In this document: piece after piece, positions 1-64,000 of the stretch
Layout: the number at the start of each line of letters is the position of its first letter
Numbering within the stretch: the first letter of the stretch is position 1
IMG/VR virus record: IMGVR_UViG_3300029305_004519
Span: 13,541 to 77,540 of that record
Direction: 5' to 3' (one strand)
DNA length: 64,000 nucleotides
Source: a virus
Translations under genes and position numbers: made by a program
The notes under the pieces: generated by a model
Database searches by the model: none
Told to the model about the DNA's origin: nothing
Seen by the model: the letters and a program-made list of their open reading frames with translations, nothing else

Positions 1-583
1 GCTCTATCAATCACTTTTACATCTTTGCCATCAAGCAGTGATAAGGGGCGGCCGGCGCGAATATCCATAGAGACTCTTATAATTTCTGACTCTTGTGCTT
101 GACGATGTACTTCTTTTAAGAATACATGTGGATTATCTAAAAGGTGATTATCCTCTTCTGGATTGATACTGGGTAATTGAAAAGGATCCCCTAGACATAT
201 GATGTGAGCATTATGTTTAAACAGTTGTTGAATTAGGTCTTTGCTTACCATTGAGACCTCGTCTACGATAACTAGTTTATAGGGAATAAATTCTACTGGT
301 CTGCGGAAAAAGGTTCCATCTCCATTTGGAAAATGCTCATATAAAAGGCGGTGAAGAGTGCAAACATTTTTATGCCCCTTCTTTTGCAAGACATTACACG
401 CTTTTCCCGTAAAACAAGAGTAAACAATATTTTCTTCTGGTATTTGCAGGGCTGCGACTAGAAATTTCACAAGCGTGCTCTTTCCACTGCCGGCCCAACC
501 CGCTATTACTGTATACTTTTCTCCTGCCTTATATCGTTGAAGTGCAATGGTAAGTCCAGTTAATTGCTGATCAGTTAAGACCA
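1..583 (-). CDS. SF1 helicase (RecD/Dda-like), N-terminal part. The gene continues past the window start.
   Basis: Hand translation of the minus strand from an ATG at 583-581 gives MVLTDQQLTGL...GWAGSGKST (Walker A) and ...IVDEVSMV (Walker B). The ORF stays open to position 1. Confidence 0.55.
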
Positions 584-949
584 TGTATCATTCACCACCT
601 TGCTTATTTCTTGCAAACGTCTAAAGTAAGCTTCTTTAGCATCGCATACTTCATCTAAAGCAATAACTAAATCTTCATTTTTACTTAATGCGTCACCAAG
701 AGCCTCTTCAACGCATTCAAGCTCTTCTCGTAGTTCTGCATTGCGCTCTTCCCAAAGAGATAGGTCATTTAAATATTGTTGTGCGCTTACAACATCTTCA
801 ATCTCTCCTTGAACTATCAGATATTTTTCTTTCATTTCTGCTTCAAAGATATTGCGTTCAAGAGCATTGCAATTTAACTTATCAAATCCTTTAGCTTGAT
901 AAAGTTGTTGCATTAAATCTTTTATTATATCTAAAACCTTGTCTTCCAT
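575..949 (-). CDS. Hypothetical coiled-coil protein
   Basis: ORF-track protein of 124 aa, heptad-rich, TAA stop. Overlaps the downstream helicase start. Confidence 0.45.
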   Translation of the reverse strand: MEDKVLDIIKDLMQQLYQAKGFDKLNCNALERNIFEAEMKEKYLIVQGEIEDVVSAQQYLNDLSLWEERNAELREELECVEEALGDALSKNEDLVIALDEVCDAKEAYFRRLQEISKVVNDTWS

Positions 950-1184
950 TATTTATCCTCCAATTTATATCCGTATTTCTTTATCATTTCATCTTCTTTA
1001 TCCTACTCAATACAAGGCTTAATTGAGAAGTAGACATATTGCGCTATAGCCCAGACTTCGTGCGGTAATGCTTTAACACATTTAAGGTTCTCTTGAGTGG
1101 AGGTTTGCTCTAACCAATGCTCATAAGTCCAATGTTTTTCTATTGCATGATAAGCACTGCTTACTAAATGTTCAATACAAAGCA

Positions 1185-1604
1185 TTATTCTTCCTCCAGC
1201 CTATTTCCATATTCTTGTTGAAATAATTTATCTGTCATAATCCATGAAATTGCTCCTTGTCCAAACATGGTAATCACCCAAAACCGATACCCATTGTATT
1301 CAAAAGGCTGAGCAAACTGTGGAAAATAACTGCCTTCTTCTGTAATATCTATTGATGGAGCATCGCTAAGTCCTGCGAACCAACTAATTCTGGAACCAAG
1401 TTCTCGATCAAGTTCTGGTTCATCACTATATAAAAACCACTCATCATCATGAGAATAGCCAGCCTCTGTATGTTTCATCATCCAGGCTCTAAACTGTGGT
1501 TCTAATGAAAGTTTTTTAATTCGTTCATCATGCTCTAAAAAAGGCAAAAAACAATCGTTACTAACAGGTTTGGTTAATTCATATATAAATTCTTGATCTG
1601 TCAT
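1185..1604 (-). CDS. Hypothetical protein
   Basis: 139-aa ORF directly downstream of a conserved promoter at 1631-1668; RBS-like GGAATAAG upstream. Confidence 0.45.
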   Translation of the reverse strand: MTDQEFIYELTKPVSNDCFLPFLEHDERIKKLSLEPQFRAWMMKHTEAGYSHDDEWFLYSDEPELDRELGSRISWFAGLSDAPSIDITEEGSYFPQFAQPFEYNGYRFWVITMFGQGAISWIMTDKLFQQEYGNRLEEE

Positions 1605-1630
1605 TATTCTTATTCCTCTTTTCTTATTCT

Positions 1631-1668
1631 TATAATATATTATAACATAATTTTAATAAAAAATCAAC
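1631..1668 (-). promoter_or_regulatory. Conserved phage promoter (middle/late class). Minus strand reads TTGATT-N17(TGt)-TATAAT.
   Basis: Reverse complement of 1631-1668 is TTGATTTTTTATTAAAATTATGTTATAATATATTATA: -35 TTGATT, 17-nt spacer, extended -10. The same ~35-nt motif recurs about 20 times in the window. Confidence 0.7.
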
Positions 1669-1674
1669 AGAAGA

Positions 1675-1899
1675 TTATTCTTCTGTTGATTTTGTTTCTA
1701 TAGTTGCAGTGTATTTTACAATAAATTGTTTATGACATATTGGACATTCAGATATTTCTGTTCCCTCAACAAGTGGCGGGATACGTCTGCCACCTTTCAC
1801 TATTTTTTCTTCTTGAACAAAATGCGCAATTACGGGTTTACCATTATGCCAACAGTTTGTTTTAAAACGACATTCTTTTTTCTTTTTCTTAAAAAACAT
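1675..1899 (-). CDS. Small zinc-ribbon-like protein
   Basis: 74 aa with C..C...CPIC cysteine pairs. Confidence 0.35.
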   Translation of the reverse strand: MFFKKKKKECRFKTNCWHNGKPVIAHFVQEEKIVKGGRRIPPLVEGTEISECPICHKQFIVKYTATIETKSTEE

Positions 1900-1972
1900 A
1901 TTTTACTCCTAAAAATTCTAAAACTGCTTTTCATTTTGAATTTACGACCCAGTTCGCTCCGAGCATTAGATA

Positions 1973-3667
1973 TCAGAAATTATACCTACTTTCACCTGTA
2001 ATTGCATATTCTTCAATGAATATCTGCGGACTTACCCAGCCATTGTATTCATTTTTATTTGGCTTCCCAATGATATCCATTTCCACATAACCTTGAGTGT
2101 TTTGAAGTTTCTCACATAAGTCATCTGGAGCATTAAATAGCATTATTGACAAGCGGTTGGGAAGTGTTATCTTGAGAGTATTGTTTTTCTTTACATATAC
2201 CGTTACCATATCTGCCGTTACTTTTAAGCCATCAATAGCAACGAATGATTCTTCCACATCTTTGCCCCAAATGCCATCAAGTTCAGCTATCTCAAGGATT
2301 TGATTAGGATCTACATTTGTGTTGTGATAGATATAGTCTACATAGTGAACTGGTTCAGAGGCCATGTGTTGAAGGGCGCGGTCGGTCGATTCAAGAAAGA
2401 AGGGCACGTCCTCTGGAAGAAGACCTAAACCAAATGCGCCTTGGTGTCCAGCCACGTATTGAATAAGTCCAGTTTCTTCGCAGATATCTTTGAAGTTAGA
2501 TACATCCGCTTTATCACAACCTCGCGCCGAACCTTCATAACAGTCATATTTGCGCGCAACGAGAGTTGGAGTTGCGTCCACTTCGCGCTCGCGGCGGGTT
2601 AAAACTGCGCATGGACGCTGATATTTTCCCATAATCTTGTTTGCCACTAAACCAGCTACATTTGGTTCTACCTCACCTGGTTCCAAGAGGAATAGCAACA
2701 CTTTGTGCGCCATCATATTCTCTTCCTCAATTCTACTTTCAAGACGCGCCATTGCGTCGTCTTGAGCCTTCGTTTGGCGCGTCTTTACATTTTTACAAGT
2801 GCGCACTGCCTGTGTTACCAACTGTTCAGTTTCACCCTGCTTATGCCCACGCTTTGTAGAATATATATAATCAAAAGCCTTAAACTTCAAGAAGGATTTG
2901 AAAAGAAGCTCCTTTTCTTCTTCTTCGCCGCTACGCACCATAGCATTAACAAATGGCGCAATATACCAAGCGGCGCCATGTGGCGTAATCTTATCTCCAA
3001 GAGAGTAAGCATTACTTTCAGCTATTGTTGCGATAAATGGATTATGGATATTCTCTGCGCGGAAGCCTTTCATTATAAGATGCTTTGTTTCTATTGATTG
3101 AAGCGACATCATATCAGCTGTATTACCAAGCGCTACAAGGTCAAGATAATTTTGCGCATAATTAGTATGCATAAGTGAATCGAGATATCTGCAGAACTGC
3201 CATGTAATACCAACACCTGATAGTTGCTTGTTTGGATAAGTGCAAAGCTGGTTGTTAATTACTATTGCATTGGGCGAGACTATATCTGCTTCGTGGTGAT
3301 CTAAGACAATAATATCTACGCCTTTATCAATAAAGGCTAGGTGATATTCATAGTCGTTAGATGATGCATCTGGACACAAGATTAATGCATAATTGGCGGC
3401 CGCCCATTCAACATCAACATCACTAAGCCCATGTTGTTTACCGCTATGAATAAACCAGTCTAAGTTATTTTGAACCCAAGCCGGGAAGTGGTCATAGAGG
3501 TAGTTGATTAAGAGCGCGGACGAGGTAAATCCGTCACAATCTGAGTCTACGATAACTAGCGCCCGGGCGCCTTGAGAAATCGTTTTTATTAAGGTTTGAG
3601 CTGCCTTGCGTAATCGATCGGCGCCCAATAAATTAAAGTCATTAATATCTGCATCTGTTGTATTCAA
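1973..3667 (-). CDS. recJ: RecJ-like ssDNA exonuclease (DHH/DHHA1 phosphoesterase)
   Basis: Motifs IVDSDCDGFTSS (DHH motif I) and VLDHHEADI (DHH). 564 aa. Confidence 0.7.
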   Translation of the reverse strand: MNTTDADINDFNLLGADRLRKAAQTLIKTISQGARALVIVDSDCDGFTSSALLINYLYDHFPAWVQNNLDWFIHSGKQHGLSDVDVEWAAANYALILCPDASSNDYEYHLAFIDKGVDIIVLDHHEADIVSPNAIVINNQLCTYPNKQLSGVGITWQFCRYLDSLMHTNYAQNYLDLVALGNTADMMSLQSIETKHLIMKGFRAENIHNPFIATIAESNAYSLGDKITPHGAAWYIAPFVNAMVRSGEEEEKELLFKSFLKFKAFDYIYSTKRGHKQGETEQLVTQAVRTCKNVKTRQTKAQDDAMARLESRIEEENMMAHKVLLFLLEPGEVEPNVAGLVANKIMGKYQRPCAVLTRREREVDATPTLVARKYDCYEGSARGCDKADVSNFKDICEETGLIQYVAGHQGAFGLGLLPEDVPFFLESTDRALQHMASEPVHYVDYIYHNTNVDPNQILEIAELDGIWGKDVEESFVAIDGLKVTADMVTVYVKKNNTLKITLPNRLSIMLFNAPDDLCEKLQNTQGYVEMDIIGKPNKNEYNGWVSPQIFIEEYAITGESRYNF

Positions 3668-3755
3668 CCAATGGTGGATATCATAGTATGGGATACCTCT
3701 GTTAGTTAATACCTACTCTATTGCTGAATAGTGCGGATTTATATTTCCTAAAAGT

Positions 3756-4124
3756 TTATAATTCATTTCTTTTCACCTGCTTTCCCCATGTGGGTGTAGT
3801 CGCAAGAGCATCGTAGTAATACTGATTACCCATTCCGCTATCTCCAAATCCGTATTCTCGGAAAGAAGCTAATTTCATATAAGAAATATAAAATCCAAGA
3901 GTAAAAGGTTTACCTTGTTTTTCTTTTGCATATCTTCGCTCCTTCCAAAAATATTCAAAATATGGGATATCAAGCTCTTCTAATATCCACATAAAAGTTT
4001 CTGGTCTATCAGGATCAAAATGCTTATTGATACAATCTTTGCAAATTTTAAAATAGTTGTTATGTTTGGTAGTTAAAAAACTTTTTTCTTCTTTTGTTTG
4101 ATGACAATTTTTACATTCTATCAC
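3756..4124 (-). CDS. Hypothetical Zn-finger protein
   Basis: CKNCH...CKDC motifs. 122 aa. Confidence 0.4.
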   Translation of the reverse strand: MIECKNCHQTKEEKSFLTTKHNNYFKICKDCINKHFDPDRPETFMWILEELDIPYFEYFWKERRYAKEKQGKPFTLGFYISYMKLASFREYGFGDSGMGNQYYYDALATTPTWGKQVKRNEL

Positions 4125-4139
4125 AATCTTGCCCCTTTC

Positions 4140-4340
4140 TTAAGCCAAAGTTAGTGGTCTATTATCCCACTCTTTTACTTGTAGTTTTTCAGTTGTTTGT
4201 AAAGTAATTTCTTTGTTACAGTAATTACATTTATAATATTCGATTTTATTACCTTGATATTCACCATAAGGGCCACCTCCTGTATGAGAGCCCTGGTAAT
4301 ATAAATATTGCAATTGTTGTTTGCATATAGGGCATTTCAT
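4140..4340 (-). CDS. Small zinc-ribbon protein
   Basis: CPICKQQ...CNYCNKE. 66 aa. Confidence 0.4.
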   Translation of the reverse strand: MKCPICKQQLQYLYYQGSHTGGGPYGEYQGNKIEYYKCNYCNKEITLQTTEKLQVKEWDNRPLTLA

Positions 4341-5452
4341 TATAATCTTACCCTTTCTTTAAATAATTTCATAAATGTTTCTGCGCCACAGTCGACGGGC
4401 GCATCTTTATATCCTAACATATCTCCCTTTTTATCAAAGATAAAAGAGATATTAACTAATTTCCTATATTTATTATGCAGCGCCGTTAGTTTCTTCGTCC
4501 ACTGCTTAAACTCTGCATCATTAGGTTCCTTAAATTGCTTATCAAAAGCAATCACTATCTCTATTGCTCCATACTGGCGCAAAAGGTCGACTTGATGCTG
4601 AATTAAGTTACTACCACAAGTTGCAACAGAGATGTCATTATCGGCACCAAACATTGATGCATATTTTAATGCGCTTTTCTCCCCCTCAAAGACTATTGCA
4701 GTTCTAAACTTACGGATGTTGTCTTTTGAGAAGTTTAAGTTATATAAAGCAAAACCTAATGGATGATTGTATTGAACGCCATTAAGAATCGCTGGTCGAT
4801 ACTTTCCGTATGCTTCTTCTTCTTTGATAAGCGTGCGTTCACGGATACCTATTAGTGCCCCATTTTCATCATAATGAGGTATCACAATACCTTGATTAAC
4901 TGGATCATAGCAGATACCGTGAGAATCCATTATCTCTTGAGTTATTCCTTCGTTAAGCCATGGCGTAATGCGCGGGCGTGGCAAATGCTGAAGAATATTT
5001 TCATCAAATTCTTTAAACTCAATTATTTTTTTATCATTACTGATGGAACTATTTTGTTGATAATTCTTTAAAATATCCCAATCACGAAGTTTTTGTTGAG
5101 AGTCTCCAAAATTTTCATCTTCAGATGAAGCTATGCTAAAGTAATGGGCAACATACCCTACGGCGCGCGATAGTGACCACTCTTCACCGCGCTGAAGCGC
5201 CCATTTGCGTGTTAGGTCAAAGATGTCGAATGAGTCACCACATTGAGTCCAACAATGGAACAACTTTGTATTCTCATAGTAGTAGAGTTTATGCGAACCA
5301 GTTCCGATTGGATTATGGCAGATGGTTCTTGAGATAAAGATTTCAGCACCATTTGAATCAAGTCGTGGTTCTCCTCCAAGCTCGGCAATATAATCGAATA
5401 CTTGTTGGAAGGTGAGTTGTTGCTTGATTGCGTCACTGTCATACCTCATTTT
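4340..5452 (-). CDS. DNA primase (DnaG-like; CHC2 zinc finger plus TOPRIM)
   Basis: CHNP...HKLYYYENTKLFHCWTQCG zinc finger; TOPRIM segment IVFEGEKSALK...VIAFDKQ. RBS GGGAGGAGAAAA upstream of the ATG at 5452. Confidence 0.8.
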   Translation of the reverse strand, partial: KMRYDSDAIKQQLTFQQVFDYIAELGGEPRLDSNGAEIFISRTICHNPIGTGSHKLYYYENTKLFHCWTQCGDSFDIFDLTRKWALQRGEEWSLSRAVGYVAHYFSIASSEDENFGDSQQKLRDWDILKNYQQNSSISNDKKIIEFKEFDENILQHLPRPRITPWLNEGITQEIMDSHGICYDPVNQGIVIPHYDENGALIGIRERTLIKEEEAYGKYRPAILNGVQYNHPLGFALYNLNFSKDNIRKFRTAIVFEGEKSALKYASMFGADNDISVATCGSNLIQHQVDLLRQYGAIEIVIAFDKQFKEPNDAEFKQWTKKLTALHNKYRKLVNISFIFDKKGDMLGYKDAPVDCGAETFMKLFKERVRL

Positions 5453-5894
5453 TCTCCTCCCTATATTTCGAACATATAAAACCAAAACCATCTATTCTAC
5501 CTTTTTTAAGCGTACAATAGTATGACCCTTGTTTAAAGGTGCAAAAAATACAATTTGGTTTGCAGAAAGTAAGATTACAAGCGTCCTCAAAAAAATTACA
5601 TTTTGCTCGCTGATCTCTTTTGTGATAATAATCGCAAGGCATATCTTTATAAAATTCTTTAAGAGGTTCAGGATGATTGAACAAACATATTGGACCTACC
5701 ATGGGATCACTGTCATCAAAATGAATACAATCATCTTGACAAGTTTTCTGCTCTCTAACAGGCTCAGTTTCTATATAACATCCGCATTTCCCATCGGCGT
5801 CAATATTAATCACATAGTTATCACATATTCCATTATAATTAAATAAGCAATTAGGATGCGCCTTACATTTTACTATTGTGTTCTTTTGATCCAT
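5439..5894 (-). CDS. Cysteine-rich hypothetical protein (about 23 Cys in 151 aa)
   Basis: ORF lying between the primase and helicase genes. No recognisable catalytic motif. Confidence 0.4.
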   Translation of the reverse strand: MDQKNTIVKCKAHPNCLFNYNGICDNYVINIDADGKCGCYIETEPVREQKTCQDDCIHFDDSDPMVGPICLFNHPEPLKEFYKDMPCDYYHKRDQRAKCNFFEDACNLTFCKPNCIFCTFKQGSYYCTLKKGRIDGFGFICSKYREEKNEV

Positions 5895-5908
5895 AATATT
5901 TTTTCTCC

Positions 5909-7453
5909 TTAAAAGGCTGATAAATCAACGCTCTTCTTTACATTTATTTTAAAGTCCTCAATATCAACTAATTCATAACTATATTTAGTTACGAATATTG
6001 GATCTAATCTACAAATACCACGGTCTGATTTAATCCAGACTAAAACATTCTTCCAACGACCTCGTCTATTCTTATAAATCGACATCTTAATATCTGGCAT
6101 TTCACATCCAAGACGCTTAACCAAAGGTGCCAACGCCTCTTTATCCTTATCCGTCGCCTCAAGCAAAATAGAACCAGCATCAATTTTATCTGCTATAGAC
6201 TTTGCACCACGAAGCAATCCTTGGTCATAAACCTCTGCCTCGTGATAATCATTACTCAGCTGAGTTGCAGACATAATGAATATTCCATACTGATTGCACA
6301 AATCTTTAAGTCTTACGGAAATCATAAAGAGAATATTATCTTCTCTAAGACGCACGCCGCCACTTCTTCGAGTAATTTCTTCGAGAATCTTCATACTTGT
6401 GTGTATATAGTCGTGGAATACATACTTGATATCATTCTCTCTAATGCCTTTCTTGATAACATTTTCAATGTCTTGCAATGAGAAATCTGGAAGTGCTTCA
6501 AAATAGATTTTTCCAGTCTTTAAGAGTTGCGCAGCATGGAGTGCGCGCTCCCATTCACCTTCAAGATATTCACCTGTAACAATATGCTCCTCATTCACAC
6601 CAGACAAAAATGCTATCATCATAGTCTGAACTTCTGATAGCTCTTGCTCTGTTGCTATATAAAGTGTTGCTTGAGGCTCACCCGTGTTTATCCAAGTTCG
6701 CTCTTCAATACTATACATAGAGCCGCATCCAATATAACACGCATCTGCTACCATAGAACGCGTTTTACCAACACCCGTTGCGGCTGAACGGAGATAGAAC
6801 TTTTTCAAGCGTGCGCCGCGGAAAATAGTATTAATATATTTCCCATATAATGGGTAGCCGAGCTCAGGATGCTGTTTTAGTTGCTCAAGAAGCAGCTCCA
6901 CATCGGCGCCCGCTTGAACAATATCAGCTTCACAGTTATCTACATAAACTGACTTAACTTCATCTATCTTTTTATCAATTAAATCTGCGATTTCTACAAG
7001 AGGTGTGTTATCTAACCAGTCCTCTTGCGCCTGTTTCTTCTTTGCATCGAAGATATTGTCCATATCATAGAGCCACGATAAATCCATTCCACAGCGCTCA
7101 TTATACATACGCAAAAGAGTCATCTTTTTGACTCTATCATAGTAATACTGAAATGCACTTATTTGTGTAGCTTCTTTAAGCTGCTCAAGATACTCTGCAC
7201 CCTTATTCGCCTTATATATCGCTTGGCGCTTAGGACGTTGCGCTAGATAGTCTTCTATTGCATTGAGAGTTATCTCCTTTGCGCCGAGTGCATGGAGATT
7301 ATATATAGTTCCAAAAAGAGTCACATGAAAATCTTCACAAAAATCCTCTTCGTGGAAGTGATAATTTTCGTTATCTAAAAGTGAGGGTTGGATATAGATA
7401 GCGCCAATAACTTGCATTATTGCGGCAGTATCTACATATTTGCTTTTGCTCAT
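5909..7453 (-). CDS. dnaB: Replicative DNA helicase (DnaB family)
   Basis: N-terminal DnaB-like domain; Walker A SAATGVGKT; RecA-like core of 514 aa. Confidence 0.8.
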   Translation of the reverse strand: MSKSKYVDTAAIMQVIGAIYIQPSLLDNENYHFHEEDFCEDFHVTLFGTIYNLHALGAKEITLNAIEDYLAQRPKRQAIYKANKGAEYLEQLKEATQISAFQYYYDRVKKMTLLRMYNERCGMDLSWLYDMDNIFDAKKKQAQEDWLDNTPLVEIADLIDKKIDEVKSVYVDNCEADIVQAGADVELLLEQLKQHPELGYPLYGKYINTIFRGARLKKFYLRSAATGVGKTRSMVADACYIGCGSMYSIEERTWINTGEPQATLYIATEQELSEVQTMMIAFLSGVNEEHIVTGEYLEGEWERALHAAQLLKTGKIYFEALPDFSLQDIENVIKKGIRENDIKYVFHDYIHTSMKILEEITRRSGGVRLREDNILFMISVRLKDLCNQYGIFIMSATQLSNDYHEAEVYDQGLLRGAKSIADKIDAGSILLEATDKDKEALAPLVKRLGCEMPDIKMSIYKNRRGRWKNVLVWIKSDRGICRLDPIFVTKYSYELVDIEDFKINVKKSVDLSAF

Positions 7454-7971
7454 TCCTCTTCCTCCAAATCATCTAAGTTAAACAAGCGCGGTGGTTTTAC
7501 GATTCTTATAGGTGGTTCAATAGAGAATTCTCTAACCTTAACTTGAAAATGCTCTACATCTTTGTCTTCATTAGCTACTGCCGCCAGATATAGCGCATAG
7601 TAATAGGCACACGCGTCTTTATACACATAGGGTACAATACCTATTGCGCCATTTGCTTTTTCTACATCGTTTCCTTTTAATTCATACCACCATTTAAGCG
7701 TTTTTAATATTCCGCTATAAGAATATTTATATACTTCTTTATATTCCTTGAGCTGTTTCCATACTCGCGGATTTAAATCCTCTCCTAAGAGGTATTTTAT
7801 ATATTCGATTAATTCATTATAGTCTCGTTCTTCTTGAGACATTGATGCCATATGTGTTTCATAGCATTTTTGATGCGCGTAACGATTACCTTTTGGTTTT
7901 GCGCAAGGCTCAGAGTTACGATCAAAAAGCTGACCACAGTAGAGGCATTTAACCATTGCTTTACTTGCCAT
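7450..7971 (-). CDS. Hypothetical Zn-finger protein (possible helicase-associated factor)
   Basis: CLYCGQ...C...HQKC. Translationally coupled to dnaB. Confidence 0.35.
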   Translation of the reverse strand: MASKAMVKCLYCGQLFDRNSEPCAKPKGNRYAHQKCYETHMASMSQEERDYNELIEYIKYLLGEDLNPRVWKQLKEYKEVYKYSYSGILKTLKWWYELKGNDVEKANGAIGIVPYVYKDACAYYYALYLAAVANEDKDVEHFQVKVREFSIEPPIRIVKPPRLFNLDDLEEEE

Positions 7972-8324
7972 TTAACACCACCAACTATAATACAAGTCTT
8001 CCTCTTTTGTAGGAATTTTTATTACTCTATATGAATTAAATGTATCATCAATGATAATAGGATGGTTTTTATACATCGGGAGACCATTTTCATCATCATA
8101 GATTCCACAATCTATTCTTTCTTTTAAATTCTCAAAAGTCTTTTGAGTCATATATAAAGATACTCTTTTGCGATTATATGCATCACCCGTACATATATAA
8201 AAATCTAATTCTGCTTCGTAAAAGTTATTCATTTCTTTACCTCTTTTGATACTTTTATATGTATATTATAACATAAATTAAATGAAAAGTCAATAGAGGA
8301 TATCATCCTCTATTGACTAATTCA

Positions 8325-9308
8325 TTATTGAGCTGCATTTATCAAATCTCTAATTGCTGTAACAATTAAATCCAAAGCTTCTGTTTGTTCGCGAGAACAT
8401 TGGCTTACGCGCATTCCTTTGCCTAAATAGCTTTCGATTATCTGAGTAATACGAGGCTGCCAATAGGTTTTAAATGTTTCTTCGTCACTTTGACCTGAAA
8501 GATCTTGAATCATTGAATTAAACTGCATCATAAGTTCATCAAAATCAAGTTCCTTTGAAACGAATGTGTGCAAATTCGCGCCAGTGTCTGTGAAGTATTG
8601 AGTTCCATCCTCAGCCGCTTGTTTATCAATAGCATCACCTATTGCGTTTACAAGAGCATTATAGTTAAAATCAATATAATCAGGTGTATATTTAAATCTA
8701 CTTCCTGCCACGAAACGAGGAGTTCCGCGCATAAAGAGTTTTGTAGATTTTTCTCCAGACTCAGACTCAACAGTTCTCGCATATCCGATAATATCTGCCA
8801 TACGGTTTACGATATTACGAGGCTTATTGTCAAGAGTGGGAACGATCTGATTATACTCGTTACCATTCTGATCCTTAAAGGTTTTATCTTGCGCGTGAGA
8901 GATAATTACTAAGCCATATCCTAATTGAAGGATTGAACGAAGCGCGCCATCAAACTCTTGCGCTGCCATTTTGAAGCCCTTTCCGTAACCAATATCTCCA
9001 ATACTATCAACTCCAATAGATCCATCGGGTCGCTGCGCGTTTGCACAAATATACTTTTCACAATAGTCATAAGCAATATCTGCAGTATCGAGAATAATAG
9101 TTTCGAATCTAGCTTTAACTTGTTCATTCTTCAATTGGCGTAGAAATTTCTTAAACTCTGACCAGCTATTGATGGGTTGCGCCATGGCGCCGGGAATTGC
9201 ATTATATCCCTTTTCAAATGCTGCCAAAAGGTGATTAGGGAATTTAGTCGCGGTAGTAGTTTTACCGGTCTTTGCGTCTCCATAAAAGAAGACGCAATAA
9301 CCGCGCAT
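8325..9308 (-). CDS. RecA-like / AAA_24 (Sak4-like) ATPase
   Basis: FFYGDAKTGKTT Walker A; IILDTADIAYDYC Walker B. Confidence 0.6.
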   Translation of the reverse strand: MRGYCVFFYGDAKTGKTTTATKFPNHLLAAFEKGYNAIPGAMAQPINSWSEFKKFLRQLKNEQVKARFETIILDTADIAYDYCEKYICANAQRPDGSIGVDSIGDIGYGKGFKMAAQEFDGALRSILQLGYGLVIISHAQDKTFKDQNGNEYNQIVPTLDNKPRNIVNRMADIIGYARTVESESGEKSTKLFMRGTPRFVAGSRFKYTPDYIDFNYNALVNAIGDAIDKQAAEDGTQYFTDTGANLHTFVSKELDFDELMMQFNSMIQDLSGQSDEETFKTYWQPRITQIIESYLGKGMRVSQCSREQTEALDLIVTAIRDLINAAQ

Positions 9309-9378
9309 ATCACGAGAGACCTAATGGGGCTAAATATCAAGTAAGTTAAAATCTGCCATTTTTACTTACCTCACTTAA

Positions 9379-10344
9379 TTAAAATATAAAATTGCCTTCT
9401 TTTGCTTTAGGAGCGGCGGGCGCTGCTACAGGATTATTCTTCTGTGCCTTATACTCTTCACTTCTCTTCTTTTCCTCGGCAAGTTTAACCTGTCTATCCT
9501 GCATAGCTTTTGTAAGCTCTTCCCCAGTAAGAACACCCTCTTCACCAAAGTCATAAGGATTCTGTGAAGCTCTTACAACGAGCCACTCTTTAGTCTTGCG
9601 CTCAAAGGTTCTTACAGAGTCGCCGCCAAAAGCACTCTCTTCTTTGAGTTCAGTCTTTACAGTGTTGCAGTTGATAACGCCTTCAACCCAAGTATAAACA
9701 GGCTCACTACCAGACGCGCCAAGTCCTTCAAAGTAGTTCATACCGTTAGGATTCTTAACCGTGAAAGTAAGAGGAAGAAGTTCCTTGCGGAAATTAAACA
9801 CCGCACCACGAATAGCAACATGCTCGTCAATATTCTTCTCTTCGTCTGCATCAATATGAGTTACATTTGTAATAACCATATCACAACGGAAATAGGTTCT
9901 TTCTGCCTCATTCTCAGGAAGAGTGTTTACGATTGTTGCAAATCCCCCCTCGTGCATTACCTGAGATACGAGCTTATCTTCGCCATTCTCGTTGATATAG
10001 AAATCATTGAGCGCGAAAGAAGGCTCGAGCTTAACCATGGGCGCAGCGTCCTTGCCATCCTTGACCCAGGTCTTACCACCATCGATAAGCGCCTTAAGAG
10101 CAGTAAAGGTATTGTTAGTTCCACCGGCCTTAGTTGTAGGACTTACAAAGGTATAGTGAACGGGGATCACATTGAGACCTGCCTCGTCTACTGCAACTTG
10201 AATGGTTCCTGCGATAAATTCTTTACCGAAGTTATCAGACTTCTCATTTTTTACAGTCTTAACCTCAAGCATATTTCTGCCATTAGCTTCTCCAAAACTG
10301 TAAACTCTTCCTTGAATTGTAATTGAATTCTTTGTGTACTTCAT
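9379..10344 (-). CDS. Putative single-stranded DNA-binding protein
   Basis: Beta-rich OB-like repeats; Ala/Pro-rich tail ending ...GNFIF, resembling SSB C-terminal tips. Sits beside the Sak4-like ATPase. Confidence 0.35.
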   Translation of the reverse strand: MKYTKNSITIQGRVYSFGEANGRNMLEVKTVKNEKSDNFGKEFIAGTIQVAVDEAGLNVIPVHYTFVSPTTKAGGTNNTFTALKALIDGGKTWVKDGKDAAPMVKLEPSFALNDFYINENGEDKLVSQVMHEGGFATIVNTLPENEAERTYFRCDMVITNVTHIDADEEKNIDEHVAIRGAVFNFRKELLPLTFTVKNPNGMNYFEGLGASGSEPVYTWVEGVINCNTVKTELKEESAFGGDSVRTFERKTKEWLVVRASQNPYDFGEEGVLTGEELTKAMQDRQVKLAEEKKRSEEYKAQKNNPVAAPAAPKAKEGNFIF

Positions 10345-10582
10345 TTCTTTCTCCTTTTTAATTTAATTATTTTACTTATTTAATATTTTTGTCCAATACT
10401 TTTATTATTATAACAAAAATTTTTTATTTAGTCAAATAAAAGCTGCATTATATCATTAACTATTTCATAAGTCATTCGAGAACTTCCATCGTTATTGTAG
10501 CAAGTTATTCCTTTTGTTTTAAGATATTCTTCTAAAACAGGAAAAGGTATATAAGAAATTGCTAAAACTATAAATTCTTCCA

Positions 10583-10963
10583 TTACTCCTCTTTCGACCT
10601 CTTTTCAGGTATTACTACTGTTACGCTCATACCAAGCTCAGTAAGTGAATAACAAGTGGGAGTTCCTTCTGTCTTACTTACATAACCATCAGTAACAAGC
10701 TTTCTCATGGCGCCAGATACTGTGCGCGAAGAACAGAAGAGCCCATCACCAATTTCCTTTGCTTTAAGGATGTTGTTATAAGACTCATGATTCTCCTGCA
10801 TCCAAATAAGAACCTTAGCGCCATTTTCTGTGAAGGGAGCCTTCTCCTTTTCAGGCGTTGCTTTAAGTTGCTCAAAGTAGGCGCGGGCGCCCTCTGAAAG
10901 AATAGTGCAACTCTTGCAAACCATATCTTCAATTTCTTTAATAAATTGCTCTTTGTTTGTCAT
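10583..10963 (-). CDS. Putative winged-helix transcriptional regulator
   Basis: SSRTVSGAMRKLVTDGYVSK, an HTH-like segment. Confidence 0.4.
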   Translation of the reverse strand: MTNKEQFIKEIEDMVCKSCTILSEGARAYFEQLKATPEKEKAPFTENGAKVLIWMQENHESYNNILKAKEIGDGLFCSSRTVSGAMRKLVTDGYVSKTEGTPTCYSLTELGMSVTVVIPEKRSKEE

Positions 10964-11044
10964 TTAATTAATTTATCTCCATTTCTATTTATTTGTTCAT
11001 TTTATATAATAATTATAATTAATTTTATATAAAAAGTCAATAAA

Positions 11045-11896
11045 TTAATCAAAGATTAGCTCTTTTGCATAAGGTAAAGTCTGCACCCATTCAAGAAAGC
11101 TATGCCATTCAGAGAGCTTATGTCCCATGCGCTGATGAGCCATGCTACGAAGATTCTCATAATTCATAGTCACTGTGCGGGTTTGGAGCCAACCATTAGG
11201 GAGCCAACGGATAAGTTCTTTCCAATAGCGTTTATCTTTTGTTTCAAGATACTTTTGACGAAGAGCTTCGAGATCTTCAATTAAGTCTTCTGCAAAGGCA
11301 CCTACTGGCATATCAACAGTAGCAGCTTCTTCAACATTAGGATAAGGATATGTGATAGAATCATCATAATCATCAGTCTCAAAGCAATCAAGCGTAATCG
11401 GCGTAAAAGCCAACTTGTGCATTGTACTAGTTGAGTTTGCCGTAGTTCCTATCTTGTAGGTGTCGAATTCTTTCCACCAATAGAGGGGAGCAGTAATGTC
11501 AACAGACACCATAATCTGACGTAAAAACTTACGATGTTCTGGACCTCCGTTTATAAGTCTACGACAAAGATCCATATCATTAGGTCCGATTAGATCAAGA
11601 GTATAGTGATGGTCTGTACCAATTAAAGCAGCCCCTTGTTGCCAGAGCCAGGTATATTTAGCATCAGAAATTTTATCAAACTCTTTATTGTAGTCTTCTT
11701 CTGTTGCAAAAGTGGCATTTTGCAGTTCATATTCTGCCCAAGCATTTGCGACATCATATACATCTTCAGAAATTGAATCTTCATATTCGCACCAAATTCC
11801 AAATTTACTATCGCTTTTCGCCCAGCTATTCATGGGGTTACGCATACCTCTTAGCGCGCCTTCAAAATTCATCACAGCAGTGTTTTCAAATTTCAT
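11045..11896 (-). CDS. ThyX-like (flavin-dependent thymidylate synthase fold) protein that lacks the RHR motif
   Basis: C-terminal region ...NLRSMAHQRMGHKLSEW aligns with ThyX ...[13 protein letters not shown]. At the expected RHR position it has ...KEFDTYKIG. Confidence 0.5.
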   Translation of the reverse strand: MKFENTAVMNFEGALRGMRNPMNSWAKSDSKFGIWCEYEDSISEDVYDVANAWAEYELQNATFATEEDYNKEFDKISDAKYTWLWQQGAALIGTDHHYTLDLIGPNDMDLCRRLINGGPEHRKFLRQIMVSVDITAPLYWWKEFDTYKIGTTANSTSTMHKLAFTPITLDCFETDDYDDSITYPYPNVEEAATVDMPVGAFAEDLIEDLEALRQKYLETKDKRYWKELIRWLPNGWLQTRTVTMNYENLRSMAHQRMGHKLSEWHSFLEWVQTLPYAKELIFD

Positions 11897-12083
11897 TTTC
11901 TTTATTTACCTTTCTATTCCATAATTCTATTGCATCTCTGCAATCTACTTTTGCTTCATCATAGTCAGCCGCCTCATAATAACAATGAGAGCATTGTACC
12001 ACCCAATAAGGACGCTGACCTCCCTCATCTCCTACCTAAATAGGACGAGCTGCATGATGGCATTTTGGACACATAGCTAACAT
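11886..12083 (-). CDS. Small zinc-ribbon protein with one in-frame TAG
   Basis: Hand translation gives MLAMCPKCHHAARPI[TAG]VGDEGGQRPYWVVQCSHCYYEAADYDEAKVDCRDAIELWNRKVNKENEI, then TGA. RBS GGAGGA upstream. Confidence 0.5.
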
Positions 12084-12362
12084 TATTCTTCATCCTCCTC
12101 TATTCCATCTTTATATTTCTTTTTAAGTTTCTTTAAATAGCGAATTGCATCGTCAAAAGAGTCTTCATAGGTCTCATGCTCGAATTCGCCGCTATCTTCC
12201 CATTCAAGAGAGATTTCAATTCTTGTTACTTTCATTATTTAATTCCTCAATTTTTATTTTAAAACAAGTATGACATACAAAATCTAAACAATCGTTCCAA
12301 GACCAAAACTCTTTTTCTTCAATGTCGCCGATTTCATCTGTCCATTCTAGTTTAATATACAT

Positions 12363-13556
12363 TTAGCTATTCCCGCGAGTTTTATTCAGGCCAAAATCAT
12401 ATGTTTGATAGAGGTCGATATAAAACTTCTCCTTTTCATTTAATTCATTGATACTACATTTTTCTAATACTTCAAAAGTAAAGTTATCAATACCTTTTTC
12501 TCTTGTGAATGCATAGAGTTGACTTGTTACAGGGGTGTCGATACCCAAGCTACATTTAACATGCGTTACCCAACGCTCTTTGATATCTTTAGCTTGTCCG
12601 ATGTATGATATGCCAGAGTCAATGTGGGTAATTTTATATATTCCACTTGCGCCCACCGCACCTACGCGCGCCGCAAGGTCATTGACTTTATCTCTATAGA
12701 ATGTAGACCATATAAGCATTCGCAAAGGTCTTGCCTCACGCAAATTATATTCAATGCTTTGAAGATATGCAACATCCCGTTTATCAGCTTCATTAATTTG
12801 AAGGGTATAAAATGTCGCTTGATTTTTAATTTCTTCTTCACGGAGTTGTGCCTCCATTGCGGCGGCCTTAGTTGCACGAATTTTTTCTAGCTCTTCACGA
12901 ATTGAATCTAAATCAGCGCGCATTGCCGCCTCTTCTTCTTGCAGCTCTTTAGACATTGATTGTTGCTTATCATAAAAGAGTTTTACAAGAATATCTAAAT
13001 CTTGACGCTGTTCTTCGATTAAACCATTTTCTCTAGCATCTAATTCTAACATTCTAGTGAAATAAAGCTCATCTAGCTTTGCGATGTCATTATTAAACTC
13101 CTGTTCTCGCTTTTGATATTCATAATCAAGAGTATCACAATATTGCTCAAATGAGGTGCGAGCAGCTGCCTTTAAACTACCTGACATCTCATCTATTGAG
13201 CGATTTAAAGTGGCGATTTGCGCCTCCACTCCTGCTTTTTCAATTTGCTTATTTTGAATTTCATTTATTAACAATAATTTCTATTGAGTTAATTGATTTA
13301 ATTCGTCATAAGAATTTTTTGTTTTTTTACAGTTCTCTTCATACTTTTGAGAAATTTCATTGTTAGATTTTATCAATAAGTCATTTTGAGCTTCTAGGCT
13401 TTTGCGAGTTGCATGTAATGACTAATTAAGCTCTTCCAGTTTCTAATTTTCTTCTGCTACATAGTGATTTGCTTTTATAGTTGTGGCTTTAGCCCATATT
13501 CCGTAAGCAAGGCCGCCTACGCCAAGAAGAATTGATATTACACATATGATTATCAT
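12363..13556 (-). CDS. GIY-YIG endonuclease with N-terminal TM/coiled-coil region and three in-frame TAG codons
   Basis: C-terminal GIYKITHIDSGISYIGQAKDIKERW (GIY-YIG). Reading up from the ORF-track start, the frame stays open through TAGs: MIIICVISILLGVGGLAYGIWAKATTIKANHYVAEEN[TAG]KLEELN[TAG]SLHATRKS...LNQLTQ[TAG]KLLLINEIQNK. Total 398 codons. Confidence 0.5.
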
Positions 13557-13569
13557 AATTACAATTTAA

Positions 13570-13605
13570 GGGGTAATTTATTCAATTACCCCTTATTTCC
13601 TTTAC
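13570..13605. terminator. Hairpin terminator-like element (9-bp perfect inverted repeat plus T-run)
   Basis: GGGGTAATTtattcAATTACCCC followed by TTATTTCCTTT. Confidence 0.4.
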
Positions 13606-13608
13606 TAA

Positions 13609-13860
13609 TTAGTCTTCTGTTGCAGTAGGATCATAGTCACGACCTGTATCAGTAAGGCGAATATATTTTACCTTACCGCCAGTGACTGCAACCTCTTCAC
13701 GCTCTAAAAGCTCGTGGTGTCTAGCCATAGCAGTGATGCATCCATTTACCGACTTTACAGGAATACCCGTTGCCTATGCAATATCTGCTGCAGTGAAATC
13801 TTCTCCGTCATGCTCTCTTACATAATTAAAAATTGTTAAACTGTTTTCTTTAAGTGCCAT
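13609..13860 (-). CDS. Small winged-HTH protein with one in-frame TAG
   Basis: MALKENSLTIFNYVREHDGEDFTAADIA[TAG]ATGIPVKSVNGCITAMARHHELLEREEVAVTGGKVKYIRLTDTGRDYDPTATED, then TAA. 84 codons. Confidence 0.5.
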
Positions 13861-14185
13861 TGCCTTAAATCTCCTTTTATTTCTTAATATTTAGCAGTAT
13901 TTATCTCTGCTATCGTAGTAATATAATTATATAATAAAATTTATTTATTGTCAAGAAGATTCTTATTATAGATATAGTCCTCAATAGCAAACATCTCAAT
14001 CATTGTGCAACTTTCAATGATGTTAGTCATTTCCTCTTCTGCTGCAGATTTATCAATGCCTGCTTTGATTTGCTTTTCAAGTTCTACAATGCGCTTGATT
14101 TTTGGCACAAGGCGCTTGTGCATTGCTTTGCGTTGCTCCCTATTCATAGGTGCATCTGCTTTTTCCGTTATGTTGTAATTTGCTT

Positions 14186-15019
14186 TCATTTCATTAACTC
14201 CAATAATTCTTCTTCAGTAATAATCGGAATGCCAAGTTCCTTTGCTTTAAGATTCTTTGATGATGTACTATCAATATCATTATTGACGAGATAATCAGTT
14301 TTTGAAGAGACCGATGATGTTACTTTACCACCTGCGGCGGTCACTGCTGCAGAAAGTTCATCTCGGTTTTTCCAGATGTGGACTCGACCTGTAACGCAAA
14401 AGGTTTTACCCTCAAGCGCATTTCCAGAATTTTCCAGCGCGCTTTCATTTGTTTTAAAGGTAATAATCCCCTTTTCTACAAGGCTATCTGCTTCCGTATA
14501 GTCAAAGCTTAAAATCGCATCTGCTTTCTCTGGTCCAATACCATCAAGCGACTCAAAATCAAAGCCATTCGCAACAGCATTTCTAAATTCTTCATAAGTT
14601 TCAAAAGTATTTGCAAGTTTCTGCGCATAGGTCTTACCTATAAGCGGAATGCTAATTGCGCTTAAATACTGTGCAAGAGTAGTCTCGCGTGCTTTCCATA
14701 TAGAGTCAATGAGCTTAGTTACGCTTTTAGGTCCGAAACCAGGCTTACTAGCCCAGAGATCAGCTACTTCACCGAGTGCGCAAATATCGCTTATAGAAGA
14801 TACCCAGCCCCAGTCGATAAGTTTCTCTAAAGTTGCTTTAGACAAGCCTTTAATATCAAGACCTTTCTTTGATACAAAATGTTCTAATTTGTTAATCAAT
14901 TTTCCACTGCAATCAGGATTATTACAAAATAATTCTTGTGTGCCGCTATCGCTCGTTTTGATAATTGTATTTCCGCCGCAAATAGGACAAGTCTTTGGTA
15001 TTTCAATCCATTCAATCAT
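14186..15019 (-). CDS. ligA: NAD-dependent DNA ligase, C-terminal half (Zn finger, HhH, BRCT)
   Basis: CPICGG...CNNPDC zinc finger, HhH region, then BRCT-like GKTFCVTGRV...ELGIPIITEEELLELMK. Own RBS and ATG. Confidence 0.8.
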   Translation of the reverse strand: MIEWIEIPKTCPICGGNTIIKTSDSGTQELFCNNPDCSGKLINKLEHFVSKKGLDIKGLSKATLEKLIDWGWVSSISDICALGEVADLWASKPGFGPKSVTKLIDSIWKARETTLAQYLSAISIPLIGKTYAQKLANTFETYEEFRNAVANGFDFESLDGIGPEKADAILSFDYTEADSLVEKGIITFKTNESALENSGNALEGKTFCVTGRVHIWKNRDELSAAVTAAGGKVTSSVSSKTDYLVNNDIDSTSSKNLKAKELGIPIITEEELLELMK

Positions 15020-15983
15020 ATTTTCTTTCCTTTTTTACAATAAATTTACTTTTATTAATATCTAAATCTTCTAAGGTTAATTGTTCAAGATGAGTATAAG
15101 GAATTCTAATTAATATAATATTATTATCCATACACCATTTATTCTTAAAAAGATCTCGAGCATTAGTTTTTTGAAATTGCTCTTCTGCGACTTTTTTAGA
15201 TATGCCTCCAAATTGTCGAGGAGTAAAATGCTGTTCCCCATCATATTCAATTAAATATTTATTTTCAACAAAAAAATCATAATATAAATGATAATTCGTA
15301 TCTGGGTAAACACAAGTATCAAAAGTTTTCTATTTTTCAAAAGTAATATTATTTTCTTTTAAAAGTTTTTCAATACAGTATTCTCCTTTTGATTTTCCTA
15401 AGCACCCACAAGAAGAAGTGTGACCTCGTCTAAGATTTAACGTTGAAACTTGGATTTTATTATGATCAGGACATGAGCATTCACATAGCCACATAATTCT
15501 ACCATTTGGATCACGTTCTTCCATTTTTTCTATAACTGTTAATTTACCAAAATGGGATCCAACAAGATTTAATGCTCTTTGTTCTCCCAATTTCTTCATG
15601 CGCTCTTTGGTAATACAACCACAAGATTTAGTACCTCCATTTTCTCCTTTTTTCAGCTAATCAGTTGGTACTTTAGTAATATTTCCACAATCACACTAAC
15701 ATTCCCATATCATACATCTTTTAGGGGTTTTTTCTCCAGTTGGACGTAAAGCCACTAATCGTCCGAATCTTTGCCCTGTTAAATCTTCAAATTTAGGTTC
15801 ATGTTTTTTACATCCACAAGAAGTTACTCGCTTTGCATTTAATTCTCCAGAAGTTACTTCTTTTTGATTTCCACACTAACATTGACAAAGCCAAACAACA
15901 GCTCCCCCTTTTCGTTTGTCTGTTTTTTCAATTACTGTTAAATAACCAAACTACTCTCCAATTAAATTTTTACAAGCTGGCAT
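15012..15983 (-). CDS. Homing endonuclease (Zn-ribbon repeats plus Vsr-like/DUF559 nuclease domain) with five in-frame TAG codons, inserted inside ligA
   Basis: RBS AAGGAGAAAAG and ATG at 15983. Frame open for 324 codons through TAGs at GE*FGY, QC*CGN, EC*CDC, TD*LKK and FEK*KTF. C-terminus has YDFFVENKYLIEYDGEQHF...ARDLFKNKW...ILIRIPY (DUF559/Vsr-like). Ends with TGA overlapping the ligA-C ATG. Confidence 0.5.
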
Positions 15984-17103
15984 CGTTTATCTTTTCTCCT
16001 TCTGCTACCTGCGGAATAATTTGATTAGCGAGGTAGACTTTAATTTTTTGTCCTTTATAAGGTCTACCTAATATTAAATTTAAAGTAGATAAATTATGCA
16101 AATTTGCCCTTGAAATTATATTTGAACCCGTATCTACATCTTTGTAAACTGCAACTGGAGTCAAGACACCAGTTCTACCCATAGACCATTCAATGTCTAA
16201 GAGTTCAGTCTCATATTCCTCGTCATAGAATTTATAAGCAAGACCGCCGCGAAAATGATGTTCTGTTCTACCTGCTGCTTGGTATTCTTTAATATTATCC
16301 CACTTAAAGACAATACCATCAATAGGATAGTCATTTAAAGAAGATAACCCTTTTATAGATGCTTCAATATATTTTTCAGTCTCACCTCCGCAAAATGGAA
16401 CACTAATAAAGCTTAAACTTTGCAAATGAGTAAGTTTGGCGCTTAAAGTAGTCATATCAATATAATTAAATCCTTGAATAATATCCCAAGCTACAAAAGT
16501 CAATTCTCTTTTAGCGCACTCATTACTATCCAAAAGTCGAATACTACCAGCTGCAAAGTTACGCGCATTAGCATGCTTGCCTTTGAATTGCTCAAAAGTA
16601 TCGAGATCGCAGATAACTTCTCCATCTACTACAAGTGTATCTTTATAAGGAATAATTTGTGGAATAGAGGGGAGCACTCGCGCATTATGGGTAATATCTT
16701 CGCCCTCAACGCCGTCTCCTCTTGTCTCGGCGCGAATTAGTCTACCTTCTTCATAAGTCAAACGACAAGTTAAACCGTCAAGCTTAAGCATTGCAATCCA
16801 TTCTTTATCACCGATAAAAGATTTAATTTCTTCAATATCTTTTGTCTTATCAAGTGAAAGCATAGGTTGATATTCATGCTTTACTTTTTTAAGCTCAGAT
16901 ACTACTTCATATCTAATCTTCTTAGTAGGTGAATTTTCAAATTCGATACTTGGAAACTCTTGTTCAAGAGCTTTAAGTTCCAAATAAGCTTCATCCCATT
17001 CTTTATCTGTTATCTTTGGAGTCCCAGCATCATATTGGTCTTGATGATAATTAAGATATTCAATTAATCTTCGCATTTTTTGCGCTACATCAAATTTCTC
17101 CAT
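15970..17103 (-). CDS. ligA: NAD-dependent DNA ligase, N-terminal half (adenylation plus OB domains)
   Basis: KxDG motif MLKLDGLTCRL and ...IIPQVAEG (OB end). Stops just before the Zn-finger region, which is encoded by 14186-15019. Confidence 0.8.
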   Translation of the reverse strand: MEKFDVAQKMRRLIEYLNYHQDQYDAGTPKITDKEWDEAYLELKALEQEFPSIEFENSPTKKIRYEVVSELKKVKHEYQPMLSLDKTKDIEEIKSFIGDKEWIAMLKLDGLTCRLTYEEGRLIRAETRGDGVEGEDITHNARVLPSIPQIIPYKDTLVVDGEVICDLDTFEQFKGKHANARNFAAGSIRLLDSNECAKRELTFVAWDIIQGFNYIDMTTLSAKLTHLQSLSFISVPFCGGETEKYIEASIKGLSSLNDYPIDGIVFKWDNIKEYQAAGRTEHHFRGGLAYKFYDEEYETELLDIEWSMGRTGVLTPVAVYKDVDTGSNIISRANLHNLSTLNLILGRPYKGQKIKVYLANQIIPQVAEGEKINDASL

Positions 17104-17123
17104 ATTTATTCTCCTTTTTATTC

Positions 17124-17165
17124 TTATAATATATTATAACATATTTTTAATAAAAAATCAAAAGA
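17124..17165 (-). promoter_or_regulatory. Conserved phage promoter (middle/late class) upstream of ligA-N
   Basis: Plus-strand ttataatatattataacatatttttaataaaaaatcaa; minus strand reads TTGATTTTTTATTAAAAATATGTTATAATATATTATAA. Confidence 0.65.
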
Positions 17166-17176
17166 AGAGAGGATAA

Positions 17177-17605
17177 TTAATCCTCTCTTTTAACCCGGCC
17201 TAGCTTATCCGCGGAAGCCTCAGTATAAAATGAATAATAACTAATATTATGCTTAATGCGGTAGCGTTCAAAACAGCCCGCCCAGATTAAAGAAGGTAAC
17301 GCAATCACTAACAGGTAAAGGGGACCAAGTTTGTGAGATTGAATAGTATGTCCGTACTCATGTGCCATATAATCTCGATGCCATTTAGATGCCATTACTT
17401 CTTCTATTGGCTTATCGAAATGCTTTCTTGGTAAAAAGATATGGTTGCTTAAAGACATTCCACCACCATGTCCCCAGAAATAAAAATGTACGCTCTCACC
17501 ATTCATGTCTGTCATATCAAGTGGCTCTGCTTTAAATACCCATTTTACGATATGGGCAAGCGCCTTTTGAGGCGCTTCCCATATTCTGCTTAACCATTTA
17601 TTCAT
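17177..17605 (-). CDS. Putative membrane zinc metallopeptidase (HExxH)
   Basis: HEYGH motif; hydrophobic C-terminal segment. Confidence 0.35.
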   Translation of the reverse strand: MNKWLSRIWEAPQKALAHIVKWVFKAEPLDMTDMNGESVHFYFWGHGGGMSLSNHIFLPRKHFDKPIEEVMASKWHRDYMAHEYGHTIQSHKLGPLYLLVIALPSLIWAGCFERYRIKHNISYYSFYTEASADKLGRVKRED

Positions 17606-19986
17606 AGTTTAATTACACTCCTTATAACGCTATTTTTAATCATTATATTGCCTTGCGCCGTACGTGCTAAGAGGGGAATTTCAGTGGCCGATATACAGAT
17701 GCTATTTGGTGAACCGACTATAAGAAGGTTATCTTCATCACTAATCAATACTGCGCCAGCCAGATCTCCACTTCCTATCTTTAGACCCTTACCACCTCTA
17801 CCCTGAACAGGGAATTCTTCAAGCAAGGTCTTGCGCCCCATACCATTTGTACTAAATGTTGCAAGAGTATCAGTGTTATGCTTAATAGGCAATCCGGTTA
17901 ATACTTCATCATCCTCATTTAGTTTAATACTCTTTACACCAGCGGTTACGCGCCCAATAGGGGCAATTTCTTTTGTTTCAAACCTAATGCTCATGCCTTG
18001 CTTGGTAATGATGATAAAATCTTCTTCATTAGCAAAAGTAACAGTAGCAAGAGAGTCGCCTTCCTTAAACTTAATTGCGGCGATGCCGGTTGCACGTTTG
18101 GTCTGGAGATATTCTTCCAATTTCGTCTTCTTGAAAAGACCTTGTTTTGTAATGAAGATTACATATTCTGCTTGGCTCTTGCGATAAAGTGAAGTCATCG
18201 CCACTACTTTTTCATCTGCTTCAAGATTAATCAACGCGCCAATACGCCCACCCTTGGAAGCATTAGTTCCAGTAGGAACTTTATCTACAAGTAAGCGATA
18301 CATTTTACCTTTATCTGTAAAGAACATTAAAGTATCAACAGTATTGGTAGAAATCATGTCAAGGATTGCGTCATCTGTTGTCTTTACTCCTTTGCCATTG
18401 CGGCGTTGCGTCTTAAAAGAAGCAGCAGGTACTCTCTTAATGTCACCATTTTGAGTCGCTATTACTACACAGTCTTCAGGCACTACTGTTTCAATTTCTT
18501 TCTCTGCTTTAGGAAGCTCGATTTGCTCAAGACCAGTTCTACGTGCGTCTCCGTATTTTTTAACGAATGCTGCAAGGCGCTCGCGCAATACTTCACGCTG
18601 CTTAGTTTCATTGAGGAAAAGAGTATTTAATTCTTCAACTTCTTTACGGAGCTCTTCTGCCTCTTGATTCAGCTCAACCTTTTCAAGTCCAGCAAGCTTA
18701 CCAAGTTTCATATCGACAATAGCTTTTGCCTGCGCTTCAGAGAATTTATAAGTGGTGATTAATGCATCCTTGGCGGCCGCCGCACTTGCAGATTTCTTAA
18801 TGAGAGCGATAATGTTGTCGATATCTTCCAATGCACGAAGCAGTCCTTCAACGATATGAAGTCTATCTTGTGCTTTTTCTAAATCAAACTGCGCTTCGTT
18901 TTGAATGCAAAGTAAGTTATGGTCTACATAAATCTCACAGCACTGTTTCAAATTAAGCTCCGTAGGAGTCTTATCAACAAGAGCGACCTGGTTGTATGAG
19001 AATGAGGACTGGAGATCAGTCTTTGCGAACAACTGCTTTACGATGGCGTCAGGGTTCGCGCCTTTTTCGCACTCGATAACAATTCTCATACCTTTCTTAT
19101 TACTCTCGTCTCTTAGATTTTCAATACCTTCAAGCTCTTTTGTATCACAAAGCTTACCAATATCCGCAAGAAGAGCTTCTGTTTGAACTCCATAAGGTAT
19201 CTCGTAAAAGACGATATTTTGTTTTTCTATATTATATCTACCGCGAACCTTTACTGTTCCGCGACCAGTTTTCATGATTGCAGGAATGTCGTTTTTATTT
19301 ATTACAACACCACCTGTTGGGAAGTCAGGTCCAGGTAACATAGGCTCGGCGCCATCCATATATGCGAAAATTGCATCTGCAACTTCAGTTAAGTTATGAG
19401 GCGCCCAATTACACGCAATAGCCCAACCAATACCCATATTCGGGTTGCAAAGTAGATTAGGAAACAATGCAGGAAGAGTCATAGGTTCTTCTGTTGTTTC
19501 ATCATAGTTGCGCATAAAGCGCACATTGCGCTTTTTTAGTCCTTGCAATAGTCCATCTTCAGTGAACTTAGCAAGGCGCGCTTCAGTATAACGATAATGT
19601 GCCGGACCATCGCCGCCCACATTTCCCATATTTCCGTGGAAATCAATCAGCGGATATCTCATTTCCCAAGGCTGCGCAAGGCGAACAAGCGCGCCGTAAA
19701 TAGAGCTATCTCCATGGGGATGGAATCTAGCCATTACATCTCCGACAATATTCGCGCATTTAACATGAGGCTTGTTAGAGCTTCTACCCGAATCATACGC
19801 GCCATAAATGATTCTTCTTGCAACAGGTTTTAAACCACTTGTAGCATCTGGTATCGCTCGGTCTTCATTCACGGCGGCTGCGTACTCAATGCAGTTATTA
19901 GATAATTCTTGTGTTAATTCAACTTTATTATACTCCATACTTAGCCTCCTTGCTATGGTCTTGAATAAACTTCTTTCTTGCTGCAA
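17602..19986 (-). CDS. Type IIA topoisomerase subunit A (GyrA/ParC/T4 gp52-like)
   Basis: AIPDATSGLKPVARRIIYGA...HPHGDSSIYGALVRLAQ...YRYTEARL signature; beta-pinwheel-like C-terminus. 794 aa. Confidence 0.85.
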   Translation of the reverse strand: MQQERSLFKTIARRLSMEYNKVELTQELSNNCIEYAAAVNEDRAIPDATSGLKPVARRIIYGAYDSGRSSNKPHVKCANIVGDVMARFHPHGDSSIYGALVRLAQPWEMRYPLIDFHGNMGNVGGDGPAHYRYTEARLAKFTEDGLLQGLKKRNVRFMRNYDETTEEPMTLPALFPNLLCNPNMGIGWAIACNWAPHNLTEVADAIFAYMDGAEPMLPGPDFPTGGVVINKNDIPAIMKTGRGTVKVRGRYNIEKQNIVFYEIPYGVQTEALLADIGKLCDTKELEGIENLRDESNKKGMRIVIECEKGANPDAIVKQLFAKTDLQSSFSYNQVALVDKTPTELNLKQCCEIYVDHNLLCIQNEAQFDLEKAQDRLHIVEGLLRALEDIDNIIALIKKSASAAAAKDALITTYKFSEAQAKAIVDMKLGKLAGLEKVELNQEAEELRKEVEELNTLFLNETKQREVLRERLAAFVKKYGDARRTGLEQIELPKAEKEIETVVPEDCVVIATQNGDIKRVPAASFKTQRRNGKGVKTTDDAILDMISTNTVDTLMFFTDKGKMYRLLVDKVPTGTNASKGGRIGALINLEADEKVVAMTSLYRKSQAEYVIFITKQGLFKKTKLEEYLQTKRATGIAAIKFKEGDSLATVTFANEEDFIIITKQGMSIRFETKEIAPIGRVTAGVKSIKLNEDDEVLTGLPIKHNTDTLATFSTNGMGRKTLLEEFPVQGRGGKGLKIGSGDLAGAVLISDEDNLLIVGSPNSICISATEIPLLARTAQGNIMIKNSVIRSVIKL

Positions 19987-21826
19987 CTCCAGCGCCCATT
20001 AATTGATCAAACAAAACATCTGCTTTCTTTGCTTCTTCAACTGTAACCTGATTCAACACTCTTAAACTTGGATCTACAAGAATTTCGGTCTCGTCTTCTG
20101 ACATCTCACCTAATCCTTTGAATCTATTAACCTGATACTTTTTTCCTCTATTTTTTTCTTGGAATTCAGCTAAATCTTTATCGTCTCTTAAATACAGATA
20201 AGTATCTTTACCCATTGTAATCTTATAGAGCGGCGCCACAAGCGCATATACATATCCTTCTTGAATAAGCTGTGGGCAGAAGTTCCAGATAAAAGTATAA
20301 AATAGGTTTCGAATATGGCTACCATCAGCGTCACCATCTGCGGCTATAATGATCTTGCCATAGCGCAACGAATCCTTGTCATAGGTAAGTTTCATTGTCT
20401 TAGGGTCTGCTTTAAGACCGAATGCCTCAATCATAGTCATAATCTCCGCATTTTTTTGGATCTTATCCAGCGTGTTCTTTTGACAATTAAGGATTTTACC
20501 TCGAACTGGCATCACAGCCTGAAATTCATTATTTCGGGCTGACTTAAGATTTCCAGAGGCAGAATCTCCCTCTGTCACATAGATCTCACAGTTGGCGCGA
20601 ATCTTTGAATAACAATCTGCTAATTTCGAATCAAACTTAAGTGCCTTTTCTTTCTTCTTTTTTTCGCCACGAGCCGCGTCGCGCGCCTTTTTGGCGGCCT
20701 CTCTTGCCTTCCTTGCATTAATTGCTTTATCTGCAATTACTTTAATTTCTTTTTCGTTATTATTTAACCAAATACCCAAATTCTCTGCAAGCGCCTGAGT
20801 AAAGGTTGTCATTCCTATTTTAGTAATATTACTCTTAACCTGCGCATCATATGACACATTAGGCGCAGTAATATTAAATACAATATACATTCCCTCTTGA
20901 ATATCATCACCTGACAGATTTTCATCAGTAGACTTCAGCCATTTTTTCTCCTTAAAGAACTTGTTAAATTCTCTTGTGAGTACTGTTTTAATCTGCGTGA
21001 TATGAGGTCCTTTCTCTGTAAGTCCAGTATTAACATAGGGGACAAGAGTAGAAGAATAATTACTAGTATAAGTGAGGATAAAGTCCATTTTCTCTTTTCC
21101 TTCACTAAAATTCATAGAAAATCTATTATTGATTATTTCTTTATCTTTTACTGCTTTATCTGCTAAATCATTTAATCCACGAGTTGAATGATAAGTTGTT
21201 TTCTTTCCATTATCATCGAGATTAATGGTAAGTCCAGGGCAAAGGCAAGTGATCGTCTCAAAGAGCGAATGGATCTTAGACACTTCTACTTCAGGGTGAG
21301 TAAAGAATTCTTCGCTTGGTTCCCACTCAACTATTGTACCTGTTGCTAACTTAGAAATACCCGTTTCTCTTTCAAAAAATACTCCTTCTTTAAAACTTAC
21401 TCTTTCCATTCTGCCATCTCTGTGTGTAACAACATCAAGCCAGTGAGATAAAAACGTAGTAATCTTTGAACCAATACCAAAACTACCAAGAGAAGTCCCT
21501 TCATAAGTTCCATCATCTCGATATTTACCAGAAGTATTTAGAACTGAGAATGCTGCTTCTAGAATAGTTTTTCCATCATCGCGCTTTTCATTTACCAAGA
21601 AGCCCTGACCGTAATCACGCACTCTTACTTTAGCTCCTCGAAGTTCTACATCGATCTGATTGCCATGACCCAATCTAAATTCATCGACACTATTCGAGAT
21701 AATTTCTACTAAGAGCTGCGTTGCATAGGTAGTATCTCCAGCATATACTCCTGGGCGTAACCTTGTGAATTCCAAGGGCGAGAGCGATTCTATACTATCT
21801 TTAGTATATAATTTACTATCTACCAT
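19928..21826 (-). CDS. Type IIA topoisomerase subunit B (GyrB/ParE-like ATPase plus TOPRIM)
   Basis: GHKL ATPase N-terminus; TOPRIM segment EGDSASGNLKSARN...MPVRGKILN. 632 aa. Confidence 0.85.
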   Translation of the reverse strand: MVDSKLYTKDSIESLSPLEFTRLRPGVYAGDTTYATQLLVEIISNSVDEFRLGHGNQIDVELRGAKVRVRDYGQGFLVNEKRDDGKTILEAAFSVLNTSGKYRDDGTYEGTSLGSFGIGSKITTFLSHWLDVVTHRDGRMERVSFKEGVFFERETGISKLATGTIVEWEPSEEFFTHPEVEVSKIHSLFETITCLCPGLTINLDDNGKKTTYHSTRGLNDLADKAVKDKEIINNRFSMNFSEGKEKMDFILTYTSNYSSTLVPYVNTGLTEKGPHITQIKTVLTREFNKFFKEKKWLKSTDENLSGDDIQEGMYIVFNITAPNVSYDAQVKSNITKIGMTTFTQALAENLGIWLNNNEKEIKVIADKAINARKAREAAKKARDAARGEKKKKEKALKFDSKLADCYSKIRANCEIYVTEGDSASGNLKSARNNEFQAVMPVRGKILNCQKNTLDKIQKNAEIMTMIEAFGLKADPKTMKLTYDKDSLRYGKIIIAADGDADGSHIRNLFYTFIWNFCPQLIQEGYVYALVAPLYKITMGKDTYLYLRDDKDLAEFQEKNRGKKYQVNRFKGLGEMSEDETEILVDPSLRVLNQVTVEEAKKADVLFDQLMGAGVAARKKFIQDHSKEAKYGV

Positions 21827-21872
21827 ATTTTCTCCTTTAATTTATTTTTATTCATTTTTATTTACTTATACT

Positions 21873-21908
21873 ATATTATAATATATTTTTTCAAAAATTT
21901 CAACAAAA
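21873..21908 (-). promoter_or_regulatory. Conserved phage promoter upstream of the topoisomerase B gene
   Basis: Minus strand reads TTGAAATTTTTGAAAAAATATATTATAATATAGTATA (TTGAAA-N17-TATAAT). Confidence 0.55.
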
Positions 21909-21919
21909 TAAACCACAGA

Positions 21920-22423
21920 TTAACTCTGTGGTTTATTATTTTCTTTATACCATTTATATCCTTCAATTTGAATTCTAAACTTCGTATACAACTCTGTTAA
22001 ACTATCGGCACATAAAAAGTTATCCTGAAAGCAGTAAAAATCTGCTCGTTGACGCAGGTTATTTTCGATTAAAAAATCTCTAAAAGCATCTGCGATTTGG
22101 TACAAGCGATCGATCTCTGCCCGAGCAGCCTCTTCACTTTTATCTAGTTCAAACCTTTTAGTGTAAAAAGCCGTATCTACAATCATGCAATACTTTTTAC
22201 TTTTCCGGTCAAAATAAACATAGGCATCATCCCACGAAAGAAAAGAAGGTGTTTTACTAGGGTCGACATTATATCCCCAAATGAATTTATTATCAAGCAT
22301 ATTAAATTCATCGTCTTCCCAATCAGGATACTCACGGCGGCAGCGCGCCTTGTCCTTAGCTAAATTCCGTGATATTGTTTTTAAATGTTTACTTATATAT
22401 TTAGTTAATTTTTGTTCTTGCAT
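21920..22423 (-). CDS. Hypothetical protein
   Basis: 167-aa ORF; RBS present. Confidence 0.4.
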   Translation of the reverse strand: MQEQKLTKYISKHLKTISRNLAKDKARCRREYPDWEDDEFNMLDNKFIWGYNVDPSKTPSFLSWDDAYVYFDRKSKKYCMIVDTAFYTKRFELDKSEEAARAEIDRLYQIADAFRDFLIENNLRQRADFYCFQDNFLCADSLTELYTKFRIQIEGYKWYKENNKPQS

Positions 22424-22467
22424 ATTTTCTCCTTTTTTGAGTAAAAGCTCCTCCTTAAATAAGAGGA

Positions 22468-22543
22468 GCTTTAAGTATGGCTGGGAGTGTGGGATTCGAA
22501 CCCACGCATAACCGGGTTAGAGCCGGAGGCCTTAGCCGCTTGG
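22468..22543 (-). tRNA. Amber suppressor tRNA, anticodon CUA, tRNA-Gln-like body (tRNA-Sup(CUA), predicted Gln)
   Basis: Hand-folded canonical 76-nt cloverleaf: AGGGAGT/ACTCCCA acceptor (A1·A72 mismatch, G2-C71, G3-C70), G73, encoded CCA, D-arm GCCA/AGGC, anticodon loop C-U-C-U-A-A-C (U33, C34 U35 A36), T-arm GTGGG-TTCGAAT-CCCAC. Shares TCGCCAAGCGG...CCCAGCCA features with the tRNA-Gln(UUG) at 42331-42408. Confidence 0.8.
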
Positions 22544-22602
22544 CGAACTCCCTATTGATTACATATAAATTATAATCAAAATTTTTGAAAAAATCAATTA
22601 TT

Positions 22603-23121
22603 TTAATCAATAGGGAACCAGTTTTCACCATTCTTAGGTTCTTTAATTTCCCAGAACTCAATTAGATCTCTGTATTTACTCCAGTTTTGAGTTGCAATGG
22701 CGTCAGCTAATTCATTACCAAGCTCTCCTTTGTGACCACTACATTTGATGATCTCGGCATTAAAAAATGGACGAGAAATATAGCCCCAAATTGCTTTCAT
22801 TAAGTCTACATTTTCTACTTCTTGCTTTTTACTGTTGCGCCAACCATTAGACGCCCAAGTTCGCATCCAAGAGTTACAACTATTAACTACATAGGCGCTA
22901 TCAGAGTAAATGACGAATTGATCATACATATGAGACTCTACATATCCAAGAGCACAAAGCATTGCCTTAAGTTCCATGCGGTTATTGGTTACATAATCTT
23001 CAGTATCATGCTCTATAAACAAGATCTCAGTATCATTTTCGTTCATTATAACCATACCCCAGCCGCCTTTTCCTGGGTTGCCGCGAGAAGATCCATCAGT
23101 ATATATATAATATTTACTCAT
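22603..23121 (-). CDS. rnhA: Ribonuclease HI
   Basis: YTDGSS...GWG, NNRMEL, SDSAYVVN, GHKGELGNELADAIA motifs. Confidence 0.8.
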   Translation of the reverse strand: MSKYYIYTDGSSRGNPGKGGWGMVIMNENDTEILFIEHDTEDYVTNNRMELKAMLCALGYVESHMYDQFVIYSDSAYVVNSCNSWMRTWASNGWRNSKKQEVENVDLMKAIWGYISRPFFNAEIIKCSGHKGELGNELADAIATQNWSKYRDLIEFWEIKEPKNGENWFPID

Positions 23122-23737
23122 TGTTTTTCTCCTCTAACCATTTATCCAAATCAAATTCAGTTGTTTCTCTTTTATATACTGATTTAAGCCATACAGGACA
23201 AAGGTCAACATCAAGCAACCATTCTTTTTTTACTCGCAGTTCATCGTAAGCAAGATTAACGAAAACGCAAGAAATAAATTCTTTAATATGAGGATGCATG
23301 GCAAGTGGTTTAGAACATTTATTAAGCCACCATTTCCATTCTTTTTGATAGGTGAAATCCTTCCCCATATAGGCGCGCCCGGCGCCGAGATAGTCACAAA
23401 GCATTTCAACAGCATCTTTATAAGGCATTGGGACAGGATTCCCACCATTGTCAAAATTGTCAACCCAATATTCATAATGGTGAGTGTTTCTACCCTTATG
23501 ATGCATCCATGCCTTAGAGACGCCTTTATCTTCTTTACAAGCATCAATAGGGGATCTATTACCTTGATAATATCTTACAGACTCCCAAAACTCAATCGGA
23601 GAGAACTTAGACCAATCATGCATAAAACCACGCCAAGGAATTCCTGCCTTGCAGCAATAATAAAATACCCACCATTTGTGTTTACAAATTTTACCAAAGT
23701 GGCGAAAAGTGTTTTTAATAGTAATTCGAGGTGTCAT
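23114..23737 (-). CDS. Hypothetical protein (His/Trp-rich)
   Basis: 207-aa ORF; no confident motif. Confidence 0.35.
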   Translation of the reverse strand: MTPRITIKNTFRHFGKICKHKWWVFYYCCKAGIPWRGFMHDWSKFSPIEFWESVRYYQGNRSPIDACKEDKGVSKAWMHHKGRNTHHYEYWVDNFDNGGNPVPMPYKDAVEMLCDYLGAGRAYMGKDFTYQKEWKWWLNKCSKPLAMHPHIKEFISCVFVNLAYDELRVKKEWLLDVDLCPVWLKSVYKRETTEFDLDKWLEEKNNE

Positions 23738-24009
23738 TTATAATCCTTTCTACTTTATATCCTTTATCTTCAATAGCCATAAAATCAATATCGTCATATA
23801 TTAATAATACAGTATGATTTGGGAAAGCTTCTTCTAAAGAGCGCTTTATATTTTTCATATCTTCAAAATCATATCCGCCATCTTTTGAAAGGCGCGCAAC
23901 AAGCACTGAATTACGCTCAAGGGTAAGTGTGTTAAGTTGCACAGGGAGAATGTTTGGCGCTTCATGATATTTGAGAATTTTCTGTTTGACAGGCGTTTCA
24001 GTGTAATAT

Positions 24010-24450
24010 TCAATCATTATTGCGCTCCTTACATCTATTTCTTTGTGCATTAAAAGAATCAAAAGTAGTAATCTTTAGATGATAAGTTTCTTTCAAATAG
24101 TTGATTTTATTCTTCCACCATTTAACAGTCAATTCAAGATCTTCAATTTGCTGCTCGATTTTCTTTACCCAAAAAGCGGCATCATCATAAGTTCTTGTCT
24201 TAGACATATTTCCCCAAAACTCTTTAAGAACTTTCACTTGAGCGTCATAATATTTCTTTTTAGCTCTTGCATATTTAATATTGGCTTTGATTTCTGCTAA
24301 CTCCCAGCCAAAATAATTAGAACGACAACTTTCGTCTTCAGGACGAATTTCTACCGTTGCGCTAAATTGCCCCATATCAGTACCGATAATGACATTATAC
24401 TGGCGTCCATCGACGCTAATGCCATTCTTAATAAGTGTCGGTCGTTTCAT
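24010..24450 (-). CDS. Hypothetical coiled-coil protein
   Basis: 146-aa ORF. Confidence 0.35.
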   Translation of the reverse strand: MKRPTLIKNGISVDGRQYNVIIGTDMGQFSATVEIRPEDESCRSNYFGWELAEIKANIKYARAKKKYYDAQVKVLKEFWGNMSKTRTYDDAAFWVKKIEQQIEDLELTVKWWKNKINYLKETYHLKITTFDSFNAQRNRCKERNND

Positions 24451-24560
24451 TTCTAAAAACCTCCATATTTATAATTTCTTTAATATAGTATTTAATTGCA
24501 TTATAATGATGCATAATCCAATCGGTCAGCACCAAACCAATGCATCCCACAATTCCTATA

Positions 24561-25127
24561 TCAATCATCATTTTCTAACAGCTCCTCACATTTCTTCATT
24601 TCTGCTTTAACATCAGCAATTGCGTCATCAAGTAAAACAGGATATCCATCATGAGAGTCTACTCCAATATGATACATCCAAGGATCTCCCTTATAGAAGT
24701 TAGATGCTTGATGAGTATGCCCAAACAAATTAATCACGACCTGCCAAATTTCTTTTTCATCCAGATTATGAGTAATAATAGGATAGTGAGAGAGATAGAA
24801 ATTTAGTTTCTTATATTTTAGTCTTGCACAAAGCTGAACATCCCAGCCCATATCTCGATAAGCCTGTTCGCGCTTAGCAGTATCGTGATTTCCAAGACAT
24901 ACATGGATTTTGCCTTTGAGTTGTTTAAGAAGCGCCAAACCTCCCTCAATGTCGCCTAATACCAAATCTCCAAGAATCCATACATCATCTTCATCAGACA
25001 CTACAGAATTGAACTTTTCAATCTGCTTCATATTCATTTCATTTACATCTGCATACCCTCTGGCGCCCCAGATAAACTCACGGTCATGCCCCAGATGCAG
25101 GTCGCTAGTGATCCAAATCTTGCTCAT
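24561..25127 (-). CDS. Calcineurin-like metallophosphoesterase
   Basis: SDLHLGH, GDLV, GNHD and GHTH motifs. Confidence 0.7.
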   Translation of the reverse strand: MSKIWITSDLHLGHDREFIWGARGYADVNEMNMKQIEKFNSVVSDEDDVWILGDLVLGDIEGGLALLKQLKGKIHVCLGNHDTAKREQAYRDMGWDVQLCARLKYKKLNFYLSHYPIITHNLDEKEIWQVVINLFGHTHQASNFYKGDPWMYHIGVDSHDGYPVLLDDAIADVKAEMKKCEELLENDD

Positions 25128-25627
25128 TTTTTCTCCTCCATATTTCCATTTTCATCAACAATATAAATTTTATTATAGGTAAAAATACCTTCATGCCACT
25201 TAGGTTCTTTAAGTGCACGATACATTTTTGCAATTGCTTCAGGCGGAACATAGGCACGTCCGGCGCGCTGTGCATTGCGCTCTTGCGCAACCTCAAGAGG
25301 AACCTTAAAATAAATTACCTCAATCTCATTAGGAATAATATCCAATGCTTTAAGCAACTTCAAGCGAGCGCCATGGTTAAGATGAGTTGCGTCTGCATAA
25401 ACAGTTTCTCCAGACTTTAAAAGAGATTCAATGCTTGCTACATAAGTTTCCCAAACCTCATCTTCCTTTGAGAAATAATTATCATTCTCTTGAAGTAAAG
25501 CAAAACGAATTGCATCTCTTGAGACAATAAATTCATCTATCTTTTTATTTTGGTTAAGCCAAGTGCTTTTCCCTGAACCCGGAATACCAACCATCAATAT
25601 CAGCTTACCATTTATCTTATATTCCAT
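25124..25627 (-). CDS. P-loop polynucleotide kinase-like protein
   Basis: LMVGIPGSGKST Walker A; AAA_33/T4 PNK-kinase-like. Translationally coupled to the phosphoesterase. Confidence 0.55.
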   Translation of the reverse strand: MEYKINGKLILMVGIPGSGKSTWLNQNKKIDEFIVSRDAIRFALLQENDNYFSKEDEVWETYVASIESLLKSGETVYADATHLNHGARLKLLKALDIIPNEIEVIYFKVPLEVAQERNAQRAGRAYVPPEAIAKMYRALKEPKWHEGIFTYNKIYIVDENGNMEEKK

Positions 25628-25977
25628 TTAATTATTACCTCTTTTACCATGAAATATACACCCAAATTTGTATATGGTTATCGACAACTTTTTGTTGTGT
25701 TTTAACATCAAAACCAAGTGTATTTATACCCAATTCCATAATGGCATTTTCAAAATCAGCCACTGGAATATTATAATCATCTAAAACAGTTTTGCTCCAA
25801 AAATCAGAGATTGAAGAAGATCCCATTGCAATAGCCCTATGAATCATGGGTTCTAAACAAGTAACCCATTCACTATTGGCAAAATTTTTAGCTTCGTTTA
25901 ACTGTGTTTCACGAATTTTATTAGTCTGTTTTCTTGCTTCTATTGCTGTAATCATTTCTTTTTTCTCCTTTTTATTT

Positions 25978-26022
25978 CTTTATAATTTATTATATCATAT
26001 TTTTTTAATAAAATCAAAAAAG
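25978..26022 (-). promoter_or_regulatory. Conserved phage promoter (middle/late class)
   Basis: Plus-strand ctttataatttattatatcatatttttttaataaaatcaa. Confidence 0.6.
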
Positions 26023-26037
26023 AAAAAGGAGAGTAAA

Positions 26038-26346
26038 TTACTCTCCTTTAATGTAGGTATCTACTTTTTCATTGTCTTGAATTAATCCTTCAAGAGTGTC
26101 TAAAGCATCATCAACTAATGTCTTGAAAGTTTCAAAAGACATAAATTTACTGATGATTGGGAATTTAGTTAAAAATGCATCATATACTTGACGCAATTTT
26201 AATTCGCCAGTTCCAGTTCCTAATAACTTTTCTGCAGTTGCAACTGCATAAAGTAGCCAATTTTTGAGATTTTTACGCTCTCTGTAGGCAAGCAATGCGA
26301 CTCCTCCAATAAGAAGTACTAATGCTACGATCCATAAGTATTCCAT
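26038..26346 (-). CDS. Small membrane protein (N-terminal TM helix)
   Basis: MEYLWIVALVLLIGGVALLAY... Confidence 0.4.
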   Translation of the reverse strand: MEYLWIVALVLLIGGVALLAYRERKNLKNWLLYAVATAEKLLGTGTGELKLRQVYDAFLTKFPIISKFMSFETFKTLVDDALDTLEGLIQDNEKVDTYIKGE

Positions 26347-26364
26347 GGTTCATCCTCCTTTTTA

Positions 26365-27144
26365 TTACATAATATACCAAGTTGAAACCGTATTCTTTAT
26401 TAATTTAATAGTTGCAGCGGTTCCTTTTGTATATGTCACAGTTAAGTTTGTTAATTCTTCTCCATCTTGTAATGCAGCGGTAAATGAGGTGCCATTTAAA
26501 GTTATTGCACCACCCTCGGTAATAGCTAAGGCAGGATTGCTATTATTAGTAGTTTTCGTTTCAATTACTCCATCTTTAATAATAGTAACGGTAGTGAGAT
26601 TAGAGGAAGCTGTTGGAGGAGTATATGCTTCTCCTTCCATAGTAATGATACATAACTCTTTATTTTCATTTGGAAAAGCATCAAATGTAAATGTAAATAT
26701 TGAAGGATCTCCGGTTGGAGCCATAGAAAGATTTAAAGTTGTTTGTAATTTTGCTTCAGGAATAGTAATAGTTGCACTATGATCTACGCCTTCATCATCT
26801 CTAATTAAGGTTGTTGCATTTACCGTATAATAAGCTGCAAATGAAGTAGTTTTAATTTTAAAAATTGTCTATGATGAGCCAGACGTTACTTCTGCTCCAG
26901 TTAGAGCATGGAATGACTCCATTGTAAGCAATGCGTCTTCTACTGTAAAAGTAAGCGTTTTTTCACCTTCCCAAGCAATTAAACGAGAATTACCTTTACC
27001 TCCTTGAGCATATACTGTTGAGCTTGTTGATTCAATTGTACTCATTTTTGCAGTATCGATAACAAAAGAGCTGGGACCTTCTCCAGAACCAACTTTTTTA
27101 GTAAAAGTTAAATCACAAACTTCACGAATACCAAATCTATTCAT
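26365..27144 (-). CDS. Beta-rich structural-like protein with one in-frame TAG
   Basis: ORF-track fragments 26869-27144 and 26365-26724 are in the same frame and joined through a TAG at 26869-26871 (...EVTSGSS[TAG]TIFKIKTTSF...MAPTGDPSIF...). 260 codons. Confidence 0.5.
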
Positions 27145-27243
27145 AAAAATATTTCCTTTTCTTTCAAAATAAAAATATAAGCGGCAAGCTTCTATATTAT
27201 ATTGAAAATTAAGGAGATATAATTAATTACTTTTGACCAATTT

Positions 27244-28434
27244 TTAAGAATGGTATTTCAAGAGGAACTCATTACTTACAGCTTTAAAGCTCAATTCGCC
27301 ATCTTCTGAACGGAATACTAAGCCTTCACGCATACCCCCATCAATCTTTGACGGCGCGGATGCGGCAAGAGTCAACACCTCTTCACAAGTAGCAGGAAGT
27401 TCTAGGCGCCCAAGCACGGGTACAGTAGGCAATCCATAGGTATCACAAATGATCTTCATATCAATAGGATTCAGGCGTTCAACCCTACCATCCTTATAAC
27501 CATAAATAACATTAAAGATAGCCAAATCACGATTCTTCATTCCATAATCGCGCTTTTGCACAGAGGCACCGTAGATTTCGCCTTGAATGGTAAGAAATTC
27601 CAATTCCCTATCACAATTGTCCATCCATTCCATCCAACGAGCCATAACATTTTCCATATCATACTTTTCCGCCATTTCAACATAAATGTTGGTGTCATAA
27701 AAACACTTCTTATCTGGCTTATCAAATACGACATTTCGAGAGCAAACATAGAACTCTCTCTTTTTGCCTTTGCCGCGCAAGGTAAAGGTTGAAGAACTAC
27801 CATCAATTTTTTCAGTCAAGATCCAAGTTTTACGCTCTGAAGTATTGAAAAGATAAGGTAGATTTTGAACGCGCTCTTCATCAGTCTTTTTTACCCAAGC
27901 CGGCCAGCCATTTTTCTTATCTTTCTTTTTACCAAAGAAGAAGAACATTAGGCGGCGACCCCATTCGCGCTTCATTAACCAACGTGCCCACTTCTTTTTA
28001 AAGATGTCAGGTCTGCGCTGAGCCATTCTCTTATACTTGTCAGGTCCAGATCCTTTACGCTCATTATCAGCAGCTTCAGAATAAGTTACACCAAGCAACT
28101 CGGTGCAATCAACATTAGTTTCATTAGGAATTTTTACATCAAAGGCATTGATAGGAAGCGCCAAGCCTTGACTAATAACTCCAAACTTAGAAAGTTTCAT
28201 ACTCTTAACCTTAAACTTTTTAGGTGCCAAAAATGCACACCATTCCTTGTCTTCGGGTAGTTTTGAGTCAATCTCAAAATATACGCAAAGGTCTCCTGCT
28301 TTAAACTCACCGATCTTAGCGATACAAGTCCATCCGCCAATCCCAACAAGCTCTATATTATCAGCACCTTCAATAGGTCTTACCCAGTCTATACGAGTAG
28401 TATAAGCCAGTGCTCTTTTATCATTTATCAGCAT
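27244..28434 (-). CDS. ATP-dependent RNA ligase (Rnl family nucleotidyltransferase)
   Basis: Covalent nucleotidyltransferase motif I, TEKIDGSS (KxDG). 396 aa. Confidence 0.55.
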   Translation of the reverse strand: MLINDKRALAYTTRIDWVRPIEGADNIELVGIGGWTCIAKIGEFKAGDLCVYFEIDSKLPEDKEWCAFLAPKKFKVKSMKLSKFGVISQGLALPINAFDVKIPNETNVDCTELLGVTYSEAADNERKGSGPDKYKRMAQRRPDIFKKKWARWLMKREWGRRLMFFFFGKKKDKKNGWPAWVKKTDEERVQNLPYLFNTSERKTWILTEKIDGSSSTFTLRGKGKKREFYVCSRNVVFDKPDKKCFYDTNIYVEMAEKYDMENVMARWMEWMDNCDRELEFLTIQGEIYGASVQKRDYGMKNRDLAIFNVIYGYKDGRVERLNPIDMKIICDTYGLPTVPVLGRLELPATCEEVLTLAASAPSKIDGGMREGLVFRSEDGELSFKAVSNEFLLKYHS

Positions 28435-28559
28435 CTTTTTTCTCCTTTTTTATCTTATCTTTTTTCTTTAATTTATCATTGCAAATAGTCTTTGCAATAT
28501 CGAAAGTAAATAATCCTACAAAAATTATGATTCCCATAATTGCTAATGCTATATCCATA

Positions 28560-29480
28560 TTATACCTCCAAACATTCTCTCAGCAATCCTGCGCGTAGCG
28601 GATTGCGCAGTTTGCGCAAGGCCTTTTCTTCAATCTGTCTAATGCGCTCTTTAGATAGCTTATATTCATTTCCAATTTCTTCCAAAGTCTGAGCTTTATG
28701 ATTATTCAAACCATAGCGACGTGTCAGCACATCTGCTTCTCTATTGTCAAGAGTTGATAATACTTGTTGAATACGCTTAGAGACTTCTTCTTTGAAAATG
28801 TCTTCAATTGGAGATTCATTATTTTCATCTGCTACTAAATCGCCAATAGTTGCATCATCTTCATCATTGATACTTTGATCAATAGAGATTGGGTCTTTAA
28901 CAATAGCTCGCAACTCTTTAATTTTCTTTTCTTCAAGTCCCATATGATTTGCAAGCTCTTGTGTGGTAGGTTCTCTATTCAGTACTTGACAGAGTTCATT
29001 AGTGGCACGACTCAGTTTACTAAGTTGCTCAATAACATGCATAGGTACTCGAATGGCTCGCGATTGCTCAACGACAACTTTAGAGATACTTTGTTTAATC
29101 CACCATGTAGCGTAGGTAGAAAATTTATAACCTAAAGTATAATCCCACTTATCTACGGCGCGCATTAATCCAATATTTCCCTCTTGAATTAAATCAAGAA
29201 ATGGCATATTGGTACGATGTAAATATTTTTTTGCAATACTTACTACCAAACGCAAATTTGCTTCAATCAGTTTATTCCTTGCTTCAATACTTCCATTTGC
29301 AATTTGGGCGCCTAAAGCTTGCTCTTCTTCGTAGGAGAGCAAAGGAATTTTACTAATTGAGTTCATATATGCTTTTGTTGCGTCTGGTAAAAAACCCATA
29401 TTATCAAAATCTACATCAATACTATTTTCTTCCTCAAGAATCAAATCTTCCGCTTCTAAAATCATTACATTATTTTCCAT
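28560..29480 (-). CDS. Sigma-70 family RNA polymerase sigma factor (regions 1.2, 2, 3 and 4 all present)
   Basis: ...[14 protein letters not shown]...[19 protein letters not shown]...[10 protein letters not shown] (region 2) ... [28 protein letters not shown] (region 4.2 HTH). Confidence 0.8.
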
Positions 29481-30076
29481 TATGCTTTACTCTTTTCTTT
29501 AATATATTTTTATTTAGTATAATATTATAACATAATTTTTTTAGAAAATCAATTATCTGCTCCTTGAAACTCTTGCATACTTATAGGGGGGATAATGGCG
29601 CCAAAACGCGACCATGAGCCAAAGTCAACAAATGTGGCATTAGATGCCATAAGATATCGCCAATACCCGCCATGATTACTGGTTACATCAGCAAGTAATT
29701 TACACGCTTCTTGAATCGAATTAGCATCGCCTATAAACAATTCATTTTCAAGCACCTCAATAGAGTCGGTTAAAAATACCTTATAGCGACCATGGGCGCC
29801 GAACAACTCAGCATCTTTAAATCTTTCACACACTTCTTGATCGGTTGCTTTACATGTATAAATACAATGATTACAGGTTTTCATTTTTATTTTCTCCCTC
29901 TTGATTATTAATTTGAGCTTTTAATTTTTCACATTCTTCTACTATTGATTCCATTTCATTTAAAATATTTACAAGTGATGTAAATTCATTCGCAAGATTT
30001 ACAAAACCAATATTAGAATAATAATTAGCTTTTTCAATGGATTTATTTTTTAATTCAAGTATTTTTTCTTTCACAG

Positions 30077-39594: not shown

Positions 39595-40009
39595 CGTTGT
39601 CCATCTCCTTTGTTAACTCAATATAAGTGCCTTTAACCCCTTGGTTTTTAACTTGCGCAATACCAAATTTTTCCATTTTCGCCAACAATGAAGTCCAAAC
39701 AGGGCGCGATAGGTTTGTTTTTTGAATCATTTTTACAATTGAAAGATTACCAGATAGCCCAATTGTTTCTCTAATTGCTATAAAAGCATTTTTTTCATTA
39801 ACAGTTAATGATTTGTAAAAATCTTCTACTAAAACAAGCTGATCGGCGCCAATCACTGCTTCTAAAAAATTCATAAGGCGCCCAATATCACCATCTAATC
39901 TAAACTCACGAATATCTTCCTCGTAGTCATGAGCTATTGAGAGTAATTTTTCGTAACTAATCATTTCTTTACACATCCTTTTATTTATTCTATTAAAATT
40001 ATAAGACAT
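39578..40009 (-). CDS. Hypothetical protein
   Basis: 143-aa ORF. Confidence 0.35.
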   Translation of the reverse strand: MSYNFNRINKRMCKEMISYEKLLSIAHDYEEDIREFRLDGDIGRLMNFLEAVIGADQLVLVEDFYKSLTVNEKNAFIAIRETIGLSGNLSIVKMIQKTNLSRPVWTSLLAKMEKFGIAQVKNQGVKGTYIELTKEMDNDDLPT

Positions 40010-40121
40010 ATTTTTGAAAATTTCAATTAAAAATATCTAAAACCAACTTTGATTTTCAAAATACGAGCCTTTGCGCCCCGCGCAGACCAAAAAGAAAAAG
40101 CCACTCAAAAGAGTGACTAAA

Positions 40122-40197
40122 TGGAGGCGACACTCCGATTCGAACGGAGACCTCGTAGCTTTGCAGGCTCGCACCTTTGCCGTTTGGCTATGTCGCC
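40122..40197 (-). tRNA. tRNA-Cys(GCA)-like
   Basis: Acceptor GGCGACA/TGTCGCC, U73, CCA encoded, T-arm CTCCG-TTCGAAT-CGGAG, anticodon loop CUGCAAA. The anticodon stem is weak (3 bp). Confidence 0.5.
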
Positions 40198-40283
40198 ATA
40201 TCCAATTACCTCGCGCCACCGAACGGCGCGAGGTAAAAGCAGAAAGGAAGGTAGGAAAAATGTTGCCCAAAATTAAAAGGGGC

Positions 40284-40358
40284 TGGAGCAAGTAGCGAGA
40301 ATCGAACTCGCACCAAATGCTTGGAAGGCACTTATACTAGCCGTTATACGATACCTGC
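40284..40358 (-). tRNA. tRNA-Gly(UCC)
   Basis: Acceptor GCAGGTA/TACTTGC, U73, anticodon stem AGTGC/GCATT, loop CUUCCAA. Confidence 0.65.
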
Positions 40359-40443
40359 ATGGAGCTGAAGGTCCGATTCGAACGGACGCGGACTCTCGTC
40401 TCTCGCTTACAAGGCGAGTGCAATCGGCCACTATGCGACTTCA
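40359..40443 (-). tRNA. Class II tRNA (long variable arm). The canonical fold gives anticodon UGU, which is atypical.
   Basis: Acceptor GCTGAAG/CTTCAGC, U73, D-arm GCA/TGC with an 11-nt loop, anticodon stem CTCGC/GCGAG with loop CUUGUAA, a 14-nt variable arm, T-arm GTCCG-TTCGAAT-CGGAC. Directly abuts tRNA-Gly. Confidence 0.45.
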
Positions 40444-41228
40444 GCATATTAAGTTTTCAATAATCGCATAAGAAAATATATAATCACTTTAACGAGCCTT
40501 CACTCTACATCGTTTCTGAAGTGCGTTATTAACATATGTTCACGGGAGGCTGAGCAATGGGTAGCGATCCCACGCTTCTCCAATGGTTCTCTCTATCTTG
40601 CCCCGATAGGAAAGCAAGTAAATTAAACTACCACACCCTCGATCAATACTAAGGGAACTTTCACCGAGCTTCAGCATTAATTCTAAAATACCTGTTTTCA
40701 TCAAATTTGAAGCTATCTTTTATGCCCGATACGGCTACTCGCACCAGCCAAATCTGTTATAGTTTGTTACCAAACATCAACGGGAACGCTTATTTTTGAG
40801 ATACCTAGTTGATTATTCGCTTCATAACGGTTTCTCACGCCGCCAACTTTAGGTGGTATGCATCACTGCAGGGACTCTTCTCGCGCCAGATTCCTGACTG
40901 TTGTTTACGCTAAATCATCAATATGCACCATTATCCGCAACCTTTGTCAGGCATACTCGTTTATTCAGTATATTCACGAGTTTTATTTACTTTAGAGCAG
41001 TATCCCACTCTGTTTCTTTCCCCGCGGATCTGTCCTAGCCATCATGCAAGATGTCTGCACTAGGATGTTAAAGGTTTATATATTTTCTTATGCAATTATC
41101 AATGAACTTTTTTCTTTTGATTACTTAATCATTATATCATAAATTTTTTAAGTTTTCAAGAGAGAGGTGAGGCTTTAGGTCAGCCGACCGCACATCTGTT
41201 GATTGCTGGAACTTTTGCTCTTCCAAAA

Positions 41229-41305
41229 TGGTGCTTCAAATAGGATTCGAACCTATACTACCGAAGGTTTGAGCTTCGCGCCTCTGCCAATTGGGCTATT
41301 AAAGC
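41229..41305 (-). tRNA. tRNA-Leu(CAA)-like with a short (5-nt) variable arm
   Basis: Acceptor GCTTTAA/TTGAAGC, A73, Leu-type D-arm GCC-CAATTGGCAGA-GGC, anticodon stem CGAAG/CTTCG with loop CUCAAAC, variable GTAGT. Confidence 0.5.
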
Positions 41306-41861
41306 ATACTAAATAAATACTACTACCTATTTTCATTATACTTTCTGGCTTAGAACTCTTTGCTCTACCAGAACCACTCCTCTTCCCTTCGCGACCAGCT
41401 TTAAGTATGCATGAAATAAAGGCTGGCAGGTACTAGGCATTATCAATGCCGTTCGCTTGCTTTTTACACGGATTAACGCCTCAAACTAATCATAGGCTTT
41501 CGTATTTATTTGTACCGAATATGCTTGTGTTTGGAAAAGAGAAGCTCTCTTTTCTCGCTTGGATCGTTACTCACTACAGATATTGTGTAACACTTAGCAT
41601 ACCGTATCGTTAATCTTTCCAAGTTCATTCAATATATGGCTAGCGCTGTATCGCTTTTTGATTTATCGCATCGTGGGCCTCGCCGCGTCATCTTTTAACA
41701 GCGATGAATCTGTCGAATTTGATACGCGGATTTCGCCCGCGCCATTGACTTTATTGAAGGGTATTCGCGGTAATGGATCGCGTTTCTTGCTTTAACGCAT
41801 CAAGACTGCGGAGGTTATCTTTTCAACCGCCCTATCCCAGTTGAGTAATGAGATCAAGATA

Positions 41862-41944
41862 ACAGATCTATTGGTGTTGATTCTGGGACTCGAACCCAGA
41901 CCCTTTCGGACTAGTTCCTAAGACTAGCGCGGCTGCCAGTTACG
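41862..41944 (-). tRNA. tRNA-Leu(UAG)
   Basis: Acceptor GTTGGTT/AATCAAC, A73, anticodon stem CTAGT/ACTAG with loop CUUAGGA, long variable arm, T-arm CTGGG-TTCGAGT-CCCAG. Confidence 0.65.
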
Positions 41945-42038
41945 CCAAACCAACATTCCAGAGGCTATTGTTTTAGCGGTAATAGCCTAAACCCGCACAA
42001 AGAAGGGAGGAAAAATTGTGAAAATCAAAACGGTTCAT

Positions 42039-42114
42039 GGTGGAGAATATCGGCTATGATCCGATCACCTTCCGCTTGCAGGGCGGATGCTCTTCCAAAT
42101 GAGCTAATTCCCCA
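42039..42114 (-). tRNA. tRNA-Ala(UGC)
   Basis: Acceptor GGGGAAT/ATTCTCC with a G3·U70 pair, A73, anticodon stem TCCGC/GCGGA with loop CCUGCAA. The T-loop is atypical. Confidence 0.55.
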
Positions 42115-42248
42115 TTTTGCACTTTACTTTGCCTCTTTATATCCCGTTTGTCACAAGCCACATACTATGAAGTGGTAGTTTAAGTGCGAAATCCATGCTA
42201 ACGGATAAGAGTGCGGCTATATAGTCTAACTTAATAGACACCGACTCA

Positions 42249-42325
42249 TGGCTGGGGAGGTGGGGCACGATCCCACGACCTACGGTTTAACAGACCGTCG
42301 CTACTACCAACTGAGCTACACCCCA
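42249..42325 (-). tRNA. tRNA-Asn(GUU)
   Basis: Anticodon stem ACGGT/ACCGT with loop CUGUUAA, G73, D-arm GCTC-AGTTGGTAG-TAGC. One acceptor mismatch and an atypical T-loop. Confidence 0.55.
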
Positions 42326-42330
42326 ATCAA

Positions 42331-42408
42331 TGGCTGGGCAGGTTGGACTCGAACCAACGAAATGCAGGAGTCAAAGTCCTGTGCCGTAACCAACTTGGCT
42401 ACTGCCCA
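42331..42408 (-). tRNA. tRNA-Gln(UUG)
   Basis: Acceptor TGGGCAG/CTGCCCA (U1-A72), G73, anticodon stem CAGGA/TCCTG with loop CUUUGAC, T-arm GTTGG-TTCGAGT-CCAAC. Confidence 0.7.
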
Positions 42409-42498
42409 ATATATGATTAGCGACCTCTTTCGAGCAATTTTGAATCGAGAATTTGTTGATGGAAGCGGTCAAATAAGCCGCTTATATTGCATCGCCTT

Positions 42499-42545
42499 TA
42501 TCTTACATATATATTATATCATAAATTTTTTATTTTTTCAACGAA
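42499..42545 (-). promoter_or_regulatory. Conserved phage promoter (middle/late class) driving the tRNA sub-cluster
   Basis: Plus-strand atatatattatatcataaattttttattttttcaa. Confidence 0.55.
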
Positions 42546-42571
42546 TTATCCTTACGCTACCTTTTTATTTA

Positions 42572-42658
42572 TGGTGAGCGTGGCGGGAATCGAACCCGCG
42601 ATGGACATAATGTCGAGGGATTAAAAGTCCCTTGTACTCGCCGCTGTACTACACGCTC
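42572..42658 (-). tRNA. Class II tRNA (long variable arm). The canonical fold gives anticodon UUU, which is atypical.
   Basis: Acceptor GAGCGTG/CACGCTC, A73, D-arm GTAC-AGCGGCGA-GTAC, anticodon stem AGGGA/TCCCT with loop CUUUUAA, a 16-nt variable arm, T-arm GCGGG-TTCGATT-CCCGC. Confidence 0.45.
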
Positions 42659-42828
42659 ATATCAAGCGATTCGCGGCAGATAAAATTATTTTTGCATTGC
42701 TCTTAACTGCCGCTCCAACTTACGGATAATTCTTCCGTTGTCGCGTTTTCGGCTCTTAAGCAGATCAATGCGCGCTTGAAGCGCTTCTACAGTTCTCATT
42801 ATTTTTATTTCCTTTCTTTTGATTACAT

Positions 42829-42868
42829 ATATATTTTATCATAAATTTTTAATAAAATCAATGATAAA
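42829..42868 (-). promoter_or_regulatory. Conserved phage promoter (middle/late class)
   Basis: Plus-strand atatattttatcataaatttttaataaaatcaa. Confidence 0.55.
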
Positions 42869-43002
42869 TCTTAAAGCTGCCTTTCATCTAATGGTGGTTA
42901 GATGATAAGGACTGCTCGCACAGCGTTTATTATTGGCTACGCTTAAACCCATACTTAGGCTTGCGCCGCAGACAGTTTTGATTTAGCTACTGACAAACTT
43001 AT

Positions 43003-43078
43003 GGTGCGGCTTGTAGGACTCGAACCTACGGTCTTCTGGATGTAAGCCAGATGCTTTAACCAACTAAGCTAAACCCGC
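43003..43078 (-). tRNA. tRNA-Val(UAC)
   Basis: Anticodon stem TCTGG/CCAGA with loop CUUACAU, A73, T-arm GTAGG-TTCGAGT-CCTAC. One acceptor mismatch. Confidence 0.6.
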
Positions 43079-43193
43079 AAGAAAGAGAGGGGAGAATTTT
43101 TATACCCAGCAAGAGATAACTCTCCAAACTCAGAGTTTTACGAGGCGCCCGTCGATACTCGCTGGCAGCATCAAGGCGCAGATTAAATCATAT

Positions 43194-43270
43194 TGGTCTG
43201 AATGAAGGGACTCGAACCCCCAGCCTCTAGATCCCAAATCTAGAGCTCTGCCAAATTGAGCTACATCCAG
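43194..43270 (-). tRNA. tRNA-Pro(UGG)
   Basis: Acceptor CTGGATG/CATTCAG (C1-G72), A73, anticodon stem CTAGA/TCTAG with loop UUUGGGA. Confidence 0.65.
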
Positions 43271-43980
43271 ATGTGGTTCCATAAGGTCGGAAACCTCGCC
43301 GCACATTTTTCACCTACTAGCAGGGTCGCCATTTGCTCAATGCGATTATAAGAGCTTTTAAGCGCTTTCACGCGGAGGCTCTTACTTTATATTCCAGCTT
43401 TTGGATGCGGGAAGCTGGACCCGCGCCATTCATAGGGTTCGCGGATAAACCATCACCTACTACTAAGCCACATCATAACTTGCCCACTTCATCTTGGAGG
43501 AGCGACTCCAGCGGATATTTGGCCCACCGCTGCCTGTGTCTTGAGACTCAACACTATTACCTGTGTTTTTATATAGCGTTTTCAGCTTCGCTTTCTACTC
43601 GCTCTGTTGATAGGGGGAGGATCGAAGGGACTCCTCCCAGAGGTCATTATAGAAAAGAACCGTAGCGGAAATCTATTGGCGGTTCAATTTGTCTGCTTTA
43701 TCCGCAATTGAGAGGGAAACGGACTAAATGCTCTCGCAGGGGTTAAGGTACCCTGTTTTTGTAAGACATTACTCGAGTTATTCTTACCACAACTTCCGAC
43801 TTTACCTAATAGGCTGGTTTTCGCATTATCCATTTACCACAGTTTTCCTCCATTCATACTTGACTTCCGGCTTCGTGGCACCTATTATCTTTCCCGTTGC
43901 TCACGGATACGGGACCCCGGACGCTCTGCGTATTACCGCACAGGTTAGTCTCCTGACCAATGATTAGGCATTGGCACCTC

Positions 43981-44146
43981 TGGTGGAATGGGTAGGAGTT
44001 GAACCTACTTTGTCGCGACACACCGTGGCTTTACCGATTGCTTACCACCCCATAAATTGTGAGCGTTTATGCTTGGTAGCTCACTCCACTTCTGACCACT
44101 GGTCTTACACTCCCAGAGCGTGAAGATTTCAATACGGTTCTTCAAC
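43981..44146 (-). ncRNA. tRNA-like 3' domain (T-arm, G3·U70 acceptor, ACCA) without D and anticodon arms. Could be a tmRNA-like or other structured RNA.
   Basis: Minus strand ends ...GTAGG-TTCAACT-CCTAC-CCATTCC-A-CCA. Candidate 5' partner strands GGGGTGG (about 40 nt upstream) or GGAATGG (about 160 nt upstream). The interior has a perfect palindrome, GTGTCGCGACAC, not an anticodon arm. Confidence 0.3.
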
Positions 44147-44287
44147 CATTCCGCAGTATGCCGTTGGCTAACGATGACATACGATTCGTATCAGACTGTA
44201 GTACTCCAGCTTTTCACCTACGGCGTCTGATAATCGCCTTTTGTTAGTTTAGGGTTAATGCCGCGACGAACTAACAAAACTCGGCAT

Positions 44288-44363
44288 TGGCGACTCTGAG
44301 GCATTCCGACAGCCCGACCTTCGCAGTGACAGTGCGATGCTCTACCCCCTGAGCTACAGAGCC
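44288..44363 (-). tRNA. tRNA-Asp(GUC)
   Basis: Acceptor GGCTCTG/CAGAGTC, G73, D-arm GCTC-AGGGGGTA-GAGC, anticodon stem TCGCA/TGCGA with loop CUGUCAC. T-arm is irregular. Confidence 0.5.
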
Positions 44364-44524
44364 AAATATTAAAATAAAAGACTGGCTCAGTATGGATATT
44401 TCACCATAAGAAAAGTTTCCTGATTTAAGACTGACTAACTTGATGCCTGTTGATACGCGTTTATCTGAACAGGTCTTATTCGTTAAAATCCAGTCACCAA
44501 ATGTTGCTTTTTTTCTTTCTTTAT

Positions 44525-44570
44525 CTTTTGTATATATATTATAACAAAATTTTTATTAAAAATCAATTAA
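44525..44570 (-). promoter_or_regulatory. Conserved phage promoter (middle/late class)
   Basis: Plus-strand atatatattataacaaaatttttattaaaaatcaa. Confidence 0.55.
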
Positions 44571-44600
44571 GAATGCTTTATCCAGCTTCAATGAAAGATC

Positions 44601-44790
44601 TTATCTAGATTTTTCAACGGGCCAATCAAGAATCTTTCGACCATCTTGGCGCTTCATATAGCTAATTTTATTACACGCTTTGCAACGAAGACGCTTTCTA
44701 GTTCCAAAATGTGGAGTCCAAAACCACTTCCAAAAGTCTGTGATTTCATTTGTCTCTTTACAATGCTTACAAGTATATCTTACTTTCATA
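44601..44790 (-). CDS. Small zinc-ribbon protein inside the tRNA island
   Basis: MKVRYTCKHCKETNE...RLRCKACNK. RBS AGGAGG. The longer ORF-track version reads through the His tRNA. Confidence 0.45.
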
Positions 44791-44809
44791 ATAAACCTCC
44801 TAAAGTTTA

Positions 44810-44886
44810 TGGGGAGAAAGGTGGGGCTCGAACCCACAACATCTGGACTCACATTCCAGTGCTCTGCCAATTGCGCTACTAACTCC
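44810..44886 (-). tRNA. tRNA-His(GUG)
   Basis: Anticodon stem CTGGA/TCCAG with loop AUGUGAG, C73 with an extra 5' G(-1), T-arm GTGGG-TTCGAGC-CCCAC. The acceptor has two U·U mismatches. Confidence 0.5.
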
Positions 44887-44970
44887 AAGTATACACCCCC
44901 AACCTTGTGTCCCATTACAGTTGGCAAGAGGATTTTCCGTGATAGTGCATGATCTCAAAGGGACGCGCTC

Positions 44971-45047
44971 TGGTGGGAAGAATTGGAGTCGAACCAACAC
45001 ACTCTGGTTTTTCAGACCAGCGCTTAGACCGCTTAAGCTATCTTCCC
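44971..45047 (-). tRNA. tRNA-Phe(GAA)
   Basis: Acceptor GGGAAGA/TCTTCCC, A73, anticodon stem CTGGT/ACCAG with loop CUGAAAA. Confidence 0.7.
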
Positions 45048-45303
45048 ATATTCGAAGTGGGGAACTGGATTTTGATCGAGAGATATCCCCTTCGCATCTT
45101 GTACTGTTTGTGGTTGATTGACACATAGTACATTCCTGTAAACTCTATCCGACTTACACGGAGCCTTCTTTATCGCGTTTCGAACCACTTAGAAAGGCAT
45201 ATTTCTCAACACGCGTGGAATCTTCTGCATCCCCTTACCATGGGTGTACCTCCTCTTATTTTAAGACGGGTAGGGAGGCCGCGTCATACAAGAGCCTTTC
45301 GGC

Positions 45304-45379
45304 TGGAGCGATATACGAGACTTGAACTCGTTGCCTTCTGCATGGCAAGCAGACGCTCTACCAAATGAGCTAATACCGC
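45304..45379 (-). tRNA. tRNA-Gly(GCC)
   Basis: Acceptor GCGGTAT/ATATCGC, U73, D-arm GCTC-ATTTGGTA-GAGC, anticodon stem TCTGC/GCAGA with loop UUGCCAU. Confidence 0.7.
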
Positions 45380-45755
45380 ATTAAGGGAGAAGGTCCCGAT
45401 CTCCCACGGGGAATGAATTTCACATTATCACTCACAACGCCAATAGTCAATAACTGGCTTTCTATTGACAAAGCCCTCATTTGCGCCGTGCACTGCGCTT
45501 CGTCTTTAGCACTGGACACAAGCCTACAGTTCCTAAAGGTTATCAAATATACACACGGTAATGAGTTACCGTTTGCTACTTTTTTAGAGCATTTTCGCGC
45601 TCATGGCTTATCGATGGTAGCTAACCAATATCACGGCAAGGTCATGACTCCTTGCGACAAATTTCAAAGCTCGCGATGAGTGTTTTAGCCTCATATCAAA
45701 CTACGCTCTTAGGCGGAGGGCATCGAACCCCCTTCTCTCTTAACTTTGAAATTTT

Positions 45756-45830
45756 GGTGTGGACTCTAGGGATCGAACCTAGGACAACGCGATTATCAGT
45801 CGCGTCCTCTTCCAACTGAGGTAAGCCCAC
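45756..45830 (-). tRNA. tRNA-Ile(GAU)
   Basis: Anticodon stem CGCGA/TCGCG with loop CUGAUAA, A73, T-arm CTAGG-TTCGATC-CCTAG. Confidence 0.65.
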
Positions 45831-45961
45831 ATATTAAAAATGGAAACTTCAAGTGGGTCGGCGTATCCTCTATCCAACTTTTCCGCGCTGTCGACTCGGC
45901 GCTTCACCGTGCTACTTTTTATCCGCGTCCAGACCTGCTCCTTACAGGTGTTTCCTATGTA

Positions 45962-46056
45962 TGGCGGAGGAGGTAGGATTCGAACCCACGGGTCAGATCA
46001 AAGCTGACACAACAGATTTCAAGTCTGTGCGCTTATGTCCTCTTGCGCACTCCTCC
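45962..46056 (-). tRNA. tRNA-Ser(UGA)
   Basis: Acceptor GGAGGAG/CTCCTCC, G73, anticodon stem ACAGA/TCTGT with loop CUUGAAA, long variable arm. 95 nt. Confidence 0.7.
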
Positions 46057-46455
46057 ATAATGCACAGATTCTCGTACTGTGCGCAGTCCCATATGGCGCC
46101 TTGAAAAGACTGCACGAGGAATGTTTATACAGGCACATTCACTCAAACCTAACCTAGACTTCTCAATAAGGTCACACTGTGTGCTTTCTCTACTACGGCG
46201 GTTCGCACGCTTTAATGTCTCGCACAAAAGACAGCTGGCAGAGAGCGCAGGTCCCGACCCTGAGCGGATAACCGCCACATCCCTTAGCAGGGGAGTGCCG
46301 CGCCTTGCGACTTCACTCTCTATAATGTGTGTTCCACTTGCGTTTTCTCTTCTTCATCGGTTTACACACAACCTACCACTTGAAGCGCCACTAATTTATA
46401 TACCGAGTCTGGCTTTCGTCGGTGAATTACACTAATTGTGTTACTTTGCGCTGGT

Positions 46456-46613
46456 GCTACCCCCGGGACTCGAACCCGGACGCCTCTAACGAGACACTGG
46501 ATTTTTGGTGCCTGAAATGAGATTTGAACTCATAATCTGAAGCTAGGTCGCCCCAGAGTTTTCCGTTTGAGCTTATTCAAGCAAGTCCAGGGCGTCTGCC
46601 ATTCCGCCACGGT
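46456..46613 (-). ncRNA. Composite tRNA-like element: a class II tRNA interrupted in its anticodon loop by an ~85-nt insert that itself ends in a tRNA-like T-arm, acceptor and CCA
   Basis: 5' half GCTACCG..CTGGA-CUUGC..., then ...GAGTTCAAATCTCATTTCAGGCACCA, then AAAATCCAG plus variable arm GTCTC-GTTA-GAGGC, then CCGGG-TTCGAGT-CCCGG-GGGTAGC-A-CCA. Confidence 0.35.
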
Positions 46614-46626
46614 AGCATAATGCGTC

Positions 46627-46986
46627 TTACCAAGGACGCACAAAACTATACAGTTTCAATATTGGGCAACCAAGTTGCTCATAAAACTCCTCTCCAAAGA
46701 ATTGGTTAAAAGCGTAAGGAATTTCATATTCTTGATTTTTAAGCCAGCCTTTAACTTCAGTAGGATCAAGTTCGATTTCATCATCAAGTCTTACTCCAAA
46801 ATACACAAAATCTGGATCAGAATATCCATTATCAGTAATGAAATATAAATCTGGAAACTGTTCATCAAGAATATCACCCAATTCCCAAAATTCTCTTCCT
46901 GTTGCCCGAAACATAGCCGCATAATTTTCATTTGTTAAAGGAATTTGAAATCCATAAATTAAAACTGAACTATAATCAACACTCAT
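46627..46986 (-). CDS. Hypothetical protein
   Basis: 119-aa ORF, RBS present, conserved promoter upstream at about 47005-47050. Confidence 0.4.
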   Translation of the reverse strand: MSVDYSSVLIYGFQIPLTNENYAAMFRATGREFWELGDILDEQFPDLYFITDNGYSDPDFVYFGVRLDDEIELDPTEVKGWLKNQEYEIPYAFNQFFGEEFYEQLGCPILKLYSFVRPW

Positions 46987-47080
46987 TTTTATTTCCTCTT
47001 TCCTTTTGATTACATATATATTTTATCATATTTTTTAATAAAAATCAATAAAGTATATGCAATTTAAAGTTATTGATAAA

Positions 47081-47167
47081 TGGTGGGAAGGGTGGGAATT
47101 GAACCCACTGAGACCGAAGCCAACGGTGTTACAGACCGCCCCAACTCTCCTACTTTGGCGCCCGCCC
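47081..47167 (-). tRNA. tRNA-Tyr(GUA)
   Basis: Acceptor GGGCGGG/CCTTCCC (one mismatch, one GU), A73, anticodon stem GCGGT/ACCGT with loop CUGUAAC, long variable arm, T-arm GTGGG-TTCAATT-CCCAC. Confidence 0.55.
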
Positions 47168-47253
47168 ATATTAAAATGACTTTAAGTCAGTCAACTGCAC
47201 ATCCATTTAGCCTCCCACATTTGCTCTCGGAGGGTAAATAATATGGATAATAC

Positions 47254-47342
47254 TGGAGCGAAAGGCGAGATTCGAACTCGCGATAGTGGAGTATTAAAAC
47301 CCGTCCCTATAACGGGCGCCTTTACCTCTAGGCTACTTTCGC
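47254..47342 (-). tRNA. Class II tRNA with an ambiguous anticodon loop (UAUAGGG; possibly UAG)
   Basis: Acceptor GCGAAAG/CTTTCGC, U73, T-arm GCGAG-TTCGAAT-CTCGC, anticodon stem CCCGT/ACGGG, long variable region. Confidence 0.4.
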
Positions 47343-47345
47343 ATA

Positions 47346-47417
47346 TGGTGCCAGAATCTGGAGTCAAACCAAACACTCAAGGTGTATGAAACCTCAATGC
47401 GCATCGGCGCTTCTGGC
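47346..47417 (-). tRNA. tRNA-Met(CAU) (elongator type or Ile2-type)
   Basis: Acceptor GCCAGAA/TTCTGGC (G1-C72), A73, anticodon stem GAGGT/ACCTT with loop UUCAUAC. Short D-arm. Confidence 0.5.
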
Positions 47418-47849
47418 ATAAAGAGGAAGTAAGAGAGACCAATCTCTTGTTTGTTTTGGTACAACATATCCTCATTCAAAACCTGCAGTCTGGTTCACTG
47501 CACGAACACTGGCTTCTTTAACGGCTACCAGCCCGACGACATGAGGGATGGGGCATCATGTATACCCATAGTATTTTTGGTCTGACCTCAACTACTCTTG
47601 GTCTGGATGCGGATCCGCAGACTCGAACTGGGCAACCTGAGCTTATGAGGCTCTGGCGGGCACCTTGCCCATCCGCAATGTAAGTGAGAGTTTCCAGCAC
47701 CCTCGTAGCTTTATCCCAACTTCCCTTTAAGCACAGCCAAGTTGGCACTGTGCGCCTTATCATTTTATACGAGTGTAAGGTAACACATACGGGCGCCTTT
47801 CCGCGGATCCCAAGCGGCGCATCTAATTCACAAAGGCTTGGCATTACAT

Positions 47850-47927
47850 TGGTGACGCTAGGGGGATTTGAACCCACCGAATACCACCGTGAAAGGGTGG
47901 TGACTTAGACCGCTTGTCAATAGCGCC
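47850..47927 (-). tRNA. tRNA-Glu(UUC)
   Basis: Anticodon stem CCACC/GGTGG with loop CUUUCAC, A73, T-loop TTCAAAT. Confidence 0.55.
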
Positions 47928-48195
47928 GTCGACCCTGAGGATTCTCTACAAGCCCCTCAGGTAGCTCTCGTGTTTTTCGTACTGTTCCGAGCAACGCTCT
48001 TTTATCATGCTTCCTCGCAACCGCTAAGAGTAAACGCGCTGCGCCATTCATCATCAAATAATCTCCGCGCCTCACTCCATTGGGCGCGCAGCTGTAAACG
48101 GTCACTCCACCAACCGTTAATTTTAGAGTGGGTTTTTTCTATTAATTCGCGTCATACCCACTAACGCTTATAGAGAGGGACTTAACGGACTCGAA

Positions 48196-48268
48196 CCGTT
48201 GCCATCATATTTAAAAATTATGAGCTCTACCATCTGAGCTAAGGTCCCAGAATCGGAGTATTATAATC
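48196..48268 (-). tRNA. tRNA-Lys(UUU), no encoded CCA
   Basis: Acceptor GGGACCT/AAGTCCC, D-arm GCTC-AGATGGTA-GAGC, anticodon stem CATAA/ATATG with loop UUUUUAA, T-arm AACGG-TTCGAGT-CCGTT. Confidence 0.6.
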
Positions 48269-48578
48269 GCCCTCCGAGGCGCGTTGATCAACTGCCAATT
48301 CCGCTCGTTACACCGCTGAGTCTCTGGCATCTCTCACCGCGTTCAATCTGTTTGGTTTTTTAACTCTCTACGAACAGAGACTCTGAGTGATTGAAACCTC
48401 TTTTGTCTGAAACGGAAAGTTTCTCCAAACTTACAAGGATAAGTTTCAATATCGGCTAAAACTTATAAAGAACGCCCTTCACTAGGGTAGTACAGCCTTG
48501 GGCTCATGAACCCTTAGCCGCATTCCAAGTAGTTGGTGCCCCGGCTGGCAACCTATGGGGACTACGGCTCCCATAATT

Positions 48579-48818
48579 TTACTCTACGATATAGTCAGAA
48601 AAATCAACCCAGTCTCCAAGAGAAGTGATGACTTCACCGCCAAACTTATCTTCATCTGCATGAAGATAAAGAGAATCAATATCCAACACTCCGCCGCAAC
48701 AACTCCAAATAACCTTATCTTCAAAAGCAATTCCTACAAAGAATTGAGGTTCTCCGTCTTCCATGCAGTCATATGCGCGAACTCTTGTAGGTTCGTCAAA
48801 CCAATATACATTTTCCAT
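48579..48818 (-). CDS. Hypothetical small acidic protein
   Basis: 79-aa ORF with RBS. Confidence 0.4.
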   Translation of the reverse strand: MENVYWFDEPTRVRAYDCMEDGEPQFFVGIAFEDKVIWSCCGGVLDIDSLYLHADEDKFGGEVITSLGDWVDFSDYIVE

Positions 48819-48879
48819 TTTTCTTTCTCCTCTCTTTATCTTACAAATATATTATATCATATTTTTTTATAAAAATCAA

Positions 48880-49251
48880 TCAACGATCAACAGTCATGAT
48901 TACGCGCCACACAGGAATTAAATCCGCTGAAACCTTACATAGGTCATGCGCATAATTCATAAGCTTTCGATTAAGGTCTACATCCGATTGAACAGAAAGT
49001 AAATCAAGAGGATCAAACACGACTGCCATATTATCATCAGAAACAGAAGGTGACCAATAGCCAAAATACCACGGTCCCTCAAGGGCGCCATAAGTATCGG
49101 TTGGACGCAGCTCAAATTCATCTATTCCATTCATTAAAAGATCTCGATCTTTATCAGTTAAGGGGCCAGCTTGCACCTCAAACCCATAACAAAGACTCGA
49201 CTTATGCTCTACGCTCATTTTACTTATCGCTCCTTTATACAAAATCTTCAA
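48880..49251 (-). CDS. Hypothetical protein
   Basis: 123-aa ORF. Confidence 0.4.
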   Translation of the reverse strand: MKILYKGAISKMSVEHKSSLCYGFEVQAGPLTDKDRDLLMNGIDEFELRPTDTYGALEGPWYFGYWSPSVSDDNMAVVFDPLDLLSVQSDVDLNRKLMNYAHDLCKVSADLIPVWRVIMTVDR

Positions 49252-49452
49252 AAGTTCCTACAAAGATAAAACGACTTCTGAGGAACTGCAATTCGCTTGC
49301 TTGACGAATTACAGTGATATGTTTTACATTATCATCGTCGATATACCAAACAGCTTTAATTACAGTTTTCATAAGTGTCTCTCCTTTGCTTTTTCAATTT
49401 TCTTTTGTAATTTATTATAACATAAATTTTTTAAGAAATCAATTTACGAATA

Positions 49453-49671
49453 TTAAATCACAATAAAATCTTCGATGTTTCGATAAATATCTTCATCAGA
49501 TTCGCACCAAAGCTCTTCAAACTCCATCGCGTACAGAGCGCCGAGCAATGACTTTGCGCTAACTTTAAGCCCTGCATTATCGGTGATATATACATTACCA
49601 TGCATACGCGTTGCGATATTTACGAAATCTTGCACATTATGCATAGTGTCTAAACGAATTTGTACTTTCAT
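49453..49671 (-). CDS. HPr-like phosphocarrier-family small protein
   Basis: MKVQIRLDTMHNVQDFVNIA...GLKVSAKSLLGALYAMEF resembles the HPr His15 region (GLHTRPA) and Ser46 region (SASAKSLFKLQTLGL). 72 aa. Confidence 0.4.
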   Translation of the reverse strand: MKVQIRLDTMHNVQDFVNIATRMHGNVYITDNAGLKVSAKSLLGALYAMEFEELWCESDEDIYRNIEDFIVI

Positions 49672-49785
49672 ACTTTTGCCTCTCTTTCATTTTATACTTT
49701 ATTTTATCATATTTTTTTATAAAAATCAATGAGGCGCACAAGCTTCACTATAAGTTTTCTTATGGTGCAGATTGAAGTATTTGGC

Positions 49786-49854
49786 AGGGGACCAAGGAAT
49801 CGGACCAAGGTCTTCGCTTTTGGAGAGCGTTATTCTACCATTGAACTAGTCCCC
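49786..49854 (-). tRNA. tRNA-Trp(CCA)-like with an aberrant T-arm
   Basis: Acceptor GGGGACT/GGTCCCC, D-arm GTTC-AATGGTA-GAAT, anticodon stem CGCT/AGCG with loop CUCCAAA. The T-arm region holds a direct repeat (CCTTGGTCC x2) rather than a stem. Confidence 0.35.
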
Positions 49855-49862
49855 TATATTTA

Positions 49863-50108
49863 TTACCAGACATCCCACCAATATTCTGATACTCTACGAT
49901 ACAATCCTTTAGAACTAAGCGCTCCTTTATAGCGACGAACAGCGCGATTGCATTTGCGCTTTACGAATTTAGCTCTTCTTGGTTGCCAATAACGAATATA
50001 TCTGCCTTTTTCATCATCATACCAGACACCGGCGCCATAGTGACGCATAGTTTTATCATAAAGACGCTTATATCTTTTCTTTGTCTCTTGGCTTCTTTTA
50101 TATCCCAT
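49863..50108 (-). CDS. Small basic protein
   Basis: 81 aa, K/R-rich. Confidence 0.4.
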   Translation of the reverse strand: MGYKRSQETKKRYKRLYDKTMRHYGAGVWYDDEKGRYIRYWQPRRAKFVKRKCNRAVRRYKGALSSKGLYRRVSEYWWDVW

Positions 50109-50181
50109 AGCGCACCTCCATTATTTTGGTATAGATTATAAAAATAGGTTTAATTACTTTATTTAACTTTGAAAAAAATTT

Positions 50182-50337
50182 TTACTTCTAATCCTCCATG
50201 GATCGACGCATTTGCGCCTTATCTCGTTTGCGATTATATTTCTTCTTACTTTCAACTACTCTTGTGCGAAGAAAAGCAGAATTTTGAATCCGCTCTTTTC
50301 TACGCTCTTTAGATTCTTTTGCTTCAAGTGGTTTCAT
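50182..50337 (-). CDS. Small basic protein whose frame runs ...MED-TAG-AAG-TAA (recoded TAG one codon before the TAA stop)
   Basis: MKPLEAKESKERRKERIQNSAFLRTRVVESKKKYNRKRDKAQMRRSMED[TAG]K, then TAA. Confidence 0.4.
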
Positions 50338-50364
50338 TTCTGCTTTTCTCCTTTTGAATAATGT

Positions 50365-50441
50365 TGGTGCGGGCGTCGGGACTTGAACCCAGCATCACGC
50401 GATTATAAGTCGCGCGCTCTGACCAATTGAGCTACACCCAC
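50365..50441 (-). tRNA. tRNA-Ile(UAU)
   Basis: Acceptor GTGGGTG/CGCCCGC (two GU pairs), A73, D-arm GCTC-AATTGGTCA-GAGC, anticodon stem CGCGA/TCGCG with loop CUUAUAA. Confidence 0.6.
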
Positions 50442-50471
50442 AATATGGCTTACGCCATACTTAATTGTGGC

Positions 50472-50547
50472 TGGCACCGCGTCTAGGATTCAAACCTAGG
50501 TCTCACTCCTTCGTAGGGAGGTACACTATTCACTATGCTAACGCGGC
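50472..50547 (-). tRNA. tRNA-Arg(ACG)
   Basis: Acceptor GCCGCGT/ACGCGGT, G73, anticodon stem CTCC/GGAG with loop CUACGAA, T-arm CTAGG-TTTGAAT-CCTAG. Confidence 0.6.
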
Positions 50548-50590
50548 ATAAAATGGTATTCCCTCAGAGACTCGAACTCTGGGTCTTCTA

Positions 50591-50630
50591 TAATTGATGA
50601 GGAAATTATTCCTCATCAATTAATTTTTGA
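50591..50630. terminator. Perfect 11-bp hairpin plus T-run, at the 3' end of gene 50606-51055
   Basis: TTGATGAGGAA-atta-TTCCTCATCAA followed by TTAATTTTTG. Confidence 0.45.
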
Positions 50631-51055
50631 TACTGTGCTTCAAAACAATAATCTTCTGCTAATCTTATTCCTATTTTTTGGTTATTTTTCGGTGGATCAA
50701 GCCTAATATTTAATTGTTGTGGAATACTCTCGTCGCTATCTTGAACAATATATAATCCGCACCAATTATTTTCTACGCAGTATAAGAAAAAAATATCAAT
50801 ATCGCGTGTAGAATAAGGCACACTTTTCCATGAACCTTTAGTATAGTTCGTAGTTTTAGTAGCAAATTCCATTTTTCCATCTTTAACTGCATTAGTAGCT
50901 TTAACTTGCACTCGATATATCTTATGATTTATTTCTACAACTAAATCATATCGTGCATTATTAGATAAAGGCTTGGAAACAATTGCTCCCTTAGATAAAA
51001 AATTCACCAAAGCTAATGCTTCTCCATAATCTCCAATTGAAACAGTATTCGACAT
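50606..51055 (-). CDS. Hypothetical protein
   Basis: 149-aa ORF. Confidence 0.4.
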   Translation of the reverse strand: MSNTVSIGDYGEALALVNFLSKGAIVSKPLSNNARYDLVVEINHKIYRVQVKATNAVKDGKMEFATKTTNYTKGSWKSVPYSTRDIDIFFLYCVENNWCGLYIVQDSDESIPQQLNIRLDPPKNNQKIGIRLAEDYCFEAQYQKLIDEE

Positions 51056-51287
51056 TTAAAAAGTCCTCCTTTAATATTTTATATTTTTCTGTTCACTATT
51101 ATATAAAAATTAAAGTAATATCTTTAAATAAAACTGACCAAATTTTTGTCAATAGGTTGTTTATTAGTCAGACGCTTTACCATCTAAGCTAAGGGAATAT
51201 ATTTACTTCCAACCGCCGAACGAGTAGCACGGTCATCTGGTCTCCTTTAATGGCAAGACGCTTACTACATTTCTCATGTTTTCCTTG

Positions 51288-51365
51288 TGGCACGGGATAC
51301 TGGACTCAAACCAGTGACCTAGCGCTTAGAAGGCGCTTGCTGCTGTTCAACTGAGCTAATCCCGC
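51288..51365 (-). tRNA. tRNA-Arg(UCU)
   Basis: Acceptor GCGGGAT/ATCCCGT, G73, D-arm GCTC-AGTTGAACA-GCAG, anticodon stem AGCGC/GCGCT with loop CUUCUAA, T-arm ACTGG-TTTGAGT-CCAGT. Confidence 0.65.
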
Positions 51366-51377
51366 ATACGAAGGGAA

Positions 51378-52124
51378 TTAGATAAAATTCCCTTCTCTAA
51401 AATAAATTGATTGCATAATAAGTTCTTCAAGTATACGATCTACTCCGGGCTTATAAGAACCCTTACCCGTATAAAAATCAAGATCATTTAAATAGTCTTC
51501 AAGAACACCTAAAAGCAACTTTACAAAAGAGGGGTCAGGTGTCTTATACCTGTGTTCGCGTACATCATCTGCCATCCAGATACAGTCTTTATAAGACTCT
51601 TTAGTATCAAGAATCTTCTCAAGAGTGCGCACAATACGCACACCATTCATAATCTTCTTTGGATCTTCTGGATTTTGTTTAATGGTATGAATAGCTTGAT
51701 GCACCATAGAATGAATGGCTTGACGAAAATCATAACGCGCTACCTTTTCTCTATCTGCAAGAGGGAATTGTTCTGCCCAAAACTCCTTATATAAAGGATT
51801 AATAATGCAATAATTAGTAAACATTATTTCAACAAAATTAATGTTCTGCTTTTTCCAATTTGCAACCATATGCATAATGCTCATACACTCACAGACTTCA
51901 AAGCCCTCTTCAGTATGAATATGAAGGTGCTTAACTTCAAAAGGCTTAATAGCAAGATTGTAAATTGAAGGAATAAGAATACATTTAGTATCTACATCAG
52001 AATCTGGAGTGTTGGTGTTATAGTTCCAGCTACCATACAGAAATACGCCAAGAACTGCTTCTTTGCCAAAATGCTCTATAGCGCGTGTATAATGTTTATT
52101 TACTCTTGCCATTACATCAGTCAT
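51378..52124 (-). CDS. Pol-beta-superfamily nucleotidyltransferase domain protein
   Basis: LYGSWNYNTNTPDSDVDT (GS...DxD). True start MTDVMARV with RBS GAGAGGGAAT. 248 aa. Confidence 0.5.
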   Translation of the reverse strand: MTDVMARVNKHYTRAIEHFGKEAVLGVFLYGSWNYNTNTPDSDVDTKCILIPSIYNLAIKPFEVKHLHIHTEEGFEVCECMSIMHMVANWKKQNINFVEIMFTNYCIINPLYKEFWAEQFPLADREKVARYDFRQAIHSMVHQAIHTIKQNPEDPKKIMNGVRIVRTLEKILDTKESYKDCIWMADDVREHRYKTPDPSFVKLLLGVLEDYLNDLDFYTGKGSYKPGVDRILEELIMQSIYFREGNFI

Positions 52125-52194
52125 TTTTATTCCCTCTCTTTCTTTTAACATATATATTTTATCATATTTTTTTGATAAAATCAAAAGAGAAATA

Positions 52195-52617
52195 TTAATT
52201 CAGCCAATTCATATTTGCATTCTTGACAATGGTTTTAATTTCTGCGGCCCGGTCATCGCGCTTTTCTTGGCGTAATTTTTCATAAGCGGCAGCAATATAG
52301 TCATAAAGCGTATTGGCATTAGGGCATATTTCATGAAACTGATTGTCTTCATCAAAAAGCCAAACACACAGATAACTACCGCAATCCGCTGTAAGCTCGT
52401 CTTTTGCTCCAAGATGCAAAGGATCAATTTCAGCATCAAGAGCGTCAAGAATAGAATCCATATACTTATCTACGATAATTTCTTGCACCCCAAGTTTTGC
52501 CATACCTTCACTGAAATCACCATTAAAATATTCGTCAAGAGCTTCAATCATTTTAACAAAATTTTCTTTTTGCATTTTTCTTTCCTCCTTAAATAATATA
52601 ATTATATTTTCGCGCAA
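52195..52617 (-). CDS. Hypothetical protein
   Basis: 140-aa ORF. Confidence 0.4.
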   Translation of the reverse strand: MRENIIILFKEERKMQKENFVKMIEALDEYFNGDFSEGMAKLGVQEIIVDKYMDSILDALDAEIDPLHLGAKDELTADCGSYLCVWLFDEDNQFHEICPNANTLYDYIAAAYEKLRQEKRDDRAAEIKTIVKNANMNWLN

Positions 52618-52885
52618 GTGCGTTAATTTTATTTTTAAACAATCGCATATCGGTTAATTTCTTCCAACTATAAACAAGAACATCTCGCTCTTGATTGTAA
52701 CGGATATAGTCAGGATGAAAATTATCTATAATCCATGTAATATATTCAGAAGGAGAGATATTCATCATTCGCGCGGGTGCCCACCATAAGCTGCGGACAC
52801 TCGAAAGATCCGATGTATCATTACAATACCAGCTCCCATTTGCGCCCTGCCATTCGACATACTTTAAAAGTTTAGGCTCGCCCAT
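52589..52885 (-). CDS. Hypothetical protein
   Basis: 98-aa ORF. Confidence 0.35.
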   Translation of the reverse strand: MGEPKLLKYVEWQGANGSWYCNDTSDLSSVRSLWWAPARMMNISPSEYITWIIDNFHPDYIRYNQERDVLVYSWKKLTDMRLFKNKINALARKYNYII

Positions 52886-52912
52886 TTTATATCTCTCCTT
52901 TTGATTTAATAA

Positions 52913-53221
52913 TTATAGTCCTAAAGACTTTAACAAATCTGCAACTGCTTGTTTTTCAGCATCAGTGGGTTTAACAGGCTCCGTACGCTCAGGAGTTGGA
53001 GCTGTCATCTTTGGAGCTGGGAAATCGCCCGGAATAGCGGCATCGGCGCCCATCTCTACATTTTCTTTTGCGCAAGTTAATGCTACTTTAATTTGCACAG
53101 TTTCGCCATTCTCTTGGCAAGGAATGCGCAATTCTTTCCCGTCATTGTATAAGAAGGAGCCGGGAAACATCTCCAAAAGTTTCTTTTGTACTTCTTGTTT
53201 TGCTATTGCTCCACGAGCCAT
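52913..53221 (-). CDS. Hypothetical protein
   Basis: 102-aa ORF. Confidence 0.35.
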   Translation of the reverse strand: MARGAIAKQEVQKKLLEMFPGSFLYNDGKELRIPCQENGETVQIKVALTCAKENVEMGADAAIPGDFPAPKMTAPTPERTEPVKPTDAEKQAVADLLKSLGL

Positions 53222-53286
53222 AATTTATTCTCCTTTTGTTTTATAATTTATTATAACATATTTTTTTAAAAAATGCAATAAAGTTA

Positions 53287-54093
53287 TTAATGTTTAATAA
53301 CCAAATGATTTTGACGCAATAAATTGCTAATATTTAATGCCGATTCACAAATACCACATCGTTCACCTTTCATGCAACGCTTGCCGCAATATTTTCGCGC
53401 TTCTGCAAAAGCTGGTAATACTCTGGTAGAGTCAAAGTTACAATCAAAATCCAAAATAATTGTGTCTAAACTACTTTTCCAAGCCTTCTTTATAGCATAG
53501 ATTCTATATAGTACCGCCTGCCTATCTTCTGGCCCCCAGAATTCAATAGTGTCAATCACATCTTGATAAGTGTCAATATCTTCGGGGCGAATAAAGAACT
53601 TTTTAATTGGCGCCGTAGCTTTGACACTTGATTGAGCAATATTCGGAAAAGCGCGAATTTGTACATTATGCGCACTACAGATACGCTTTGCGCGCACTAG
53701 GTCAAAGCAAATATCTTCGACCAAATATACTTGAGCTACTCCAAGGCTTAATGTATATTGTAATTGTTCAAAATTAGAAATAAAACTTCCTAAAAAGAAA
53801 GGTACTTTTATTTCCTTAATGCATTCTAACAACACATTATCAACTTCAAAAAACTTTTGGCGCTCACCAAAGCGAACTGTAAAGTTAGGATATGTTTCAT
53901 AAATTGCATTCAATTTATGCCACTCTTGAGTGGTATGAAAAGTCGGAATATCTTTCACTGATAAAACAATATGTTGATTAGAATGTAGTTGTAAAAATTC
54001 AATTAATTCTTCATTCTAATTCTCATATTGAATAATAACTTCATCAAATGGAATTAAATCAATTTTATTTGAAAATACTGCTGAATATCTCAT
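53287..54093 (-). CDS. Hypothetical protein with C-terminal Cys cluster and one in-frame TAG
   Basis: AGGAGG RBS and ATG at 54093: MRYSAVFSNKIDLIPFDEVIIQYEN[TAG]NEELIEFLQLHSNQHIVLSVKDIPTFHTT... in frame with ORF-track 53287-53958. 269 codons. Ends CGKRCMKGERCGIC... Confidence 0.5.
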
Positions 54094-54160
54094 TTAATCC
54101 TCCTTAATAAGAAAAGAGGCGACGTAACCCCGCCGCCTCTTTTCCGAACATGATTTTTAA

Positions 54161-54544
54161 TTATTCTGCATCTACGGGAAGAGTCCAAGCAGTCTTGGTC
54201 TTACCCTCTTCAGTCTTTACCTTGGTCTTGGAAGCTTGACCAGCCTCTACAAGATTATTCAACTTAGCCTGAATCTTAGCCACAGTCAACTCGCCATCCT
54301 CGTTCTCAAAGTGAGCAAGAATATCTTCGCGAGTCTGAGGAGTCTCGCTCAAAGTGCTCAAAACAGCAGCCTGAAGCTCATCTCCGATAGCACGCTTTGC
54401 AGCTGCGCGCTCTCTTGCCTTTACATTCTTCTTCTCCAGAAGAGCCTTCTCATTTTCGCAGTAAGCAACGATAGTCTCGTTATCTGCGCATGCCTCGATG
54501 ATCATATCGAGAACCATTGCCTTGGTGATCTTAGTGTTTTCCAT
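54161..54544 (-). CDS. Hypothetical protein, member of a three-paralog family (with 61386-61808 and 62425-62808)
   Basis: The N-terminal ~40 aa and overall layout are shared by the three proteins. Confidence 0.4.
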   Translation of the reverse strand: MENTKITKAMVLDMIIEACADNETIVAYCENEKALLEKKNVKARERAAAKRAIGDELQAAVLSTLSETPQTREDILAHFENEDGELTVAKIQAKLNNLVEAGQASKTKVKTEEGKTKTAWTLPVDAE

Positions 54545-54747
54545 TTTTTGTTTCTCCTTAAAATATATTTATTTTTTATTTGGTGTTATTATTATACCAA
54601 AAATTTTTTAATTTTTCAACTAAAGGCGGCCGCGCCTGCAAGTAACTTTTATTACTTGTATAAGATTTCTTTTTTCCTTATCTTACATTTATATTATATC
54701 AAAAAATTTTAGAATTTTCAAGTGAGCAGATTAGATCTCCTTTATAG

Positions 54748-55473
54748 TTACCACTCATTAAAGTCGGAATAATCAAGCAAGATCGGCGCGCCACAGTAGT
54801 AGCCCAAGTTTCCCTCATGAAGATCATAAATATGATGTTTTTCAAGAAATTGAGACAAGCGCACAAATTCACTTTCTCCATAATAGTTAAAAAAATCGCT
54901 GATCCACAGATCGTTAAAACATTTCACATTCAATTGAGTGCATCTTTTTCTTGTTGAATCACATTCAGATAGTCTAGAGAGTCTATCACAATCCATAGGG
55001 ACAACTCTTTGTTGGACATAAACAGGGTAGTCTTTTATCATTGCATACAATTCTTCTTTTGCAAAATATTGCGCAAGATCTTCTGCTTCGGCTTGTTTAT
55101 AAATGGCACATTCAAGAGCACAATAGTCCCATTCATTACTTGTTTCAATCTCGTCAGAACAAGCACAAAAGAATTTTTGCAGATAATCTTCAGGAAAAGG
55201 TTCTTCAGCATTTTCGTTTTCTCCAGAATCCCAATAAGAGCAGTCATCATTATATGACTCTTCATCAAACAACATTGAATAAGGAATCTTAATAACTTTA
55301 TCTTCTCCCTTAATAAGGATTACAAGCTTTGAAATCCCGCTATCCACACCAATATGTGCATTTTCTCCGAATTGCTTGCGTAAATATGAAGAAACTTGCG
55401 TATGCTCTGCTTCATATAGGTTCTCAAATTTTATATCTGAATTTTGCAACGCTGCAATAACTTTATCAATCAT
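54748..55473 (-). CDS. Acidic hypothetical protein
   Basis: 241-aa ORF, D/E/C-rich. Confidence 0.4.
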   Translation of the reverse strand: MIDKVIAALQNSDIKFENLYEAEHTQVSSYLRKQFGENAHIGVDSGISKLVILIKGEDKVIKIPYSMLFDEESYNDDCSYWDSGENENAEEPFPEDYLQKFFCACSDEIETSNEWDYCALECAIYKQAEAEDLAQYFAKEELYAMIKDYPVYVQQRVVPMDCDRLSRLSECDSTRKRCTQLNVKCFNDLWISDFFNYYGESEFVRLSQFLEKHHIYDLHEGNLGYYCGAPILLDYSDFNEW

Positions 55474-55580
55474 AGGAAATACCTCTTTATCATCTTTTTT
55501 CTATATATATTATATCATAAAAATATAAAAAAATCAATAAAAACAGAGCGGCGCAAAGCGTCGCTCTGAGAATTCCTATA

Positions 55581-55898
55581 TCAAGCATTGGCGCCCAATC
55601 TGTTAGAGACTTCTTGAATGATATATTCTCTTTCTGACTCAAACCCATCATCATTTAAGTCATACTTTTGCATAACTTGATTAAAGATGTTTGCATCAGC
55701 AATATCAACATCGTCATAGTAGAGATCTACAAGATAATTGATTGCGCTTTCAACATTAGCGTAGTGTTCTGCAATAGCAAAATTAAAATCACTCAACATC
55801 TTCGATCTCCTCCTCAATAAGATAATAACAAGCCTCTGCAAAGAGATCAAACTCAATATCCGAACAGAGCGCAATATAAAGATCATGGTGATCATCAA
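55581..55898 (-). CDS. Hypothetical protein
   Basis: 105-aa ORF; overlaps 55789-56031 in another frame, so one of the two may be spurious. Confidence 0.3.
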   Translation of the reverse strand: MMITMIFILRSVRILSLISLQRLVIILLRRRSKMLSDFNFAIAEHYANVESAINYLVDLYYDDVDIADANIFNQVMQKYDLNDDGFESEREYIIQEVSNRLGANA

Positions 55899-56147
55899 GG
55901 TAGGCGCCTACACATTCTTCAGCGCAATATTCCATCTCCTCTTGGCTAGAAATGTCTACATTGTGACACATATATTCATCTATTACTCCATTCAAAAAAG
56001 AATTTCCAACGGTTACCTTAATTACTCCCATAGCTTTTATCCTTTCTTACTTTCTTTATTTTACATATATATTTTATCATATATTTTTCAAAAAATCAAT
56101 CAAATGACTTAAAAGTGGCACAAAGCGATGGTTGCGCGCCTTAGTTG

Positions 56148-56190
56148 ACTACTTTTTAAAAATATATTATAATATAAGTAACTAAAGATA
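56148..56190 (+). promoter_or_regulatory. Plus-strand sigma-70-type promoter (TTGACT-N17-TATAAT) at the start of the plus-strand gene block
   Basis: ttagTTGACTactttttaaaaatatatTATAATataag, followed by an RBS AAAAGGAGAAAAA and an ATG at 56208. Confidence 0.55.
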
Positions 56191-56207
56191 TAAAAGGAGA
56201 AAAACAG

Positions 56208-56672
56208 ATGGTATTTGGTGGATGTTTGATTATTTGCGTGTTAATTGTACTTGGTATATGGCATGGAAAAACTTTGATAGACTATAAGCGTTTATAGGAC
56301 AATTGCGGTGATAATGGGGTCATTGGCCCAGATCATATCATTTTTGTTGCTCTTGATCAAAGTAAGTATATGCAGGATTTAGCGCAGCGATGTATTTAGG
56401 CTCGTAAAAAAGTATAGATTCAAATATTTAAAACGCAAACAACGAAAGATGGGCGGCAAGATATTTTCTTTGAAAATGGAGATATTCTAAGTATTATTAC
56501 TTATGGGGCGCAAATCGCTCCGTTAAGTAAGCGTGATATTGGTATATACACGCATCGCTTTTTCTTTGATTATAAGCTACCTGAGGGCGCAGAGCGCGCC
56601 GTAATTAAAGATTTAGGTTTATTGGATTATGTATTAGACATCGGTATTTGTACCGAGAAAAGTGGGGGTTAA
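56208..56672 (+). CDS. Membrane protein (N-terminal TM helix) with three in-frame TAG codons
   Basis: MVFGGCLIICVLIVLGIWHGKTLIDYKRL[TAG]DNCGDNGVIGPDHIIFVALDQSKYMQDLAQRCI[TAG]ARKKV[TAG]IQIFKTQ..., then TAA. 155 codons. Confidence 0.5.
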
Positions 56673-56674
56673 AT

Positions 56675-57037
56675 ATGGATACTTGGAAAAAAACAAATGA
56701 AGCTTGGTTCGGAGATACTTTTGATAGAGCTTCCATTTGTGCTTATAATAGTGCTACTACGGATGCTGTTAACGGTGTCTCTGTAACAAAAGGCGTCGAT
56801 AACAATGCAGTTTTTACTTGCACAAATACTAATAATTGGGATAATGCAACTCTTCTTGTTGGAAATAATGGAGAGATAGCTTATAAGGATTATGCGGTTA
56901 AAAGTGATGTTGATTCTATTTGCAGTCAGTTAAAGAAACTACAAGAGCAAATAGATGAATTAAAGGTACGCTCAATGGTTACTTCAAACTTGCGTTCGGC
57001 GCTTAAAACATTGCAATATAAAAGAGAGGTAAAATAA
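56675..57037 (+). CDS. Hypothetical protein (possible virion or tail component)
   Basis: MDTWKKTNEAWFGDTFD..., translationally coupled to the upstream gene. Confidence 0.45.
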   Translation: MDTWKKTNEAWFGDTFDRASICAYNSATTDAVNGVSVTKGVDNNAVFTCTNTNNWDNATLLVGNNGEIAYKDYAVKSDVDSICSQLKKLQEQIDELKVRSMVTSNLRSALKTLQYKREVK

Positions 57038-57369
57038 TGTATTATAATGGATCAAGTTTTATATATAATAGACCAACAGCAAGTAAAGTTGAAAAAACTG
57101 AATACGCTGAGATGGTACATGTCAAAGCTCTTGCAACAAGAGTTGCGGTTTTAGAAGATAGGGAAAGTAAAATAGTCAATCAAGTGGCAACAGATAAAGC
57201 AATTCTAGAGGATGCTATTGATCAAATTAGATATAATTATCAAGCAATAAATGATTTGCGCTATGAGATTGATAAGTTAAAAAATGCGCTAAGCGTTGCT
57301 AAAAAACGTCGTAGGGTAACGATTTGCGCAGGCGATCAGAAAGTAGAAATTATCCGCGTTAATAATTGA
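57037..57369 (+). CDS. Hypothetical coiled-coil protein
   Basis: 110-aa ORF; ATG overlaps the upstream stop. Confidence 0.45.
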   Translation: MYYNGSSFIYNRPTASKVEKTEYAEMVHVKALATRVAVLEDRESKIVNQVATDKAILEDAIDQIRYNYQAINDLRYEIDKLKNALSVAKKRRRVTICAGDQKVEIIRVNN

Positions 57370-57615
57370 TAAAAGGTTGCTAAGGGCAAAGATTGGCGTC
57401 TCTTAAACCAACACGATTTTGTTACGATTTTAATTGATTTTGCTTTTGGGAAAAGGCGGAATGACAACAGATTGTTGTAGATTAATTAAAAAACCTCAAG
57501 CATACGAAAAGTAGAAAAATTTTAATAGCTTTATAAATCTTGGGCAAATTCAAGCAAAAAAGTTGTTGGAATTTTTATAATAAGATAGAAAAGATAAAGA
57601 AAGAGAGGTTTTATA

Positions 57616-58413
57616 ATGACTGTTGAAGAACTTTCTGATAAATATAATATGTCAGTAAGTAGTATTAAGAATTCTTTTCCACGAACTCAAGCTTCTATTT
57701 TGAAAAAACATGGAGTAAAAATTGTGAAATAGGGTAGAGGAGATAATGCTTAGTATTATGAGGAATGGGTCGATGACCAGCGCGCCTTAACAATGTATGA
57801 AGAAACAAAAGGAACGGTAATGATTAGTAGTGAACAATTATCAATGGTGAATTGGGACTTCCATGTTTTTTTAGGTATTATTACAACTCCAATGTTAGTT
57901 TTTAGAGGAAGTTATGAGGATTTTTTAAGATATACTTCTATCCCTGTTAATAATAATAATATATGGGAATTAAAAATGGCGCTTTAGCATCTTGTTGCGC
58001 GCGATTATATTAGCTATTAGATAGATAAAACTAATGAGAATTATTTTGTAGCCGCCCTTTGGTATTAGACGGAAAAAGATATGGAAATTGGAATAGAAAT
58101 GGTGCGCACTTGTAAATAGTTAGCGGAGTCTTATAATAAAAGAAGTTGGGTGCCATTATTAAAAACTTGGTTGGGTGTTTAGATGATGTCTAAGCATTAG
58201 CCTTATACAGTTGCGCAATTAGCGGAGATTACTGGGCTAAGCGATTATGCAATAAGAGAAAGTACAAAGATACTAGGAGATTGCGCAGTGTTTTAGACAT
58301 CGCGCGCATATAAATCTTATTAGAAATGTATTGGTACAAATGTAGAGTTTATTCATGAGGCTTTTTATGATTTGCCAGAAGATGGAGAAAAGAGGAAAGT
58401 GCCGAAGAAATAA
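57616..58413 (+). CDS. HTH-containing protein encoded with 11 in-frame TAG codons
   Basis: RBS AAAGAGAGG, ATG at 57616. 266 codons open through 11 TAGs to a TAA at 58411. Contains HTH-like segments SVSSIKNSFPRTQASILKKHG and PYTVAQLAEITGLSDYAIRESTKIL. ORF-track 57793-57987 is an internal fragment. Confidence 0.5.
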
Positions 58414-58630
58414 TACAAAGTTGTTGGAATTTAATACTTTTCTTAAGGATATATAAATAATATATAATGTTTAAGTAAAGTATTAAATCCAAACGAAAGT
58501 TGTTTATTATCGACCATGAGTTTAAGTAATTTATTAAATTCCAACAAATTTGGTTTAAAATGTCGAAAGATGGACTGCCCTAGCGAAGCGACGGGCAGGA
58601 CTTCTTGAGGAATGGAGGTGAAATAGATAG

Positions 58631-58840
58631 ATGGATGAATTTTTAATATTAGCTATGGCGCAAATTTTTGAAATACCAGAAGTAATAATGAAGGATACAG
58701 AAGTGTCTGAATGGTTTCTTGAAGAATTAACTAGATTGTTAGAAAGAGTAGAAGTGCAAACGTATTTAAAGAAATTCATGGAAAATGAACATTGGAAATA
58801 TAAAAGATGGTATGGGAAAATAGAAGAAGAAAATGAGTAA
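58631..58840 (+). CDS. Hypothetical small protein
   Basis: 69-aa ORF. Confidence 0.35.
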   Translation: MDEFLILAMAQIFEIPEVIMKDTEVSEWFLEELTRLLERVEVQTYLKKFMENEHWKYKRWYGKIEEENE

Positions 58841-59028
58841 TGATACTTGAAAAGGTGGAATTGTAATAAAGTATAATAAAGTGCGGGTGTGTGGTGGCAC
58901 CTAATCCAAACCCACTTCACTACACCCTCGTCTCCGTTATCCTTATGGAGATTAATATCTCTTATTTGATTTATAATAAAATATATGATATAATATATAT
59001 AGAAAATGGAAAGGAGAATATAAATAAT

Positions 59029-59349
59029 ATGAATATTCTTGAATTGCTGAAAAATGGTAAAACAGTAGAAGATATTACTGAAGACTTTTTTGCTGCTGTA
59101 GAGGAGTCTCAAGCAGCTTATGAGAAGTGGAAGGAAGAGGAAGAGGAAAAGAAGCGCGCGGCCGCTCAAAGAGCGCTGGAGCTAGAGTATAAGAAATCTA
59201 AGCAAGAGCAGGCGCGTAAGGCCTTGGGCGCCGCAATTGTTGATTACTTCTCTTCTCTTGATATCAAGGTAACTGAGAAGACCTTGGAAGATGTAGAGTG
59301 GATCATCGATGCGCTGCCGCAGATTAAGGTGGTGAGAACCTGGAGATGA
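59029..59349 (+). CDS. Hypothetical coiled-coil protein
   Basis: MNILELLKNGKTVEDITEDFF... (internal Met of ORF-track 58891-59349, with RBS GGAAAGGAGAA). Confidence 0.4.
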   Translation: MNILELLKNGKTVEDITEDFFAAVEESQAAYEKWKEEEEEKKRAAAQRALELEYKKSKQEQARKALGAAIVDYFSSLDIKVTEKTLEDVEWIIDALPQIKVVRTWR

Positions 59350-59633
59350 GCAATATGAATGAAGGTGTTATCAAGGAAGGCCGCGCCTATATTATCAATG
59401 GTCTCTTGGCTTATGGCGAAGGGTTTGGCGTATTGGCGCCGGAGGAGATTCCTCAGGAATTGATGGAAGACTTGGATGAAGGGCTTGAGACTATTGAAGC
59501 GGCGATCCCGGTTTTGATCAGCTTATGGGAAATGAGTAATAAACTTAAGGACAAGGATGAACAACAGACATTCCTAGAGTTTTTAGCAGAAATTCTGAAA
59601 GATAGACAAGATAAGCATGGATTATTTGGTTAA
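59346..59633 (+). CDS. Hypothetical protein
   Basis: 95-aa ORF. Confidence 0.4.
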   Translation: MSNMNEGVIKEGRAYIINGLLAYGEGFGVLAPEEIPQELMEDLDEGLETIEAAIPVLISLWEMSNKLKDKDEQQTFLEFLAEILKDRQDKHGLFG

Positions 59634-59636
59634 AGG

Positions 59637-59672
59637 GAGGCGCTTGAGGGCGCCTTTCCTTATTTTTACAAT
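59637..59672 (+). terminator. Rho-independent terminator ending the plus-strand block
   Basis: GGCGC-ttgagg-GCGCC followed by TTTCCTTATTTTTAC. Confidence 0.6.
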
Positions 59673-60189
59673 ATTTCCAAATTTTGGAAGGGCGCATCGT
59701 ACACTATCCCCGAGTCATGGCTTCCCTTCATTTCTATTATAATTATATCATAATTTTCACTAAAAATCCACTTATTCTCTTGACTCTAGGCGCATAATAT
59801 CATTTTTTCGTTTCTGGGATCAAATTTTAGCACTATTGAAAGAACAAAAACAAGTAAAATCTGTTAAAACTATGCGTTTTTGATTAAGAATTCACAGTTT
59901 ATGCGGAAAAATGAATAAAAATGCTAATTATAGGAAAAAATAATGGAAATCAAACAACCAAAAACCGCGGCGCATATATGCGAAGGTCTAGCCTAGCGCG
60001 GAAGACGGGGGCTTCCCGATGGTCAGCGGCCCGCGCAGAAGTTGGGTATTGCGGGAAAATAGGTGAAGATTGAAACATTCAGATTTCGAATCGCATATGT
60101 GTGAAGAGATAGCTGGAGTGTGGAAACGGCAGGCGACGAACGCCGCCGTGCCGAAATTATGAACAGATTGTGAACACGTTTGGCGCAGA

Positions 60190-60226
60190 TAAAAAACAGA
60201 GGGCTTTACCCTCTGTTTTCTTTTAG
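60190..60226. terminator. Bidirectional hairpin terminator at the boundary with the high-GC early-type block
   Basis: AAAAAAC-AGAGGG-cttta-CCCTCT-GTTTTCTTTT. Confidence 0.55.
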
Positions 60227-60387
60227 TAACGTTTGGCGCTAATCCAAAAACCAAAACGAGCCATCTACGCAAAACTTAAAGAGTATATTTCCAATTCCTA
60301 TCAATGGGCCATTGGGTGCATTTAGCTCTTCATAATTTTCTTTTGGAAGGTGTTTTTCACACCATGCTTTCAGCTCTTCATATGCAG

Positions 60388-60588
60388 TCATTGTTTTAAT
60401 ACCCCCATATATCCAAATTTGATATTTAATATTTCGGTCACATCATTGCGCGCCTCAATATCGGCTTTAAATTCTTCTTTGGCTTGCAACCGCGCCTCGT
60501 AAGGATTGTTTGCTTCAACGGCATAACTCTTTGTAATAGAAGAAACGCACTCGCCCGTGACTTCAACTTCATATACATGTAATTTCAT
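60388..60588 (-). CDS. Hypothetical small protein
   Basis: 66-aa ORF. Confidence 0.4.
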   Translation of the reverse strand: MKLHVYEVEVTGECVSSITKSYAVEANNPYEARLQAKEEFKADIEARNDVTEILNIKFGYMGVLKQ

Positions 60589-60836
60589 ATTTCTTTTCCC
60601 TCTGCATTATAGATTTTTGTATCTCCATCCTCGGTTTCAATGTTATAACCGCAATACTGGACAGAAAAATTATCATCCCACTCTGCGCCACATTGATTGC
60701 ACCTCATATGCGCATATGCGCACATATCCTCGAACCCACTGCTTACTTCGGTGGTATCGTCACTGTGGCAAATAGGACAAATCCATTCGCTTGTTTTAGC
60801 CATTTTCTTTTTCCTCTCTTTCGTTTTATGTAGCAA
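60585..60836 (-). CDS. Zinc-ribbon small protein
   Basis: CPICHSDD...CNQCGAEW. Confidence 0.4.
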   Translation of the reverse strand: MLHKTKERKKKMAKTSEWICPICHSDDTTEVSSGFEDMCAYAHMRCNQCGAEWDDNFSVQYCGYNIETEDGDTKIYNAEGKEI

Positions 60837-60843
60837 GGGGTTT

Positions 60844-61308
60844 TCACCCCTTGCTTTCCTTTTGCGGTCTCTGCCGAATAAGGTCTACCTTGAAACTGTC
60901 TGTACCGACCTTAAAGGTAATCAGTTTACCCTTTTTCTCGATATTTACCTCTGTTGCTTCAAGGCTTGGGAGTAAGTCTGCGATTGCTTGGATAATGCCC
61001 TCTTTGACTTTATCCTCTTTTACCACTCGCTCTCGCTGGGTTTTCTGCTTGACTTCGGCTTTTGCTTCATGGATGGTTGCGGTAATGCGGTTTTCTTTTG
61101 CCTTTGCGGTCAAGGCTTGCTCTTCCTCATTCTCGATATAGTCATGGTCGAATAGCCATAAGTCAATAGCCTCGGCTTTGGAGTTGCATACCGCCATATT
61201 CCGTGCAATTTCGGCATTGGGGATATTTACCACTTTGCCACTTGCCAACTTATAGGGGGTATATGCACTTGCCATTGGTAACACCTCTCTTTCTTGTCCT
61301 CTTGACAC
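60844..61308 (-). CDS. Hypothetical protein (early region)
   Basis: 154-aa ORF directly downstream of early promoter 61310-61342. Confidence 0.45.
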   Translation of the reverse strand: MSRGQEREVLPMASAYTPYKLASGKVVNIPNAEIARNMAVCNSKAEAIDLWLFDHDYIENEEEQALTAKAKENRITATIHEAKAEVKQKTQRERVVKEDKVKEGIIQAIADLLPSLEATEVNIEKKGKLITFKVGTDSFKVDLIRQRPQKESKG

Positions 61309-61309
61309 T

Positions 61310-61342
61310 TATATTATACCACATTGTGCGCTAAATGTCAAG
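61310..61342 (-). promoter_or_regulatory. Early-class promoter. Minus strand reads TTGACA-N17(TGg)-TATAAT.
   Basis: Reverse complement is CCTCTTGACATTTAGCGCACAATGTGGTATAATATAAG, a sigma-70 consensus, flanked by the AT-rich aaaaatttttcaaaaaattttt. Confidence 0.65.
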
Positions 61343-61385
61343 AGGTTTGGGAAAAATTTTTCAAAAAATTTTTGGGGTTGGGGGC

Positions 61386-61808
61386 TTATGCCCCCTCTCC
61401 CTCAACCTCGGTATCCTCGCCATACGCAAGCGCATAATAGGATACCTTCTTCACCTTGGTGTTCACAAAGTCCTTGGGATTCTTGGTGAAAATTGCGGTA
61501 ATCATCTGCGAGGACACCTTATGTCCGTCTGCCTTGACATAGGCTTGGATGCGGTCATCTTTGAGAATGTCTCCCACGGTCATGCCGACCTCTTCCTTGC
61601 ACTCGGCAAGAATATCCTTAACGATTTCGGCAACCGCCGCCGCATCTTTCTGTGCAGGGGTTTCCTTACCGCTCTTGGACGATTTGCGCGACAAGAGTTC
61701 AATCTCATGCGCCATAACATCTGCCCACTCGGTTTTGCCCTGTTCGGTGAGGAACGCCATAATGCCCTCAAAATGTTCTCTTTTGGTAACTCTGTTCTTT
61801 TCTGCCAT
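61386..61808 (-). CDS. Hypothetical protein (paralog family member)
   Basis: 140-aa ORF. Confidence 0.45.
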   Translation of the reverse strand: MAEKNRVTKREHFEGIMAFLTEQGKTEWADVMAHEIELLSRKSSKSGKETPAQKDAAAVAEIVKDILAECKEEVGMTVGDILKDDRIQAYVKADGHKVSSQMITAIFTKNPKDFVNTKVKKVSYYALAYGEDTEVEGEGA

Positions 61809-61865
61809 GATTCTCTACCTCATTCTTTCTTTTAGTCAGTAGGGATTGGCTTTCCCTTACTGCTC

Positions 61866-61899
61866 TTATATTATACCACATTTCGTGGGTTTTGTCAAG
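61866..61899 (-). promoter_or_regulatory. Early-class promoter (TTGACA-N17-TATAAT on the minus strand)
   Basis: Plus-strand cttatattataccacatttcgtgggttttgtcaagg. Confidence 0.65.
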
Positions 61900-61995
61900 G
61901 GGTTTTTTGAAATTTCTTCAAAAATTTTCGTGGAAAGGGAAACGAAATAAGTTTTTACGCGCGCCTTCGTCCTTGCTTTCCCCCCTTGATTACAT

Positions 61996-62030
61996 TAATA
62001 TTATACCATAAAAATAAAAATTTGTCAATA
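61996..62030 (-). promoter_or_regulatory. Early-class promoter
   Basis: Plus-strand taatattataccataaaaataaaaatttgtcaatagg. Confidence 0.55.
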
Positions 62031-62158
62031 GGTTTTGGGAAATCTAAATGCACAAAGTTTGGGCAGTTTTTGGTAGGAAAATTGTGCAACTTGCACAGAA
62101 ACGCACAAATCGGCTCAAACGCGACCGCGCTTGAGCCGGCAAAAAGAAAACAAGGTGT

Positions 62159-62368
62159 TTAAACACCTTGTTCAACTTTCTTAATTCCGAAAACTTTGCA
62201 CACCTTGCAAAAGGCTTTGCGAGTTTTCTTTTCTGCTTTTTTGATTTCCTTCATAGGAATTTCAAAATCTTCGTGTAATTCAAACTCTGCTTTGTAACAT
62301 TCTTTTACATAAATTTCTGCGATAGTGTCCATAAGTTTGTCTGCGCTTGATTGCTTAATACTTTTCAT
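62159..62368 (-). CDS. Hypothetical small protein
   Basis: 69-aa ORF. Confidence 0.4.
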   Translation of the reverse strand: MKSIKQSSADKLMDTIAEIYVKECYKAEFELHEDFEIPMKEIKKAEKKTRKAFCKVCKVFGIKKVEQGV

Positions 62369-62424
62369 TTTTTTCCTTCCTTTTAGTTTTATGTATGGGG
62401 CGGTTTAAACCGCCCCTTGTGCGC

Positions 62425-62808
62425 CTACTCCGCAAGGGAGAACAGAACATCCTTGCCCTTTTCGGTGCGGATTACCTCACCCGAGCCGTCGGGGTTCTTG
62501 TCGCTCGGGGGAAGCAACTTACGAAGCATAGCATTGATCTTGGACGAAGAAAACTTGGTGCCATTTGCGGCGTTGACCGCTTCCATGATTGCATTGCACT
62601 TCATGGGGGAATCGGAGTTGCAGAGGACGGATACAATCATATCCATGACCTCGCGGTGTTCTTCATTCTTCTTGGTGTCGGTCTTGGAAGTCTTGTTTTC
62701 CAACTGCGCCAACTTCTTCTCGCACATTGCAACAACATTTTCGTTGTCGGCCATAGCCGCCATGACTTCCTCGTAAAACTGCTTTTGAGTGTAGGTTACC
62801 TTTGCCAT
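62425..62808 (-). CDS. Hypothetical protein (paralog family member)
   Basis: 127 aa, MAKVTYTQKQFYEEVMAAMADNENVVAMCEKK... Confidence 0.45.
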   Translation of the reverse strand: MAKVTYTQKQFYEEVMAAMADNENVVAMCEKKLAQLENKTSKTDTKKNEEHREVMDMIVSVLCNSDSPMKCNAIMEAVNAANGTKFSSSKINAMLRKLLPPSDKNPDGSGEVIRTEKGKDVLFSLAE

Positions 62809-62878
62809 AATTTTTTTCCTCTCTCGCTATTGGTTGCGACCCTTTATTTTTATATTCAGTAGGTTTTCCCTTACTGCT

Positions 62879-62913
62879 CTTATATTATACCGCACTTTTG
62901 TGGATTTGTCAAT
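62879..62913 (-). promoter_or_regulatory. Early-class promoter
   Basis: Plus-strand cttatattataccgcacttttgtggatttgtcaatagg. Confidence 0.65.
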
Positions 62914-62958
62914 AGGTTTTTGAAAAATTTTTTTATTTTTTTTATGGGGAAAGAGGTT

Positions 62959-63657
62959 TTACCCTCTTTCCTCAAAGTCGACCACAGTGCCATCAAGGCG
63001 AATCCAACCGCCACGGGAAACATACTCGAAAATGTTTTGCCCTCGCTTGCCACACTCACACAAAATGCGCAACTCCCAATATACATCGGATAGGGCGGTG
63101 TGTTCCTCAACAAAATCCACATTTTGATTGAGGTACTTGGTTACACCCTCAACAGAGGTCGGGAAGAATTTTCCGCTTTTGGTTTTGAGGTCATATGCAA
63201 GACAGAAATCTTGATATTCTTTGCTTGTGCAGATATTCCAGTATGCAAAGCCCCAAAGGTCGAATACTTTAATTTTTTCAAGCGGATTGGGAAGTCCGTA
63301 TGCGATTGCGGTCTTGGCAAATTTGTCGGTATCAAACTGACAGTTGTAGGCATAGCCAAACTCAACTCCGTAGCGGTCAAGGTCTCGCTCCAACTGTTCA
63401 AACACTTGCTTTTCGGTGCGCTCGATTGCGCCCTTATGCTTGACATTGTGCGCCATTACCGCCAACTTATCATCACCTACGAACATATCGTTACGCATCC
63501 ACATGGTATTGCGGTAAATATCTCGCATGAGGTAGTCTCGCTTTACCTTGGTGCGGTAGGTGAAAGTGGTTAAGTCAAGGTCTACAATCATGTAGCCTAC
63601 ATTGAGTAGCGATTGGGTTTTACACCCAGCCGTTTCGGTGTCGAACACAATAATGTT
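62959..63657 (-). CDS. DEDDh 3'-5' exonuclease (DnaQ-like)
   Basis: MNIIVFDTETAG (Exo I) ... EEHTALSDVYWE (Exo III, H-x4-D). Confidence 0.65.
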   Translation of the reverse strand, partial: NIIVFDTETAGCKTQSLLNVGYMIVDLDLTTFTYRTKVKRDYLMRDIYRNTMWMRNDMFVGDDKLAVMAHNVKHKGAIERTEKQVFEQLERDLDRYGVEFGYAYNCQFDTDKFAKTAIAYGLPNPLEKIKVFDLWGFAYWNICTSKEYQDFCLAYDLKTKSGKFFPTSVEGVTKYLNQNVDFVEEHTALSDVYWELRILCECGKRGQNIFEYVSRGGWIRLDGTVVDFEERG

Positions 63658-63718
63658 CATGTTTTTCTGTTTTCCTCTCTTTCTACCATAGTGGGTAGCC
63701 CTCGCTCCCATCTCGGTA

Positions 63719-63754
63719 CTTATATTATACCACATTTCTGCGGTTTTGTCAAGA
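63719..63754 (-). promoter_or_regulatory. Early-class promoter upstream of the exonuclease gene
   Basis: Plus-strand cttatattataccacatttctgcggttttgtcaagagg. Confidence 0.65.
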
Positions 63755-63771
63755 GGTTTTGAAAAAATTTT

Positions 63772-63978
63772 TTAAATTTTTTTCAAAACTTCAAGAACTT
63801 CAAAGATTTCGTGAGGCGCATATGCTTGCCCATTTCCCGCCCATTCTTCACGATTGCGCTTTTCGTCATCGAACAAAATACCGATAGTTTCAGCAACTTG
63901 ACTTTTGGGCGTGCCATATGCTACAATATGAATTTCGTCAAAATGCACAGAACCGAGGTGTTCAGCAAGCCATGCCAT
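63772..63978 (-). CDS. Hypothetical small protein
   Basis: 68-aa ORF. Confidence 0.4.
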   Translation of the reverse strand: MAWLAEHLGSVHFDEIHIVAYGTPKSQVAETIGILFDDEKRNREEWAGNGQAYAPHEIFEVLEVLKKI

Positions 63979-64000
63979 TTTTACAGCGGATACAAGCGCA

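Follow-up and report, generated by a model that had tools for sequence, protein, structure and literature searches.

A gene for a predicted DNA-binding protein of 265 aa, a core gene of its phage clade, carries ten in-frame TAG codons at positions 57616-58413 of the window, the 64-kb stretch of phage DNA analysed here. The stop-codon recoding of late phage genes is known from published work; the new aspect is that a conserved gene of this predicted DNA-binding type may be a preferentially recoded family. The explanation that we favour as a whole, and regard as reasonably probable, is that synthesis of the protein is gated at the TAGs by a suppressor tRNA and that the protein is a candidate for self-regulation late in infection. 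So far, recoding has been seen as a possible timer of lysis and structural genes, whereas here the most recoded local gene encodes a protein of the DNA-binding type.

A conserved gene with ten in-frame TAG codons

57616-58413, plus strand: gene of a 265-aa protein, predicted to have three tandem winged-helix domains; ATG to TAA, 10 in-frame TAGs

The gene comprises 265 sense codons in a single frame free of TAA and TGA. The first-pass annotation of this DNA had described one open frame running through the TAGs to a TAA, with exactly these coordinates, but had counted 11 TAGs in 266 codons; the correct number is 10 (positions 57730, 57751, 57985, 58018, 58066, 58117, 58180, 58198, 58294, and 58321). 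It had also suggested a homolog search with the product, a comparison of codon usage with the other frames, and shuffled controls, and each of these spoke for the TAG-spanning frame. More than 200 full-length homologs (counted as clusters) were found with 45-92% identity, the best at 92%; the codon-usage score was positive in frame +0 only (z = 4.1); and not one of 5,000 shuffles of the gene was free of in-frame TAA and TGA. The synteny around the gene is conserved in relatives, and dN/dS was 0.026-0.069 at a dS of ~1.4. This is a genuine gene on which purifying selection acts strongly. Standard-code annotation splits it into pieces of at most 64 aa, and for its protein Pfam, PHROG, and NCBIfam offer no family match, which is of practical importance for annotation.

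In 9 of the 10 TAG columns the closest homologs have glutamine. At conserved glutamine columns, TAG is exchanged with CAA or CAG between the window gene and its orthologs in lineages L001 and L003. The residue most often aligned to TAG in other genes of the window was also glutamine, which supports the same assignment less strongly. Judging from these alignments, TAG is read as glutamine in gene 57616-58413.

Genetic code and suppressor tRNA of the source phage

The window covers the early/replication region of an uncultivated phage with a large genome, probably ~100-145 kb in size. Contigs sharing proteins with the window reach only into further small early genes, and the late genes of relatives were read along the IMG/VR contig of a relative. 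Searches against GenBank phages with the plus-strand block and the topoisomerase region (blastn) and with the 265-aa protein (tblastn) gave no useful match.

On the evidence of its sequence, the genetic code of the phage is code 15, with TAG reassigned to glutamine. Coding shares were determined with a simple, non-overlapping gene caller, as raw sums of ORF lengths are uninformative owing to overlapping spurious ORFs. The share of the whole window rose from 72.0% under the standard code to 75.1% with TAG as a sense codon and was 68.8% with TGA as a sense codon. In the 2.2-kb block at 56208-58413 it increased from 42% to 90%. The statement of the first-pass annotation that this block looks almost non-coding under the standard code was overstated, since the caller still covers 42% of it. 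In a 21-kb locus of the late region of a relative, the called coding sequence grew from 9.5 kb to 16.4 kb when TAG was read as sense, versus 9.6 kb when TGA was.

22478-22553, minus strand: tRNA with anticodon CUA (amber suppressor), detected by ARAGORN, in a transcription unit of its own

The tRNA(CUA) folds into a canonical cloverleaf with the pairs G2-C71 and G3-C70, an unpaired 1-72 position, and G73. The acceptor features are Gln-like, the 3' end CCCAGCCA is identical to that of the phage tRNA-Gln(UUG), and the T arm (T stem plus loop) has the canonical sequence GGTTCGAATCC. From the acceptor features the tRNA is predicted to carry glutamine. It has a separate, strong promoter of the sigma-70 type (TTGATT-17-TATAAT, 22597->22569). 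Together with the homologs and the exchange of TAG with CAA/CAG at glutamine columns, the presence of this tRNA in the window upholds the original proposal that TAG is a sense codon.

The opposite assumption, that the frame is not a gene at all (a pseudogene or a chance ORF) or that TAG encodes a residue other than glutamine, such as pyrrolysine, can be practically dismissed. It could appeal to the ten standard-code stops and to the name 'Pyl' that ARAGORN gave to the tRNA, a label derived from the anticodon alone. A non-gene is contradicted by the more than 200 full-length homologs and a dN/dS of 0.03-0.07, and a different residue by the alignment of TAG to glutamine and its swapping with CAA/CAG. 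Pyrrolysine in particular was rejected because the tRNA has an ordinary cloverleaf, a canonical T arm, and a Gln-like acceptor, the TAG columns correspond to glutamine, and the annotated proteins include no pyl genes.

Promoter and other genes of the plus-strand block

The gene belongs to a plus-strand block with the following further features.

56145-56173, plus strand: sigma-70-type promoter TTGACT-N17-TATAAT, near-consensus (11/12), preceding the block
56208-56672, plus strand: gene of a 154-aa protein with a hydrophobic helix at the N-terminus; 3 TAGs (56295, 56397, 56415)
56675-57037, plus strand: 120-aa gene, TAG-free, with fast-evolving orthologs in L001 and L003
57037-57369, plus strand: 110-aa gene, TAG-free, its start overlapping the preceding stop (ATAATG)
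58631-58840, 58891-59349, and 59346-59633, plus strand: three further genes of the block, all TAG-free

The promoter had been noticed before and is present, but lies at 56145-56173 and not at 56148-56190. The window has 18 such near-consensus promoters, this one included (score of at least 11/12; spacer of 17 nt in every case), and the majority precede TAG-free early/replication genes. No late promoter was recognised ahead of the block; the sole recognisable promoter there is of the class found before the TAG-free early/replication genes.

For the transmembrane (TM) gene 56208-56672, both the frame and the count of three TAGs were verified. Of its frames, only +0 scored positively for codon usage (z = 3.5), and 2 of 5,000 shuffles were free of TAA and TGA. 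The L003 ortholog shows 48% identity, a conserved C-terminus, and one TAG in common. RBS-like GGAG/GAGAGG motifs are located ahead of all four starts in 56208-58413, and with the ATAATG junction and the 90% coding share they bear out the earlier description of dense coding with RBSs and overlapping start/stop junctions. None of the four block proteins had a significant family in Pfam, PHROGs, or NCBIfam, and the 154-aa protein had no match at all in Pfam or PHROG. An Rfam scan of 55.5-60 kb gave only chance-level matches.

Predicted fold of the protein and DNA motifs beside its gene

The structure model of the 265-aa protein has three winged-helix domains (mean pLDDT, 74). From the sequence, two HTH-like segments had been proposed. 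Pfam picks up the C-terminal domain only, and weakly (HTH_5, E = 1e-3, 19.1 bits versus a cutoff of 22), and HTH_11 reached 15.6 bits versus a cutoff of 25. No Pfam score for membership among MarR/ArsR-type regulators was above the curated threshold, and the likeness to them is at the level of the fold. A sequence search of the PDB with a profile made from the homolog alignment gave nothing significant. Domain by domain, the fold is shared with MarR/SarA-type regulators, with the tandem proteins SarS, ScpB, TFIIIC tauB, and RPC62, and with RepA-type initiators. The 265-aa protein differs from the known winged-helix families in having no sequence-family membership and in its three domains per chain, which match no solved full-length architecture (TM-score, ≤0.27). 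The model predicts a DNA-binding, regulator-like protein, in keeping with the earlier suggestion of a regulator. The predicted winged-helix fold is generic and fits a transcription factor and a replication initiator alike.

Candidate target sites adjoin the gene on both sides.

57546-57581, plus strand: palindrome AAATTCAAGCAA-N5-TTGTTGGAATTT (57546-57574) abutting a TATAAT (57576-57581), candidate operator
58411-58557: three ~36-nt repeats with TTGTTGGAATTT-like cores, A on the plus strand (58411-58446), B on the minus strand (58469-58506), and C on the minus strand (58520-58557)

The palindrome and the TATAAT are located 35-70 nt upstream of the ATG. A like architecture precedes the L001 ortholog, with the perfect palindrome AAATTCAAACAA-AATTA-TTGTTTGAATTT, and a palindrome/TATAAT arrangement is also present upstream of the L003 ortholog. 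An exact 16-mer of the upstream palindrome was found again after the gene. Of the three downstream repeats, A and B flank an AT-only centre and C lies to their right; no further copy with up to two mismatches was found in the 64 kb. In L001, L007, and L022, the stop codon of the ortholog is followed by analogous inverted repeats with lineage-specific sequences; several lineages have no copy of the repeat motif close to the ortholog. Palindromic or repeated DNA motifs nearby are likewise known for autoregulated repressors and iteron-binding initiators. As RNA, the region 58411-58557 folds well (z = -5.4), and the downstream repeats could act as a long RNA hairpin instead of as DNA sites. As the candidate operators adjoin the gene, a test of binding would be well defined.

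TAG enrichment in the gene and its orthologs

TAG accounts for 10 of the 14 glutamine codons of gene 57616-58413, compared to 29 of 571 in the 85 remaining genes called in the window (Fisher p = 4e-10). The five TAG-free plus-strand genes have TAG at 0 of 19 glutamine codons (p = 1e-5 versus 10/14), which speaks against a strand-specific mutation bias as the cause of the TAG richness. Similar contrasts were observed in relatives: TAG was used at 11 of 17 glutamine codons in the L001 ortholog versus 7.6% in the flanks, at 7 of 14 versus 3.5% in L014, at 8 of 14 versus 6.4% in L019, and at 6 of 14 versus 5.0% in L022. In four TAG-recoded lineages that are not clustered on the tree, the ortholog was the most TAG-dense gene within ±10 kb, and it exceeded the local TAG background in all five TAG loci, the window included. 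In the gene tree, a single-gene NJ tree without support values, standard-code and TGA lineages fall between the TAG lineages. The columns occupied by TAG differ from lineage to lineage and synonymous sites are saturated, arguing against inheritance of the TAGs from a common ancestor.

In TGA-recoded relatives, TGA is present at 2-3 of the 4-5 tryptophan codons of the gene, compared with 2-16% in the flanks in four of five loci; the counts are tiny (3-5 tryptophan codons per gene), and the contrast had p < 0.05 in three of the five TGA loci and was missing in one. With respect to the codes, TGA fills the place of TAG in the ortholog of these relatives.

Proposed timing and competing explanations

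According to the explanation that we favour, mRNA of gene 57616-58413 would be made from early-type promoters, and as long as the phage suppressor tRNA is scarce, host release factor 1 would stop translation at the TAGs. The yield of full-length protein would equal the read-through per TAG raised to the tenth power, that is, 0.001 at 50% and 0.35 at 90% read-through, and the gene would therefore show steep threshold behaviour and serve as a sensor of the code switch. Full-length 265-aa protein would then probably be made only after the suppressor tRNA has built up. Late in infection, the protein would bind to the downstream repeat cluster and to the TTGTTGGAATTT-type palindrome that overlies its promoter, and would thereby regulate transcription of its own gene and of neighbours or some other DNA transaction. 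Gating of the same kind, but less steep, would apply to the TM gene 56208-56672 with its three TAGs. We infer the timing, the gating, and the DNA targets of the protein from the sequence. As the block lies behind an early-type sigma-70 promoter, any delay would have to be translational and not transcriptional. The first-pass annotation had described the genes as late-expressed and gated by suppressor tRNA; the TAG share, which is at least that of structural and packaging genes of relatives, agrees with this view, whereas the promoter is of the early type. If selection maintains the codon bias, the code switch would act on a regulator as well as on effector proteins, which would provide a testable link between recoding and the developmental programme. 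A more far-reaching version, which we regard as speculative and rather doubtful, is that the triple winged-helix protein is a dedicated 'code-switch sensor'. Its gene would be kept loaded with the reassigned stop of the respective lineage (TAG in at least three ungrouped lineages, TGA in another), its synthesis would rise steeply near complete suppression, and the protein would then trigger or lock the late programme via operators at its own locus and elsewhere. Were this true, a change of the genetic code would be coupled directly to a transcriptional or replication switch.

It is also conceivable, though we have considerable doubts, that the gene is an ordinary member of a late TAG-using class, that its number of TAGs is without special significance, and that it has no particular part in the code switch. 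In recoded relatives, TAG reaches 19-32% in late blocks overall and up to 50-60% in single late genes, and in L014 the ortholog (50% TAG) did not significantly exceed the late block of that genome (p = 0.24). Borges et al. moreover described late modules as dispersed over several places of the genome. However, the surroundings of gene 57616-58413 are poor in TAG (none at the 19 glutamine codons of its same-strand neighbours), the gene is isolated there behind promoters of the early type, and the orthologs pooled over four lineages exceeded the late blocks (49% versus 29%, p = 0.002). The major capsid gene, which is surely late, has 0-2 TAGs in relatives, and being late is therefore by itself no predictor of TAG density. 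For the winged-helix family, the stop-codon preference is seen locally and in the pooled orthologs, and may be a genome-wide bias of the family.

Two further functions were considered. An origin-binding replication initiator of the plasmid RepA or lambda O type, with the repeats as iterons, the AT-only centre as an unwinding element, and amber gating as the timer of a switch in replication mode, is compatible with the fold and with the presence of repeats and AT-only centre. We nevertheless consider it unlikely, as the scores of MarR-type regulators are just as good, O-like proteins give low TM-scores (0.2-0.4), and no sequence-family match was found in Pfam or NCBIfam. In addition, the replication genes of the window are TAG-poor, whereas gene 57616-58413 is late-class in its TAG use, and neither a turning point in GC skew nor a global strand switch was observed at the locus. 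An attempt to place a replication origin by GC skew was given up, as the skew merely follows the coding strand. Small terminases bind DNA through HTH domains, and their genes often contain or adjoin the pac site. The flanking repeats might accordingly be taken for a packaging site and the protein for the small terminase subunit, as the first-pass annotation had suggested, and the late-class TAG use resembles that of the large terminase gene. This identity is highly improbable: in a relative, the large terminase gene is located ~27 kb from the ortholog and is preceded by a sigma-like gene and a gene for a 395-aa zinc-ribbon protein, the model has three tandem winged-helix domains and no helical oligomerisation core, and PHROG and Pfam gave no terminase match.

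Relation to known recoded phages

Recoding of TAG to glutamine (code 15) was reportedly described by Ivanova et al. in 2014. Stop-codon recoding has been interpreted as a post-transcriptional gate with few preferentially recoded gene families, comprising lysis proteins, tail proteins, a TM protein, and an intron endonuclease (bioRxiv 10.1101/2021.08.26.457843), and the reassignment of TAG to glutamine in crAss-like phages was validated by proteomics (Peters et al., PMC9523058). In contrast to these published families, the recoded gene described here encodes a conserved protein predicted to bind DNA through tandem winged-helix domains and stands alone in an early region. Other properties agree with those of the code-15 gut phages of Borges et al., namely in-frame TAGs in conserved genes, TAG at glutamine positions, a phage-encoded tRNA(CUA), TAG-poor early/replication genes besides TAG-rich late genes, and a mixture of codes 11, 4, and 15 in one clade with genomes of ~100-150 kb. 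Their 'Agate' clade resembles the clade studied here in size range and code mix.

Block-wise dual coding (Mgcod, bioRxiv 10.1101/2022.06.29.495998; crAss-like phages, PMC7886860) likewise involves a short code-15-only stretch within sequence compatible with the standard code. Here, however, the block amounts to one gene and a weaker second one, with TAG-free genes on the same strand between and after them. The ~136-kb gut phage phAss-1 ('Phassvirus', PMC10607447) has many tRNAs and shares with the phage of the window the reading of TAG as glutamine and tRNA(CUA) genes. As the locus has no nucleotide or protein match to GenBank phages, it represents a lineage other than phAss-1. In the phAss-1 paper (PMC10607447), TAG was described in terminase, portal, and tail genes, whereas here it is concentrated in a regulator-like gene.

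The winged-helix gene and the reading of TAG

Four genes lie on the plus strand in the block at 56208-58413, tightly joined and equipped with RBS-like motifs; a promoter-like sequence precedes them:

56145-56173, plus strand, promoter-like TTGACT-N17-TATAAT ahead of the block
56208-56672, plus strand, TM gene, 154 aa, hydrophobic N-terminus, 3 in-frame TAGs
56675-57037, plus strand, 120-aa gene, 0 in-frame TAGs
57037-57369, plus strand, 110-aa gene, start overlapping the preceding stop, 0 in-frame TAGs
57616-58413, plus strand, winged-helix gene, 265 aa, ending in TAA, 10 in-frame TAGs

Our analysis confirmed the first-pass annotation of this block, made from the sequence without database searches, with minor corrections. 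The RBSs and the overlapping start/stop were seen as described, the promoter is present but had been placed at 56148-56190, and the count of 11 TAGs in 57616-58413 was one too high. The block was also said to be nearly non-coding under the standard code and densely coding with TAG as sense. The density was borne out, as coverage by a non-overlapping gene call was 90% with TAG as sense, but "almost non-coding" was too strong for the 42% covered under the standard code, in which the winged-helix gene is broken into pieces of at most 64 aa and both middle genes stay whole. As the annotation had suggested, codon bias was compared with other frames and shuffles; the codon-usage score of the winged-helix gene was positive in the proposed frame only (z = 4.1 versus shuffles), and 0 of 5000 shuffles were free of TAA and TGA over its length. 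The TM protein has an ortholog with 48% identity, a conserved C-terminus and one TAG in common.

A homolog search with the 265-aa translation (TAG as Q), likewise proposed at first pass, matched >200 clusters, mostly full-length (best 92%, 91%, and 87% identical); TAG had already been translated as Q in calling these database proteins. At the DNA level, the orthologs of the two nearest relatives, L001 and L003, contain 11 and 8 TAGs, respectively, and conserved Gln columns alternate between TAG, CAA, and CAG among the three genes. Nine of the ten TAG columns of the window gene carry Q in the nearest homologs. The dN/dS values against L001 and L003 were 0.026 and 0.069, with saturated synonymous sites (dS about 1.4). 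One of the 25 tRNA genes in the window has the anticodon CUA (22478-22553, minus strand); it lies away from the tRNA array behind its own promoter, TTGATT-17-TATAAT. Its acceptor end resembles that of the phage tRNA-Gln (G2-C71, G3-C70, 1-72 unpaired, G73, identical 3′ end CCCAGCCA). ARAGORN labeled it "Pyl", which reflects the anticodon only, since the cloverleaf is ordinary. The homologs, the codon exchange at Gln columns, and tRNA(CUA) support the earlier reading of TAG as sense, and on this sequence evidence the winged-helix gene is shown to be real and TAG in it to mean Gln.

AlphaFold2 (45 homologs; mean pLDDT 74) predicted three winged-helix domains, residues 1-51, 79-148, and 179-245, with a disordered linker at 53-77. 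Foldseek matched the model to the tandem winged-helix proteins TFIIIC tauB, ScpB, SarS, and RPC62 and, in a viral library at low TM-scores, to entries labeled "HTH domain" and "replication protein O". No curated sequence family was matched by the 265-aa protein. The safest description is a DNA-binding protein with tandem winged helices, belonging to a family not yet described.

TAG enrichment in the gene and its orthologs

TAG accounts for 10 of the 14 Gln codons of the winged-helix gene versus 29 of 571 (5%) in the other 85 called window genes (p = 4e-10). The five same-strand genes without TAG had 0/19 (p = 1e-5), which rules out strand-specific mutation bias as the source of the TAG richness. 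Several of the sparse TAGs elsewhere lie upstream of the PHROG-aligned part of their genes and may be start over-calls. In the TAG-poor early/replication genes on the minus strand, 15 of 26 in-frame TAGs fall inside the first 40 codons; some of these (primase, RNase H) are probably start-codon over-calls. The TAGs of RecJ (codon 18) and Sak4 (codons 10 and 13) lie within the PHROG-aligned region.

Among IMG/VR and metagenome loci, the family occupies a conserved position in a clade with three codes: standard, with an ortholog TAG-free in frame; TGA as Trp, with in-frame TGA at conserved Trp columns; and TAG as Gln. In each of four TAG-recoded relatives, no other gene within ±10 kb is as dense in TAG as the ortholog.

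TAG share of Gln codons in TAG-recoded relatives
Relative; ortholog; flanks
L001; 11/17; 7.6%
L014; 7/14; 3.5%
L019; 8/14; 6.4%
L022; 6/14; 5.0%

The TAG columns mostly differ from lineage to lineage, and in a neighbor-joining protein tree (single gene, without support values) TAG lineages branch among those of the standard code and of TGA. In the TGA-recoded relatives, TGA is used at 2-3 of the ortholog's 4-5 Trp codons versus 2-16% in the flanks in 4/5 loci; with these small numbers, the contrast reached p < 0.05 in 3/5 loci (p 0.01-0.03). The TGA-as-Trp phages bearing close family relatives are L011, L012, L013, L015, and L021 (IMG/VR; G+C 29-30%). Standard-code relatives are L005-L010, L016-L018, and L023, in some of which TAG terminates the ortholog. 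In two other lineages with TAG recoding, L020 and L022, small genes adjoining the ortholog (L020 9385-9861 and 10881-11087; L022 9246-9656) are also very TAG-rich (TAG/Gln 9/17, 5/7, 3/4), with no detectable homology to the window's neighbor genes.

Comparison with late genes

As no structural module was recognizable within the 64-kb window or reached in contigs sharing its proteins, we followed the 141-kb contig of L014, one of the relatives, and then examined capsid-gene loci. The late block of the L014 phage is TAG-rich.

TAG/Gln in late genes of relative L014
Sigma-like protein (PHROG 5767); 9/18
Large terminase halves; 5/11 and 8/15
Portal; 10/29
Major capsid protein; 0/18

In recoded relatives the overall TAG share of the late blocks is 19-32%, and thus the TAG use of the winged-helix gene is late-class or higher. 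Orthologs pooled over four lineages had 49% TAG versus 29% in late blocks (p = 0.002), a contrast that lost significance when L014 was taken by itself (p = 0.24). The relative's major capsid gene encodes Gln by CAG alone. No TAG occurs in the sigma-70-family factor encoded by the window itself (28560-29480), versus 9/18 in the relative's sigma-like protein. The latter, 409 aa long (PHROG 5767, E = 2e-52), is the first product of the late operon in the recoded relative (L032/L036/L114; IMGVR_UViG_3300013936_000013, at ~37-38 kb of the contig).

Promoters and proposed translational gating

Over positions 1-64000, 18 promoter-like sites of sigma-70 type matched TTGACA-N17-TATAAT at 11 or more of the 12 bases, all with 17-nt spacers, nearly all intergenic and correctly oriented ahead of genes. 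The promoter of the block is of one class with those ahead of TAG-free replication genes, and the late operons of relatives also begin with sigma-70-like promoters. TAG-rich and TAG-free genes are therefore not clearly set apart by their transcription, in agreement with the published proposal of recoding as a gate on translation (bioRxiv 10.1101/2021.08.26.457843). Five perfect copies at 61.3-63.7 kb ahead of small genes (61313, 61870, 62000, 62884, 63724; minus strand) likely mark an immediate-early region.

Under such gating, the suppressor tRNA would compete with host RF1 at the TAGs, synthesis of the winged-helix protein would be delayed, and the protein might then act at candidate binding sites with a downstream effect. 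The full-length yield computed for ten TAGs (read-through to the tenth power) is 0.001 at 50%, 0.35 at 90%, and 0.74 at 97% read-through, which would set a sharp threshold in the suppressor tRNA/release factor ratio. The gene is recoded, conserved, enriched in TAG, and encodes a DNA-binding fold; its late timing, as proposed at first pass, is plausible.

TAG-to-Gln recoding in gut phages is established (PMC9523058; bioRxiv 10.1101/2021.08.26.457843), as are TAG-poor early versus TAG-rich late genes and mixed codes within one clade. Preferential recoding has been described for few families, namely lysis, tail, TM, and intron-endonuclease proteins (bioRxiv 10.1101/2021.08.26.457843), whereas the candidate found here is a tandem winged-helix DNA-binding protein. 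Since a full-text literature search found no paper tying recoding to a winged-helix regulator, we regard this as a new case within the known phenomenon of phage recoding. The TAG bias may have been selected for gating a regulator.

Candidate DNA sites around the gene

The palindrome AAATTCAAGCAA-N5-TTGTTGGAATTT (57546-57574) abuts a TATAAT immediately upstream of the winged-helix gene, and the identical 16-mer recurs 4 nt past its stop. The 217-nt spacer 3′ of the gene holds three copies of a ~36-nt repeat, copies 1 and 2 inverted around an AT-only center and copy 3 to their right; no further close copies were found in the 64 kb. The upstream palindrome is kept in L001 and L003 with their own sequence variants, and inverted repeats of like kind follow the ortholog in L001, L007, and L022. 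The motif was absent near the ortholog in several other lineages. By their sequence and placement, the palindrome and repeats fit candidate operators of the adjacent protein (autoregulation); iterons of a candidate origin would also fit. The downstream repeats could equally form an RNA hairpin, their predicted RNA folding having z = -5.4.

The 246-nt spacer ahead of the gene contains GATTTT-type direct repeats (ACGATTTTGTTACGATTTTAATTGATTTTGCTTTTG, 57400-57450), followed by a second small palindrome, ACAACAGATTGTTGT. The GATTTT-type stretch is nearly identical in L001 and L003, though the flanking genes there are 31-59% identical.

Gene content of the window

The window has 38% G+C, carries nearly all of its genes on the minus strand, and covers the region of a large phage devoted to replication and nucleotide metabolism. 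Clear PHROG matches were obtained for a RecJ-like exonuclease, primase, DnaB helicase, a Sak4-like protein, NAD-dependent DNA ligase, two topoisomerase II subunits, RNase H, RNA ligase, a sigma factor, and NAPRT.

The ligase is in two parts (14186-17103, minus strand; adenylation/OB 15970-17103, HhH+BRCT 14186-15019) separated by an HNH homing-endonuclease gene (15012-15983), which with 5 in-frame TAGs ranks second in the window by TAG count. Three in-frame TAGs occur in a GIY-YIG endonuclease gene (12363-13556), and in L036 the large terminase too is split by an HNH gene. An 855-aa protein (30716-33283, minus strand) carries a major-vault-protein shoulder domain (PF11978, E = 1e-23) and a Vault_3 repeat and is 59% identical to its counterpart in relative L022; a 512-aa SPFH/flotillin-like membrane protein (37476-39014, minus strand) matches Band_7 (E = 6e-23). 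Neither gene contains TAG in frame, and codon bias is stronger in these two than in any other window gene. The JGI contig L024 overlaps the right end of the window (about 58.0-64.0 kb), where its proteins are 99-100% identical to those of the window; ~5-10 kb past that end, amid many small genes, it encodes a PemK-family toxin (4177-4515) and a Lar-like restriction-alleviation protein (106-318).

Follow-up and report, generated by a model that had tools for sequence, protein, structure and literature searches.

The large phage examined here reads TAG as glutamine, and the last part of the DNA analysed (a stretch of 64,000 nucleotides, hereafter the window) raises the question of whether the genes beyond about 60.2 kb are a separately regulated set that does without this recoding. 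An earlier note had proposed that composition and regulation switch at this point, with early genes that stay in the standard code on one side and recoded late genes on the other. Signs of recoding in the phage are a tRNA with a CTA anticodon, PHROG profiles that align through the TAG positions of the Sak4-like and HNH genes, and the alignment of TAG positions with Gln in orthologues.

The stretch from 60.19 to 64.0 kb of the window is the promoter-distal 3.8 kb of a larger minus-strand module. On an identical metagenome contig (L007) this module, referred to below as the block, extends over at least 13.5 kb and at least 35 short minus-strand genes, in many short transcription units each with its own near-perfect promoter upstream. 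The bidirectional hairpin terminator reported at about 60.2 kb was confirmed as an 11-bp GC-rich stem (5 GC pairs) with an A run on its 5' side and a T run on its 3' side; because the A run precedes the stem and the T run trails it, the structure is terminator-like on both strands. A hairpin occupies the same boundary position in five relatives, in two of them with a different sequence. Six related phages (L013 and L015-L019) keep the layout of the block, whose DNA is 70-90% identical and syntenic among them with the same boundaries; its gene content differs through insertions and deletions.

Composition and gene length change much as the earlier note had described. In a sliding-window check with 2-kb windows, GC content was 0.32-0.36 across 49-59 kb and 0.43-0.44 across 60-64 kb. 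The rise, however, begins near 59.95 kb, where the sequence is non-coding, and two other regions, the tRNA array (40-49 kb) and 31-33 kb, match the block in bulk GC. GC3 is 0.46 in the block and 0.31 elsewhere (median per gene 0.43 vs 0.30, p=9e-12; p=3e-4 for the nine window genes of the block alone), and the shift is weak in the distant relative L019. Fit to the phage tRNA set, whether better or worse, fails to explain it. Median gene length is 78 aa in the block and 134 aa elsewhere (p=2e-5).

The regulatory switch is sharper than had been claimed, since TTGACA is the -35 box of 13 of 17 block promoters and of only 1 of about 30 outside (p=2e-7), and the regulatory half of the earlier interpretation is well supported. 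Block promoters have the form TTGAC[A/T], a 17-bp spacer and usually TGnTATAAT, with an A/T-rich tract upstream. All five promoters that had been described in the window as perfect TTGACA-N17-TGnTATAAT with UP elements do have perfect hexamers and spacers, and their -60 to -36 regions are 64-88% A+T, but the TG is present in four only: the promoter at 62884-62912 reads CGG where the others have TG, which its L013 orthologue also has. TTGACA-N17-TATAAT sites with at most one mismatch number 18 in the window (0.8 expected), the perfect ones being the five in the 3.8 kb of the block that the window contains and only one other, at 13926-13954; where 0.17 such sites would be expected, contig L007 has 17, all of them on the strand of the genes and 12 of them perfect. 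Comparison of 16 orthologous promoter pairs of L007 and L013 shows -35 and -10 boxes that are each identical at 96/96, spacers at 81% identity and downstream sequence at 50-55%, a pattern that points to purifying selection on the block promoters. Thirteen to 16 block promoters occur in each of L013 and L015-L018. L019 has 19, and its TTGATT-type promoters lie outside the block, one of them before its sigma gene. Promoters outside the block have TTGATT, TTGAAA or TTGAC[AT] as -35 boxes, all with nearly pure A/T spacers, and every one of the 18 TTGATT-type promoters is found there. The TTGATT and TTGAAA classes serve the suppressor tRNA, the tRNA array, the ROOL RNA and the sigma-70-like factor.

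Recognisable products of the block are a DEDDh exonuclease, a 5'(3')-deoxyribonucleotidase-like protein, a MazF-like toxin, a Lar-like restriction-alleviation protein and two winged-helix-like paralogs; the remaining genes are ORFans without recognisable relatives. The exonuclease, as previously proposed, has the fold of the DnaQ/RNase T enzymes and their Exo I, II and III motifs, the His included: D7, E9, D110, H187 and D192 are invariant across 23 homologues, and an AlphaFold model (pLDDT 93.9) has RNase T, DnaQ and ExoI as its top PDB matches (E=2e-6). It differs from them in that its family, with more than 240 members, is metagenome-only, and in having no Pfam match at E=0.01 or better. 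The deoxyribonucleotidase-like gene is complete in L007 (9509-9964), where it matches PHROG 2643 at 5e-13 and Pfam NT5C just under the cut-off.

A three-member paralog family had also been recognised, and it holds, with one member outside the block. This member, 54161-54544, matches 62425-62808 by BLASTP (E=3e-7) and was recovered by hhalign at E=1.5e-5; pairwise comparison of 61386-61808 with the other paralogs was not significant, and its membership comes from the profile comparison in Table 1. The two block members are probable winged-helix proteins; the model of the 62425-62808 product (pLDDT 83.5) has the winged-helix domains of Fur, ArsR, MecI and PadR as top PDB matches, at E=4e-3 to 8e-2. 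Thirty metagenomic homologues of this product all end near ...SLAE, and read-through of its TAG would add 11 aa across a hairpin at 62397-62416. The TAA stop of 61386-61808 sits in the loop of a hairpin (61380-61395), the hairpin downstream of 60844-61275 (60832-60855) is without a U tract on the coding strand, and no ORF was found between the tandem promoter at 62000-62028 and the next promoter.

Table 1. Features of the block and related features elsewhere in the window.
Position	Strand	Feature	Remarks
22478-22553	-	Suppressor tRNA, anticodon CTA	Own TTGATT-type promoter, 22569-22597
28560-29480	-	Phage sigma-70-like factor, regions 1.2, 2, 3, 4	Behind TTGATT-type promoter
54161-54544	-	Third paralog, outside block	TTGAAA + A/T-spacer promoter, 54591-54619
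56145-58413	+	Head of convergent TAG-rich block	TTGACT + A/T-spacer promoter; the genes after it have 3 and 10 sense TAGs
60193-60219	both	Bidirectional intrinsic terminator	Minus-strand block meets convergent plus-strand block
60239-60391	-	Last block gene, 50 aa, stop TAG	Read-through would add 10 codons across terminator hairpin
60388-60588	-	66-aa ORF	Without Pfam or PHROG match
60585-60803	-	72-aa zinc-ribbon-like protein	CxxC...CxxC; Pfam zinc-ribbon matches sub-threshold only
60844-61275	-	143-aa ORF	
61313-61341	-	Promoter TTGACA-17-TGgTATAAT, A/T-rich tract upstream	Hexamers identical in L013 orthologue
61386-61808	-	Paralog, 140 aa, probable winged-helix	hhalign against family profile E=5e-9, 96% probability
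61837-61862	-	5'-UTR hairpin	TATAATATAAGAGCAGTAAGGGAAA...CTACTG common to this and the 62425-62808 unit; conserved in L013
61870-61898	-	Promoter TTGACA-17-TGgTATAAT	
62000-62028	-	Upstream tandem promoter, TTGACA-N17-TATAAT	Followed by ORF-less leader of ~100 nt, 61899-61993
62148-62173	-	Intrinsic terminator, coding strand	After gene 62159-62368; 11-bp stem, then TCTTTTTG
62159-62368	-	69-aa ORF	
62425-62808	-	Paralog, 127 aa, probable winged-helix, stop TAG	
62884-62912	-	Promoter TTGACA-17-TATAAT	Without TG at -15/-14
62959-63660	-	DEDDh (DnaQ/RNase T-like) 3'-5' exonuclease, 233 aa	PHROG 20187 (1e-18), PHROG 192 (4.5e-9)
63724-63752	-	Promoter TTGACA-17-TGgTATAAT, A/T-rich tract upstream	
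63772-64000	-	5'(3')-deoxyribonucleotidase-like gene, 3' part	151 aa, runs off window

With respect to the genetic code, ORFs called in the standard code carry no sense TAG by construction, so that their lack of TAG is tautological. The claim that no ORF in the block needs read-through nevertheless stands: every one is complete in the standard code, and a search for TAG-containing ORFs hidden in the gaps of the block found none. Two of the 9 window genes of the block, however, stop at TAG (60239-60391, with a TAG at the same place in the L013 orthologue, and 62425-62808). TAG is the stop codon of 3/35 genes in the whole block and of 0/76 elsewhere (p=0.03), and TAG stops or near-C-terminal TAGs are present in each of the six relatives. 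Across the 3,200 codons of the extended block there is no sense TAG, whereas 15,007 codons elsewhere hold 29 (p=0.006) and the 974 of the adjacent convergent block hold 13 (p=6e-9); orthologues of this convergent block in relatives carry 10-19 per 1,000 codons. Genes behind TTGATT and TTGAAA promoters are nearly free of TAG, and most sense TAGs lie in TTGAC[AT] operons with A/T spacers; the densities per 1,000 codons (block 0, TTGATT 0.9, TTGAAA 0.4, TTGAC[AT] with A/T spacer 4.6) follow a grouping by promoter class that was set post hoc, with the data already seen, and with a crude assignment of operons.

We consider it probable, at about 0.7, that the block is an immediate-early host-takeover module resembling that of SPO1, kept in the standard code and expressed ahead of the suppressor tRNA and the TAG genes. 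It is possible, though doubtful, that the block is early but that timing does not account for its lack of sense TAG: TAG would be rare and patchy in this phage and clustered in a handful of genes, homing endonucleases and those of the convergent block among them, and 35 short genes would escape it by chance or through their higher GC. The part of the block within the window (0 in about 900 codons, p=0.41) is not significant alone, other stretches are as poor in TAG (27-40 kb, 0 in 3,851 codons; 17-27 kb, 1 in 3,083), 5 of the 7 TAGs in TTGATT-type operons fall in one HNH homing endonuclease, and a block gene of L016 has a sense TAG in the place of a conserved Gln. About 18,900 block codons of six phages combined contain, however, a single clearly internal sense TAG, and patchiness fits poorly with the differences between the extended block and both the remainder and its immediate neighbour, or with the continued use of TAG as a stop in the block and its relatives. 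The proposal of early genes in the standard code and late genes recoded is only partly supported: the extended block and its TAG stops agree with it, and the window part alone, the TAG-poor stretches elsewhere, the L016 codon and the perfect consensus promoter at 13926-13954, which drives TAG-containing genes, do not. The rest of the window is moreover not 'late', as it holds replication genes, tRNAs and the sigma factor, and about 10,400 of its codons have just 8 TAGs.

The higher GC3, the toxin and anti-restriction genes, the predominance of ORFans and the indel variation among relatives could instead mark a horizontally acquired or fast-turnover, moron-like accessory island, with a GC3 that reflects foreign origin and not temporal class. 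We regard this as improbable, as the block is syntenic with the same boundaries and 70-90% identity across relatives, its promoters are one strongly conserved family, the promoter layout persists in L019, where GC hardly shifts, and the early modules of known phages are likewise variable and rich in ORFans. The order of events might also be reversed, the host enzyme using the TTGATT-type promoters first and the phage sigma factor being the main reader of the block, which would then be middle or late. This sigma-A-like protein has all four regions, with canonical residues in regions 2.4, 3.0 and 4.2 (-35 and -10 contacts), and could in principle read block promoters too; its gene and the suppressor tRNA are themselves behind TTGATT-type promoters, which must therefore fire at least once without it. 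Yet no stronger promoter is known for the primary sigma factors of Bacillota than the full consensus TTGACA-17-TGnTATAAT preceded by A/T tracts, the anti-restriction, toxin, nucleotidase and small ORFan genes, set out in many short units, are in keeping with early modules already described, and TAG stops in the block fit expression that precedes suppression, so that we find such an order unlikely. We infer 'early' and 'host-consensus' from promoter sequence and gene content; binning of the relatives with MAGs is mixed, mostly Clostridia/Eubacteriales.

In T4, T5 and T7, small early genes with hairpins between their cistrons are driven by clusters of near-consensus host sigma-70 promoters, which often have an extended -10 and an A/T-rich tract upstream. 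These phages and their hosts are unrelated to the present ones, the likeness lying in promoter clusters, small genes and inter-cistron hairpins; the later classes here retain a sigma-70-like -10 and differ in -35 box and spacer. The host-takeover module of the Bacillus subtilis phage SPO1 (genes 37-60) comprises 26 small early genes with strong promoters in 12.4 kb (PMC6873191). Both regions span some 12-13 kb with about 26-35 mostly small genes, both consist of numerous short operons whose sigma-A promoters are very strong and whose ribosome-binding sites are strong (PMC6873191), and both phages encode their own sigma factor(s) for later classes. PHROG scans found no sequence homology to SPO1 proteins, the far end of the block abuts divergent genes in L015 and L019, SPO1 gp28 and gp33/34 are unlike the sigma factor here, which resembles a primary one, and TAG recoding belongs to the present phage.

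For alternatively coded phages, a code switch has been proposed in which a standard-code-compatible subset of genes is expressed first (Borges et al., bioRxiv 10.1101/2021.08.26.457843). The block fits this published model of early standard and late recoded genes, and a suppressor tRNA, a standard-code-compatible subset and recoded codons clustered in particular gene sets are all found here. What differs is that the standard-code set can be tied to a distinct promoter family conserved across relatives, and that the TAG genes of this window are replication, recombination, homing-endonuclease and uncharacterised genes, the structural and lysis genes lying outside it. The block is a clean example of an idea already proposed and not a new kind of system. 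Upon entry of the DNA, unmodified host RNA polymerase would transcribe the module, whose translation would therefore have to be possible at a time when the phage suppressor tRNA is not yet present; the suppressor tRNA and, after it, the TAG-containing genes would then be switched on from later promoter classes.

The block of minus-strand genes that lies beyond about 60.2 kb is most likely an immediate-early host-takeover module. Its transcription would fall to the RNA polymerase of the host, carrying the primary sigma factor, and host ribosomes would translate it in the standard code, after which later promoter classes would activate both the suppressor tRNA and the genes that contain TAG. The window as a whole is phage-like, and its genes are minus-strand apart from those at 56.1-59.7 kb. 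It encodes both subunits of a type II (gyrase-like) topoisomerase, a DnaB-like helicase, a primase, an NAD-dependent ligase, an RNA ligase, NAMPT, a Sak4-like ATPase and a sigma-70-like factor; structural genes were not found within the 64 kb. A DNA search of 50,697 GenBank phages with 56-64 kb gave no match, and scans of IMG/VR with the exonuclease of the block or with a 46-mer of the window returned no relative. Relatives and an extension were obtained by exact-protein look-ups. A JGI contig (L007) is 100% identical to window 57934-64000 and runs 9.7 kb beyond it, so that the block, in window-equivalent positions, takes in at least 60.2-73.7 kb and holds 35 called genes with 3,200 codons.

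All of the elements that the earlier note had named in this region are present. The block ends at a hairpin with an 11-bp stem and T runs on each strand, terminator-like in both directions as had been proposed. The rise in GC (from 0.32-0.36 to 0.43-0.44) and the short minus-strand genes (median 78 aa vs 134 aa elsewhere) were likewise recovered. Bulk GC of the tRNA array and of 31-33 kb is as high as that of the block; the GC3 of genes sets the block apart from all other segments (0.46 vs 0.29-0.35; per-gene p=9e-12). This shift is not explained by how well codons fit the phage tRNA set: independence from the tRNA array was tested as its cause and was not supported, codons matched exactly by a phage tRNA making up 39.8% in the block and 37.7% elsewhere, and the change in codon use is limited to some four-codon families (GGA, for example, 0.19 vs 0.35). 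Coding density is 0.72 in the block vs 0.93 elsewhere because the gaps hold promoters, hairpins and leaders. Recognisable products of the extension are a Lar-like restriction alleviation protein, a MazF-like toxin and a 5'(3')-deoxyribonucleotidase-like protein, and the remaining genes there are without recognisable relatives.

Positions of features in the window and, where named, in related contigs
Feature	Position	Strand	Remark
Perfect TTGACA-N17-TATAAT promoters	61313-61341, 61870-61898, 62000-62028, 62884-62912, 63724-63752	minus	12/12 positions in 5/5
Perfect promoter outside the block	13926-13954		heads TAG-containing genes
TTGTGCAA, candidate operator	62049, 62082; window-equivalent 64.4-71.7 kb (L007)
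ORF-less leaders	61899-61999; L007 2089-2352, 7129-7276, 9361-9453
Junction hairpin	60193-60219
GC hairpins with a stop codon in the loop	61380-61395, 62948-62971
Inter-cistron hairpins	60832-60855, 62397-62416
Paralog family	54161-54544, 61386-61808, 62425-62808
Exonuclease	62959-63660		predicted DEDDh
Possible structured RNA	59945-60190		GC-rich, non-coding
Apparent small RNA gene	~59640-59750	minus	terminator 59635-59658
Suppressor tRNA	22478-22553		anticodon CTA
Phage sigma gene	28560-29480
tRNA array	40-51 kb		24 tRNAs
ROOL RNA, full length	40474-41088	minus	Rfam RF03087, 175 bits; edge of tRNA array
Promoter of ROOL RNA	41131-41159		TTGAAA-type
Split NAD-dependent DNA ligase	14186-17103	minus	adenylation half 15970-17103; HhH + BRCT half 14186-15019
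HNH homing-endonuclease ORF	15012-15983		between the ligase halves; five sense TAG
Vault-domain protein, 855 aa	30716-33283	minus	major-vault-protein shoulder domain (Pfam 1e-23)
SPFH/flotillin-like protein, 512 aa	37476-39014	minus

The promoters of the block were described in the earlier note as five perfect copies of TTGACA-N17-TGnTATAAT with A/T-rich upstream elements. The hexamers and upstream A/T tracts hold for all five (A+T 64-88% at -60 to -36); the TG at -15/-14 is present in four, and the fifth is without it, though its orthologue in a relative has one. Only one further perfect site occurs in the whole window, where chance alone would give 0.8 sites of one mismatch or fewer. In the extended block there are 17 promoters with no more than one mismatch (12 perfect, 5 with one) against 0.17 expected, and every one is oriented with the genes. 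They lie mostly 28-105 nt upstream of the start codon, and up to 281 nt in the case of four that head ORF-less leaders. The strongest evidence that these promoters work comes from 16 orthologous pairs, in which the hexamers are identical at 192 of 192 positions, the spacers are 81% identical and the downstream sequence 50-55%. Judged by hexamers, 17-bp spacing, extended -10 and upstream A/T, the block promoters conform to the sigma-70/sigma-A consensus, and initiation by the host enzyme would be expected. The regulatory reading of the block in the earlier note was right.

Several other elements accompany these promoters. The motif TTGTGCAA occurs on the coding strand eight times in the 13.5-kb block and four times in the other 60 kb, usually at -40 to -55 of one promoter subclass and at times as an inverted repeat. 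The four ORF-less leaders, of 90-260 nt, start with a GT(A/G)T(C)AAGGGG-like sequence and have no Rfam match; a 263-nt leader is about 96% identical between the extension contig and the related phage L013, above the conservation of the adjoining genes. The TAA stops of paralog gene 61386-61808 and of the exonuclease are situated in hairpin loops, and two inter-cistron hairpins are without a U tract on the coding strand; they may serve in processing or stabilisation, not in termination.

The layout of the block is kept in five diverged relatives, whose paralog protein is 56-76% identical, and in one distant relative, whose exonuclease is about 50% identical. Every one has 13-19 TTGAC[AT]-N17-TATAAT promoters in the orientation of the genes; a convergent block flanks them at one end and, wherever the other end can be seen, divergent genes lie there. 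The five closer relatives show the GC shift, which is weak in the distant one. The relatives were binned mostly with Eubacteriales/Clostridia MAGs, which is weak evidence as to the host and agrees with the promoter consensus. In L013 the early block also contains, just after the paralog gene, a tRNA-like element (10437-10507; Rfam tRNA 44 bits) for which ARAGORN reports an abnormal anticodon loop and which is absent from this phage.

A permissive E-value Rfam search of 59.6-62.2 kb, of the extension contig and of L013 matched no known RNA family, be it in the block, in the leaders or at the junction with the convergent plus-strand genes. A GC-rich non-coding stretch adjoins the terminator; it is 81% identical in L013, alignable in five relatives and has seven base pairs with compensatory changes, with G-U pairs favouring the window minus strand. 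It may form a structured RNA where the two convergent blocks meet. Nearby, a unit some 100 nt long, with a TTGATT-like promoter and a terminator, is found in all six phages compared and carries a conserved GAC(C/T)NGGGG(A/G)TAG motif within a covarying stem; it looks like a small RNA gene.

The proposed DEDDh exonuclease and three-member paralog family were both corroborated. In 23 exonuclease sequences down to 44% identity, D7, E9, N106, D110, H187 and D192 are invariant, and the protein carries the Exo I (DxE), Exo II (Nx2-3FD) and Exo III (Hx4D) motifs. Its structural model (pLDDT 93.9) matches RNase T, DnaQ and ExoI at E=2e-6 to 5e-4; there was no Pfam match at E <=0.01, and a PDB sequence search with the exonuclease and with the paralog profile gave nothing significant. 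By motifs and predicted fold it is a true DEDDh enzyme. One pair of paralogs is significant by BLASTP (3e-7), the third member joins through a profile of 15 homologues (5e-9), and 61386-61808 and 62425-62808 have a promoter and 5'-UTR hairpin in common. The model of the family (pLDDT 83.5) consists of helices with a C-terminal beta-hairpin, and its best Foldseek matches are, weakly, winged-helix regulators (E=4e-3 to 8e-2, TM 0.45-0.49), to which there is no match at the sequence level.

A scan for TTGAnn-N17-TAnAAT over the window and extension returned 52 sites where 2 are expected. Inside the block the -35 element is TTGACA (13) or TTGACT (4), with spacers mostly of mixed composition. The roughly 30 plausible promoters outside comprise 18 with TTGATT and a nearly invariant A/T spacer (e.g. 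TTGATTTTATTAAAAAAATATGATATAAT), 6 with TTGAAA, and 6 with TTGAC[AT] and a pure A/T spacer, so that TTGACA is almost exclusive to the block (p=2e-7). Promoters of the TTGATT type precede the suppressor tRNA, the phage sigma gene and many units of the tRNA array. The class is present in the distant relative (L019) too, including one ahead of the sigma gene. The phage sigma resembles a primary sigma; a Lys at the equivalent of sigma-70 R584 was entertained as the cause of the TTGATT -35 and rejected, since the sigma of L019 has Arg there and the same promoters. The vault-domain and SPFH/flotillin-like proteins also encoded in the window are unusual in a phage, and the GC of their genes is above that of their neighbours.

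In this phage TAG is a sense codon, read as Gln (genetic code 15). Besides the tRNA with anticodon CTA, PHROG profiles run uninterrupted over TAG positions in the Sak4-like and HNH genes, and where this phage and a relative differ at a TAG the residue opposite it is Q six times, E twice and N once (Gln 6/9); in the related phage L016 a TAG stands at a Gln position conserved in five orthologues. Because standard-code ORFs are TAG-free by construction, the fair tests of the block are its tiling, a search for TAG-containing ORFs in its gaps, and a count against the rest. No plausible hidden TAG-containing ORF was present in the gaps, and the claim that no ORF of the block needs TAG read-through holds throughout the extension. 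Sense TAG occurs in 0 of 3,200 codons of the extended block against 29 of 15,007 elsewhere (p=0.006) and 13 of 974 in the adjoining convergent block (p=6e-9); in the window part alone (about 900 codons) its absence is uninformative (p=0.41). TAG is the stop of three block genes (60239-60391, 62425-62808 and a gene of the extension); in two of the three a hairpin follows directly, and the homologues of 62425-62808 all terminate at the same residue. Outside the block there are no TAG stops in 76 genes (p=0.03), a comparison in which a code-15 ORF definition would read a TAG stop as sense. The relatives have, after correction, one or two TAG stops or near-C-terminal TAGs each; some of their contigs were evidently gene-called with TAG as sense, which weakens these stops as independent support. 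The extended block has the properties of a standard-code set: no sense TAG, intact code-11 ORFs and TAG usable as a stop. In the contig L001, the 90 codons after one TAG stop (2985-3256, window-equivalent 68553-68824) are without TAA or TGA and run in frame into the next gene, which is strikingly long for an open stretch between genes. An in-frame fusion over this stop (2983-2985) was taken as chance, for it passes through a promoter and looks non-coding.

The view of the earlier note that early genes stay in the standard code while late genes are recoded is plausible but only partly supported. The extended block speaks for it. Against a clean early/late split, the window part is not significant for TAG, 27-40 kb has no TAG in 3,851 codons, the perfect promoter outside the block heads TAG-containing genes, and the TAG-bearing genes of the window are for replication, recombination and homing endonucleases and are not late. 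When genes were assigned to the nearest upstream promoter, a grouping made after seeing the data, TAG per 1,000 codons was 0 in the block, 0.9 for TTGATT, 0.4 for TTGAAA and 4.6 for TTGAC[AT] with A/T spacer, and the contrast of this last class with the remaining classes outside the block has p=4e-6, post hoc. Two observations fit with these densities. The convergent TAG-rich block has an A/T-spacer TTGACT promoter at its head in four phages, and in relatives carries 10-19 TAG per 1,000 codons. The sole clearly internal sense TAG in any block is in L016 gene 2708-3013. The promoter of this gene, like its orthologue at window-equivalent 67189-67217 in this phage, stands alone among block promoters in having a pure A/T spacer and lacking TG; the block gene that carries a sense TAG in a relative is also the one with a promoter of the type found at TAG-rich operons.

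It is possible, though we think it rather doubtful, that promoter type and genetic code are coupled across the phage clade in three tiers. Full sigma-A consensus promoters would drive standard-code genes in which TAG is still a stop; TTGATT or TTGAAA promoters with A/T spacers would drive a nearly TAG-free set with the suppressor tRNA, tRNA array, ROOL RNA and sigma-70-like factor; and sense TAG would accumulate in TTGAC[AT], A/T-spacer operons. If such a coupling is true, promoter sequence alone would predict which genes are allowed recoding, and the timing of the code switch would be directly testable.

For a phage there is nothing out of the ordinary in an early host-takeover block that has consensus promoters, and the feature, though real, is ordinary in kind. 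SPO1's module for host takeover (12.4 kb, 26 small early genes, strong sigma-A promoters; PMC6873191) likewise has small genes clustered in many short operons with strong sigma-A promoters (PMC6873191). PHROG scans of the block report no family in common with the SPO1 takeover genes (gp37-gp60), so the likeness is one of analogy and not of membership. In the model of Borges et al (bioRxiv 10.1101/2021.08.26.457843), recoded phages express standard-code genes first, including the suppressor machinery. The locus is a good new example, to which a promoter-level handle is added. The published proposal rests mainly on which genes hold recoded stops; in this phage the genes of the standard-code set share a promoter family of their own that is kept across relatives, the suppressor tRNA is behind a second family, and most sense TAG is behind a third. 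An immediate-early module predicts that block transcripts would appear first and independently of phage protein synthesis, and that the three TAG-terminated block proteins would gain tails of 10-12 residues only late in infection, the exception being the gene at L001 2593-2985, which would instead give a long read-through product, again only late.
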